Assembly: GCA_051294905.1 (NCBI GenBank)
Contig: CM119377.1
Span: 4,774,001-4,838,000, forward strand
Reading direction: 5' to 3'
DNA length: 64,000 bases
Source: Botryllus schlosseri
Lineage: Eukaryota
In this document: positions 1 through 64,000 of the stretch, one piece after another
Layout of the letters: every line of letters starts with the position of its first letter
Numbering within the stretch: position 1 is the stretch's first letter
The notes under the pieces: model-generated
The model's database searches: none
Told to the model about the DNA's origin: nothing
What the model saw: the letters and a program-made list of their open reading frames with translations, nothing else
Translations under genes and position numbers: made by a program

Positions 1-111
1 ACTTAACTCGATGGTGAATTGAAAATGACTCGACCTGACTCGAGTCAAAACTATAAAAGTGAGTTTAACTTGTGACCCCGTGCCTTGTGACTTGGTTACA
101 TTTACAACCCG
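1..111 (+). mobile_element. Right end of GACTCGAGTC-rich hAT-like MITE (family A), truncated by window start
   Basis: Matches the right ends of the copies at 9233-9709 and 27272-27769 (GAATTGAAAATGACTCGAC..TGACTCGAGTCAAAACTATAAAAGTGAG) and ends TTACAACCC. Confidence 0.8.
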
Positions 112-558
112 GTTGACCGCCTCTAGTGAGGCTCTATACTACTACTATCACTTTACAGGCATTGTTGGACACGACAGTATCAATATATATATATATTATA
201 ATATGCGTGTGACTGACTGTTCGTTCGAACAACAAATACCAACCACGTTCATTGTAGTGACAGTTCGTTTCAGTGACAAATAATCCAGGATGAGTTCATT
301 GACAGCTCTTCCGCGCGAAAAATGACAACTTCGTTACTTCGCGTATTTCAACAAATCATCGCCGATATTAGGCGTTACTACTACCAATTCAATTTACTGA
401 TGAAAATCGCAATATATTTGTGTAATCGCAGACGAATTTAAAAAAAGGACAATATAAATATTAGTAATTATCTCAACTTCTTCCGGAGTCATTAAATAAC
501 TACTAATTATGCATAATTGAAAAATCGATATTTTGGGTTTTCAACCAAGCCCTATAAA

Positions 559-1353
559 CAGGGTTGCCATACCGTCCTTATTTCTAAGATTTGTCCTTAT
601 TTTGAAGAGCCACGCCTTAGAAAACTCAACTGTCCTTATTTCTAAGAAATGTCCTTATTTTCGACTTGCGTCCTTATTTTGTCTTATTTTCAACAACTAC
701 AGAACTTCGATCATTTTCCTCTGGTTGGAATATCTGCAATTGTGACATTGACCTGAACGCCATATGATAAAGACCGCTATTTCAACTTATATTGATACCC
801 CAAAACACGAGAAGTGTGTCAGCTGCTGCTGAGGATACCTGGGGCATTCCATGCTGACAAAAACCAGTAATCATTCCTCACCATCGATTATACACAGCGC
901 AATATTCCCGATTATAACATCGCAAGGAGCTTGCTTCGGCTAGGACCAAGACTACAAGCTTTGTTACTGGAGGTCTTGCTCCATACACTCAAAAATGATT
1001 TTGTCTGAACTTGGTGTACAGCCTTTCCCCATATTGGTTCACGCCTCCAATCACAGCGAGGTGAAGAAGTTTGGTTTATCACCCTATGGGGGCCCAAGAC
1101 CATCGTATTGCTTTTTGGGGGGGGGGGTGACGAAGTGCTGTTTCGGCCCTGAGTAAAGGTAAACCTAGACCTGAGCGGTCGTGAGATCAATGAAGCACTT
1201 TCTGATAACAAGGAGTTGCAGGAACAGATTGTTGAATATGGAAAATGATATGCCACGCCTCATATAAATACACAGTATGTACAAAAACGCTTTTAAATGC
1301 CAATATAATTTACAACTGTCCTTATTTTTGGGTCCATGTCGATGGCAACCCTG
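559..1353 (+). mobile_element. Non-autonomous hAT element with probable decayed transposase C-terminal remnant
   Basis: 12-bp TIR CAGGGTTGCCAT / ATGGCAACCCTG. Perfect 8-bp TSD CCTATAAA (551-558, 1354-1361). Subterminal GTCCTTATTT repeats. An internal + frame reads YPKTREVCQLLLRIPGAFHADKNQ*SFLTIDYTQRN, resembling a hAT dimerisation domain with a stop. Confidence 0.85.
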
Positions 1354-1528
1354 CCTATAAAGATAGGGAAAATATTAAGTGTGTCTATTTCGTCATATTA
1401 TCGAACCATCTGTCCGCGCTGATCTGGACAATGTGCACATATATATTATATCGGTCTCGTCATATTTGTTAAATCGCATCGAGTGAATACTCGCAGTTAC
1501 AGGTCATGCGTTCCAGTAAATATCAGTT

Positions 1529-4500
1529 CTAAATATCTTGTAGTTCATCAAATTCTGTAGTTTCTAACTCACTCGGACAATCCTCTTTGTTGATGCAGGT
1601 CCCGTTAATCTTGCTGATAAATACCATACCGTCCGGGCAAGCGCATTTGTTGTTAGGGTCACAGCTGTAGTCGCAGATGTGCCGCTGAGTCGCGCATGTA
1701 AACGGACATTTCGAAGCGCATTCCGTAAATTGCATTGGTGGCTCACATGATGCTGAAAGTATCCAGATGATTCAACGAATCGGATATCATCGAGAGAGAG
1801 CGGCCAGAACAAAAATACGATTCGCACATCCTTAGCAGAGATGAGCAATGAGCATGGATTAAGATTAGGATTAGGAAAAACCGGATTTGTGAAATTTTGT
1901 CGGATTAGGATTGGATTGAGATTTGGGATTTTTTTCTGAACGGATTAGGATTTAGATTGGATATACCGATTTTCTGGGAGATTGATATCTCGTGTGGCGA
2001 ATAGCGACGAAATTTATTCAGATCAGTTAATAATGTACTTGTGGTACACTACACTATGGTGCATTCGGTGCCAATGAACATGAGAGGAATAAATTATCAT
2101 AAATCAAGAGAATTGTTGGTTGAAAAAGAAAAATTTGCAATTCCTTCTTGCATAAATAAGCATTTTTTTTCTGAATTTCAAGTTGGAATCGGATTAGGAT
2201 TGGACGCGGATTTGAATATACAGAAGTTCTGGATAAGGATTTGAAGCTGCGGATTTGGATTCGATTAGGACATAGAAATTCCAAATCCGCTCATCTCTTA
2301 TCCTGAGACAGCGACTTACTCCGGGTACGAATGTGACAGTGTGATGGTAGGCTACATATGCCACTGGACAAGGAAGGTGTAGATATAGCCTTTAAGGGCT
2401 TTCCAGTTCTACATCCGATTAGAAATAATTTGGCAATTTTTCGACCATACCTACATTTCACTGTACTTTGTCACAATGCCATGGGTCGATCACTTCATTT
2501 CCACATACCCGCGTAGCTTTGTACTACTACATTTTCGCATGCCGCGTTACGAACAGTTGAGTTACAGCCTACCATAGTGGTAAAGAGTATCGAATCTAGG
2601 GTTGCATTTAAAACAAACGATGTTTTAAAACACCTTGGTTATTTGGCGGGGAGATAGCGTAGTGGTAGCGATATGCGCCCACCAATCTGACGGACTCGCT
2701 TCGATTCCCGTCGGAGGTTTATCTGGGCTCCTCTTTCCCCGCCGTTACCGCTCTTACGGCGACAGAAAAGCCCAGAAAAAGACCCGTCGGAAGAAAGCAC
2801 TCACAAGGAATGGAAAGGACTAGTAGAAAGGGCCGCGGCTTAAAAAAGATCAAAATCGACAAGAACTGTGACATTGGGCACCCTAGGAAGAGTTGGATGT
2901 TAGAGTAAAGGATCGCTACTGATGCGTGTCGTTCGATATCCCCTTATCTGTTCATAACATCGCATTGTGTCTTATCGCATTGTGCATTTTGTGTGACTTG
3001 TTCAAATGAAAAATGTAACCCAACGATATATAGATATATTTAAAACATGTTTTAAACAGTGTTTTAAACAGAGGCCTTTTAAAAAAAATTGTGTGTTTTC
3101 AAGTTGTAAAGTTATGCCATAATTGTGTAAATACTTTCCAAAAAACATGTTGTATGAGCCGACGGACAATTACCACCCGACATAGCCGACGTATATCGAT
3201 ATGGGATGGTTGGAACCCTCGAAATAGTCGGTTCAATATTGATAGTACAGATATTTCGTCAAAGGAACTATATTTAGTTTATATTTTCAATTGTCAATGT
3301 CAATCTACTATGACGTCGCAATTGAATATTCGTGACGTCATGGCTTAAAAAACATGTTTTAAAATTAGGGCCCTGGTTTAAACATGTTTGTTTTGGATTG
3401 ATTTTTGTTGTAAATGCAACCCTAATCGAATCTATAACACTCGAAGAGCTTCTCGGAGGAAGGGAACTTGAATATAATGTTAATGTTGAAGTAAACCCGA
3501 ACAATTTCGTCTGACACTCGCCAAGGGTAATCGTCAACAACTATGTAGAGAATTGGAAATAATATTGTTGATATACCTTAGAAATAACATTCTATTCAGA
3601 TACGAGTACCTAAAACATCGTACCTTCCGTGCAGTCTCTCAGCCAAACGCAAGCCCCGTTTTCGTCTCTGTACCTTCCTCGGGGACAAATGCATTCATTT
3701 CGACAGTAGAACTTGGTTTGAAAACCAACTTGCCCCGCAGCTCCCGCACAAGTCGCGTCACATCTTCCTGTCTTCTCTCTGACCAACCCTTCTGGGCAAC
3801 CTTGATGAAGAGTTAAACCAGTGGTTCTCAAACGTTTTTAGACACGCCTCCCTTTATGATAGTGAAAAATTTCGCGCCCCCCCCCCCCACCTTATCGTCA
3901 TATCACAAAATGCAACCAGAATACTAGCAATTCCAACGGAGAGTTTAATGGCAAGAAGGGTTGTGACTTGGGCGAATTTTTTTACCTAAAAAACGAAAGA
4001 TTTTGACCTAACAAATAAAAATTTTAACTTTTTTTACCATAAAAACTGAATTTTGACCAAATTTTGACCTAACGTATGCAAATTAGGTGTTTTCCCACAT
4101 AATGTTAGAATTGTACTACTTATCTTCATTTCTGGTTCGAACTGTAGTGTAGGCCTACGTCCTGACGAAGTAGTTTCGCATGAAAAAACTTTTTTTGACT
4201 CATCAACTGACAAATTTTAACCTGAAAAAACTTAATTTTAACGAAATCTGGCCCTACGAAGAATTCCAGCAGTTACATCTCGTATTATGGTAGAAATAAT
4301 TAAAATTTGTTGTAGTACAACGGAAGATACTTTCCTACATTCTCGGGTAGAAAGTGTCTGTCCTTACTAAGTAGCTTGCCAAGAATGGAGAAAGAACGTT
4401 CAACAGTAGCAGTTGTTGGCTGACAATATTGAAGTTGCTCGTGCCTACACTGCTGGTGACACACCGCGTTACTTCAATGGTATCTCCATAACAATTTTTC

Positions 4501-6866
4501 ATAATGCGCTTCTTGATATAAGAATCATGCAATGCCCACGCAGTCTTGCTTCAGTTAGGATATTGCGGTACGTTGAGAATAACACCATGTCAACTTATTT
4601 GTTTCGTTCGGATGTTTATGATTCACAGTGAGCAGACAATGGGCCACGATAAGTTCACCGACAGTACAAAATCTACGATACAAATGAAATGCAGATTGCA
4701 AAAAATTTTTGACTTTGTAAACAATTTTGACATTTTTTGACCTAACGCTACAACTTTGACCTGATTTTGACTTTTTTTGACATGTCTAATGATGAGAGAA
4801 TTCTCAAATATGAAATTCGGACTATAGCCTACACACGGAGCAACAACTATGAATTAGAGGTAAATCGTGCGAAGCGCGAAAAACAATTTCAGGTTACCGC
4901 GGCTTCGCACCCCCTCAAGATGCTTTCACGCACTCCAACCCCCCTCCAAGGGGCGCGCCCTCGAGTATGAGAACCACTGAGTTAAACGGTATAAAGCGTT
5001 ATGGTAATACCGTGTTAGATCAATAGCAGGCTGCTCAACTGGCGCACCGCGCTCCGAATATGGACTTTATCAGTGTCAGTTATCGGAATATTTACTTTGC
5101 CTATATTTTAGCAAAACCAAATTCGTTATCGTTGATCTGCAAAAACAAACTACAATGTTGTATTCTCACTATATGTTTGGGGTACAGCTGCGAGTCAGCG
5201 TTGTCCTGCTTTTCATTCCCAGAAAGATAAATAAATGCCCACCTCTGGCGTGGTGGTTCCCAAGTCATTAAATGTTAAGAACCGTACTGTACTGAACTGA
5301 ATTTCATTCTCCTAAGCAACACATTAATTTTTATTTTATCGGAAATTTCAGTCATAGAATCGACATTCCAAGAGGACGGGGTTTTGAGTTTGAAATGGGA
5401 GAGTTCCGACGTTAACAAGCCACCCGCTAGCACTCGCCACTGTTAGTAGTGATGGCTCTGAGCTAGTAATGGCTGCTCAAACATTACACAACTGAAACCG
5501 GAATCTCTATTCTTGCAAAACGACGACACGTACTTTCTTGTTATTCGGCAACTAATATTTTTTTCAAATGTAAAATTTGAAGTAGAACTAGAACTGCTCA
5601 CTTTTCAAAATTCACAACTAGAACTACAAGTATCTTAAATTTCAAAATCTCCAACTAGAACTAGAACTTGAACTGCTCAAAAACCGTTAGTTAGTTGACC
5701 GCCAACTAACTAAATGAGTAGTTTGCTCTAGTCTTACTAGTTGCGAGAGTGACTATACCAGAACAATAAATACATTTCATTAATTGCTTTCGCTAATAGA
5801 GCTTTACCACATTCTGTACACATTTATACCGTATTACATTTGTATGACAGTAAATTATTTCATGGAAATTATGCATCGGACCTAAACAATCATTTTATTA
5901 GTGGTTCTTTCCTAAATACAGTTAAGCATCCCTGGTCTACAGTTTGACTGCGAATTTGTTGACTGGCCGAGTAAGCCTGTAGCATAGCCTACCTCTAGTT
6001 TTTTTGCAATTGTAGGGAAACGATTCGGCGTTGTCTCTCGTGTACGGTATCGGTTTCCCAGATTTTTCCACACACCATTTGTAATCGCCATCAGTTTGCT
6101 CGGGCTCGTAGTCCCAAATCGAACTGCAGGTGGGTGCCTTCTTGTTATTAAACATGGACCAGAGCGCTTGAAAAAAGCATATCTCGGCGAGCTCTGAAAA
6201 TGAACGGAAACGGATAGCAGCCACAATGCAGGCAATGCGACATCACGTAGCGAATGAGCCATGTGCGATAGCGTGTCAGCCAGAGATTTGACAAGGGAAA
6301 TCATGGCTGCATTGGCTGGCTGCATCTTACCACATCGCTTGTACAATGTAACGAATCGAACTGCTGGGCAAAATCGAGTAGCCTACTCGATTCATTCAGT
6401 CATAGTAGTTGTATGATCATGAGTTTTGGGACAGGGCGGCTTCTGCTGTGTAGCCCTCCGCGCGTTATGACCAAAGGTTAGGAGAATTAAATACGACGAC
6501 TATATAATAAACAAATCAACGTTCTTGTAGCTCTCTACAAAATCCAGCTTATGATCAAAGGTTAGGAGAATTAGCCTATATACGACGCATATAACAATCA
6601 AATTGACGTTCTGGTAGTTCTCTACAGAATCCAGCTTTCAAAGACGACACGCTGGTATACAGCAACTCTACTTTTGCATTAATCAATGCCTATTTTATGC
6701 AGTCTCGGGACTAACCGAACATATCACCAGTTCATCACTTACCCACTTCCACTATTTGGACCGTATTTATCCTGCGATACCTCTCTCCCAATTGCCAGCT
6801 CGAATAAGTCGGTGATACCGTGGTGGCTAATGACGAAATCACGATTGACGTTGCAAATAACAACAT
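1529..6866 (-). CDS. Secreted protease-inhibitor-like protein: signal peptide, RYRR dibasic site, thyroglobulin type-1 domain, two TIL domains (~241 aa)
   Basis: Exons (-) 6866-6743, 6193-5993, 3800-3624, 1752-1529. All introns are GT-AG phase 1, and the 726-nt CDS is open. Exon 1 is MLLFATSIVISSLATTVSP..GERYRR. Exon 2 is C..PTC..DYEPEQ..WCVEKSGKPIPYT..C (TY-like, 4 Cys). Exons 3 and 4 have TIL cysteine patterns (8 and 10 Cys). Confidence 0.8.
1836..2299 (-). mobile_element. hAT-type MITE (family B, GGATT/AATCC-rich), intronic
   Basis: TIR CAGAGATGAGC / GCTCATCTCT(T). TSD ATCCTTAG / ATCCTGAG (7/8). Homologous in the opposite orientation to 18148-18567. Confidence 0.85.
2597..3424 (+). mobile_element. 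hAT-type MITE (family C) carrying a nested SINE
   Basis: Perfect 14-bp TIR TAGGGTTGCATTTA / TAAATGCAACCCTA. Perfect 8-bp TSD ATCGAATC (2589-2596, 3425-3432). Related copies start at about 10812 and 25251. Confidence 0.88.
2645..2830 (+). mobile_element. tRNA-derived SINE (5' head and core), 3' boundary unclear
   Basis: A-box TAGCGTAGTGG and B-box-like GCTTCGATTCCC, followed by the 24-nt core GTCGGAGGTTTATCTGGGCTCCTC (2710-2733), identical to 25879-25902. Confidence 0.65.
3819..4979 (+). mobile_element. Non-autonomous hAT (Charlie-like terminus) element, 1161 bp, intronic
   Basis: TIR CAGTGGTTCTCAAAC / GTATGAGAACCACTG (14/15). Perfect 8-bp TSD AGTTAAAC (3811-3818, 4980-4987). Internal TTTTGACCTA-type repeats. 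Confidence 0.9.
6465..6638. repeat. Local tandem duplication, two ~85-bp units
   Basis: TTATGA(C/T)CAAAGGTTAGGAGAATTA...CTCTACA(A/G)AATCCAGCTT occurs twice in tandem. Confidence 0.8.
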
Positions 6867-7910
6867 AATTTACCTGATAACTATTACAGCTCTGAATCAT
6901 TACGATCAATAGCTGACCAAGCCCGACCTATAGGCCTGAAAGATCTTTTCCACGGGACATATCCGAGCCTCGGGCGTGAGCTCTTCGTAACAAGCCTAAG
7001 TCACAAATTAAGAATAATTTTTGATTACAGGCCTTGGCTATATTGTAGTGATTTGAAATGATTAGGCAAGGCCACGATATCTATTGTGCAGCAATGTTGA
7101 TGATGGCGCAATAAAAGATCTGTGAAAATATTAGGATATATAGGTTAAGTTAGGAACATATACTTTTCAAGTGTTTATGCGTTTTACCACTATCTCATCC
7201 ATAGTTTCCACTTAGTGTATACATGCCGCGGGCGATCCATTTTTCTCTTGTCGTATTCTGTCAGATGTTTCTCATGAATATTTCCAGTTTTGGTGGCCTA
7301 TACAAACCAAAAGATCAAGGATCATTTAATTTGAAAGGCACTGCCAGTATAACTAACCTTTTGCATCGCCGTGTATCAAACGTCATCTAAGCATATACCT
7401 AGAAAGGAAATCTGAATGCGTGTGTAGACGCTCCTGATTTCTCTATACGCCACCCCAAAAAGCACAGGCCGGTGGGCTTTATTTAGAGGTGGTCGAAGTA
7501 GTCAGCGTTGCTACTCAACTGAAGTGAGTGAATTGGATCGATGGATGTCGCATACTTTTAGCAATTAATCGGATGTGGCCACTTTCGATCTTGCAAGATG
7601 TATCTTCTCGCCTAACCCCAAAAGACTATTCTCACTAAAAATAGGTACAATCTTTGAAAATATATTCAATTACAATGATACGGCGGCTATTTCACGCGGT
7701 TCCTGCGACAATTTCACTCATACAGGCGACGCGAACTTATCGCAAAACTACTTTCTACCTTTAAACATCCGAATTGTAAAAAACATAAGTAGAAACGGAA
7801 GTTACTTGAAATATAAATAAGTACTGCAAGTAGGCAATAGCTACTTAAATGCTCCGAAAAAGCAGAAGCACTTCGATAAGTATAAACAGTATACGTACCT
7901 TTATCTAAAT

Positions 7911-9141
7911 CAGACCTGGGCAAAGTGCGGCCCCCGAAGCCATTCTGTGCGGCCCGCGAAAGGTTGCTTGGAATTGATAACATTAAACCTGCTTTTTGAA
8001 TGTTCATGCGTGGACTAAAGCCATAGGCTGTATCAACTAAACAGGAAATTCTTTTTCTCTGAAGCCTGTTCATTAATATACTACGATTACGCTGCCTACA
8101 TATACGTAGGCCGACCTCGCATGCGTAATCCAGATTCGAAATAAAGGCAAGGTGGCAAAGTATGAGTAGCAATTAAAGTCACAAGAAATCACTCTTTCTA
8201 TATAGTTTAGGTCAAACCCTCTTTGTTGACATTGTCAGATTGCGCATTATATGGTACGTGTTTCAAATTGTTACGTGAACCGTTTCCAAATCCCTAATTC
8301 GTAAAACATGTCAATCAGTGCTCGCAATAACTATATGACTCATCATATCTATCACCCATAAAGGCTGAACGAGCATGTCATAAAGAGAAACCTGAAAGCT
8401 TAAACTCAAAGAAGGTTTGGAGCACTAAATATTTATATACTGGAGTTAGGAGTAAACCAGTCCTTTTAGTTTTTGCCGAGCATCTCGCCAAGATTAAGGA
8501 TTTTTATTTATGACAAAAACATGGAACGCTCGGTCAAGGGAGGGCAAGCTTCGCTCAACATCAAGGCTATTTGAGCTGTGCAATTCTCGGAATGCAACGA
8601 CCAAGACAATAAGCTTCGTACTATCCCATATACATTTCAGTGAAGTGATTCTCGAACTTAGGGGCGTGAAAGCATCTGAAGGGAGGCGCGAGGCCGAAGT
8701 TATATGAAATTTTTTTTCGCGCTCTGCGCGATTTATCCCAACCTTATTGCATAGTCCGACTTGAATATTACAGAATTCTCTCATCAACAACCTTAACCTT
8801 GCATGCCGTTGGGATTTCTAGCATTCTGGTTGGAATTTTTCACTTTCATAAAGGGGGCGTGCCTAAAAAAGTTTGAGAGCCACTTTTTTAGTGTCTTAAT
8901 AGAAGAACGTGGATATAGGGGTGTAAAGTGAGTTAAAAATGTAACATGTTTAACATTGTTTCGAATCATGATTGTAAATAGATCTTTGTTAATTAACCGC
9001 CATTTATCATTACCTTACAATATACACATTCACCTAGAAGTATTTATTAACAATGTAATTTAAAAATAAAATTAAAATACGCTGGAGAATATCGCTAAAA
9101 ATTTCACTCGGCCCGCGGAGGAAAATAATTGCCCACCCTTA
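7911..9141 (+). mobile_element. Degenerate hAT (Charlie-group) non-autonomous element
   Basis: Left end CAGACCTGGGCAAAGTGCGGCCC. Right end CGGCCCGCGG..TTGCCCACCC. Flanks ATCTAAAT / TTCTAAAT resemble a decayed TSD. Confidence 0.55.
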
Positions 9142-9232
9142 AATTCTAAATAGTAAGTTCAAGTAACACTGGAAGTAGTATTAAATCGTAACCGCTTGAG
9201 GAAGTAGTACAAATATATGTAAACCCAATAGT

Positions 9233-9709
9233 CAGGGTTGTAATGACTCGAGTCAATTTGTGTGTCGACTCGACTTGTACTCGAGTCATTGTACATGAAT
9301 CAAGCCAAGTCATATGACACGAGACTAGGACGGCAAAGACGGACATTTCATTGTCATATCGAATAGTAAAGTCACCACGTTATTGGTATCTCGTCTATCA
9401 GTCCTGATACTTGACAAATGGGTACAGAAACTGTTAGGACTGAAGAACATTACGATATTATGAATGCCAGCCATTCTATATGAGATCACTCGAGAAGAGT
9501 TGAAAAGAGTGGGTTGAAACGGATTGAACTCAAAACTGAACAGTGAACACGATGACTTGATCTCGGACTCAAGTCACAACACTAGGACTTGGACTCGGCC
9601 CCCTACTCACTGACTCGGACTTGACTCGGTGATGAATTGAAAATGACTCGACTTGACTCGAGTCAAAGCTATAAAAGTGAGATTGACTTGTGACTTGGTT
9701 ACAACCCTG
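9233..9709 (+). mobile_element. hAT-like MITE family A
   Basis: TIR CAGGGTTGTAA / TTACAACCCTG. Multiple GACTCGAGTC palindromes. Degenerate 8-bp TSD (CCAATAGT / CCCACGGT). Confidence 0.85.
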
Positions 9710-9903
9710 CCCACGGTGTTCCGGTACCATAGCTTGAGCAGCCAATTATACATTCACAGTGCGCAATGCGTATATAATATATATATTTATAAAATTCAAT
9801 AAAAAATTTCATTCAAATGCGAGTAAATAATAAAAATTTCATCGACGAATACAAAGCGACTCGCGCTGTATGCACACTATATACAATACATGGACGGCAT
9901 AGG

Positions 9904-12900
9904 TCACAGCTCGAGACTGCTGTCGAACACACTAGAGGACGGGAAAAAATTGCCGAAATCTTCCTCCGAGTCGCTGCGACGCAGTCTCTGCGGCACTTCT
10001 TCGCGGTAGCTTGTCCTCGCGTGCAGCGCGGTCGATTTCGAGTCTAGCGCGCATGCGCAATTAGAATCAAACCCACGACTCAACCCGGGGGGAGCCCCAA
10101 CACACATAGCGTACGGGTCGCCGCGATCTTGAGTCCCAGTGTTCGGTGGTGCGATTTTTGGATCACGAACCATGTTGCCGACCGTTTTATCAACCGGTTG
10201 GGTTTTATTGTCGGATATTCGCAACATTTTTTTCAAATGATTCGACGCCTCCTCGTTAGGACTCCATTTTTGATTCACAGCTTCCGGGTACTGAATCCCG
10301 ACCCAATCGTTCATGCGCGGGGCGCAGGTTTCGGCGTTTAAAGGCGCGAGGCCCCCCGGCAGGCCCCCGAGCCAGGAGTTTTCGAAGGGTTTGAAAATGC
10401 CGGCGGTGCCGTTTATGATGGCGGGGCGCGCGTCGGTGGGCGCGTACGCGTAATCGCGCGGCGTCGCGAAGCGCGGGAATCCGTCTGGAAGGCTGTTTCC
10501 GGTCGGCGTGCCTTGGAAGAAAAAATCGAATACAGACGGCTTGCGACCACCCGTGCTGCAGAGATTTGTGTCGGACTGCGTGGCGATGTCTGGCTCGATT
10601 TTTCCGGAGTTGGAACGCTGGAAAAAATGAGATTTCTCTTATTAGAATAGGATCAAAATTATAGCTATACAGATAAATTTATCAAATTAGAAAAAAAATT
10701 ATGAATTAACAAAAAATTTCGATTTACAACGAAACGCAACAGAAATCGGTCCCAGTTCATAACAAATCGGGTTCCTTCTCGTAACTATGAGAGTGACAAT
10801 GTCTGTACTCCAGGGTTGCATTAAATAAAACGAATGGTGTTTTTTTGTAAGTTGTATAATTATGCCATAATTGTGTAAATACTTTCAAAAAACATGTTTT
10901 ATGAGCCTACGGAAGATTACCACCCGAAATAGCCGACGTATACGATATGGGATGGGTGGAACCGTTGAAATAGTCGGTTCAACTATAGATAACTAACCTA
11001 TGGATAGATACGCAACACCGTTCGTCACGCTTACTTGCCCGGAGGAAATTACTGCTCAGCAATCTGAACGCAACATAATTGCTAATCCCATTGCTGACGA
11101 CCCGAACGCTCAAATTAAGTAACATTGATCATATTTGAAAGCTAGTGTCGCGCTTATTCTGAAAATATACATTAAAATTTTATCAGGGCAATGGAACCCT
11201 TTCGAAATAGCCTATAAAGTCTGAAAATGGGCATTGTTCTAAACAATCGCAACCACGCAACGATCATCGTTATGGTCATTGTGCTACGTCGCGGCCATTG
11301 TTTAGAACGATGCCGATTTCAAGACTTTCAAGGCTATTTCGAGGGGGTTCCGTTGTCTTGATGAAATTTTAATGTATATTTTCAGAATCAGCGCGACAGT
11401 AGCTTTCAAATAAGATCAATTTTACTCAATTTGAGCGCTCGGATCGTCAGCTATGGGATTTGCAGTTATGTTGCGTTCAGATAGCTGAGCAGTAATTTCC
11501 TCCGGGCAAGCAAGCGTGACGACGGGTGTTGCGTATCTATCCGTAGGTTAGTTATCTATAGTTCAACAGGTATAGTCCGCAGATATCTCGTCAAAGAGGC
11601 TATATTTACCCTATATTTTCAATTGTCAATGTCAATCCACTATGCCGTCACAATTTTATATTCGTGACGTCATGGCTTTAAAAACAATAACATTGTAGGG
11701 CCAACACCAAGCTTAACTGGTTTCGCACTATACAGTTCTCCTGCTGCATTTTCAGGAAAACCCGAAATTATATTAGAATGAAAATACGAACACAAACACA
11801 TTTCACAAATTAGATAAAGAATTAGGTTACCGGCATTTCACTCTAATTACTGTATTAGACGACTAGCATTATCTAGTTGTTCCAGACCGCTCCTTACCTG
11901 CCCTTCTTCATGTTGTGACGCCGTTCCCAAAACGTCGAAATTACTGGATATTTTTAAATTTCTCGCGCTATTTCGCGGTTCTTCGTCTGACGCGTTGGAG
12001 AGGTTGCTCAAATCCAAGCGAGGCACCACAATTTCCGCATTTATATCGTCCCAGGCGATAGGACTCGGCGCGCTGTATATGTCATCCCCAGCGTCGGTTG
12101 TTAGGTCACTTCCAGCGGTGCGATCTGTCGCGATTGTGCAGTTACGTTCTATTCCCGTCTGTAGTAAATTCAATAGATTACAGCCCTTGTTATTCTCCAT
12201 CTCGTAGTTTGCCGGACAAGGACTGACTCCATGAGCTGAGTCTTGTACAGTACTGATGTCCGTACTATCCGTGGGAAGTTGAGGTGCATTCGCACCCGCT
12301 GGATGTAACCCTGTTTCTTGAAAAGTATTTCGCTCCTTTTCCAGCGCGCATTTGCGAAGTTCGGACTCTTCAGGGACCACATTTTTGGATAGTTTAGGCA
12401 CCATCGCACCCGTTGGTTGCAACCCTGATTCTTGAAAACTATTTCCTTGATCCTTGAAAATTTTTGCCTTTTCCAGCTCGAATTCGCTAAACCCTGATCC
12501 TACGCGGATAAAGTAATCTGATTCATTACACTGCTCCCTTCTCGCACATTCGTAACCCTCGTTTTGCATGGCAAAATCATCTCTATCCTTCTTTCGAGCT
12601 GACACCTTCGACATCGTAGTTGCCTTACGTTTACCCGGGTTCTGCACTAACTTCTCTTCAAACGGCTTTGCCTTTTTCTTTTTCTCGCACTCTCGAGGTA
12701 TTTCGCGCTTTTGGGTCTTCCCTGAGTCTGTTTGGTACGGCTTCGCAGTCTTGGGCGGCGTTTTCTTTGACGTATACGTCTGGGTGTGGATTACTTCTGA
12801 CGACTGTTTGGTGTCTTGTGAAGTTTTGGTTTTCGTGGGGTATTTGTCGACTGTTTTAACGTTTTTAGAGCTGCTTTTCGGATGAATGAAGGATCCGGCT

Positions 12901-15404
12901 TGGCTAATAACTTCCGGCCGTTTGGATTCGGCCTGAATTCTACCGGGTTTGATATTCGCGACATCGCTCGGACATGCGACTTTCTTTTTACCGGGGATTT
13001 CTAGAAGATAATCCTGCTTTTTACCAACTAAACTGGGCCTCGGCTCGGCTAACGCCTTTGCGTACGATTTGGAAATGTTTATGATGCTGGTACGAGATTC
13101 GAATTGCACGAATTTGGAAGGTTTGTGTGAGTGATTTTTTTCTACGTCCTGCGGCTTTTTTGTTACCTTTGCCGCTGTTTTAACGTTTGGCTTTCCGGAA
13201 GCAGTATTAGCACCGACCTCTGCGTTATTCAAATGATGGGTGGATGATGTATTTTGATTATTGTGTGACGCTTCTTGCTTTTGCGAGAGCCTGTCCAGCT
13301 CCTCCAATTCTCGCTGCAATTGCTTGGCGAATTCCATGTCGGCGCATACCTGACACAGTGGCACCGAACTTTGCTTGGCGCAGTCCATGCCGCACCCGAG
13401 ACTTGGATTGGGCGATTCGATGGAATCGCTGATGCCTTCAAACTCGAATGAGATCCGGGGTTGAAGATTTTGGTGGTTGCGATCATGCCTCGGGATTTGA
13501 TCACGGCTCTCGTTGCTTTCTGAGTTGATTCCTTTCCTCTTTTCACTCGGATCTCTTTCGGAATCCTGTAATAGCCAAAGATGTTTGGTTAATATAGAGT
13601 CACCAATCACCATACGTCCCCCTTTTGGGGAGATTTCTCCTCCTTTTCCAGGTTTTTGGAAATGTCCGCGGAGAACGCCTAAATGTCCTCCTTTTTGGCA
13701 ATTCGTCCTCCTTTACAGCTTTTAGGGCTGATAGATGGACAGATTCGAGTGAAAATGGGCATAAATGACGCTATTAGGAAACTCGTGGTTCGAACGGAAG
13801 CGATGACCTCTAAAGTAAAAAGAGATGACCTTTTTTAGTTAACCAACCACAATGTCGGGAAAAAATTACCATTTTCCGGATTTTAGTCCATTATTGTAAG
13901 TCTGAAAATTTTGAAAAAGTGTCGCTTCCTTTCCCGATTCCAAAATATGGTAACCCTAGTTAATATAAAGTGAAGTATTGTTGCTATTGACAACGTACTG
14001 TGTAACGCATAATCTGCAACTTTCACTTGAGCACCAACGTGACTATACTTCGACCAGGTCGTCTGCGTATAAGGTATGTGAAGCCGATGGATTTTTACGA
14101 GCATAGCAAGGAACTACCAGTACCAGGTAAAAACTTCAGTTAGGAATGACGTCACTAATACGACGACAATGTCCGAAATCTAAGTCCAATAATTACAAAC
14201 ATAAAGGTTATCACCGTATGTTAGCACGCTCAAACACGAGACTATCATGGAGATCCAGAGAGCATATTTTTGACAATTTATTGTAAATATTGTATGTATT
14301 TGTTTATTCTTATGTTTTCAGCAGGTAACTCTGCCAACGTGATCTAAAAGTGTCGGATTTTGAATCTCTATTATCAAAATAGGCTTCTCAAAAGAGTAGA
14401 AACACACATACAGCTCCGATAATTTTCGATTGCTCCCTGAAATGTATGTATATAATATATATGTAATTACATATGAGATACCTCTTTCTGAGGTTGTTTT
14501 TCAAGCTTTGGATTCACTTTTGTCATGACGCTTTCAGCATATTTCCAACAGGTTTCTTCGTCCACGATATCACGAGGATATCTAGCGTAATACCTCGCCA
14601 GATTTGTGACTGAAACGTTCTTCTTCAAGCAACTTTCGGAGGACAGGCGATCAATTTCAAGCTCTACCCATTCTTCGACAAAATCCCATAGAATTCCGAG
14701 CTTATAATGAAAAGGACAAGACTAGACATTAGACAATGTGCATTAGAGATTGACTGCTCCAGCGTATACTTTTTTCGTGTGGAGGTCTGCAAGCTTCTTA
14801 CGTCTTCTTTCGCATCTTAGTCGAAGAACAGTCTCCTGCCTGCTGTCTTCGATTTTGAGTTGAGTTTTACTGTCGTCGCAGTCTAAGGAAACGATATTTG
14901 AATAAGTTATGAACCTAAAAAGATATCGTGCAATAATCGTAAAAAATATTATGTACTGGATCAGGAGTGATCATCGTAAGTATCGAATTGCTCATTGAGT
15001 AAAAAACGATACGCAATTCCATTTGGTCTGTTGCTTCACTGCAAGGTACCGGCTATTTAGTATCCACAGCTTGATAGGGTAGGTAGGCTAAGGATATTTT
15101 TCATTCCTACAGAATACCATCTTCCTCATCTAGCGGATCAAGTTGAAGGTCGGGGTATAAATGATCGTGCTTTCTTAATAATAATGTTCATCACAATATA
15201 GAAAAAAATGTAGTTATAGAATATGGTTCCTGCACCCGCGTTCGAGTTGGAGGTTTGATATTCGGACGATGCTTTTTGACTCAATAACTTTTGAAGCGCC
15301 GCCTCTTCGCCCTTTATGATCACCTTCAGTTTCTCCTCTTGTTTCCGAATAGGCTCTAGTTTCCAACGAAATTTCAGATCGTCACAGGACAAATGGGTTT
15401 CCAT
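9904..15404 (-). CDS. Uncharacterised protein of ~950 aa: helical N-terminus, MIU-like motif, long Ser/Lys/Pro-rich low-complexity region
   Basis: Exons (-) from ATG 15404 (first donor uncertain), ~15173-15118, 14882-14770, 14700-14482, 13565-11898 (1668 nt, open), 10617-9904. Phases match and splice sites are canonical (TTCCTTAG, TATTACAG, CAG|GTAAGG, TTTTTCCAG). Contains DMEFAKQLQRELEE. Confidence 0.72.
10812..11705 (+). mobile_element. Family C MITE copy interrupted by a foldback element
   Basis: Begins CAGGGTTGCATT. 10850-10982 and 11567-11700 align to 3100-3375 of the first copy. Confidence 0.75.
10983..11561. mobile_element. Foldback MITE with ~270-bp inverted arms and 5-bp TSD TTCAA
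   Basis: CTATAGATAACTAACC...GGTTAGTTATCTATAG, with arms complementary almost to the centre. TTCAA at 10978-10982 and 11562-11566. The homologous site in the family C copy near 3230 lacks the insert. Confidence 0.88.
13595..13958 (+). mobile_element. hAT Blackjack-like MITE
   Basis: Termini TAGAGTCACCA / TGGTAACCCTA. GTTAATAT flanks both sides (13588-13595, overlapping the first base, and 13959-13966). Subterminal GTCCTCCTTTT repeats. Confidence 0.8.
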
Positions 15405-15770
15405 CACAAACCCATAAGACAAATTTCTATATTTTCTGGTTGACAACTTCAATTCAAATCAACTCGAGTGACCTCACAATCGGTATACCGTATGATGTCA
15501 CAGAGAAATGAGTATCTCGGAGATATTGCTGTGGTCATGGAAAACTGAAGCAGGTTAAATCTAATTGCAGCGATGCAGAACGAGTTATCGTATTGTTGGT
15601 TTTGCTAAACGGGTTTCCCCGTTTGCGGAAATTTCGTCGCGACCGCCCAGCCGGAAGGACACGTAATTTGAGTTCTCATGCTATATATAAGTTACAATGT
15701 ACGGTTGATATAATATTTTCTTTGTACTGCATAGAGTTTATAACTAGGTCGCTCATTGTAAACACTGAAC
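15405..15770. promoter_or_regulatory. Probable bidirectional promoter between the uncharacterised gene and MESD
   Basis: Divergent ATGs at 15404 (-) and 15771 (+) are only 366 bp apart. CpG-containing segment with CGACCGCCCAGCC. Confidence 0.55.
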
Positions 15771-18700
15771 ATGAAAGTAGTTACATTATTCGTGCTGATG
15801 TTGGTTACGGTCGCGGTCGCAGAGAAGGATAACAAGAAGCCTAAAAAGAAGAAAGATCCAAGGGACTATACTGACGCTGACATTTACAAATTAGAAGAAG
15901 AATGGACGGTACATTTTCTTTTCTGGGCTTATCTTATCTTACCTACACTGTATTTCATACATATTCAGCAAATTCTATCAAGATCATATATTGCAGCAGA
16001 CAATACGCTCAGGTTGCCCAATTTATTCCACTCGAAGCTTTTTGACTGACTCTCATCAGGAGCAAACGTCAGTAAATGTGGTTAATCAAATTCGAAATAT
16101 AGAAAGAATGTATGATATATCACTTTATAACGTTATATTGAAACTATCATATAGGCCTACTCTACTCTGGTTGCGGTGAACTTGAACATCGGCTTAATCA
16201 TGTCACTAGTATACCATTCAATGGTCAATACCGATCAAGCGTTGTGTTGTATTGTTCGCACATTATTTTTTGGCTCCTTGGTTGGTCTTTCTCATCATCT
16301 GAATCGCACGCACTATTATGCAAACACGACCTGCACACGGTCACCGGACCACATAGGGTGCGCTAGCCACTGTCCATTAGAAGTTATTAGAATGCCGGTA
16401 TTAACAGCGTAATGACATAGATCTAAATCTTTTTTCATGGGAAAGTATTTTGACATGTACATTCCTCTCATTCAGGAAGATGGAGATATCGATGAAGGAG
16501 ATCTTCCAGAACATCAGAGAAAAGCAGAGCCAATCGACTTCAGTAAGGTAGCTATCAGACATGATTTGTTCAACTTTCTCTTTGTATGATATTAGATTTT
16601 CCCCAGACTTTCAAATAGTTCAAATGTTGTAATCTACATGTTATGTGCTTTTCTTGAAATTGGTTCCACCGCCACAATTAGAAATTGCGAAATCCGTATT
16701 AACAAGTTACGGTTATCGATTATCATAACGATGCAATACCTTATTGATCTTTCAACATTGTTTATTTTGGTATTTTTCATACTTTGGTTCCATTAATATG
16801 TACTTTCAGTGATATGCTGCACTCCGTAAGATATAACTGGTCCACAGTTGGACACCCGTTGATGCCAGGGAATATTTTTCACTCACAATGCTTGTGCATG
16901 ATTTATTTTGGTATATTTCATACTCTTCATGCCATTGATGGTTCACTTGGTTCAGTGATATGCTGCACTTTGTAAAATATTACTGGGTTGGACACTCATT
17001 AATGCCAGATAATATTTTCCTCGCATTGTGCTTACAAGTACCACAATAACAGACATGTTTTGGCATACAATTTAATGTTTGAAATGCTGTTAAATAAATG
17101 TCACATTCTTTTTTGCTATATAGATTGATACAAGCGATCCTGAAGGTGTAATAAAGATGACGAAACGACACAAAACGTTAATGATGTTCGCAACTGTCTC
17201 TGGTGACCCATCCGAAGAGGAGACGGATGAAATCACTGCTCTGTGGCAAAGCTCCTTATACAATGCAAATATAGAAATTACAAGGTAACAGGAATTTTTG
17301 CATTTGCATGCGACTAGCTGAATACAGTGATACAAATTTTTATACTTGCTCAAAACGATGTTGATATATATTTTCAGGTTCGTAATAAGCGCGAACCGTA
17401 TCTTGATAAAACTTGTCGATGGCTCATATGCGTACGAGATAAAAGACTTTTTGGTGGAACAAGACCGATGTGAATCAGTTACCATTGAAGGACAAACATA
17501 CCATGGGAAAGCGTGAGTGTGACCTGTACCTATTATACAGCAAATTTTATGACTTTGCTCTGTACATATTCAACTACATGTCAAACCATAGTTGGTCAAC
17601 ATAACATGTATCGTTATTAAGACTGAGCTTTTGGTGTCAATCTAGGGTTGTAAAATACAGAAAAAATTGAACTAACACTCCAAGCTTAGGAGGCAGTAAT
17701 TGATTTCCTATGTCTAAAAATTTTGGATCAAAATCATAAATTTGGCAATTTTTTTTCGCTCGACCTCAAAAAATGACATGTTTTACATGGTAATGACTAC
17801 CGTATATTTGAAGTCTGGAGTCTTAAGGCTTTGAAGAAGGCAGGGATATATAGAACTGAATGCGCGAATCTGGACCCACTTAGGTAATACCGCGATGACG
17901 CAATTGACGCAGTCAGCCATCCCGGAGTTCTATGTATCCCTGGAAGAAGGATATCAGACAGCAGTGGTCGGATTTTGTTGTCAGTGATTCATAGTCCTAT
18001 AATCTTAGAGCACTCTAAGCAGCAACAAATGTGTAGAAAGAATCCATTATAATACCAAGCCAAAACAAGAAATATTGAAAAACAATTTAGTATTTTCCAC
18101 AAGATGGTGTCCAAGATCTGTCATGGTTACTACTTGCTACAAACTGGCAGAGATGAGCGGATTTGAAATTTCTATGTCCTAATCCAATCCAAATCCGAAC
18201 CTTCAAATCCAAATCCTAATCCATAACTTTTTCATATTCAAGTCCATGTCCAATCCTAATCCGATTCCAACTGGAAATTCAGAAAAAATACTAATTTATG
18301 CAATGGAGGGATTCGAAAATTTTCTGTTACAACCAACGATTCACTTGATTCAAGATAACCTAGTAACCATAAGTACATTAATAACTGATTTGAATAAAGC
18401 TTGTCGCCATTCGCCACACGACATTTCAATCTCCCAGAAAATAGATAAATCCAATCCAAATCCTAATCCGTTCTGAAAAAATGTCTAATCCAAATCCAAT
18501 CCAAATCCGACAAAATTTCACAAATCCCGTTTTTTCAAAACCTAATCCTAATCCATGCTCATCTCTGCAAACTGGCTCAATTCGCTGTTCATTGCCTTTG
18601 GTGGCCATAGAAGTCACAGTATTTGCAAATCTCAAATCGTCGCAGTGGAATCAAAGTGACTTATGTCCCGTTTTCAAATTTTGAAGGTCCATTTTTAAAA

Positions 18701-20164
18701 CTTGACAGAAATCAAGTTTTTGAAGATATTTCAAGTTTTTTCGGCCACATCTTGGTCATGGTTATGTCTGTCTCATTATTTCAAAGTTAATCAGGGCCAA
18801 TATATGGCTGAAAGAAGATGAGACCTTGACGTAAAGTCAATTATCTCAAAATGTGTAAAATGGACATAAGTCACTTTAATTCCACTGCGACGAAATGATC
18901 CTGTAAAATATGATTGGTATGCAAAAATGTGGAGTTTTATAAGATTAGCTATAGGCCTTTCCTGGCATTAAGAGAGAAAATTAGCAGATTGAATATTTTC
19001 AAATCCAAATCCTATTCAAGAATAAAGCATCTAATCAAAGTCCAAATCTTTTGATTACATAGGGTTACGATCAGGGTTGTAACCGAGTCACAAGTCAATC
19101 TCACTTGAATAGTTTTGACTCAAGTCAAGTCGAGTCATTTTCAATTCACCACTGAGGTAAGTCCGAGTCCAAGTCACGCCGTAGAGTGTCAAGTCCGAGT
19201 CATAGTGTTTTGACTCGAGTCCAAGACATTATATTGACTGTTCAGTTCTGAGATAAAGTCATGTGAAACCAACTTTTTACAACTCTGATATCGGTGATAT
19301 CGATAGTTTCGCATTCATAATATAATGAATTTCCTCACTTTTAACAGTTTCTGGTAGCATTTTGAAGTACCAGAACTCAAAGACGAAATAATAATACTGT
19401 GATAACTTTACTATTCTTCGAAATTACAATGAAATGGCTGTGTTGGTAGACCAAGTCATGCGCAATGACTTGAGTACAAGTCATTTTTCATTTTTAAGAA
19501 AATGACTCGAGTCACCTAAAAATCGCGACCCGGGTCGAGTCATGACTCGAGTTATTATAACCCTGGCTACCATACGTCCTTTTCTAGGATTTGTCCTCTT
19601 TTTTCACTGAATTAAAAGTGTCCTCGGAGGACGTCTATATGCTCTTTTTTGGGAATTTGCCCTCTTTTTATAGAAAAACTATTAAAATTAGATCCAAAAC
19701 CTAACACCGACACACCGAACGTCAGAGTTTCATAGCGATGATTTTTTTTTAGTCAGCACCACTTTTGGTCCAAAAATTTTCAAAATACCCGGTTTTCTTT
19801 TCCTCGCGCCGCAGCTTTCAGAAATTTTGAAAAGTGTCCTTATTTTCGGATTTCAAAATAAGGGAACCCTAGATTACATCAATGCAATGAAAGCCTCGTG
19901 GAAATTGAAAATTATTAGAAATGTCATGTCCTGAATTCGTTTTATAAAATCATCAATCCCAAATCTTCAATTCCAAATTCAAGCGACATGTGCTAACCAA
20001 ATAACTCTGGAACATCGAAGATGCTTAAAGTGATGTGCATATTTTGTAGGTCGCCGGAGTATAAAAAGGAAAGTAAAGACAGCAAGAAGAGTAAAGATCA
20101 AAAGAAATCGAAGAAATCATCGGGAAAAAAGAAAAACGCAAAGAAGAACAAGGATGAATTGTAA
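15771..20164 (+). CDS. MESD: LRP chaperone MESD (ER-resident)
   Basis: Exons 15771-15908, 16476-16547, 17124-17284, 17378-17512, 20050-20164. Signal peptide, KKKDPRDYTDAD..LEEEW, GDLPEH, KTLMMFATVSG, LWQSSLYN, DGSYAYEIKDFLVEQDRC, and C-terminal KDEL. Confidence 0.96.
16806..17035. repeat. Diverged local duplication in MESD intron 2
   Basis: TCAGTGATATGCTGCACT...GTTGGACAC...ATGCCAG at 16806 and 16952. Confidence 0.7.
17841..17942. mobile_element. 102-bp micro-MITE (hAT-type)
   Basis: TIR CAGGGATATATAGAACT / AGTTCTATGTATCCCTG (16/17). Perfect 8-bp TSD GAAGAAGG (17833-17840, 17943-17950). Confidence 0.9.
18148..18567 (+). mobile_element. hAT-type MITE family B
   Basis: Perfect TIR CAGAGATGAGC / GCTCATCTCTG. 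Perfect 8-bp TSD CAAACTGG. AATCC(T/A)AATCC subterminal repeats. Confidence 0.92.
18638..18892. mobile_element. MITE with ~31-bp TIRs and 4-bp TSD AAAT (Sola1-like by TSD)
   Basis: CGTCGCAGTGGAATCAAAGTGACTTATGTCC / GGACATAAGTCACTTTAATTCCACTGCGACG. AAAT at 18634-18637 and 18893-18896. Confidence 0.75.
19060..19871 (+). mobile_element. Blackjack-like hAT MITE split by a nested family A element
   Basis: Removing 19072-19565 plus one TSD restores TAGGGTTAC(C/G)ATACGTCC. Right end GGAACCCTA. GATTACA(T) on both flanks. Confidence 0.8.
19072..19565 (-). mobile_element. hAT-like MITE family A, nested
   Basis: TIR CAGGGTTGTAA / TTATAACCCTG. TSD GTTACGAT / GCTACCAT (6/8). Opposite orientation to 9233-9709. 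Confidence 0.85.
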
Positions 20165-20324
20165 AATCTCCGTGCCACACGCAGCCGGCGTACAATCTTG
20201 CAATCATTTTTCTCTGAATTTTGATACTAACCATGTCCAACAAGAATTATTTATCAAACTTTGGTGTTACGTTTGATGCAAAACTGATTGTGTTGCGCAT
20301 GCGCTATACACTATACAGGCCTAT

Positions 20325-20696
20325 GTCTTGTCTGCAATCATTCTGATCTTGAGATATCCTACATTTGTTGAATCAGATAATTGGTTGTGTTGTTCGTACT
20401 ATTCTGCCTTCTCGTATGATTGCATCCAAGATTATTGTTGAAACACATTTTGATACTATGAGGAAACGTTTATTGCTTTGTTCGAGATTTGTCTACGAAG
20501 GGTTGATACATGTGATAGAAACTGTTCCTATTATTTGTGGTGTATCTACTATGCCAGTCCAGGTCTTGTCTGCAATGCAAGCCTTCCAATTCTTGGATAT
20601 CCCAGATCCATTAAATCATATTTGGCTGTGATCTCAGGTACTATTCTATTTCTCATGCCATTGAAGCTTACCGTCGAAACACATTTTGATACTATG
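20325..20696. repeat. Diverged ~135-bp duplication in the MESD/MITD1 3' region
   Basis: GTCTTGTCTGCAAT...GAAACACATTTTGATACTATG at 20325-20460 and 20563-20696. Confidence 0.7.
20469..20474 (-). terminator. Candidate MITD1 polyadenylation signal
   Basis: TTTATT on + (AATAAA on -), about 300 nt past the MITD1 stop. Confidence 0.35.
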
Positions 20697-20748
20697 ACAT
20701 GACATATTGAATACTCCTATCAAATTGAATTGTGCATCGATGAACTGC

Positions 20749-20754
20749 AATAAA
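20749..20754 (+). terminator. Candidate MESD polyadenylation signal AATAAA
   Basis: First canonical AATAAA after the MESD stop. An ATTAAA variant is at 20610. Confidence 0.4.
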
Positions 20755-20766
20755 AATTATATTCGT

Positions 20767-22450
20767 TCATGATTTATCGGATGTTGCCTTTACATGCGTC
20801 GAGTGGAAGATATCTACTGTCGTGGAATGACAAGGTCGCAAATCTAAATTGTGCGTCCCTAACGATAATTTATCAATCCTTTTAAAATAGTCCAATCCTC
20901 GCCCGATTTTAATGATCCAACCGTTACTAAGTCGGATTTCTCTATCGTGAAGGGAGTCCGAGTAGTAAATTTTCAACGAGACATTCTTTTTCTGGAGTCC
21001 AGAGAAGACGTGCTGTAGGTTTTCTGCTTGCTGGTGCTGGCCCGGATCGCTGGATGTAGTGAGGTGAATTTCACGCAGCTTGCTGCAACGGCACACCAAA
21101 AGCTCGCAGAATTGTAGAAAATTGTTGATCTGTGAGAAATTAAGGATAGTCACCGCAGGCTTTAACAACATTGTTAGTGCACTTCAATGCAGGATGTGCT
21201 ACAATAGTTTGCTGGAGCATTTGAAAATGAACATATTTTTTGAGTGGAACGAGTAATTGAAGGTGACACTGGAATCGAATATAATCCACCCTCATTCATC
21301 AACTATTTGGTTATGATTGGATCTTTCAGGTTACTCCCATTTCAGCTTTTGAAGCAGATTTACTTCCTACTCAAATCGTGGTAGAAATGTTAAAATTCTC
21401 ATTACTCTGATGGCAACCACACTGGTTTTAAATTTGATATTGTTCATGCAGATACGTTCCAAAATTTCGATGCTGGGTGAGCTATTGGCGACTTGAAGTA
21501 TTCTACATCAATTCTTCCACCCATTGCTTGTATTTCTCAAAATACTATATTTCAAGACACCTGATGAAAATTTCGAATGTATGCATCTTCTATAAAAACT
21601 TCAGACACCGAGTCATCCAAGTACGGCCCAAAAATATGCGCATAGCCATTTCCCGTGCTGTATTCCTGTAATGCAAGATTCAATATGTGACGCAGGCAAA
21701 TGCGAAGCAGTGGGAAGTGATTTAAAATGAATTTATAAAGACTTAGTACTATGGGGGAACTCATAGGTGAAATTGAAGTATAGGGTTCGATTTTTGTTAT
21801 GTACTTACGTAGAGAGCTGTAAATTAACAAACCTTTATTCGCTATAATTCAGCATAGAAAGGGGACGCGTTATATTAAAATTTCGTTTTCAACATGGTTG
21901 GTCAATCCACCATTACCTATTGACCCTACTGGAATCACGGTACGTTTTGCCTAATATAAGAAGAGAGCAGTGACGATTTTCCAAGTTGCAGTAGTTCAAT
22001 AAAAAATAATCAAAAAACAAAACATATAGTGTGACAGTGAGCACAGGACACCGATTCCATACAGGCTTATTGAAAGTTTTGCGAGGTCTGCGTTTTCACG
22101 TTCTATGTCACAAATGCACATTCTAGAGACCTGTATGTGAATCTGTTCGTGATATTTGCCTTCCTGTTTCTGTTTCTGAATCGTATCTTTTATTTCCTCA
22201 GCTCTCGTTATGTATTCGGACAATTTCTCGCGAAATCTCTTCTTTTTTTCTTGGTCAGTGCACGCTGCAAAATTTCAACGAATAACTCTCAACTTTGAAC
22301 GAGATACAGAATGTTCCAACATTTTAGAACGACGAGAAGCAAGTCGATCCCTTCTTCGTAACAAGTTAGCGCAGGTTGCAATCTTTTTTCCTGCTCGTGC
22401 TCAATGGCTCGTGATATGATCCTGATAGCTGAAGTTTGAATCCCCTCCAT
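20767..22450 (-). CDS. MITD1: MIT domain-containing protein 1 (ESCRT-III-binding MIT domain + PLD-like domain)
   Basis: Exons (-) 22450-22321, 22264-22131, 21665-21561, 21129-20767, with consistent phases. Motifs [63 protein letters not shown]. Confidence 0.96.
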
Positions 22451-23763
22451 AACAAAACAACAGGCTGTGATCCCACTCGAGATTCGTAACAAGACACTAG
22501 ATTTGACAAGTGAAAAGTGCTGAATTGAAGACGGTTATACATTAGTTTTGGAATATACGGCTAGCTTAAGATTAAACTTTTGTTCGCCAGCTGCTGGACG
22601 ATTCCCCCTGGTTTCTCCCGGACCTGCAGTTTGTTTGTTTACATCGGGCGTCATCTTATGATTTGGCGCTGCCAGTGACCAGAATGTGATATATGTGTAG
22701 AGATAGGGATGACAATTTGTAAAAATACACCAGATGGAATGCGATCTAATGAACAAATAGGAAGATTGCGGCTGTCAATTTTACATCCACGTAAGTCTCC
22801 TGGTATTACTAGTAATACAAGTAGACCCAAACAGTTTTAGCTTAGAATGTCTTCCAGTAAAGAAGAGTTCGTGAGAAAAAGTGTCCTTCTCTTTACGTCT
22901 GGTGTTTATTCCATTCATGTGTTCAAAGAGGTCAACTAAGAAAAAGAAAACTAACAACACTGATCAAATAAATAACTAAAAAAACTACATTTCCTATAAT
23001 TGACGTAAAGTAAGCAAAGTGGTGGGGGATTGCGGCAGATTGTGCCACGGGCCATATTATCATAGCCTTTATAGCCGATAGCTGCCACAGAAAACAATGG
23101 AGTGTAACGACTATCTTATAAAGGCTATGATATTATCATGTTCGACCGGAAACTGTCTGCGGGTCACTATAAATCTCGTCGCGGGCCATTTGTTTCTCGC
23201 CCCTGCTCTAGTGTGACAACAGCGCTTTTATTGTACAAGCAATGCGAGCAATTTCTGCTCAATCAACTCTAGTCTGCCTCAAGATTATCAGACCACAATC
23301 CGACATATTGAGCTCGCCTATATAAAAGACTACTCCGAATCGTATCGGCACCCTCCTATCTTTTCACTCTATCGCAATCGTTTGGTGTATTGATTTGAAT
23401 AAAATTTTAATAAAATGATGACGAAGATTGTATCAATAATTATCCGCCGGTGGGCAGTATGTATTCGAACTTTGTGGATAACAAGTAAGACAATCTCGTC
23501 ATCATTCGTACAATCGTACAAGCTTCTCTCGTCACAATTTATCTTGACCCCCAGTTCGTAAAATAGATGCAATGTATTCATAATAATTCACATTTTAAAT
23601 TATTAATCTATCGATAGCACAATATTCAACGGATACTCATCGTACATCTTGTCAATTTTAGGCCGTTGTTCAATAATACAGATGCATAAATTATGTCTTT
23701 CACTGCTTTATAGATCATCGGCGATGTGCTAGTTTGTTATAGGTATTTTTCATTGGTAAACGA

Positions 23764-24700
23764 CAGGGGTGGCAAACACGTCGACCGTGGTGCCATTACG
23801 AGTCGATCCTCACGACTTTCGTAGCAAAATTACGTCTTTGACCTTGATTTACTCATCCATAACCAAATTGCATAATTTGAAAATCCATAAACAACAACTA
23901 GTCCGGTAAAAACGGAATACTATGCTGAGCATTTGTCACCAAATAAAAATAGCCCACTATGGGAATGTGTACCTCATTTGTAAAACGTAGAAGATATAGT
24001 CGTCTATATTTCGTTTTCGTAACAGATTAATAATTCGTTTCCAACAATATAGCGAAGTGTGTGTGGTTCGAAGTGCTTCCGATGAGTTCGGTCTTTAGGA
24101 GTGATTACTGTGAAATGAGTAAAACAGTGTAATTTGAGTCGATGTGATCTAAGTTATCCGCCCTGTTTTGCATCAACGTGTTCAGGCGAATTGGCGTTCC
24201 CTTTCTGTTGCCATTCAATCGAATGCATGAAATTTTCACTCTCGAAATACACGCTTATTTGCAATAGGCCTACTCATTGTGGACAATACGATGACGCAAA
24301 TATCTATTTCATTGATAACTGAGGTATATATTTGATGTGTTATACAAATTGTTATTATAACAGCATTTTTACTGCGGTTTCCTTCTATCTCTTCCTGAGT
24401 TGAAATTCCATCTTTGACAGGTGTGCCATTTTTAGGTTTTGCACAAAACATTGAAATACCAATATATTACTAAATGCTTACATTTCAATTTCGTAAGGGG
24501 AATACACAAATCGGCCTTTTTAATTGTGACATTTGATTATGCTCATGAGAGAGTCATGTAACAAATCAACGCTATATTAAAAGCTATTGCACGCCAGAAA
24601 TAAACTATAGAATATCATTATTGGTCATAAATCCAGCAATGGTCGATCGCGAAATATACGGTAATTAGAAAGTCTGTCTCTGACAGCCGCAAGACCTTTG
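23764..24700 (+). mobile_element. Degenerate hAT (Charlie-group) element, right boundary uncertain
   Basis: Starts CAGGGGTGGCAAACACGTCGACC. GGTCGATCGCG-type subterminal motif near 24640. No clear TSD. Confidence 0.35.
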
Positions 24701-25250
24701 AGTTTGAGGTTCAAGTCAGACCACAGAATCTATTTCTATATTGAAGCTCTATCGAACCTCCTCGTCACTCGATAAGAATAAGCGGTGTTACTAATACCTC
24801 TCAATATTTTGATGTAGAATGCAGAACAGCCAATTTTATCACCAAATTTTATAAGTCAATCAGTCAACGCACTAATAGTTTCTCCGTTTGCTACCGGAAG
24901 CATTCAATACTGGTATTTTTCATTGTTATCGGTCCAAATCTACGCGGCAGTTGTAACAAATTCCTCGCGATATATTTGCCCGTACTTTTCTGACGTCAGG
25001 ACGATACTCATCATTCAAAACTTTTAGTCTTGGGCATGCATTTGGCTGGATGTGAACCATTAAAATTACTAACGAATCTACTTCGCAGACGGTTATCCGG
25101 ATTTTATGAGAATTTCGATTGCTAAAGTGACGCAAACCTATACAAAAACTACTTTCTACTTTACCAACCTTAAAGTATAAAAAGTCAGTGATATGCTAAA
25201 AATAACTGTCAAGTAGAAGTGAAAAAAGTCTTAAATCATAGCCATTCGAG

Positions 25251-25745
25251 TAGGTTTGCATTTAAAACAATCGGTGTTTTAAACCGTGTTTTAAACAAAT
25301 GCCTTTTTTAAACATTTTTTTAAACGTTGTGTAAAAACTGTGGAAAAAGATTGAGCATGCGCCTACGGACGATTTGCACCCAATAGAATCCACGTATACG
25401 TTGTGGAGTAGGGCTCTTCAAAAATGACTTTTTTTCTCAAATCGTACTGGCTACTTGATAAAATTGTTAGGTCACCTAATTTAAGCCTACACACAAAATT
25501 TGGATCAATTCCACCCAATAACCGCTTTGCTACAGGAGAAGAAAGTTTCTATTTATTATATAAAAATAAATAATAAAAAATTTGATTTTCTCTTCACCCC
25601 ATGAAAGTGTTGGGCTGTTTATAGAAACGATGCTCACCAAATTTGGTTCAATTTCAACCAGTGGAAGCGGAGTTATTGCCGTCGAAAAATTTGGATTTGA
25701 GTAAAATAGTATTTACGGTGAGCACAACTATAATAAATAAACAAA
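25251..25745 (+). mobile_element. Truncated family C MITE fused to a fragment of family D
   Basis: TAGGTTTGCATTTAAAAC start. 25420-25730 aligns to 34760-35070. Confidence 0.65.
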
Positions 25746-25790
25746 GAATCGGTCATATCGGCTCTCCAAGTTTTTACCATACAATGTATG

Positions 25791-26175
25791 GGGAAGCGAG
25801 TGGCGCAGTTGGTTAAACACTGCAGTCACGACACCAATGGTTACTGGTTCGAGTCTCGGCTCTCCCATGTTTCTATGTGTCGGAGGTTTATCTGGGCTCC
25901 TCATCGCCGATCCCGCTGTAAATACAGCGCCTTGACAAGCCCAGAGAAAGAGAGAGCCGAACTCCTGAAAGATGGCATCAGAAGACTAAGTTGCGGGCGC
26001 GTAAAAATCGAGAGAGACTGATGGTGGGAAGAGTGCGTGCACCCGTGCATGGAAGTCGTCCGTAATACGACGAAAAGACCGTAAAAATACAGTTGACATT
26101 ACTGAAATTGATGTACTGGGCCCAAATGACCTTATAGGCGATAAGCGCCAATGTTGTGCGAATAAAACAAACAAA
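25791..26175 (+). mobile_element. Full-length tRNA-derived SINE with 15-bp TSD
   Basis: A-box TGGCGCAGTTGG, B-box GGTTCGAGTCT, shared core 25879-25902, A-rich tail AATAAAACAAACAAA. TSD ACCATACAATGTATG at 25776-25790 and 26176-26190. Confidence 0.88.
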
Positions 26176-27271
26176 ACCATACAATGTATGTTAGGCAATT
26201 ACCAAAAATTACCTTAATTTTGGCCTCGAATGGCTGTGAATATTGCGTACTGTATTTCATGGTTTACGAATGAAAAAAGTCTCTCTCTCCAGTGTAAGAT
26301 CAATTAGCAGTTCTAATTACATTCTGTCAACAGTTTTCTATAATTGGTCAATGGTCATGCTTTAACATGTCGAGACAACCTAGTCTCTAATCTTACAATG
26401 GCGGACATTCCACGAACCTTGCTTACGACACAATCTTTCCTTGCAGTACTTGTATTTTGCAATGTCGCTATAGCATAGGCACGAGGTGAATGTAAGGCGC
26501 GGAAAGGCGAAAATGATTCTATATTTGCTCTTGACTTTCACTCGTGAAAATAACGATAAGGAACTAAGTATAGTAACAGTTGATACGCGGATACATGTTC
26601 AGACACTCGATAATGCGGTTACAATATAAATGAAAAGCAGTACGCAAGCTGGCATGGCTTGTGAGTCCAAAATGGGAACGTTTTCAACCGCTAAAACCCA
26701 GGAATAAAAGCGGAAACACAACGATACCTCAAAACGTGAATTATATTCGGTGTAGGCATGCATAAGGAACTTGAGAATCCACATAAAATAGCGGTAACCT
26801 ATCTCTTGAGAGATGCTTGGTGTTAAAAAGAGATAAAACGTCGTACAACACCATCAATATCAAAATGCATCAGACAGCATATTGTTTACAATGAAGGTTT
26901 CGAAAATATAAAATTTTGTTATGCCACGCATGATTCATCCTCAGGCTGGACTTCTGCGAATCGCATAATCACGGGATGACCTGATCACAATAAAATGCGT
27001 ATCGGCGTCACAATTCAGATTATAAAAGCGCGGGTTTTGGCGCACGCTGGAAACACGCTGGAACATGTGTAAAAATCGGTAATAATAGAGTACGCGCGAA
27101 GTGAAAACCGGACTTTGTATCTCGTCGCCAGGATTCGATTTTTTCAAAGAGGATAGACCTGAAACACAACGATAAATATGATTAATTTGAGGAATTAAAG
27201 CAGTTGGATCATTTGTCCTCGTGAACATCAGCACAAGTTTTAAAGGGGTTGGGGTTTCAACCCCCAAAACC

Positions 27272-27769
27272 CAGGGTTGTAATGGCTCGACTCGCGATTT
27301 TCTTATGACTCAAATTGACTCGAGTCATTTTCTCACAACACGGAAATAACTGTGTATTGACTCGACTTGCACTCGAGTCATTGCGCATGAATCGAACCAA
27401 GTCATATGAATCGAGACTCGGACCGACATTTCACTGTAATTTCGAAGAATAGTAAAGTAACCACACTAATGGGGTTTCGTCTATTGGTACTGGTACTTGA
27501 AAATGCATCCAGAAACCGCTGATAGTGAGGAATATTAGTATATTATAAATGCGAACCATTCGATATCACCAAGCAGAGTTATAAAAAGTGGATTTAAGAA
27601 GACTCTAATTGGAAACTGAGCAGTCAACACAATGACTTGGAATCGGACTCGAGTCATAATACCATGACTCGGTAGTGAATTGAAAATGACTCGACTTGAC
27701 TCGAGTCAAAACTATAAAAGTGAGATTGACTTGTGACTCGGAGCCTTGTGACTTGGTTATACAGCCCTG
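27272..27769 (+). mobile_element. hAT-like MITE family A
   Basis: CAGGGTTGTAAT...TATACAGCCCTG. CAAAACC on both flanks. Aligns along its length to 9233-9709. Confidence 0.85.
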
Positions 27770-30700
27770 GGCAAAACCCACCCCCTGAGCTAACAACGGC
27801 TGCAAGAACATTACACAGTAGAACACCGGCATCGCGATTCACGACAAACAAAGATACATGTTTTCAAGTTTTTAGGCGTTTCTATTTTTCCAAGCGCGCA
27901 ACTAGAACTAGAACTAGAACCGTCAACCAGCTAACTAGATTGGTCCTTTGCAATAGTCTGGCATAATTACGAGAGTAATGGCGGAACGATTTCGGCCGCG
28001 AGATTACGATCGCTCGTTACGATTACGGCGGGGCTTGTTTGTTGTCGTGTTATCGCTCGATACAAAACACAATGAATCCGTGTTGCCTACATATCGGATT
28101 AAAAGTTGTTGATTAGATACACGACCCTACGCGCCGATAACGCGGGCTAAGGTCGCGATGGTTTTACCGGGAGGGTGTTTTCGCGAAGGTTGTATAATGT
28201 ATGTGTCATTGTGATACTCCTAGCTGGTTTACATTTCTACGAGTCGACGTAAGCCTCACAACAACGAACCCCCTTGCTATAAAACCAACTGTGTGGTCAA
28301 CTACAGCATGTCACACAGTCAGTAACAAAGTATTTCTACATTTTCCGAACCTTCTACTTCTACTTGAGTAGCAATACTGAACAGTCAGCGCGAATAACAC
28401 GCGATAAGCAAGCAACCGATGCATTCTGGCGTTTATAAGGAGGTGATACAGGTACCGGATTTGACTGACTCCTCCTACGCTTATAGTCTGTCTGTGACAT
28501 AACGGAGAATGGGAATTACGTCACTTGCGCCAGAGGCGTAAATTCCGTATCGCGGACGAGTTTTTGGTGTTTTCGAAATCGCGGCCAGTCACAGTCTAAA
28601 CACGACTATTGTGTTTTTTTCCCGAAAATATATGCCCCGCTGCTTTGGAGATCAGGCGAATATCTAGACTTTAGAGGGTCAGCCAATCGCACATACTGCC
28701 AAAAATAGTCTGTCATATGCGATATGATTAATAGAATTGGACACAATGATTCGACTATTAATTGTAACTGATTCTTGTAGCGATATTGTTCAGCACTGCA
28801 ATTATACATCCGATGTCACTGCGAGTTATTCTATCAATTAATTTTTAGACACTATGGTCCCACAGTCGGAAACCTTGAAATCATCACAGCATCTAAAACG
28901 GTACGCGCGTTGGCGGAAGCGAAATTTCAGTAAAATAGTATTTTCATAAAAGCATAATTAATTGTCCAGTGCAACTGGCGTTATTGAATTTACATATTCG
29001 AACGATCCAAGTCATTCGTGCTGTTATGACTCCTTAATAAGCAGTACTAGAATAATCGGATCGAATCGAAGCTTGATTCGGAATCGAATCACATACAATC
29101 GAATTCCCGGACTTAAAACCGTCTTCAACTATATGCTATTAAACGCGAACAAGTTCCTCAATCGCTGCGCAGGTGTACGATGCGGCGAATTATGTCATAA
29201 GCACTTGAAAACCGCAAATTCGCGACAGCTATCCATTCGGAGTAGCGCTACCGCGGTTTCGCGCGTTACCGTCCTTGTTCAGGAATATCCAGTTTATGTC
29301 ATAAATCAATCATTGTATTGAAATTGCTATTAGATCAAAACGGTACAAGATTGCGATATAATGAACAGATAGGAGGGTGTCGAAACGACTAGGAGTGGTC
29401 AGACAGCCACCAATAGCCTCGCAGACTTAAAAGGTCGAGTAATCGTTCTTTCTAAAGAAATCGACTAGATATATATTACGATTACTATCGTTTTTTTTTC
29501 GAATGCAATCGATTGCGCTGACGATTACTTGAAGATACTGTAATCGATTACGATTTCAAATCATGATTACCCCATGTCTGCTGACAACTCATTGAACGAC
29601 ACAAGTTCAGATTCTGGTTCAAATCTTGATGAGCAAGCACCCTGAATGATATAACTCATATTTCGACAATTCTAATCCGAGCTCGACTGTCATCGATAAA
29701 GCGATTGATGAGATCTGATATAGCGATACGCTATATTCGTATCTTCCCCATTCAATATTTTAGGATACGCGAAGAGATTAAGACCGCGCTGCTAGACCAA
29801 TTTGCGGGGAATCTATTCTCTAGGCCGGCCGCAAATTTACATCGTGATGAACGCCTTGTTATAATTACCGCCGCGCCACGCCTATCTATTGTCTGAAATT
29901 GCTGTTTTTGTCAAAATACAACCCGTTATCCTAACGTAACCCAAACAAATAGATCAAGAAGTCATTGTTACTAGCATGCACGAGACGGTTAATATGACTG
30001 TGATGAATTAGTTTTTTTACGACGCCAAGGCGCTTTTGACATTATTGTCAGCGCTGTTAGGCATTATCTTAATTCCTTTTCACAGTAGTACATTACTGTA
30101 CACAACGAACGTGTTTTGCATTGTTCTAACTATGCGAATTCCGCAATGATGTCGTCAGTCGCATACATTTCCAATGGTTTTTCCAGACAGTTGCATTACG
30201 CGTTGGATCCATCGCCCTGTTGAGTCGAATTCATAAGTAGTTCATAGGTGGCCACTGTCTGTATGAAGTACATTTGCTTTTTCGGTGTACTCGAAAAAGT
30301 TTTGCATCACTTACTTCGGTGGTTACGATTTTAGACACACTCCCACTTCTACTTTGCACCGAGTTTGAAATAGCTACTTGTATACTTGAACTTGAGTAGA
30401 AATGTTCGCAATTCTGGTTAACAGTTTTCAAATTTTTCACAAAACCGAATCTTCGGTTTTAACATACTTAGAAATCGCTACTTTTATCTGTACTTTGGTA
30501 GAAATATCAAACATTGCTTCATGCATCCAATAACTATTTTGACCACCCCTGGTCTCATTCGCTTGGCGTGCCGCAAGTTCGCGGTGTAAGCTACAGCAGA
30601 TATCGCGAAATTGCAAGACAGTTATCACCTAGCGCGAGATTACATCCGGATTATCTCGCGGCCCAGAACGCCGAGGTCACAAACAACGCGTTTCCCGGCA

Positions 30701-33700
30701 TGTTATCGCGACCCGTACCCGGGGCCTTGTTGAGGGTAGCAGCTGAGGTCGCGCGATACGAGATGTAACAACACAGGCGCGTTTACGTTGATAATTTTAC
30801 GCAGTTTACCCTAGCGCGCTGTAGGGCATATGCAAATCCGCGTTTTCACGGTAAAACAACAACGGTTTATCGCAGGTCTAAGCGCGAATGCACGGTGAAG
30901 GAAGTATGTCGACTTAGCTTAATGCGGACACTTAGTCCGCTCACTTTTGGTCAAATTAAGGATAGAAACGGCTTTGTCCGAGTTAGCGGAATATCAATTG
31001 TTCGCTTCATGTCCATTGTCGATGGTCGTGCGTAAGGTACACGACGCATTCAAAATGCGCTATTGCTGCACAATTAATTAATTCCAGCTACGCTATACTG
31101 CAGTAATTGGCGAAGATCGTATAAAACGCATATTACTTGTGCAGATTTTCGATACCAAACCATTCAGCAAATATTGTATATTGCATTACTGTGTAACACA
31201 CGCATTCAAGGTTCAAATAGTGCTTTTTGATATCCGCGCAAACGTTTCCGAGCCTTTTTGCCTAACAAAGCGACTGTCCTGGTTATCCGGTGTTCGAATT
31301 GAGCGGAGTCGACTTCATCGTAACTTGATTTGAGGTGTTCAGTACTGACCATTCCTATGTAATGGAAATCCAAATCTACCCCAATATCGCGTTATTGCAG
31401 GTCGACGTGAATACTGCATGGTGAAGGGACTGTTGCAATTTGATTTCCTTGTCACGAATCACTTAGATGTACCGCGCTGCTAACGATCGCACCACATCTA
31501 ACGTTACCAAGTCGACAATGAGATATATTTATAGAATACACGCTCTGGCAACAAGGCCGCGATAAAAATATGATGTATCGACTTCACCCTATAATTCGTT
31601 CGCAGTCGTGACCTCGTTCTGTGCAAAACACGACTTCGAGGGAAATTATATTGCAATCTATCGCCGCTGTTTATGTGTCTGATCGTTTGGGGGGTCGATT
31701 GATATTTCTGATGGCAGTCTCAATTAGCCAGCACGTTTTCCGACTGGCTATGGTGTGGCAGCTCCAAAGCGACTGCATGATAAGGCGTGGACCTTGTTAG
31801 GCTGTTTCAATAGCGAGCGAACTTTGTTTGGGTGTGTTTCGTGCAGTATTCTGCGGTGTCAGGCAGCGACTATCGATGTGCGTTCCCATAACGTTGATTG
31901 CCCGCCAATCAAACATCCCTTTTACCACAAAAACCGATATTGGACGCAATACGAGCGATTTCGGATCGAGCGACTCTTCCGTCTGGTGCGGAGCGAACCA
32001 AATTTGCTCATTACGCTTTCGGTGAAATGCAAAAAGTTACATTATCTTCCTTATGTTGTGACCATATTGCATGGCTGTAACAAAGAAAAGACAGCTACAA
32101 GAAAACATAACTTTTCCGCTGACAACTGCGTCTCGTATCATGCATTCAGTGTTTTGATCAACATGTATTCCCAGACGCTGTTCCCGTATGAGTATGATTG
32201 ATAAGCTACCTGCGGCTTGTACTAAGGATAACGACGTAACTACGCATCTTATTAGCGAACGTGTATCGCAAATTACGGCGACATGTCCCTGTAACACCGC
32301 GCGGGGCTATTTACGTTCCAAGACAAACTGGTATTGGCGCAGGCAAACAAAATCCCTCATATGTTAGATGCTTATAAAGCTGGGCAAATAGGATGGATGG
32401 TAAATTACCTGGAATTAAAACCTCGCGACCCCTGGAATTTATAGCGTTAATTTCTTAACCTTGTATTCCGTGATAGCGACGCGTGCGCTACATTGATATC
32501 GTTTATGCGTGATATGATATCACGCTGACGTTTTATGACCCCGGTGTAGTGTTGAGAAAGGGTTAACGATGAGTATTGTGAGATAACATCCAAGTTGATG
32601 CGTTTCGTGATTTCGAGGGTTCGCCACACAGCAGATAAGGCATTTGCAAATATCACGACCCTTTGCAAACACTAGCATTGAGGGTGGTAATCAAAAACAT
32701 TTCTTATTCAACCTTGCAGCGATATCCTGCTAAAGGCGGAGGGAATATCAACCGGGGCCTGGTCGAAATGGCGCTAAATTGTGTTTTCAAACCCGGGCGT
32801 GTATTGTGTTAGCAAATAGACACGTCTCTCTGTGTACACTGTTTCCATTCTGGTTTCATAAAGGTTGATGCCCCTTCCACAATTATTGAACGTCTCCTAT
32901 TTATATAACTGTGTTTGGCAACAATTTTTCATGTGTTTGTGCGGCAAATAGACGAAGAAAAGGGGTTTTTCTATTTGATTTTACGGCGTAACTCGTGAAA
33001 CGGGAATATACAGTCGGTATATCCGCTGAGTGACATGACATGTTTTATTGAGATAACATGAACTCCTTTTTCGAAGATGTAGGTTGGAGGTCGGAAGTTG
33101 GGATCAATTAGTCATTATGCTGATTTATTAATTCGGATTTTTTTAATTCGATCTGTGTACTATGTGTCTGACTATTCGGGGTGAGGCTGATTCACGTTTG
33201 CTCCGCAATCCAATACTTGATCTATTTTAAAATTTAATAATATGTCCATACTAGACGTAAGGGTTCCTGGCCCCGTAAAAATCAGAACTCATGAGGTCAT
33301 CAAGATTCATATGATTCTCGTAGACTTTGTATGCATAGAAGTCTCCATTTCAAATATTACTATTACGTTTTATTTAAATTTGAATACAGAATGTGTCCAA
33401 TATGCTGTGCATTATAAAGAAGTCTCCATTTGAAATTTCATTGTTAATGTGTAGATTTTAATCTATACAAGTGAATGGTATATTCATATTGAAATAAACC
33501 CGAATATTTTCGACTTTCCAATTCTAGAACATTCGGGTATATTTCAACATGAATATGCCATATAAAGGTATATTGAAGTTTTGTACCTCCATGAAACCCA
33601 TTTTAATATGCGACGTGCTCAATAACCTGTATATTATTTTTTTTAAAACATTTCAAATAATATTACGTCATTGCAGACAAGGTTTAATATACCAATATCC

Positions 33701-34787
33701 GTCTCAAATTAAGTGATAATTCTACATGCTGCATACTAAGGGTGCATTAGCAAAACTTGACGTTGTCCCACGGAAATAGAGCCTGTTCGGATATACAATG
33801 CCAAAGTAACAGCGACGGTCAACAAACAATAAATCATCAAACAGAAACGACTGGCGCCGAATCATGGATAATAAACAAGCCGTATACCCCGTAACCTTTT
33901 TATTCACAGGGGCCGTGGTTTTAAATTACGAGGCACATGTCTAGGAATAAATCTGCAATCTTAAAATTGTGTAATACACTATTTTGTGTGTACCTACGGG
34001 TTCAATAATTTCGTGGATGGCCAAATGTAGAAATTGTTTAATTAGTTGACCATTGGTATTGTAGTAAAAGTTTTATTACGAAATCACTTGTGTGCTCTGT
34101 GGTTGCCCGGGTTGGGGAATAAATAAGTCACGTTTCGCGCGGCCAGAGAATGTCGAATCCCTAACTTTTACTGGCCCATTAATATGCTGGTCAATATTGT
34201 TTCTTTAGCGACGCTCTCTTTTATTTCAAGAGGCAATGTTGGCGGATTTCGCCTGTCACCGGTTTGGAGAAAGATAATTTCTGCCCGTACGGTGTACTCT
34301 ATAAAAGGGCGGGGACGGTATATATATAGGAACAAATAAATATTGTGTCATGACATAGGTTTGGTCGCTCTTTGTTCTACGTAATGAAAATGACCACGCA
34401 GGAATTACAGTTTATCTTTTTTTCGGATATATCACAGGGTCGCTACATGGAGGCATGTTTGATGACATTATCTAATGTCAAAAGGGATTACAATTGAGTA
34501 CAGTGAACGCGCGAACATTGTGTGCATTAAGAGGTGGTCAGTGACGGAGTACTTCTTTCGGAGTACTCAAGTAGGCTTGTCTATTTGCACTGCTTACCCA
34601 AATGGTTATGAATGTGGTGCAAGTTCACTTCGGCTTGATACTTTCAAGTTTTTAGGCGAAAATACGCTTGATACCTACTTTTTTATTTACCTGAAAATGG
34701 TCGATCCTGCTTGAGTGCCAAAGATACCTAATTTGACTTCCTCCGTGTACCGTAGGGGTGTTCAAAAACGACTTTTTTCTCAAATTG

Positions 34788-35234
34788 TACTGGCTACTTG
34801 ATAAAATTGTTAGGTTACATAATTGAAGCAAGTACACCAAATTTGGTTCAATTCCAGCCAGTAGCTGCATTTGCTACAGGACAGGAAAGTTTTTTTATTT
34901 ATTATATAAAAATGAATAATGAAAATATCAAAATTTTCTGTTCACCCCATGAAAGTGTTAGGTTGTCTATAGAAACGACGCTCACCAAATTTGGCTCAAT
35001 TCCAACCAGTGGAAGCTGAGTTATTGCCGTCTAAAATTTTTTAGATTTGAATAAAATAGTATTTACGGTGTCCGATTCTTTAATTATTTATTATAATAGG
35101 TGCGCCCACCGTGAACACTATTTTATTCAAAACCAAATTTTTCCTGCAGCAATGCGGCTACTGGCTGGAATTGAACCAAATTTGGTGTGTAGGCTTAAAT
35201 TAGGTAACCTAACAATTTTATCGAGTAGCCAGTA
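34788..35234. mobile_element. Palindromic MITE-like element (family D)
   Basis: Arms 34788-34864 and 35157-35234 are reverse complements, with an inner IR around 35047-35130. Second partial copy at ~25420-25730. Confidence 0.7.
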
Positions 35235-38200
35235 TAGGAACTTTACCCGGGGCCTTACATTTTCCCCATACCTGACAAAGTACGCGATTAAGTTCACGCT
35301 TTCGCACGAGACTCACGAGGTTGAAACGCTAGTATCGTCATCGTCACGTATATAAAAGGGAGTTAGAACCTATAAACCCCGCGTCCCCGCGAGTTTTATT
35401 GCACAGCGGAATACACAACCTCAACGGTTAACATTTCAAAGAACCAAACTATCAGCGCCCTGACCTTGTTTGATAGATACCGTATAAATGTTAACCAGTA
35501 CGCCGCCACCAAACTTAACCGATGCATTTTGCCTACCTACCGGCATGTGATTGGTTAAACGTCTCTTAGCGCATAGACGGGAATAATCTGGACTTAGGGA
35601 GTTTTCCCATAGCCTTACTGTCTCAGAATAATTCTTTAGGAGCACAGTGCTGGCATTCCTTTACGTTCAAGGAAGCCATAATGAGAATCTGGGTAAAGAT
35701 AACTACACTCAATCGCGTATAGGAGTAACGGACCGCCCCACGGAGCTTATATTATGATGCTCTGTGACGCAAGGCGCACTGATTGAGTTATTTATAAAGC
35801 GGGTTAAATTTATCCGAGTCAAATTTGGCTCGGATACGCTGATTGGTCACCGGCACCAAAATGGAGGTAGAGGCACCGGAGAAAAGTTTAATATTATTGC
35901 ACTAATTGACAAGTTTTGACACTCCCTCGAACAATATAGATGACCAATATAGCAAATTGTTCATCTTTAGATACCTTGGATATTGTTTAAAGAAGGTTTT
36001 TGAATATCTCCTTCATTTACAAGCCAGCAACAGTGCGTCGCTGGGATGGGCTCATGAGTTTTCATATTGGTGAATTTACGTCGCCGGTGTGACGCCATAA
36101 TCAAGGTACGACGACATAACTTTTATGTGGTTTCACATCACAGTGGCCTACGCGTATCAACTTTTGGAGTCGTAGCTAACCTTCTAGAGTTGGATTATAA
36201 AATTTTCAGTTATTCCAAATTAGATTAGAATTAGAATTATAGCTACACTCCTACACAGATATTTTCAAATGAGGTTAGGATTCAAATTACTGTGTTCGTA
36301 CTATCTTGGATATTGTATTTAATACAACAAAAATCAAGTTCATTCTTACAAGCACAAGAATTACAAATGTCCAATACACCAAGCTTGGCTCGCTTCGCAC
36401 TGTACAGTTTTCCTGTAGCCTTTTCAGAATTGAAATCAGAGCATACAAACATTTCACAAATTTGATTCGAATTATACCACCAGGATTTCGCTTTAATTAG
36501 ATAACTAGAATTATCAAATCAACAATAGCCGCCCAAGCCTGATATCAATAGCCTGCTTTTAAGTCAATATTCTGCGGGCGCAAACCCGGGTAATTGTGGC
36601 GCACAGCAAATAGGCCATCGGTTATTATTCCGGATCAAAAATGTCCGCGATCTCAAGTCACGATAAGGCTTTTGATGCGACCATAACACAAAATGTTTGA
36701 CAGTCATCAGGGCTCCGTGTTTGTGTACGTTGGCGTCCGCCTGCGGAAGTGCGACGGATAATGAGAAAGTGTGATGGGCCGGTACTGGTAGATTAGCACC
36801 ACCAATACCCGGCGCGTTTATTTTGGCATCTCGACACCAGCCAACGGTGCCTTGTTAGCAGCGGCAAGTGTCAAACCGCGCGTTCGTTAGCTACGAGCCA
36901 GTGACTAATTGTGTAATTCCCAGTTGTGGACGTAATCAATGATTGACATCGTAAGCAAAATGTGATATTTTGCCCGGTGGCGACCGCCACCCTAACACGA
37001 CAAGGTCGCTGACGTGATTTATCAGGGTTGCGATTAATCGCGGATTATACGGTGCTAGTCGGAAAAAGCATTTTACGACATTTTGCGATTCAACACTCGG
37101 AAACGCGTTTGAATGCGAATTTGTTATATAAATTGTTATCTAGTGTTGTCGGCTGTTTTAATCTGCAGTCACTGACAACATATTGCGCTGAAAAAACGTC
37201 AGTCGGAAGTTATGTTTACGGGATGTCGAAATATCTGCGAATATTTCCGTACGCAATGACGCAATGAAGTGTCTAAAGTTGGCAATGTGCATTGTGCATT
37301 GACAATATATCTATGATCGACTGTGACTGAATGACTGCATTAAAACACTAATAATAGTCACAGCTTGTACCTATAAGTTCATAAAAACGGAGGATGTGTT
37401 GCATTATAAGCCGTATACTCTTGACCAAAATTGTCCCCCAGCACGTCATAAATACCACGGACAGGTTTACTAGATTTGTGAAGAGAAGAGCTATTGAATA
37501 TCAGATATACATATACTGCATTAAAGATACGAAGTTCTCACAATTTGGATACAATACAGTGCTTTTTCAAGAAATATAAACGAAAAAGTCCAGCCTAATG
37601 TCATAGGCTTAGTTACGAACTGGAGACGATTTTTGTTTGAAATCCGAACATTGTGGGGCCATCTGGACATAGGGTCTTATTTAAGTGTTCGACTTGAGCA
37701 GCAAAAATTGCGTTCGCTTTGTCGGTATATTCGTTAGGGTTATGAGTAAAGCCCCGGAGTGAATCTAACACGCTTGACCGCCTATGCATACCTGTGAAAT
37801 TTCTCGCAAACCCGCCGCCTATTCGTTAGTTAAAAACGCATAATTGCGGACAATCAACCTTCCCAGCGCGAACGCGACATTATCTAGACATCATCTGAAC
37901 TTTTTATGTCAATAATGACCGTAAAATAAACATGTTTCCGTTAGCACATCCCAAACAACAAGTCACTCACACGGTCACGTTGATGAGTTGCCGAGAGCAC
38001 GCCATATTGTGAATGCTACAGTCTTTGGGATGGTATTTTGTTTGTGATAACTCATTTTAAGTATATCGCGTCGCGGGCAGGACTTTATAGCCGCTCGAAT
38101 GTCGATTTAATATACATAAACACTCCTTTGGGAAGCAGATTAGCGAGTGAAATCAGTGCACAATGCGGTAGCGCCTATTTAAAGACAGATACTGCAATTT

Positions 38201-38717
38201 TGTGTGTGCTTATCGGAGTCAAACCAACGGAAGGTATTGTCGTCGTTTTGATGCATTGTCGCGTCATTGTCGTACATTCCTTAGCCTGCCGCAAGACTTG
38301 TTTACAGTTAAACCGGGAGCACCCCGTTTAATCCAGGCTACGTGACACAGGAGCGGCTTAATTCCGGATTCCATGGAATTTTCGTAATCCGACTTGTGTC
38401 CCTATACATGAGCTAGATGTATAAATCACACCGCGTGGCAAAACAAAAAGAAAAAAAATAAGCAACATGTTTTGATCCTCCTCATTCCAGAGCCTGCACA
38501 ATATTACAACTCACGAACGATATAGGAACAGAATATTTGGGCTATCAACAATCATCCGATACATTCCAAATCAGCGGAATACCCGTGTATAATCAATTTT
38601 CAATTACGTTTACGAAGTGTCAAATCGGCACATCAGCGGTTCTCAAACTTTTCTAAAAATGTTGTCTGAGGACCATTTGTAGTTATTTTGATATTTCGAG
38701 AATGCTAAAGTAAAATG

Positions 38718-39656
38718 TAGGGATGGTGTGAACGTGAGGTTCACGTTCGCGTTCTGTGTGTGAACCTCCGAAATTTAAAGGTTCACGTTCACAAACGAAC
38801 CTTGGTAGGTTCTGCACTGTGAACCTTTTTCATAAAATACAATTTTCACTTCATTATAACATCTTTGTTTGAAATTTATTATTACATTTCAACTGCGGGC
38901 CACTCTATATACGGTGCTGGCAGCATAAAATATCAACACTAAACGAGCATGCACCCTGACGATCTCAAAAATTTTACTTGATTTGTTACAAAAGTTTGCT
39001 CGAAATATCCAACTTTCCGTTTGTGAATATTTAGTGACTCTCTGATGTGAGCTTGTCCCGCAATCACACAACAGCAAGAGCGAAATACACTATGTAGGTA
39101 TAGTCAGCGAATGATGCTTATTCAACCAAACAATGAAATTGATATCGTTGTCTGATGTAAACAATCTAGCAGGCGTACGGGGTCAATCTTGATTTCATAT
39201 GTTTGTTGTATCAGAAAAACGAAATCCGTGCGATTGGGGTGTCGGCTACTGCTGTGGTAATATCGGTAGCAAGTATAGAAACCCTGTCCGGTCAGGCCTA
39301 GACCGTTAAAGCGTACGCTTATATTCCCTAGCAAGTCCTCGTCGAAATTGTTGTTAAAGCGACGGAAATATTGATTTTATGGGATATTATGATATCATTT
39401 GAATGACCCAGTTGATACAATCGGCGACGTTTAAAACGTCAATATGTACTTCAGCATTGTGGTATTATGTGGCGCTAGTCGTCGCTAGGTATCGGGTGCA
39501 TTATTATAGGCTATCACTTCACTGAAATGTAGGGTTGGAATTAGCGATATGACGTCACGTGACGTCATGAGGTTCACGTTCGCGTTCACACAGAACCTTT
39601 CGAAAAGGTTCGCGTTCACACGAACCTGAACCTTTCAGAGGTTCACACCATCCCTA
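38718..39656. mobile_element. hAT-type MITE (family E, GTTCAC/GAACC-rich), inside an older CAGCGGTTCTCAAAC-start element
   Basis: Perfect 16-bp TIR TAGGGATGGTGTGAAC / GTTCACACCATCCCTA. Perfect 8-bp TSD GTAAAATG (38710-38717, 39657-39664). Confidence 0.92.
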
Positions 39657-41792
39657 GTAAAATGCAAACGGAGAATATTATCATTTCCCTGTGATGTCCC
39701 AAGAAACATCATAAAACACGCTATATTGACGAACGATAAAGCATAACCACAGACTAATAATGATGACAGATCAGAATTATGTTTAAATAGTTTCAATTTT
39801 CAACAGTTTTTTTTCTAACACAGCAGAATGCAACAGATATAACGTTTAAAATATTCCCTAATTTAGGACAAAATAAAGCAAGCATTACATCACAGAAAGT
39901 ACAATCAATAAAAACATTCAAATTGTGGGCCATTTCTGTACGGACATTTGGTCAAAGGATCTCAGTTTAGCTATCGCTAAGATGGATAGCTAACATAGTT
40001 CCGACTCCACGGTATTTATCTAGGAACATTGCCCGTTTCGATACATTGTGTGTCTTTCCATATCATCTCCGATTTTGTGTCACAATAATGACGCGAGGGC
40101 GTCGTAAAACTCTTGGACTTTCGAAGCATATTTTCGAAAGAAACTTGCAAGGAATTTCATCTCAACGCACAACCCGTCATAGGTTTACATTTCGCTGAGT
40201 TTTGACTGATATCATTTTTTCCCGACACCGCAAGCTTTCGTGAGTACGCGCGTAGGCGTTTGAGGCGTGTACGTTTCCAGGGATTCCCGTTCAAGATATT
40301 CGGGGAGTATGATTGTATTCGCGGATAGCTGCATTCCGAATAAGTGACGTCGGTCGATTGAGTCATGTTTGGTTATAGTTGCAGTTGCGATAATGCAAAC
40401 TGCACGGGCAGTACAATAGTGACAAATCTCGGTATGTTTTGGGAACATAATTCGAAGGCGCGTCTTTTGTTCTGCGTGGGACATTACAGGCTTGAACCCC
40501 TTTCACACGGTTTAAGGAGTTTGCGATATGAATGTGGCTTGAAATTTTCCATTCACACCCTGTTTAATTTCAAAAAAATCGCGCTTCTAGACCTATCACC
40601 GAATCTGTTAAACTTCCGAGTTACTATCTCACATATTTAAAGAGGCTCTTGGAGGTCGAAAACTTCAATATGCAATTGAGCAATGTGTTATATATATTAT
40701 ATTTTTAGATTCTCGGATGCTGACGATTGCCACTGACAAGTGTCAGCCGAAAATGTTCGTATTTTCAATATGAATATATTATTCAAACTCACATACCCAT
40801 TCTACAGTCGAAAAATACCCTCACAAATAAAGTGGCATATACGCAATGTCGGACATTGTCAAATATACTCTTTCGCCCCTGCCGTGACTTTATGAGGAAT
40901 GATATTATGTGAATTCATTATACAATGACTATTCCCTATTAACGAGCTGTATCTATGGTTTATTGCGTATAGCAGTAGAAGGGCAATGTATAAATGTATT
41001 AACAGATATTTCAGCATGAGACACAATGAAAAACGACAGGTGAGCAATGAGCATGCGACACATTTTAGCATGCGACTTCACAATCCCATAACTAACTCTA
41101 ACCCCGAGATAAACCCTTATCCAAACCCGAACCGTAAATTTAACCCACATGCTCACGTGTCGCATGCTATTATACCTATATAGCCTGACCCATTCGCCGA
41201 TAATATCGAGTCGATATCGAACTTTGCAAGAAATATCGGTATCAGCCATTTGAGGATGGAAATATTACCAGTTTCCGTTACATCACAGCATGGTAATGGT
41301 TAATAGGCGTTGATATATTTCTTATAGCTTATACTGGTGTCTACTGTCCAGATGAAGCTGTTCTAGTTTGTTTACTTCGAGTGCATAAGTCCAAGCATAC
41401 CAATGGCTGTAAATCTGTTCAGATAAAATGCTCTGGAGATTGGGAAAGCTAGATGCCATATATTTTGAAAATCGGCTGAATATATCGGGGTCATCGGTGT
41501 CAAGTTATAAATAACATGTATATGAAAAAGTAATATATGTGGTAAAATAACATGTTATATAATAAATGATTAACATGTACTCACCATTCGAATCCACGGC
41601 CACGTTTGATACGGCTGATACGTCTGATACCAAAATGTACAGCTGATACGTATGGAGAATAAAGATTTTCGGATATGCCGCATGAGACACGGTCGCCATG
41701 GCTCTTGAAATAGATACACTAATTTGTCTCTTATATCAACGGAATGATTGGAAGTTAGGCTGTGAAGTCCGTCGTCGATAAAGCACGTATTT

Positions 41793-44700
41793 TCAAGTCG
41801 TTGACGATATGTTGCTTCTGGTCGGGTGTGGCACGGGGGGTGCTAAGTTGAGAAAATTGGGCGCGAATTTGAGCGCGTTTTTTTCCGCCACCATTCCCGC
41901 GAAAGGCATATGTCCGCCGAAAGGCAACCCGCTGAATTTAGAATACCAATCGCTCGGAAAACACGAGTAAGCCTCCGCGCCTTTGGATGATTTCATGTAA
42001 GGCCATTCGCGAGGCGGTAAAGAGCTTTGCCGCAATAATATTGAAGCGTAGTCCGGGTGAGGTATGATTTGTTTCGTGTTGTTCTGGTCGTGCGGGGATA
42101 GCTTGAGTATTCTGGCGGGGGCTTTGGAGCGGCTTTTGTCGTGCTTGACGCTCTTGTGCTGGGCGAGGTTGTCTTTGCGTTTGGCGGCGTAGCTGCACTG
42201 GTCGCATTGAAAAGGCCTCTCGCCGGTGTGTATGCGGATGTGTTCGATGAGCTTGCTGAGGTTCTTGCCGTGGTATTCGCATTGGGGGCATCTGTAAGGA
42301 GAATGATTATTATGGGTTGTGAGTGTGATATGATATATCCTCGGCCTCTGAAATCAGTTACCGGGACGCAGATGTTTATTTCTCGCGGTTCTTATCACTA
42401 TTTCACTTGGAACCTGCACTTTTCAAAATCATAACGGCAAAGAAGTAGTTTGGCCTAAAAATTGTTCGTGAAATATAGCGGAAGTGGTCGAAAATCATAA
42501 CCTCCTAAGCGGTGCAAGTATAGACAAAACCTACTCCAATGCTCTGGTAAAAGCAGAAGTACTTCGTTGCTGACTACCTTTAGATAGAGCACTCCTTTGG
42601 AGGCCGTAAAAACGGAGTACCCGATTTGACTAATGTGCTACTTGAGACTGTTTTCATGTACTCAATTTCGAATTCAGGACCTATCCTATGATAGCATTAT
42701 CGAATATAAAGTATATAGCCTGCCGATAATCAATCCATAACTAATAACCGGATTTTAATGCCGAACTATTTCGCGCACTTACGGCATAATCAAACCTGCG
42801 ACCTCATGATGTGTCATCCCAAGCTGCTTTCGAGTACCTGCTCATCTACTCTCGTGACGATTATTTTTTCGATTCTCATTACCATTTCCACCATAGCATG
42901 CATGACAGTGGTTTTTGAACCCATGTTCTTATTCGGGAAAGTTCAAGAAACGTTTAACATTTGGTTTAACTCCAACGCAATTACCGCCTGACAATTATTA
43001 AATGCCGTCATAAGCTTACCGCCAACGAGGATAGGTCAGTACTTTTCCGGGTTCAATCGGATTCATAACGTAACCACGTTTGCTTATCAAGAAGCCCCTT
43101 ACTTGTATTGGCCGTCTTCCTTGTGCGTAGACATATGCTCTTGCAGACTTGAGTTGCCGGGCGCGATAAAATCGCATAGTCTGCATTTTAATTCGCGCGA
43201 TAGGCCATTCCAACTGCTGGGGTTGGTGGTGTCGGACTTGATAGAGTCGAGGGTGCGCTTGGGCTCATCGGATGGGTCCTGCTTGATCGAAGAAACGCTA
43301 TCTGTGTACATCGAGATATCGCGTTTTTAAATGATGGTCAAAGTAATCATGGTTATAAGCGTGCTCGCAATTATAATAACAGACATTAACAGCATCGTAT
43401 ATTAATTAAAGCACAGGTGGTTGATGCAGCCAGCTTTGGTACTCATGTAGAAGTAGAAGTTTTTACTCAAATACAAAGAGAAGCTTTGGTAAATTCGGGA
43501 TTGACGCAAAATGACTAATAGCACTACCTACAAATATACGTAAAATCATCGAAAACATATTCACTTATCGTGAAACAAGCGGTATTTCACACAGTTCTTA
43601 TGACAATATCGCTTAAAAACAACTGAACTCTGCACATCTAGAGGTAGATATATTTAAGAAATACGACCACTTGAGTAAATAATAGTGGAAGCGGGGCCTA
43701 GGATATTCAGGGCCTTATCTGGTGCATAACATAATATCGATAGACCCCGGTGGAAGTATAGGCAGAACCAATTTGAGTACTCCAAAATAGCAGAATGACT
43801 TCGTTATACTGGCCACCTCTGATTAAAAGTGTAAGCAATTGATAGGATACGTTATATTTCTTGTGATTCACTATCTGTATCAGCTAATCGTACATTCACC
43901 TGCTGTTATAGTACCGTAAGTTTTCAGGGTGCGATATTCCGCACCAACACCGGCCTGATCACAGCGATAAATCAAACGGACTTATCGTCGTATCAGATAC
44001 TATACAGTCACTTGTTGCTAAGCTTACTCATTTCAAAGCCGATTACGGCGCAAGAAAACATTTAAGGGATGCCTGTTTCCCAGATCGCAAACCGCGCAAG
44101 GGAGTGCGTGTCCAGCGGTCCGCGTGAACTCTTGCCTGCGATTTCATAACGTGGAAAAAGCCCGTCGTGCGGGTGGAATTATTTCTGTACGATTACAAAT
44201 GGATTCGCCATTCGCCATTACGTCCGAGGACCAGACCGTATATACATACGCTCGAAATTCCAATACAGTGCTGCAGGTTGTCTAGCTTTAAATAAGTCTA
44301 CCTTACAGCTATGTGAGGCAAAAACAATTATAGTGATTATGGACAACAAAACCATTTGGGTTCAACTCTCCATACAAATCATATTCAACAATTCGATACA
44401 ATGTTATTTTTTCAAGTTGAATATTTAAATAGGGTTCTAGAAGTACAAAAATTCAATATCGCACCAAATAATATATTCATATTGCCAACGATTGTTGATA
44501 TACAATGTTCATTTCCGTTCTCTACTATAGATACTGACGATTACCCTTAACGAGTGTCAGGCGAAAATATTCCGGTTCATTTCAATATGAATATAATATG
44601 TTCTTAATTCTATTATTAATTCGACAATGTGACTATACTGTTTGTTGCGATGTTGAATATCTTCTGTAATGAAATTCTACATAAACCAGCAACGTAGACA

Positions 44701-47700
44701 ATTAACAGAGATAAGCGGAAAATGCGGTCGGATGACACGCCAAGATGTTTTTCAAATCCAGAAACAATGGGCCAGCGGATTTGGAGCGCGCTGCCACGCC
44801 CCGCGACTAAAACAAATACGTGTCACTTGACTGCCATATTGATTCGCTCTACTGTAGTTGAGGTGCTCACCTAAACTCGACAGACTTGTCCTTCTGGAAG
44901 GCGTAGTCTCTTCTTGTTTTATCGGCATGCTTGCTGGGGATTCAGAGAAAGACAAAAACGTTCCTTCCACTTTTGGTATTGCGACATCGCACAACGCGGG
45001 CCTGGCGGGTTTATGTTCGGCTTGTTCGTCGCTGTATTTCCTTTTCACAAGTTTCCCTTGATCGGGAGCTGAGAATTTGAAGGAATCATCAGGCTGTATA
45101 TTCGGAATCGTGCATTACATGGTAACATGGTTACTATATGTGTTAATGGGTTATTTAACAATACGCACGTCCGCAGTACAGTTATTTCTAGTAGTAGGTT
45201 AATTTCAATGTCATTTTTCTGAATATATTGGCGTTGTAGCACAAGACATTACCAAATAATAATAACAATAATAATGGCAACTAAAATTTCTCCGGTGTTC
45301 CAAATCGCTGTGATTTCACATTATGGGCACTTTTCAAGTCTATAACACTTGAATAGTATATTCATACTGAACTGAACCCGAATATTCACGTTCATTTCAA
45401 TATGATAATATGATAATTTTACATTGAAGGTCTGTACCTCCAAGAAGCTCTTGAAGTCTATTGTTTTAGGCCATTAGATAGATAGTCATTAACTAAGTAC
45501 TTCTACTTTTCATGTGACCAGAGATGACCAGTAGAGAGTACTCAAGAAAGTTTTGGCTAGTCGCGCTACCTACTCAAGTAGTTATGATTTTAGCCACATC
45601 CAATTCTACTTGAAAATTTTCAGTTTTTTATTGTTTTAGGCTTAGAACACTTACTCTTTAACTTAAATACCTGTTAATTGCTACTTCTATTTCTACTTGA
45701 GTATAAACGCTGACTATACTTTAACCACATCGGCTTGCAATTGCTCAGCACACGAGTGGCCGCAGTAATATTCGACTCTGTATTATACGATTCACAAGTG
45801 AAACGGCTCGATTACGAATGCACTCCTACGCAATAGGTTTTATTAGACTTCAGCTATTCTAAATGAGTATTCATAAGTCAATATTCACCGCGCTCGGATA
45901 TGCCAATGTATAGGAGGTCGCCTCACATTGCAGTAGAACGCTTCATAATTACAGTTGGTGACATCCTATTCACTTAGACGAGTTCGTGTTGGACGCGGGG
46001 AAAAAATGGAAGACGTAATCAATCGAGGTTCCGAGGATCGGGCAATGATGCAGTTTTTGACTGACTTGCTCTCATGGGATTTGGATTAGTCCTTCGCCCT
46101 AGGCTGCGTGGATTGAAGGGCATCAATGGCGCTTGGTTTCCGAGGATGCTATAACTTAGGCCGATCAGAAATGTTATAACATGACAGCGTTTTAAGTAGA
46201 AATTAACCGCAACCGACGTCCCTTAAATCCTACCTTTTCGTGTTTTTTTCTGGAGTGTTTTAAGGATTTTCTGAGATTGTGATACACCAAACACAAGTGG
46301 ATGATCTTGTGAAAGCGTATTTTTTTCATGTAGGGAGTACATTTTCTTATGTCGCCTACATGCTTTCGCGAATTTCCGGCCGGATTAAATGGCTTGAAAC
46401 ATAGCCCTCGATTTAATTGCACGCTGTTCTCCGATAAACCAAAAGGTGCTGGACACACGATGCTTGTAATTGCGGCCTTTCTAGCATACACCCCGCGACA
46501 CTATGTAATCTAATACGTAATTTTGAATAGGCTGCGTAAAGTAAATAAGTTGATTTATGCCTGAAAAAAAACTTAATAAACACGAATTTCGTTGAAATAG
46601 TGACGACGCTTATTTTTATCTACGTTGAAATTGGAAAAACGGGTTTGAAAAACTATACGTAATCTATTCCATGAAAGTAGGTTCACGCATGCGCATAGCG
46701 CACAAATATATGTCAATAATTAGTATTTCGTTTATGACAATGACGCAATTTCACTTCGTAAAAAATAATGTTACATTCACACTTTATGACTGTTATACTG
46801 TTATTAAAAAATGAGAGATTCATCCTTGATCGGGTAGATTCATGGGAATCATTTCCAAATCATGGTAATGGAATTTTCATCACATACCTACATTCAATAT
46901 CTGCCTCCGATTGTTCGTTGTTATGAATTGCCTTGCTATATTTCGTTATAATTGTTATACAATGATGTATTAATCAAAAAGAATATGTAGAAATTAGAAC
47001 CACAAGTTTAAGCCCACACAAGTAACCAAACACTTGACCGCGACTACGTAAAGGAGCCTAGGAAAGAAAAACAATGTCTTCCAAGAACCGTCTGGGCATA
47101 GCAATTTTAAGGATTACGCCGGACATTTTTGCATATCTGCCAAACGTGCGTTAACAAGAGCTCACTATAATTAGTCGAAAAAGATCCTTATCAGCGCATT
47201 GTATTGTTCTGGTAATGTGTGGCTGAGACGCATTCATAGCTGACCGCATTGTGATTATCAATTCCGAGGACGGTAATTACTATTTTTCTTCGGAAAATAT
47301 CTCCCATCGAACAGAAGAGGGCACATCTGCTTAGAACCACTTGTCCGTGTCAGTCAGACGGTATAATTTACGATACCTGGTCTACTTGAACGAGACTAGC
47401 GTCAATTCGTAAGCATAAACTGGAGTATCCAGGCTACACAGTTACATCATGCATCGTTTTTGTACGCGTTCTCCTCGAGATACCCCACAGTTCGATTTAA
47501 TGATGTAAGTCTGTAGGAGAACGTGTCAGTTTCCCATGTATCTCTATGATTGTTAGGTCACAATATAGGAGTGGAGAAAAAACTACATCGCTCGTTATAA
47601 CATGACCACCCGCAACAACAATGCATAACGGGTGAGAAATGAGACAGGTCGATCGAAAATAATACCTGAAGTCAACGTGTGATTGGATTTTAACGATTCG

Positions 47701-50700
47701 CCATTTTGCGCGGCAGGCTGCTTCTGCGCGATTCTGTCTTGAAATAACATCGCCAGCTTTGTCTTCAGGCTAAAACGAAGTACCGGTAGTTGAAATCGCA
47801 ATTCCTGCTAGTCATTTTAGATCACTAACTTACGAGTGGATGTGCAACAAGTGACTGCAAGCTTGGGCAACGAAATACGGGTAACAATAGGTCATGTTTA
47901 TAGTTATTGTATTGCAGCGCTCCGATTGTTCAAAACAATGACTATTTTGAAATCGCCGCAGCGCCGTCAGCGAATGTCAGGCGCAAATATTGGTCTTTCT
48001 TTCAATATGAATATATTATTCAATTGCATATTGAAGTTCCGTACCGCTGAGACTCTCTTCATGTTCGCTTACGAAAACGGACCTACGAGAAATCGCGAGT
48101 GACCTCCGGTTACCCAACCGTGCAGTCACGTGATCGTATCTATCGGTGTTAGTGATCTGTATTGTAATCACGCGATCTTACCCGGATTCGGAGTCATTTA
48201 TTATCTCCGGTGTCGTGTTGGATTGACATTGGTCCTTTCCGACTGACGAGTACGTTTGCGTAGGTTTCAAGTCGAGATTGTTGCTATTATTTGTGTTTCC
48301 TGGCGTAATAGCTTCATTCCTACCCCAGCTTCTAGGCCGCTTCGCTTCGCATGCTATTGGCGATGGGCTGGACCGTTTGGAAGGCTTTTTCTCGGGCGTG
48401 CCACGCTCTTTCTTGCTTGAAGTGCGGGATTTGGGAGAAGGCGAGTTATCATCCGTTATTTCTGTGATGTACGCTTGTGATTCCCTGTTATCAGTGTGTT
48501 GCAAGGGTGGCGAAAGCTGCATGAATGCTGGATGTACCGGTGGGAAAGTCGTGTAGGAGAAACCTAGTTTTGTATCCGGGTAGTATCGCGGTGGCGCCAA
48601 CAAAGACAAGTCAACGCTGTGATGTTTCACTTTACCGTTTACTTGATGATACATCGATTCTTGCTGCGGCAGGTACGGGAGACTTGACACGCTTGCAATT
48701 GGCGTAGTTGTTTTACAGTAAGGTCGAGTCTGTGCTGCTGAATGTGCAGCTACGGGGCTGAGGCGCTGACCTTTGTTTGATTCATCCGGCATGTTCAAAT
48801 CTGCCTTGTGAGGAAAACTAGCCCCGCTTTGGCTATCGCGTCTGTTCTGAACCCGGCGCGACCCTTCGTATTTACTCTTCTCGTGTGTTTTCATATGACT
48901 CTTCAAATTGTCCTTTCTGACCGACTTGTACGGACAAAACGGGCACGTGTGGCTTTTCTCCCCGCTGTGAATCCTCATGTGCCTTTGGAAGTGGTACAGA
49001 CGCTTGATTCGCTTGTGACAAATCGGGCATTCGATGTACATGTTCTCGGGATCGGTGCCCTTGTTCATCTCCTTGGCTTCCCGCACTATTGCTGCGTGAA
49101 ACGAATCTATGGGATTGCTGGAATGGCATTTCGAACGCGGGGCTGTCTTTTTTGCGGGGTTTTGTTCTGGTGTTGGTGGCGTAACTCTATTGGGTAGCGT
49201 GTTATGAGGCTTATTACACAGAGTGTCTTTCGGGTATTGCTGTAAAAACGGATTCGGGGCTAGAGCTGGTAGTCCAGGGTGGTATGTGGGATACATGAAG
49301 CTCCAGGGGTTGTAATAAGGGTGTTGCGAAATCCTGGAATAGTCACCCACGCCTGGTAACGGAAACGTGAACGGAGAATGACCGACTGGTGGGTACGGAT
49401 ATACTGCCAGCAGTTTTTCGTGGTCGTTGGCACGGCTGCCGTTCCTATGGTGTGAGTTATATAACGGCGGCGTCTCGTACCTTGCCCTGTTCGCGTAAGG
49501 CGACATCCTCTGCCTTTCAGGGGTGCTTGCGGCCTTTCTGCTGCTGAATAACGGGGCAGTGTCTGCGTTGCGGTTGATCTTGTTAGTCTCAGAAGTTAGA
49601 TTTCTGACTACGACTGGCTTAGAATGTGTGTTGGGTGTCGACAGTCGGGTCGAGTCTACAGAGAGTTTACTCGCGTCTGCATGTCGATCACGGCCAATAT
49701 CACGCCCGCATGAGACGCCATTAACCGCAGCTGACGGAGATGCGGATTTTTCTCCATAGTATCGCCCTTGCGAGGGCGAATACGGCGATTGTTGCGGTCG
49801 GGATTCGCATACGTTATCATCGTTTTGTACCTTTTGAGGTATGCCTTGAATAGGTCTACTGCAATCGCCCGCTCTGTGTGCAGGAGTGGTAATATCAACA
49901 CTGTTCTCAATATTTCGAATGCTCGTATCAGAGCGTTCGTATTTCGCTTCAGTGTGCGTTCCTCTTGAAATTGCTTCAGTCTTAGGTTGATTTGTCTTCG
50001 TCGATTCTTGTAGTAATCTACGCAAAATGTCAATCGGATTCAGCACACCGTTTTTGATGTCGCCCTTCGGTTGGGTATGTCCAAAGAAGTTGAAGTTACT
50101 ATCGGAGGCCAGGGCTTTTTGTGCGGTATCTTTATCAGTAATGTTCTGGGCGATAATTGATCGCAACAGTTCCATGTAGTTTTGGTTGTTGAAGCTGTTT
50201 TTCTCAGTCGTGTCCTCCGATACGCTTGCAGGACTGACGAATGGACTTTCCATTTTACTGTTACCTTCATCTTGATCCATCAAACTGTCTTTCATCGGCG
50301 ATAAACTGTCTGCAGACTCTCGGAACGATGCGTTGCATTCTGCCGCGTCTTCCTGCTGTAACGTCCCGCGTTCGTAGTCGCTTTTTACCGAGAGCGTGCA
50401 GTCAGACACTTCGCCATTCGGATGGTGTGAGTTGCTCTCAATCTGTGAATTGTTATGTTTCTAAGACGATATCTTTACAGGCGATTTCTTTTTGAGAGTC
50501 GGACAGCGCAATGGACTCGTGCAGCAGTGCGCAGGGCACGTTTACGAAGACGCAGTGAAGAATCGGCACTTATAATAATTCGAGACTTCTCAGTTTACGT
50601 GAAAACGACATGAGCATAACATGACATTCAATTGGTATAGTGAGCATGAATTGGATGAGCCCCGATATAATTGTTTGCTATAGACTACCACAGTACATGG

Positions 50701-53700
50701 CCATGAATTCACGTTGATGACAATACCAAATCACAGTTCAGAAACATTCAACTCTCTAAAAATTCGATCATTGCCCAATCCCAGTATATAGGCCTAATCA
50801 TAGTTTATGAGATAGGACACCAGATATACGCACGATGCATGATGTACCAATACATTTTCGTATTACATGAAAAATCGACTTACCCCCGAATCCGTGGCAT
50901 AGGTTCCATCAGGCGAAGTACCGGCAGAAGATGATATCGCATGAGATGTGATGTTGCCCGAATCAACCGAGTCTGGAAAATAACATCAAAATCCATTTTT
51001 AAATGGCGATTCAGTGATATTTGCTCATATATTTTCCGATACACGTGACTGGCTGGTGAAAAGACCTCAGTCTATGCATGAAGTTCAAAATAGATTATAA
51101 ATGGGTTTAACCTATCCCATTATGCGGGGAAATGACATAGCCCGTTGACGGCTCTATTGATAAGTCGAGCACTGATTCGTTTGGATGATTTTAACCTTTG
51201 ACCCTTTCTCTGAACGGCCAATCAGCGTTTCTTAACGTCTCGAAAAAATTTGTTCGGGACAGTGGAACACAGGGGTAATTTCAGATGATACTTAGTTCCT
51301 TAACATTGCGAAAACAACTTATTGTTCATCGTACACCTCCACATAGCTTTGGAAATTGATGATGTTTGGGACAATGCCAGCTCTACCGATAAGAATTGTC
51401 AATTGGTAGAAGATTGCTATGCTGGCAAATTAATCTTTATGCGCGCTGCTTAATTTTCACGGGCTTCCGAAAACCTACAGATTCCGCAAATGCATGTATA
51501 TTTGCAGATATATTTCAGTGCAAAGAATCTGGTTTACAAGTATGAGGATTAGGATCCCAATCGGATACCTAAAATCGTTGGATTTAGCCATTCTTATCTT
51601 CGCTTTGACAAGCGCAATCATTCGTAATTTCACCAGTGACATCGCAAATCGTGGCGTATATGCATTATATCATCCTACATCGTGGCGAATCACATTAATC
51701 AACACTCTGATCTGATTTTCCTAGCAACAATGAGAGGCAGCAGAACCGGCACACATCGCCAGAGGAAGGCAACTCCACTAAATAAAGGATTCACCCCCAC
51801 TTTCATCAGGTGCTTTTCTATTGTTTCAAGCATGGTCGTCAATGCAAATAGGAAGTTTGTTTGTTGTCTTGCCGGCCACGGGGAGTTTGTTTTAGCTTTA
51901 TTGAGGAAGTCCTGGATCCGAAATCTTAATAAGAGAATCTCAAGCACTTTCTGGAGCAGAGCAATAAATAACAAAGTGCATATATTTGCATGCCGAGTTC
52001 ATGCTGAATATATCCCTAAATCCCACGTTTTTACATACTTCCGATTGTGATGTTTTATTTAGACTGCAACACCAATCTACTATGTGCTGTGATGATGCCA
52101 CGCGCGAACAGCACTGGTAGCATCACGGATGAGCCAAGATCGCAATATACAAGAAATCATCATCACCCGTTAACGGCATTGAATGCAATGCAAATTATAA
52201 TACAACGCACCAAATATCTGTGAACTTTTAGAATCCAGATTTATCCCGCGGTATCTTTTTCAAATTTGGTTGTATTCTAGAATTTGTTGAAATCGACGCG
52301 ACTTTCGTGTACGGGCCAATTAAATCCTCCAGTATCGCCCGAGATTTCGATCTGATCATATGAGTTGATGTTTATTTTTTACGAAATTTGGAAGCATTCA
52401 TTTGTAAAGTTTACAACATTGTCGGAACAATAGCCGCGCCGCGTCAGACCGACTTCAAAGTTCCTTTTGCTTTCTCACGTGATACCAGGGTTATCCGCTA
52501 TCCAGGCCTAGGTCGAAACAATTGAAAGGGAGCAAAGACACATACATTTTATTACATCCATACTGTTTGCTTTACTATATAGCATCTTTCGATTTACTGA
52601 ACTTGTTTGGAGGTATACTGTTCCCATTTTTATTTTCATGAGAAATACGCGCATGTGAAATGATACCAGGAAAGTGGTTAATTATAAGAATGTATTGGGC
52701 TAGTATAGCTACGACAATCATGGAAACTATGTAGTTTGACACAGGCATTGAAGTGTGTTCTAGTACGATACTTAAGAATCGCACAAGCGATATATACAAC
52801 GTATCATAAACCAATAGCGAGTACTAATAATATTTCTGTTTTCAGACGATAAAGAGCCATACGGAGTTACTCGGCAACACGGCAATATATAATAAATTAT
52901 TAGGGCCAGTGCGATTTCATAACGCCTCATTTGGCGGTGACCATCTTGCGTAATCCACGTCATCTTTGAGATGCTTGTATATTTGGTGTCGACCAATTTT
53001 AGGAATTAGTTCTATGGCAGTGTTGTTCGCAAAAGATGCCTCTAATTATGCCGGTTACTTGTGTGTATAGTTGTTAAATTCCTAATGCATATGGCCGCGC
53101 TCGCAAAATAACCTTTTCAGCCCGCGTCTATTTACAGAGTGCACCGAATGCGTCTTTGTCAATTGATACCGTGTCGCGGGTGTATGAATTTTGCATGGTA
53201 TTGGGATGTATCAATATTTCATTGTATTATACGCAATCATTAGTAAACCCCAAATGGAAATTGAGAGTTTTGGGGTGTTTTAATGCACTATCATACTACT
53301 TAACCGGAATGAATATTTCAAAGTGTAGCAAATGGCAATAACAAACAAATGACGCGCATTCTCATAAGCTGGATTAACAAAAAGTGAAACGCGCTGTCTA
53401 TGTATGGCACAAAAAGTGTCAGCTATATTGAATGTACTGTGTATTGAATTCCGTGAAACCGATAATGTACGCAATATCATTTCAAAAAATGAATTGGTGA
53501 GTAAACCGAATATTGAAAATGCAAAATGTTTCAGAAGGTTTCAGAAGTATTACGTCATGTGAGGTCCTGTTCGTCTCTTTGTAGTAGCATTATTTGTTTC
53601 TATTTTTTGGTTTTATGGAGATTGTTCCTCAAAGATTTATCCAACATGTTTAAAACACCAAAACACTATAGTTGCGTATGATGCTTGTAGTCGCCTAACT

Positions 53701-56700
53701 ATTCTTTGTTCAGTCACTGACATAGTCAATGCATTCGAAGCTGCATTTTCTGGTACAGCAATATGTGTGCAAAAGTTACACCTTATATATAGATTATAAC
53801 AATCGTATATGGTTTGTGCTGACTTTAGCCGAGACACCGCGACTAGCAAGGCGCTAGGGTAAACCCAAAACATGCAATGCAGGATGTCGATGATATACTA
53901 AATTACGTGAAATTTTTCTTATCGGCGAATATATTTTGTTATGGAACATGGGGGCGTACAATGTTCTGCGACATAGTCTATTGTCCGTGAATTGTTTATT
54001 GTTGCCTGCAAATTAACGCGATTCGATTGTGGAATATGCAGATTATATTACTGCGTGTATAGATAAATATTATCGGATGATACAAGCCAACAAAAGTCTG
54101 TTTGAATACAGCCTTTTCAGAATAATCATCACCTGAGAAACGACATTTTTCCACACATTCATATTCGGGTATTAACGTCATTACAGCCGCAGTTCATCAA
54201 TCACAATGGAATTACAATGTACGAAGGGCTTACGAGAAAAATGCTTACTGCCGCTTTATTTGCAGTTAGTCAAAATACGTTGGCTTTTCGAATTCGATGA
54301 CTAACTAATGTCGCTATACTAATCACATTGCGGTAACGTTGCGGTGGCTACACGGTGCATGGCGTAATGAGCTTATACAAGGCGTGCGAAAATTGAGCCC
54401 GTAGTCATACCATGTCATGGGAATATTAATGTAAAAAAACAATAGGACGCAGTCAGCAAAGTTTTCAATGCATAATTTCAACTACTTCATCAAGTGATCG
54501 CTACAATCATGAGTAAATGTGAGAATTACCTTGCAATTGTGATACTGTATGAAAGTTTCGTGGTTCTAGACCACACATTATGCCGCGCAGAGTGGTTTTT
54601 CCGCGCTGCTGCGATATCAAATCATTCCATTCTGCGTTAATGATTCCACTATGTAGGAAATAGTACACTATTACCGAAATCTTGAGTAATTCAGCGTTGA
54701 AAAAGAGATAGTAGGGATATTGTACTTAGGTTTGTGTGGGTATTATTGCCCTAACCGACAATCCACTAAGGGGAAAAGTACAATGAACGAACAAGTTACA
54801 TCACAAAACAACCACTCGAATCAAAGCAAGCCGAATCGCGATGGGTCACGAAATAATAGGGTTCATGGTCGGCGGGTTAGGCAGAAAAGTTTGCGGTTAG
54901 GGTAAAACGGGCTCCGAAAAGGTGGGGTGTTAGATGCGGGTGAAAGTACGCATGAAATATGTAAAAAGTGGTGACTTATGTGGTCGGTGTGATTGAAGTC
55001 GAACGCATATCGGTTCAAAGTTGGATACATTCAACTCCGGCGATCTGTATCGTACGCGGGCCATACAACACATTAACGCCTCATATTATTCTCTGTAAAC
55101 AAGTGATTGCTTATGTAAAACAAAAGCAACCATTCCTACAACGTAATACATTTAATGGTCCTAAGAACGGGCTATATAGGGCTGCACGTTTTGCTGTCGT
55201 CACTACGTTGAGTAGACATCTCTACCGGGCATTTAAAGTGAAGTCATCCCTTGAAGAGGTAAAGATTGTACACCCCCATATCTCCCGTATTTTGTATCGC
55301 ATGACAATATTTGTTTAGTGCAATATGTGTTCCCTTGATCGCAACAGAAAACGTGTGTACTGTGTATGATGTATATACAAAATGAATCAAAGCCAGCCCT
55401 ATATGCCCGAGCCTTCTGTAGTACACAATTTAGCGCTATGTATCAAATATGTCTTCAGGGATAACACACTATGTCTTCTTCATCTGGGACATATCAGCCA
55501 CGCCGAATTTTGCACCTCGAAGGAAACACCTTCATGTCGTTTATTCACCCGGTTTATTCATCACCGGAAAAGTCAGGCCACGTGAATAGGCAGTGTGATG
55601 ATTATGAGGGCCGTATCGTACAGGTACTACATCCTGTGTCAAAGCTGCGCTACCCCATCGAGACCGATTACACACACCCGACATGTTTATCCAAACCTGG
55701 AGTATTAATATGCCTCGAAAGTACTGCCTAACACAATCACAGTGGCAATATCTGCAGAAAAGATAACATGACATCGTATAGCGGCTAAATAATTATTGCG
55801 ATTAACTCAAATGTGCTAATGAATATTGGTTTTTAAAAAGTATGCGTGCGATACAAACTTTCTTATTCACAAGCCTACTGAAAGGGTACTGCGAAACCAG
55901 GAAATGCGTATTGGAGATCTATATGTATTTTGATAACGCCTATTCTCCACTACTCTTTCGGCAGTAACAAGTTCCCGTGATGCATGAGGTCATTAAGAAA
56001 ATAAGTCGCAATAAAGTTATCGCTACATTTCATATGAGTAACTGTATTAGTCTATCGCTCTGTAAGCATTAAGATTTAGGACTAAGGTGCACTGAGAAGG
56101 AGTGAGAGGTATACTAACTCGATTACTGATCCAAAAAGACGTGGGTGTTGGACGCATTAGTATTCATTACTGCGGCAATTGGCGCATATAGACTCATGTG
56201 AATTAGACAAGCGTTATCCGAATGATTTGCAAATTTATACTTCTTATGACTGGGGTATACGGTAACCCGGAAATGATAAGCATTCGCATGTGATTCACGG
56301 AGTTATTTTGCAAAGCTCGGTATTAGCCTAAGTAATGTTTATACATACGTGATAGAGTATTTCGTATATACTGTCTCAAAATTATTTGGTGATTTAATTT
56401 GTTATCGACCACGCTGAACTCGAAATATATCTTCAAATCGGTTTATTGCTATATAACAATAACTGCAATTAGGACCGAATACGCTATATTAAAACCATAA
56501 CTATTGCATAATGCACTCTGACTCTTCAATATTCGTTATTCGGTAACATGCGTTCTATATACAGTTCAATCACTTCATATCACTACGGAAGAAAGAAGAC
56601 ATTGCTGATCCACACCCTGGCACGTAACGAGTTGAAATTTGCATTCGGAGAGGCAAAGAAACTTTGCAAGAGGTTCAACAATACAACACCCCCACGAATT

Positions 56701-59700
56701 GCTTATGAAAACATTGACAATATGACCAGGAAAAAATTGAGAAATCACCCTCGCTAATGGGAAAATGATATAGCGCGTGATATTGTGTATCATCATAACG
56801 TTCGACTTTAGTAATATATTTATGAACATGTTGGAAATTCCTACACACCAAAATATTTACTACATGTAGTACACTGCATTCTTTTGTAGTTTCCCATAAC
56901 ATAATCCACCAAACTATACTACCGAGCGTGGGATCTTTCTTGGCGCAGGAACGGGAAAGGGGGTGTACTATAACTCGTTGAAATAACTTTTTCATGGATA
57001 GATGAGCGGAAATCGATATTTCCTGAAAGTGCTCACCACGTACATTTAGGTACTCCGCTGCACTTTATACATAATAATTATAGCATAGCGCGCAATAGAA
57101 TCTGATTGTAAGAAGGAAAATAGTTTCATTCATTCAATATGTTATGTAAAATGACCGCAGGAAATTTCTCAGGGATTGTCGCATCGCAGACACACGGCAA
57201 TCAAATTGGTGTGGATCATACGAATGATTGATTGTCTTTGCATCCGGCATTAATGAGACGGACTCGTAAATGGATGTGGAGGATATGTGTGTGCATCTTA
57301 CGACATATTGAAATGAAAACAAAACATTTACATACGAGGAAGCAGATTCATGGCTGTGATAGCAATTTGGAGCGCATCACCTTATGGGGATGGTACAATA
57401 TGCAAATCACGAGAGGTGCTATTTTCAAATCTTTAAGAAACCTCTATCCTTCGAACAATAATGCATCGATCGCAATAGATTTGACTATGCCTAGACAGCC
57501 GGCATCGTCTGTGCCGCGTGGCTCCAACTGTAGAGTTTACACGTATGCGGATATTGAAAACGCAGTCATTCGGACTGTTACTTCCAGGGTACGACACAAT
57601 CTTCATTGTTCATTGTGACAATTTCGAACTAACCGTCTTTTTGTATGTAAGAAAATCGATATTTTGTTTTCTTATAATACGCGAATCAGTTTAAACGTAG
57701 TTACCGTGTGTGCATAGATTGGCTGGTCGGCAAGCAACTACAGAAACTAGGTACATTTTTCAGCACTTTGCCGCTACACAGCACTAGACACGGGATGCGC
57801 ATTGATACTAGCCGATAAGAGATTATATATAGCCCCTGTTGAATGCGGGTGCCATTAACCATGATGATACGATGATTGACTATTCAGTTACAGTATCGAC
57901 GAAAGGGTGCTAGCCGCGTTGTGTCACATCAAAAGCAAGATCGCAGCCCTAATCGTGTTCGGTGACCTCCGCCGTTTTTAGGGTGCCGACTATTCGGATT
58001 GAGGTATCGTTGGAAGCGTATGCTAAGTGTCTTTTTCGCGAGAAGATATCTTCTCGCGTGTCCCGTTTCCCCCTGTTATTACCAAATGAACTGGTTAAGT
58101 TTGGTTTCGAAGCAAGGTAGAGGAATATCAATTGCGAAAAGTGAAACGATGATTAATATCATTCGATCATAATGATAGGCGAATGCAGAACAGTTGCTTC
58201 ATTCACGCCGATTCTGATAGTTTCTCATCAGCAACAAGATCTAATTGCTTATCCTCCCTAATTTGTCAATATCCAGAATGTAAATCCCGAAATGTTAATA
58301 GCCAGCGAAGCAGCTTGCAGCACACAATATTCGTCGCGTATTGTAGGTTCGAAGGTATAGCAGATCATATTTTGCAAATTCTAGCTCCGCAGAGCGGGTT
58401 CATATGCACAGTGGAGACACGCTATTCTTTCAACACCGGGACAATGATTTGATCCGCGTGTAAAATCCTTTATGCCGCTGAATAGGGCTGGTGTATTCAC
58501 ATATCAGTTAAGAATCTTGCTGTATCGCTACCCTAGATTTGGAATTGTATTGGCTCCGTACCTCGGGGATTGCGGTATTGGATTACAATGCATAAGAGGA
58601 CGAAAGAGGAAATCCTAATCACAGAACATCATACTAGTTAGAATGCAGCTTTCCGCATGGATTCTTGTGGATGAGGCGATCGTTGAATCGGCGCTATTGT
58701 CCCGTATTTCGAGAGAATTCAAACCGTATCCGCTCGACACGCGCGGTCTTCAATTACTTTGCTCAATTCACAAATTGAAACGGGACTGCATCGACAGAAT
58801 ATGTCAAAGAGATTCAAGAGCCCGGTGCAATTTTGAAGATTGAAGCAATTGAGATGCTACTGGAAATGCACAAAAACACGGTGGCCCTAGGGCAATATAC
58901 TTATCATTTAGGTGAAAGAATGCTCTTCAAGCCACCAAAAACAACCATCAGACAATGACACTAACAATAAGGTTACACCCGTGAAAACAAATCGATTTCT
59001 TCGACAATCAGCGAAAAATGGTTTCATCCCGAAATGTCATGCCGCGAGAATGCCGCGTGACGAAATCGTCGACGGAGTATTAACATATCATGGATCATAC
59101 AAGATTGTATTACTCATTGACGAATGGAGACATTGATGTATTATGTTTTTGGGAGGGCTATACCCAGAAATCGTCCGCACTTTTCAATTATAAGATTAAA
59201 ATTCGGGTATTTTCGAAGGTCGTTATTAAGTAGCCCACTCAGGCACTTCTGCCTTCGGTTAAGCCTTCTTAACGTTGTCGCGAAACGTAAACAGATTCCA
59301 AGAAAAAAGGGAAACTTGAAAAAAACTTTATATTTACGTTACGAGATTTTATGAGACTGTACGGTTGCCATGACATAAAGATATAAATATACTCGGCGTT
59401 GGAGCGAAATGGATTAAGAATTATAAGGAAAGAAAGGCCTGCAGAATTCCGATCCATCCAACATCCGCCAATTATGCGATACGCCACATATGGGTTCGCC
59501 TCATTAAGCGACCCGGGAGTGATGACATGTCGCATCTCGGCTTAATTGTTGGGTTTAACTTCTGAAGTCGACATTGACACCCGATCGCGAGCATCGCAAC
59601 GGCTGCGTTTCGGTGTAGCATCAAATTCGCTAGCTACGCAAGGGAGCAATTAAACCCTCAGAAACAAACTTAAAATTGCACGTTTTGGCGAAATTACTTT

Positions 59701-60655
59701 AGGTATGGAAGCTAATTGGAGAGGAGCATGTTTACACGGAATTTTTGACTGACTACTATCCAAAATGGACAATTTATAATATCATCAACGCTGGGTGCAA
59801 TGTATTATTGTATTGGAGCGGGTGTTTGCATGGAGTTCACCATTTCTATATAAAACAAATTTCAATACAAAGCCAATCCGTCCGTTGCTATAAACGCTAT
59901 CACAAAATGGCGGACATAAATAGGAATCGCCATCCCCGACGCCGTGCAACATAAAGTTCATAGTAAAACCCCGTAAAAAATATTTCAAACGCTCTAGTTC
60001 CATGTAGAAACGCATCGGCCCGGTTTTCTGTCAACTTTTTATCCTATATCAAGGATTCCGGAACTTTTACGAGGCAGTTGTAATAACCTGCAATAATCAC
60101 GGATGACTCGAATTCCAATGTTGCGATATTTGCCAGGGAGAGATGATATATACGGGTGGTGACACTGTCCCAGTTGTTCTATTTACCCTTGTCAAACATA
60201 CTTATATTAAATATTTTCTTACCATATATTTTCAAATCAATAAAACGATTCAAAATAAACTTAAGGCTTTATAGTCTTCCTCGCAAAAAGGCGAAAGCAA
60301 ATATCTTCAGCCCAAAGTGGTTTTCACCATATTTCCTATAAACGCCCCCAACGAGACGATGAGAAATTGGGGTGAAAGATTTCTGTTCGATGCCTTATCC
60401 ATTTATGCTCATATAACTGTCTGTGACGGCCGGAGGAAAATATTTTTTCGCTAACTTTGCAACTCTATCAAGCCAATTACACAAAATAAATCACACCGCA
60501 TTCTATACCATGATATTCCTTTGAATATAGTGCAGATTGATTTCGTGCTATCTTCCTAGCTATAGCGGTAATATTCCAGATGCAATAAAATCGGTACCTT
60601 CGCTCTGGATTTCATCGGGAATATGTCTTGGTCTCTGTTGCTTCGTCCTTGGCAT
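41793..60655 (-). CDS. ZNF827: ZNF827-like C2H2 zinc-finger transcriptional regulator (~1123 aa, 5 fingers in two clusters)
   Basis: Exons (-) 60655-60598, 50972-50884, 50442-48182, 47733-47666, 45068-44871, 43301-43103, 42291-41793. All GT-AG, phases 1,0,2,1,1,2 join into one 3372-nt ORF. N-terminus MPRTKQQRPRH. Fingers CPICHKRIKRLYHFQRHMRIHSGEKSHTCPFCPYKSVRKDNLKSHMKTH and ..HTGERPFQCDQCSYAAKRKDNLAQHKSVKH resemble vertebrate ZNF827 as I recall it. Orthology was not computed. Confidence 0.85.
43412..43821. mobile_element. Degenerate hAT-like MITE (AGTAGAAG-rich family with further fragments near 7485, 34530, 42480, 45500)
   Basis: CACAGGTGG...CCACCTCTG termini. Flanks AATTAAAG / ATTAAAAG. 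Confidence 0.5.
58640..59540 (+). pseudogene. Possible decayed MUS81/ERCC4-nuclease-like sequence, antisense in ZNF827-like intron 1
   Basis: Across two frameshifts: GSYKIVLLIDE (59092-59124), RLKFGYF (59193-59213), NVVAKRK (59271-59291), RYE..MRLYGCHDIKI*IYSALE (59337-59404). Order and spacing resemble the ERCC4 motifs VDxxE, LxxGDF, VERK, GRFxEQxxRLxxC..xYLVE. Judged by eye only. Confidence 0.4.
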
Positions 60656-61640
60656 CGCGGAAAGCCAACCAGTGAACAGGCGAGCCCAGACTGTCTCCAA
60701 TCAAGATAGCTTATCAACAAAGAGCCGTTATGATTTGATTTCTAAAAGATATCTTCGTATTCATGCGATCTGATTTCGTGTGACTAGAAGACGCAGTTCA
60801 AGACGTATATGTCATATTAATTAGTAGTGGGAGACATTTTGATGCGAGAGAACAAAAGAAAAACTGCATGGTGGGAAATGTATTCTTGTCTGTTGCTCCA
60901 TCTACCGGCACAGAAGGGAGCTTAAGTTCTGGCTGTTTCGAAAAGTGTCTGTATAAATTTACACAATAGACCAGGGGTTCTCAAACATTTTAACTGTGTA
61001 CCGTATCGGTTTATAAGCATGCATTCCGTAGTCCATAAAAATAAGGTGAATCCGAATTTTATGCACGACTATCAGCTGTACAGTCAAATTTTAGGGTTGG
61101 AACCATATCTAGGTCTAACTGCAAAGAAAACTTTAGCAAGAAGAATTTCCAATACTTAGGTGCTAACCGGGATACTATCTTTGTATCGAATTTTCCAAGA
61201 AAATAACCTGGCATACATCTTACTTATAATAGATGTATGGCCTGGAGAACGTGACCTTGTTCTGGCGCAATGCAGAACCGATTTTTCAGAAAATCTGCTC
61301 CACAGTAATCACCGGCAGAGTCATAAACCAGCCTGCTTACATACATTGCATATGTGCACAAGCTAATCACTGAAGACTGAAATGGCGCAAAACATTAACC
61401 CTTCATAATTTTCACTTCAACACCTGACGAAGGAGTGGAGCTCCGAAGCTCGTGTGATAAATAAAATTATTACGCTGTAAGTGGACGCTAAATAAGGTGT
61501 GAAAGCAACCAAGACCTTCACAATGAGAAATTCCTATCGCAAATGCATTTAAATGACACTGGTTGAACTAATCCGAGACCTACAGTAGGCTACGAGAAAA
61601 ACTTACCTCCGCGACCTCCGAGAAACATAAATACACTAAA
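60656..61640 (-). other. Probable 5' UTR portion of the ZNF827-like gene (acceptor before 60741, upstream non-coding exon ending 61607)
   Basis: TATCTTTTAG acceptor at 60742. Strong donor GAG|GTAAGT at 61607/61606. Confidence 0.4.
61418..61500 (+). mobile_element. Penelope-like terminal relic with minimal hammerhead-like motif
   Basis: CAC-CTGACGA-A-GGAG(TGGAG)CTCC-GAAG-CTC-GTG, followed by ATAAATAAAATTATTACGCTGTAAG. Confidence 0.45.
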
Positions 61641-64000
61641 TGAGACTAGTGACGTTACACAGCATTGTATAATCTCGAATATTACGTCACACAGCAATGT
61701 GAACCTTGGGTAAAAGCATGGTGGTTTATGCACCAAAAACTACGTTAACCTTTTTCTCGCTTTGCACATAAAATCGTAGTGGCAGAAAATTGTCGCAGTG
61801 TCGGAAAACTGTGGTTGTTCGCGTAACCCCGCAATTTTCTCGCGTACCCCATATTGATAATCCCTTACCCTAATAAACACTTGCGTGACCTTTGACACGG
61901 ACCAACTAGATTCAAACAAGATGTGAACGCAAAAAATCGGTGGAAGAATGAAGGCTTTTAGCAACATTACATACAACATTTTACAACATACATGGTTCTC
62001 AGTGGATATAGCCTCACACCTTGCCACTAGATACCTCGTGGATTTACTTTTCAAATACCAATGACACTACGATCTATTGCGCAATCTACACTACTCTACA
62101 CTGACTATTAAAAAGGCGGGAGGCCAGACCTTTCGGACGGTTGAAAACGTGAAGAAGTCTTTTCAGATAGACACTTTGGACATTCACTGGGTATAGTGCA
62201 GTCTTGCTGATAGTAACGGAAATCCTATATATTCTATACGCATCGATGAATTTTAAGTCGTTTTTACTGGTTTACGATTATTCGTCGGTTTGACTATAAT
62301 ACCATGAAATATCCATGTAGCATGGTTCAAGCCTATATAAACGCATCCTTCACAACGTAACTTACGTGAAGCCGCAATAACGGTGAGATTTAAACCGAAG
62401 GTCAACGATCTGTTGTTCCGGAAGATCCTGTTACATTCTATATGCATTCGTCAAATATGACAGGAAAGTATGTCAGCATATCAATCATTATTTAAACAAA
62501 GATTGACTGTGCACTTTGCATATCAGGTTTGTTAGATTGCACCAAGTAGCAAGAATCCAAGCTAACCCAACCATAGCTTGTCTGCACCATTTCATTACAC
62601 GCAGACTCAAACGAGGTCGAACGTCAGGGCATAAACTAAACGCTGAGAGCGACCGCCGACGCCTGTCGGGGCGTAGCCTGAAAAAGAAATTGAGGGAACC
62701 AAATATTTGATGAATTAAAAGACGCCCCCCTTTTAACGATAACAATCTATGGACTTGAGATCATATTGGGTGATTAACACAATTTTTGGGGTGGTTTTAT
62801 TCCCTTTTTTAAGTTAATGGTTAAATTTGGTTTATACTGGTACATGCGCTCTTGGATCGCAATTTGACGGTGTGTTGATCGAATAACAAAAAACTCTTCC
62901 TGATACTCATAACGGTTTCCAGATCTAATCCTTTTATGTGCGTGTTATTTTGGATTGGATCGTTTTGGCACCCTTCGCATAACAGCTACGTTGTGCAATA
63001 TCTGTTTTCGTCTCCCAGTCGCAGAGCGACACAAGCGATCGCTGACCGAGAGCTGGTGTGTTCGGCCTGATGATATGATTAATACGCTGATACTGATCAG
63101 TAAAACTATCTCTACATTCGTATCGTGTCGGTACAACTAAAGTTGTGAGCGTAGCGACTTCTGTGAAGATGCTGCTGACCTCGGTCTCGGTGCATGCCGC
63201 GGCTCTTTAGCCTCCCGCTACCTCGCTTCTATCATATTTCACTCAATTGCATTTTGTAATGCATACTGTTGATATGCACAGCTGGTAAATAAATGTTCTC
63301 TCTCTCTTTCTCATTAAACGTAAATAGGAACATCGCGGCAAAGTTCTCGTTCTCACAGCTACGCGAGATTTAAATTCGGGCCCTACCAACATACATGAAA
63401 GAATCAGAAACCTTCAAAGCAAAGGCCTACTCCACGATTAGATTCATCTTTTTGGGTGTAATTTTACATTCATCAAATTCAAGTAGCCATCTGTCTTTAT
63501 TATTGGGTATTGGGCTATTACCGCGCCACGACCCACCAAGACATACAATCAAGTTTTGGGCCATATAACATGTGACTCCAAGAAGTGTGCCAGAACGATC
63601 GGCAGCGAGAAAACCTTGGCCGAAAAGGTCTATGCCCTTATGCTGACCGAAGACTTCGTTATATATACAAAATACATATAGGTTTAATTGTCCAATTTAT
63701 GCCAGTGAAAAAATACCAATTTGAAATCGTGTGCGTCTCTTAGTTTAGAAGCTCACGTTTGAGCGATTCTATATTTTTTGTTATAGCTGACTGGAAGTCA
63801 CGAAATAACATCATGTAACGAAGTCATATCAACGGGTCCGCCCGCCAAAGATGTTTAATCATTATTTACGGGCGCTTCCGTTTTCAAGACACTTCACTCG
63901 GCTCTACCGGTGAATCTAATTGCGTGAGTAGAGAGGACAATAAATTGATGGCATAATATATATGCAATCGCCGATCTGATTGACCGATTTTATCATAAAT

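What the first reader, a model, noticed from the sequence alone, without database searches (positions are those of the whole stretch)
60623..60655. ZNF827-like N-terminus is an exact histone H3-tail mimic (P-R-T-K-Q vs A-R-T-K-Q)
Seen in sequence: a tiny first coding exon, about 10 kb from the rest, encodes MPRTKQQRPRH. Established: FOG1/SALL/BCL11/ZNF827-type N-termini (M-S/P-RRKQxxP) recruit NuRD by binding the RBBP4/7 pocket that also binds the H3 tail, and Met is normally removed before Pro. Here the canonical RRK is RTK, so residues 2-5 after Met removal are identical to H3 R2-T3-K4-Q5 in the same register from a free N-terminus. Inference: the factor may be a substrate or decoy for H3K4 methyltransferases, LSD1, T3 kinase (Haspin) or PHD readers. 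That could make NuRD recruitment switchable by modification.
Basis: partly seen in the sequence, partly recalled or inferred. Interest (0 to 1): 0.72.

Follow-up and report, generated by a model that had tools for sequence, protein, structure and literature searches.

The report
H3-like NuRD motif, tunicate zinc-finger gene
This stretch is the real, spliced first coding exon of a tunicate zinc-finger gene whose protein starts M-P-R-T-K-Q, a conserved one-letter variant of the known NuRD-recruiting tip (RRKQxxP) that copies histone H3's R-T-K-Q and probably docks on RBBP4 as H3 does; nothing yet shows it is modified like H3.

Summary
On the minus strand, an ATG at 60655 opens a 58-nt coding exon (MPRTKQQRPRHIPDEIQSE, GT donor). 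RNA-derived contigs from three studies join 60598 directly to 50972. The RTK codons do not vary in those runs.

The same tiny phase-1 exon lies upstream of the orthologue in Ciona and in three unnamed tunicate assemblies. It is also annotated in Clavelina. All of these read MPRTKQ, with synonymous Thr codons. Styela clava reads MPRHKQ, so T is old and constrained but not obligatory.

Published structures put the second Arg of RRKQxxP in the RBBP4 axial channel. H3 and PRDM3/16 use an R-x-K spacing instead, with a solvent-exposed Thr or Ser. A complex prediction (0.79 against a best control of 0.02) places R3 in that channel and K5 on E126. Q6, P9, R10, H11 and I12 sit on FOG-1's contacts, and T4 is not among the confident contacts.

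My reading is a hybrid NuRD-interaction motif: H3/PRDM-type at the tip and FOG-type from K5 onward. It is a new variant of a known kind.

The 'ZNF827-like' label is unsupported: the protein has 2+3 fingers, its family block is found in only 29 proteins, and every named one is a tunicate protein. The proposed crosstalk with H3 writers, erasers and readers is untested speculation.

The parts
60656..60787 (-). 5' leader covered by RNA-derived contigs. It contains a 16-codon out-of-frame uORF (ATG 60764, ending about 60714) and an in-frame stop 17 codons before the main ATG.
60598..60655 (-). First coding exon, 58 nt, phase 1: MPRTKQQRPRHIPDEIQSE plus 1 nt. Codons 1-12 carry the variant NuRD-interaction motif M-P-R-T-K-Q-x-x-P-R-H-I.
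60623..60655 (-). The 33 nt of the finding: codons 1-11, MPRTKQQRPRH.
50973..60597 (-). Intron 1 (9,625 nt), GT at 60597-96 and AG at 50974-73.
50884..50972 (-). Coding exon 2, 89 nt (DSVDSGNITSHAISSSAGTSPDGTYATDSG), gtaagt donor, ends in phase 0.
48182..50442 (-). Large exon 3. The acceptor is inferred at cacag|ATT and the donor at GG|gtaaga. It is about 750 aa, mostly low-complexity, and holds the conserved block ...HAAIVREAKE..DPENMYIECPICHKRIKRLYHFQRHMRIH... with C2H2 fingers 1-2.
43102..43218 (-). Exon with C2H2 finger 3 (LKCRLCDFIAPGNSSLQEHMSTHKEDGQYK). Boundaries are approximate.
41793..42323 (-). Last coding exon with fingers 4-5 (…CPQCEYHGKNLSKLIEHIRIHTGERPFQCDQCSYAAKRKDNLAQHKSVKH…) and the stop codon. 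The 5' boundary is approximate.

Best explanation
The stretch is the start of the first coding exon of a C2H2 zinc-finger transcription-factor gene (2 + 3 fingers; orthologues Ciona LOC104266396 and Styela LOC120341096). Its first 12 residues, M-P-R-T-K-Q-x-[K/R]-P-R-H-[I/Y], are a lineage-specific variant of the N-terminal NuRD-interaction motif RRKQxxP. The second Arg, which normally enters the RBBP4 axial channel, has become Thr. The most likely mechanism is as follows. The motif still docks on the acidic top face of RBBP4/7 and so recruits NuRD (possibly other RBBP4/7 complexes). It does so in a hybrid register. R3 enters the axial channel and K5 the E126/E179 pocket, with one spacer residue between them, as in histone H3 (R2-T3-K4) and PRDM3/16 (R2-S3-K4). 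Q6, P9, R10, H11 and I12 keep the FOG-1 contacts. Shown here: the exon, the splice, conservation of the motif and the intact RBBP4 pocket. Inferred: binding, register and NuRD recruitment. After Met removal (a rule for Pro at position 2, not tested here) the mature end P-R-T-K-Q would be in H3's register.
For: The exon and splice are supported by RNA contigs of three studies. Orthologous phase-1 first exons of 58-64 nt read MPRTKQ in Ciona and in three unnamed tunicate contigs found 10-12.5 kb upstream of the big exon. Clavelina is annotated with MPRTKQTKPRHI. The Thr codon varies synonymously (ACG/ACA/ACT), while K5, Q6, P9, R10 and H11 are invariant. RTK occurs on both sides of the deepest split in the family tree that has first exons. 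The genome's own RBBP4 (L021, intronless, 433 aa) keeps all 13 residues that contact FOG-1 or H3. Complex prediction with that RBBP4 and Clavelina residues 20-60 scored 0.79 against a best control of 0.02. That mark was reached by 51 of 78 solved complexes and 2 of 108 mismatched pairs; partner pLDDT was at least 48 and run agreement at least 29%. Low-error contacts were R3 with Y181/E231, K5 with E126, Q6 with E395, P9/R10/I12 with N397, and H11/I12/V13 with E41. T4 was not among the confident contacts. Literature: FOG-1 Arg-4 fills the axial channel, K5 binds E126/E179, Q6 binds E395, R10 binds N397 and Q11/I12 bind E41 (PMC3020727). H3 Arg-2 uses the same channel (10.1101/303537) and H3K4 the same two Glu (PMC10148413). 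PRDM3/16 M-R-S-K bind RBBP4 like H3, with Ser3/Thr3 solvent-exposed, KD about 3 uM (PMC6379669).
Against: Mutating FOG-1 Arg-4 abolishes NuRD binding (PMC3020727, PMC6644156). In ZNF512B the second Arg is essential (PMC11602157). Loss of a single basic residue in BCL11B (R3S) cost 8.7-fold in affinity and all detectable NuRD/PRC2 co-IP (PMC6644156). A motif with only two of the three basic residues may therefore bind weakly or not at all. The complex prediction may be memory of solved RBBP4-peptide complexes; it used a Clavelina peptide with this genome's RBBP4, and peptides are outside the test's calibration. No binding experiment exists. Oikopleura relatives lack the motif altogether.
Confidence: 0.6

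Rival explanations
1. Decayed or repurposed motif. Loss of the channel Arg (R4 to T/H) destroyed RBBP4/NuRD binding in the tunicate lineage. The basic N-terminus is conserved for another reason, such as nuclear import, another partner, or translation/start context.
For: Arg-4 is essential in FOG-1 and the second Arg is essential in ZNF512B (PMC3020727, PMC11602157, PMC6644156). Position 4 is T in six species and H in Styela. The larvacean relatives have no such motif.
Against: K5, Q6, P9, R10 and H11 are invariant at exactly the spacing of the RBBP4-contacting residues of FOG-1. A generic basic patch or NLS would not need Q6 or P9. R-x-K ligands of the same pocket are crystallographically established (PMC6379669). 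The complex prediction passes with the expected contacts.
Confidence: 0.18
2. One reading: the mature P-R-T-K-Q end is a working H3-tail mimic beyond RBBP4. It would be methylated or demethylated at K5, phosphorylated at T4 by an H3T3-type kinase, or read by H3K4me0 PHD fingers or LSD1, making NuRD recruitment switchable or titrating H3-tail machinery.
For: Residues 3-6 equal H3 2-5 and T4 is constrained (6 of 7 species, synonymous codon changes). There are precedents for N-terminal H3 mimics read by H3 machinery: PAF15 V-R-T-K with the UHRF1 PHD finger (PMC7060239) and SNAG P-R-S-F with LSD1 (PMC5066116). H3K4me3 lowers RBBP4/Nurf55 binding 10- to 100-fold (PMC6379669, PMC10148413), so K5 methylation would act as a switch if it occurred.
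Against: No modification or reader data exist. Styela's RHK breaks the mimicry while keeping the rest of the motif. The first residue is Pro rather than Ala. Residues 7-12 follow the FOG-type motif, not H3. Conservation of T could simply reflect a need for a small polar spacer, as with Ser in PRDM3/16 (PMC6379669).
Confidence: 0.1
3. T4 is a generic phospho-switch that turns RBBP4 binding off. It would replace the regulatory Ser-2 of canonical motifs, which is Pro here, and would have no relation to H3 enzymes.
For: Ser-2 is described as a known PTM site of the canonical motif (PMC6644156). This protein has Pro at position 2 and a Thr next to the channel Arg.
Against: Styela has His at position 4, which is not phosphorylatable by Ser/Thr kinases. 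The Thr/Ser side chain is solvent-exposed in H3-type complexes (PMC6379669), so the effect of phosphorylation on binding is uncertain. There are no data.
Confidence: 0.1

Closest known systems
N-terminal NuRD-interaction motif (FOG-1-like motif, RRKQxxP) of FOG-1/2, SALL1-4, BCL11A/B, ZNF827, ZNF296
   Same: It sits at the extreme N-terminus of a multi-zinc-finger regulator. R3, K5, Q6 and P9, and the basic/hydrophobic 10-12 (R-H-I against R-Q-I or Q-H-I/L), keep the same spacing. The predicted contacts of K5, Q6, P9-I12 equal those of FOG-1 in PDB 2XU7 (PMC3020727).
   Different: Position 4, the Arg that fills the RBBP4 axial channel and is essential in FOG-1 and ZNF512B, is Thr (His in Styela). 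Only two of the three basic anchor residues remain.
PRDM3/PRDM16 N-termini (M-R-S-K-A-R-A-R-K) bound to RBBP4, PDB 6BW3/6BW4
   Same: An Arg and a Lys separated by one small polar residue, at the very N-terminus of a zinc-finger regulator. Published as mimics of the RBBP4-H3 interaction (PMC6379669).
   Different: In PRDM3/16 Met1 is retained and stands in for H3 Ala1, and an Ala stands where FOG-type motifs have the Pro. The tunicate motif keeps the FOG-type Q-x-x-P-R-H-I tail and probably loses Met.
Histone H3 N-terminal tail (A-R-T-K-Q-T-A-R-K)
   Same: R-T-K-Q is identical. After Met excision the Arg would be the second residue of the chain, as in H3. H3 binds the same RBBP4/Nurf55 pocket through R2 and K4 (10.1101/303537, PMC10148413).
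   Different: Pro instead of Ala at position 1. Residues after Q differ from H3. There is no evidence of modification.
ZNF827
   Same: Pro at position 2 (MPR.KQ), and a layout of N-terminal motif, central finger cluster and C-terminal finger cluster (PMC10933417).
   Different: ZNF827 has nine fingers (3 + 6) against five (2 + 3). No ZNF827 sequence was retrieved by any search. The family's signature block matched only 29 of 1.84 billion representative proteins, none of them named ZNF827. Orthology is not shown.
SNAG domain (P-R-S-F-L-V) of SNAI1/GFI1/INSM1 and PAF15 (V-R-T-K)
   Same: N-termini of non-histone proteins that imitate H3 residues 1-4 after Met removal. SNAG also starts P-R-[S/T] (PMC5066116, PMC7060239).
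   Different: Their partners are LSD1 and the UHRF1 PHD finger. SNAG needs Phe where this motif has Lys. Nothing links the tunicate protein to those partners.

Membership tests
N-terminal NIM (RRKQxxP, FOG-1-like motif) | The motif starts at residue 2-3 of the protein, directly after the initiator Met | tested here: met
   The ATG at 60655 has an upstream in-frame stop, and RNA contigs cover it.
N-terminal NIM (RRKQxxP, FOG-1-like motif) | Second Arg (position 4), which inserts into the RBBP4 axial channel | tested here: not met
   Thr in the window, Ciona, Clavelina and three unnamed tunicates; His in Styela.
N-terminal NIM (RRKQxxP, FOG-1-like motif) | Lys5, Gln6 and Pro9 at canonical spacing | tested here: met
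   K5, Q6 and P9 are invariant in all seven orthologues.
N-terminal NIM (RRKQxxP, FOG-1-like motif) | Direct binding to the top pocket of RBBP4/7 | tested here: inconclusive
   In silico only: score 0.79 against a best control of 0.02, with contacts on Y181/E231, E126, E395, N397 and E41. This may reflect memory of solved complexes. The pocket residues are conserved in this genome's RBBP4.
H3-type RBBP4 ligands (H3 tail, PRDM3/16) | Arg and Lys separated by one small polar residue, with the Arg as second residue of the chain | tested here: met
   R3-T4-K5 in sequence. The register after Met removal is inferred from the Met-aminopeptidase rule and was not tested.
H3-type RBBP4 ligands (H3 tail, PRDM3/16) | Ala (not Pro) further along the peptide, giving the H3-like backbone path | tested here: not met
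   The FOG-type Pro9 is present and invariant. PMC6379669 describes Ala in H3 and PRDM3/16 against Pro in the others.
ZNF827 orthologue | Nine C2H2 fingers in a central cluster of 3 and a C-terminal cluster of 6 | tested here: not met
   2 + 3 fingers in the window gene, Ciona, Clavelina and Styela, against PMC10933417.
ZNF827 orthologue | Sequence homology outside generic finger positions | tested here: inconclusive
   No ZNF827 appeared among hits of two word-indexed searches. An exhaustive profile search with the family block gave 29 proteins, and all the named ones are tunicate proteins. No vertebrate ZNF827 sequence was available for direct comparison.
SNAG domain (LSD1 hook) | P2-R3-S4-F5 with the aromatic residue entering the LSD1 active site | tested here: not met
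   Position 5 is Lys, not Phe. Binding to LSD1 was not tested.

The most novel reading that the evidence does not exclude
The mature N-terminus P-R-T-K-Q of this tunicate zinc-finger factor is treated by the cell as a histone H3 tail. T4 would be phosphorylated by an H3T3-type mitotic kinase and/or K5 methylated and demethylated by H3K4 enzymes, so that RBBP4/NuRD recruitment by a sequence-specific factor is switched by histone-code enzymes. Alternatively, the factor titrates H3K4me0 readers.
Probability: 0.08. Interest if true: 0.75.

Novelty: new variant of a known kind. Interest (0 to 1): 0.4.

Why it matters
RBBP4's top pocket is known to accept two ligand registers: R-K (FOG-1, BCL11A, SALL4, PHF6) and R-x-K (H3, PRDM3/16). 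This tunicate family is a natural chimera of the two. It has the H3/PRDM-type tip and the FOG-type tail, and it has been kept across ascidian lineages on both sides of the family tree. It offers a ready-made test of whether the channel Arg can be supplied from position 3, and of how much affinity the Q-x-x-P-R-H-I tail adds. It also shows that motif scans for RRKQxxP will miss functional relatives. If the peptide were also touched by H3-tail enzymes, it would link histone-code enzymes directly to a transcription factor's co-repressor choice, but nothing yet points that way.

Tried and rejected
1. ZNF827 orthology.
- Two word-indexed homologue searches returned only tunicate or unnamed relatives plus generic poly-zinc-finger proteins.
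- Pfam gave only generic C2H2 models.
- Two language-model atlas searches gave unspecific zinc-finger clusters such as RREB1, BCL11, hunchback and ZEB2.
- One literature search on ZNF827/charlatan/REST led nowhere.
- An exhaustive profile search with the 34-residue family block found only 29 proteins, and cluster look-ups added no names.

2. A third homologue search from a 423-aa relative showed that the short relatives are larvacean (Oikopleura). They lack the motif, so they give no outgroup state for position 4.

3. A first scan of 10-kb flanks of seven orthologous loci found the exon only in Ciona. Walking a further 10 kb upstream on three contigs found three more. The sister species (P0001) has no DNA available.

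4. A second candidate, MPRRKQNKP, on G000 contig C11 has no zinc-finger ORF within 40 kb downstream. I leave it unassigned.

5. A whole-genome count of ATG-x-R-R-K-Q-x-x-P matches (7) was below the reversed-pattern control (13 + 16). The count alone means nothing; only the extended similarity of individual hits is informative.

6. The scan's own notes hold nothing on NuRD or RBBP4 in this genome.

7. A search for a citable Haspin consensus motif did not yield one.

Full report
**What is at the coordinates**

On the minus strand the window reads ccgcg ATG CCA AGG ACG AAG CAA CAG AGA CCA AGA CAT ATT CCC GAT GAA ATC CAG AGC GAA G|gtaccg.
- The finding's 33 nt (60655..60623) are codons 1-11, MPRTKQQRPRH.
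- The coding exon is 60655..60598 (58 nt, phase 1).
- An in-frame stop lies 17 codons upstream.
- The only upstream ATG in the transcribed leader (60764) is out of frame and opens a 16-codon uORF.
- The degenerate pattern for M-x-R-x-K-Q matches once in the 64-kb window, where 0.06 matches are expected by chance.

**Is the exon used, and is it spliced to 50972?**

I laid contigs of four public runs on 58000-62500.
- Three runs from three studies (X1, X2, X3) each have a contig that matches 60598 up to 60787, 60750 or 60732 and then leaves the genome exactly at 60598.
- The 30 loose letters, reverse-complemented, are the sequence that starts at 50972 behind the acceptor ttttccag. The match is 30/30 for X2 and 28/30 for X1.
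- A contig that skips 9,625 nt at GT...AG must come from spliced RNA, so the junction 60598|50972 is confirmed.
- Within the motif codons the runs show only one difference, a silent change at 60629 in Pro9. The RTK codons are the same in the assembly and in all three runs.

Exon 2 (50972..50884, 89 nt) ends in phase 0. The large exon most likely starts at 50442 (cacag|ATT) and ends at 48182 (GG|gtaaga). Two further finger exons lie at about 43218-43102 and 42323-41793.

**The gene**

The large exon carries two C2H2 fingers inside a very conserved block (…HAAIVREAKE..DPENMYIECPICHKRIKRLYHFQRHMRIH…YKSVRKDNLKSHMKTHEK). The 3' exons carry three more fingers.
- Homologues are Ciona intestinalis LOC104266396, a Clavelina lepadiformis protein, Styela clava LOC120341096, an 80%-identical sister-species ORF, and several unnamed ENA/Logan ORFs.
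- Short relatives of about 370-420 aa, carrying only the first finger pair, include two Oikopleura dioica proteins.
- An exhaustive profile search with the 34-residue block upstream of and into finger 1 found only 29 proteins with E <= 0.001 among 1.84 billion representatives. These were the ones already seen plus a few short fragments.
- Every named member is a tunicate protein.
- Pfam sees only generic C2H2 models.

**The 'ZNF827-like' label**

Human ZNF827 has an N-terminal RRK motif and nine fingers in clusters of 3 and 6 (PMC10933417). This protein has 2 + 3 fingers. No ZNF827 came up in any search. The resemblance rests on Pro at position 2 and on the general layout. Orthology is not shown, though I could not compare directly with a vertebrate sequence.

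**Conservation of RTK**

| Source | First residues | Evidence |
|---|---|---|
| Window (this genome) | MPRTKQQRPRHI | |
| Ciona, 4.4 kb upstream of the NCBI model's start, same strand | MPRTKQRKPRHI...Q\|gtaata, phase 1 |; 0.02 chance matches expected |
| Clavelina (annotated; 19 extra residues in front of the conserved Met) | MPRTKQTKPRHI | |
| Styela clava (annotated) | MPRHKQQRPRHI | |
| Three unnamed tunicate contigs, 10.4-12.5 kb upstream of the large exon | MPRTKQTKPRH[I/Y] | |

- All five DNA copies end in a phase-1 donor after 58-64 nt.
- The Thr codon is ACG, ACG, ACA, ACT and ACG, and the Pro2, Arg3 and Lys5 codons also vary synonymously.
- Positions 7, 8 and 13 onward change freely. 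M1-P2-R3, K5-Q6 and P9-R10-H11 are invariant.
- In a tree of the conserved block, the window, its sister species, Styela and one Logan sequence form a supported clade (96/94). Ciona, Clavelina and the ENA group lie outside it.
- RTK therefore occurs on both sides of that split, and Styela's His is most simply a later change.
- T4 is not a private variant and looks constrained, but the Styela case shows that exact identity with H3 is not indispensable.
- The Oikopleura relatives have no such N-terminus, so they do not give the ancestral state.

**What the literature says about position 4**

- In the RbAp48-FOG-1 structure, Arg-4 extends into the axial channel (Glu-231, Tyr-181) and Arg-3 sits in a neighbouring pocket. 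Lys-5 binds Glu-126, Glu-179 and Asn-128. Gln-6 binds Glu-395, Arg-10 binds Asn-397, and Gln-11/Ile-12 bind Glu-41. Mutating R3, R4 or K5 loses NuRD binding (PMC3020727).
- In ZNF512B and FOG-1 the first Arg is dispensable, while the second Arg, the Lys and the Pro are essential (PMC11602157).
- BCL11B R3S lowers affinity 8.7-fold and abolishes detectable NuRD/PRC2 co-precipitation (PMC6644156).
- By these rules the tunicate motif fails a defining feature of the canonical motif.
- The same pocket also takes a second register. H3 inserts Arg-2 into the channel (10.1101/303537) and places Lys-4 on the same two glutamates (PMC10148413).
- The N-termini of PRDM3/PRDM16 (M-R-S-K...) do the same in crystal structures. 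Ser3, like H3 Thr3, is solvent-exposed and only spaces the backbone. KD is about 3 uM, against 1.5 uM for H3 (PMC6379669).
- The tunicate R3-T4-K5 has exactly this spacing, while K5-Q6-x-x-P9-R10-H11-I12 keeps the FOG-1 spacing. Lys-5 is the anchor common to both registers, so the two halves are compatible.

**Test of that idea**

This genome encodes an intronless RBBP4 (L021, 433 aa). It aligns without gaps to human RBBP4 (offset 6) and keeps all 13 contact residues (E41, E126, N128, E179, Y181, E231, D248, E275, N277, E319, K376, E395, N397).

I ran complex prediction with this RBBP4 and residues 20-60 of the Clavelina protein (MPRTKQTKPRHIV...).
- It scored 0.79, 0.78 and 0.80, against a best control of 0.02.
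- That mark was reached by 51 of 78 solved complexes and 2 of 108 mismatched pairs.
- Partner pLDDT was at least 48, and the runs agreed in at least 29% of contacts.
- In human numbering the low-error contacts are: R3 with Y181, G180 and E231; K5 with E126; Q6 with E395; P9, R10 and I12 with N397; H11, I12 and V13 with E41.
- T4 and T7 are not among the confident contacts.
- This is the hybrid register predicted above.
- Caveats: similar complexes are solved, so the pass may be memory. Peptides were not part of the calibration. The peptide and RBBP4 come from different tunicates. The score is not an affinity.

**Context in the same genome**

A pattern search of the 495.5-Mb assembly found candidate canonical N-termini.
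- MSRRKQKRPKHA, with FOG-type C2HC fingers 12-16 kb downstream.
- MSRRKQSKPQHV (SALL-like).
- MSRRKQGKPQQL (BCL11-like).
- MSRRKQTKPFKV.
- MPRRKQNKPPTL.

The total count is below the reversed-pattern control, so only the extended similarity of individual hits is informative, and none was checked against RNA. They suggest that the canonical RRK form persists in other genes of this animal and that the Thr is specific to this gene.

The sequence statement is right: P-R-T-K-Q against A-R-T-K-Q, in the same register after Met removal. Met excision before Pro is an established rule and was not tested here.

Mimicry of the H3 tip by non-histone N-termini has precedents.
- PAF15 V-R-T-K is read by the UHRF1 PHD finger like A-R-T-K (PMC7060239).
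- SNAG P-R-S-F is bound by LSD1 (PMC5066116).
- PRDM3/16 bind RBBP4 (PMC6379669).
- H3K4me3 weakens RBBP4/Nurf55 binding 10- to 100-fold (PMC6379669, PMC10148413), so K5 methylation would be a switch if it happened.

But there is no evidence that any H3 enzyme or reader touches this protein. Styela's His argues against a strict requirement for the H3 sequence. A small polar spacer is all that the RBBP4 register needs. I rate this reading at about 0.1.

**Verdict**

This is a real, expressed first exon encoding a conserved tunicate variant of the NuRD-interaction motif. Its tip has the H3/PRDM3-type R-x-K spacing and its tail is FOG-type. RBBP4 binding is likely but unproven. The ZNF827 label is unsupported, and H3-modification crosstalk is speculative. 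It is a new variant of a known kind, of moderate interest.

Noticed in passing
G000 loci L009 (C5:13380994, minus), L012 (C11:17493800, minus), L013 (C12:4461336, plus), L014 (C12:14855508, minus), L011 (C11:11071860, plus): Candidate canonical N-terminal RRKQxxP starts in the same genome: MSRRKQKRPKHA (FOG-type C2HC fingers 12-16 kb downstream in L017), MSRRKQSKPQHV (SALL-like), MSRRKQGKPQQL (BCL11-like), MSRRKQTKPFKV and MPRRKQNKPPTL. The last has no finger ORF within 40 kb downstream. None was checked against RNA.
   Followed up: partly
L021 (G000:C2:11895484-11898693), L022 (G000:C2:18752337-18755546), L023 (G000:C7:5265648-5268797): There are two intronless RBBP4/7-like ORFs. L021 is intact (433 aa) with all ligand-contact residues. 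L022 (436 aa from a GTG) has an unrelated C-terminal tail after ...DGPPELL, so it may be broken or spliced. A third, partial CAF1C_H4-bd match lies on the window's own contig about 430 kb away.
   Followed up: partly
L001:5592-5655 (Ciona) and P0031 residues 1-19 (Clavelina): The NCBI model of Ciona LOC104266396 lacks the conserved MPRTKQ first exon, which lies 4.4 kb upstream of the model's start. The Clavelina model starts 19 residues before the conserved Met, so it is probably over-extended.
   Followed up: partly
P0056, P0058 (Oikopleura dioica) and P0008, P0011-13, P0057, P0059: Larvacean-type relatives of about 370-420 aa keep the finger pair almost letter for letter. They lack the N-terminal motif and the three C-terminal fingers, and share instead a G-P-K-L-G-[ST]-T-L-L-T start.
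   Followed up: no
A1 profile: The block IVREAK..G.DPENMYI.CP.C.K[RK] in front of finger 1 is found in only 29 of 1.84 billion representative proteins. It is an unusually narrow and very strongly conserved signature of unknown function.
   Followed up: partly
P0016: A 513-aa member of this eukaryotic zinc-finger family is filed in NCBI as a protein of a Planctomycetota metagenome-assembled genome. It is probably a mis-binned eukaryotic contig (2.2 kb).
   Followed up: no
window 60733 and upstream (minus strand), run X3: The X3 contig leaves the genome at 60732 with 29 unmatched letters on its 5' side, while X1 and X2 continue collinearly to 60787 and 60750. It may be an alternative 5' end, a trans-spliced leader or an assembly chimera.
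   Followed up: no
window 60714-60764 (minus strand): A short upstream ORF (16 codons, out of frame) lies in the transcribed leader of the gene.
   Followed up: partly
window 20767-21171 (minus strand) and 11847-13613 (minus strand): A neighbouring ORF carries a MIT_C domain (E 2.6e-39), so it is probably an exon of an MITD1-like gene. A 588-aa ORF at 11847-13613 has no Pfam match.
   Followed up: no
window 58866-59034, run X5: One contig joins 58960 to 59034 on opposite strands (fold-back joint) inside intron 1. This is probably an inverted repeat or an assembly artefact.
   Followed up: no
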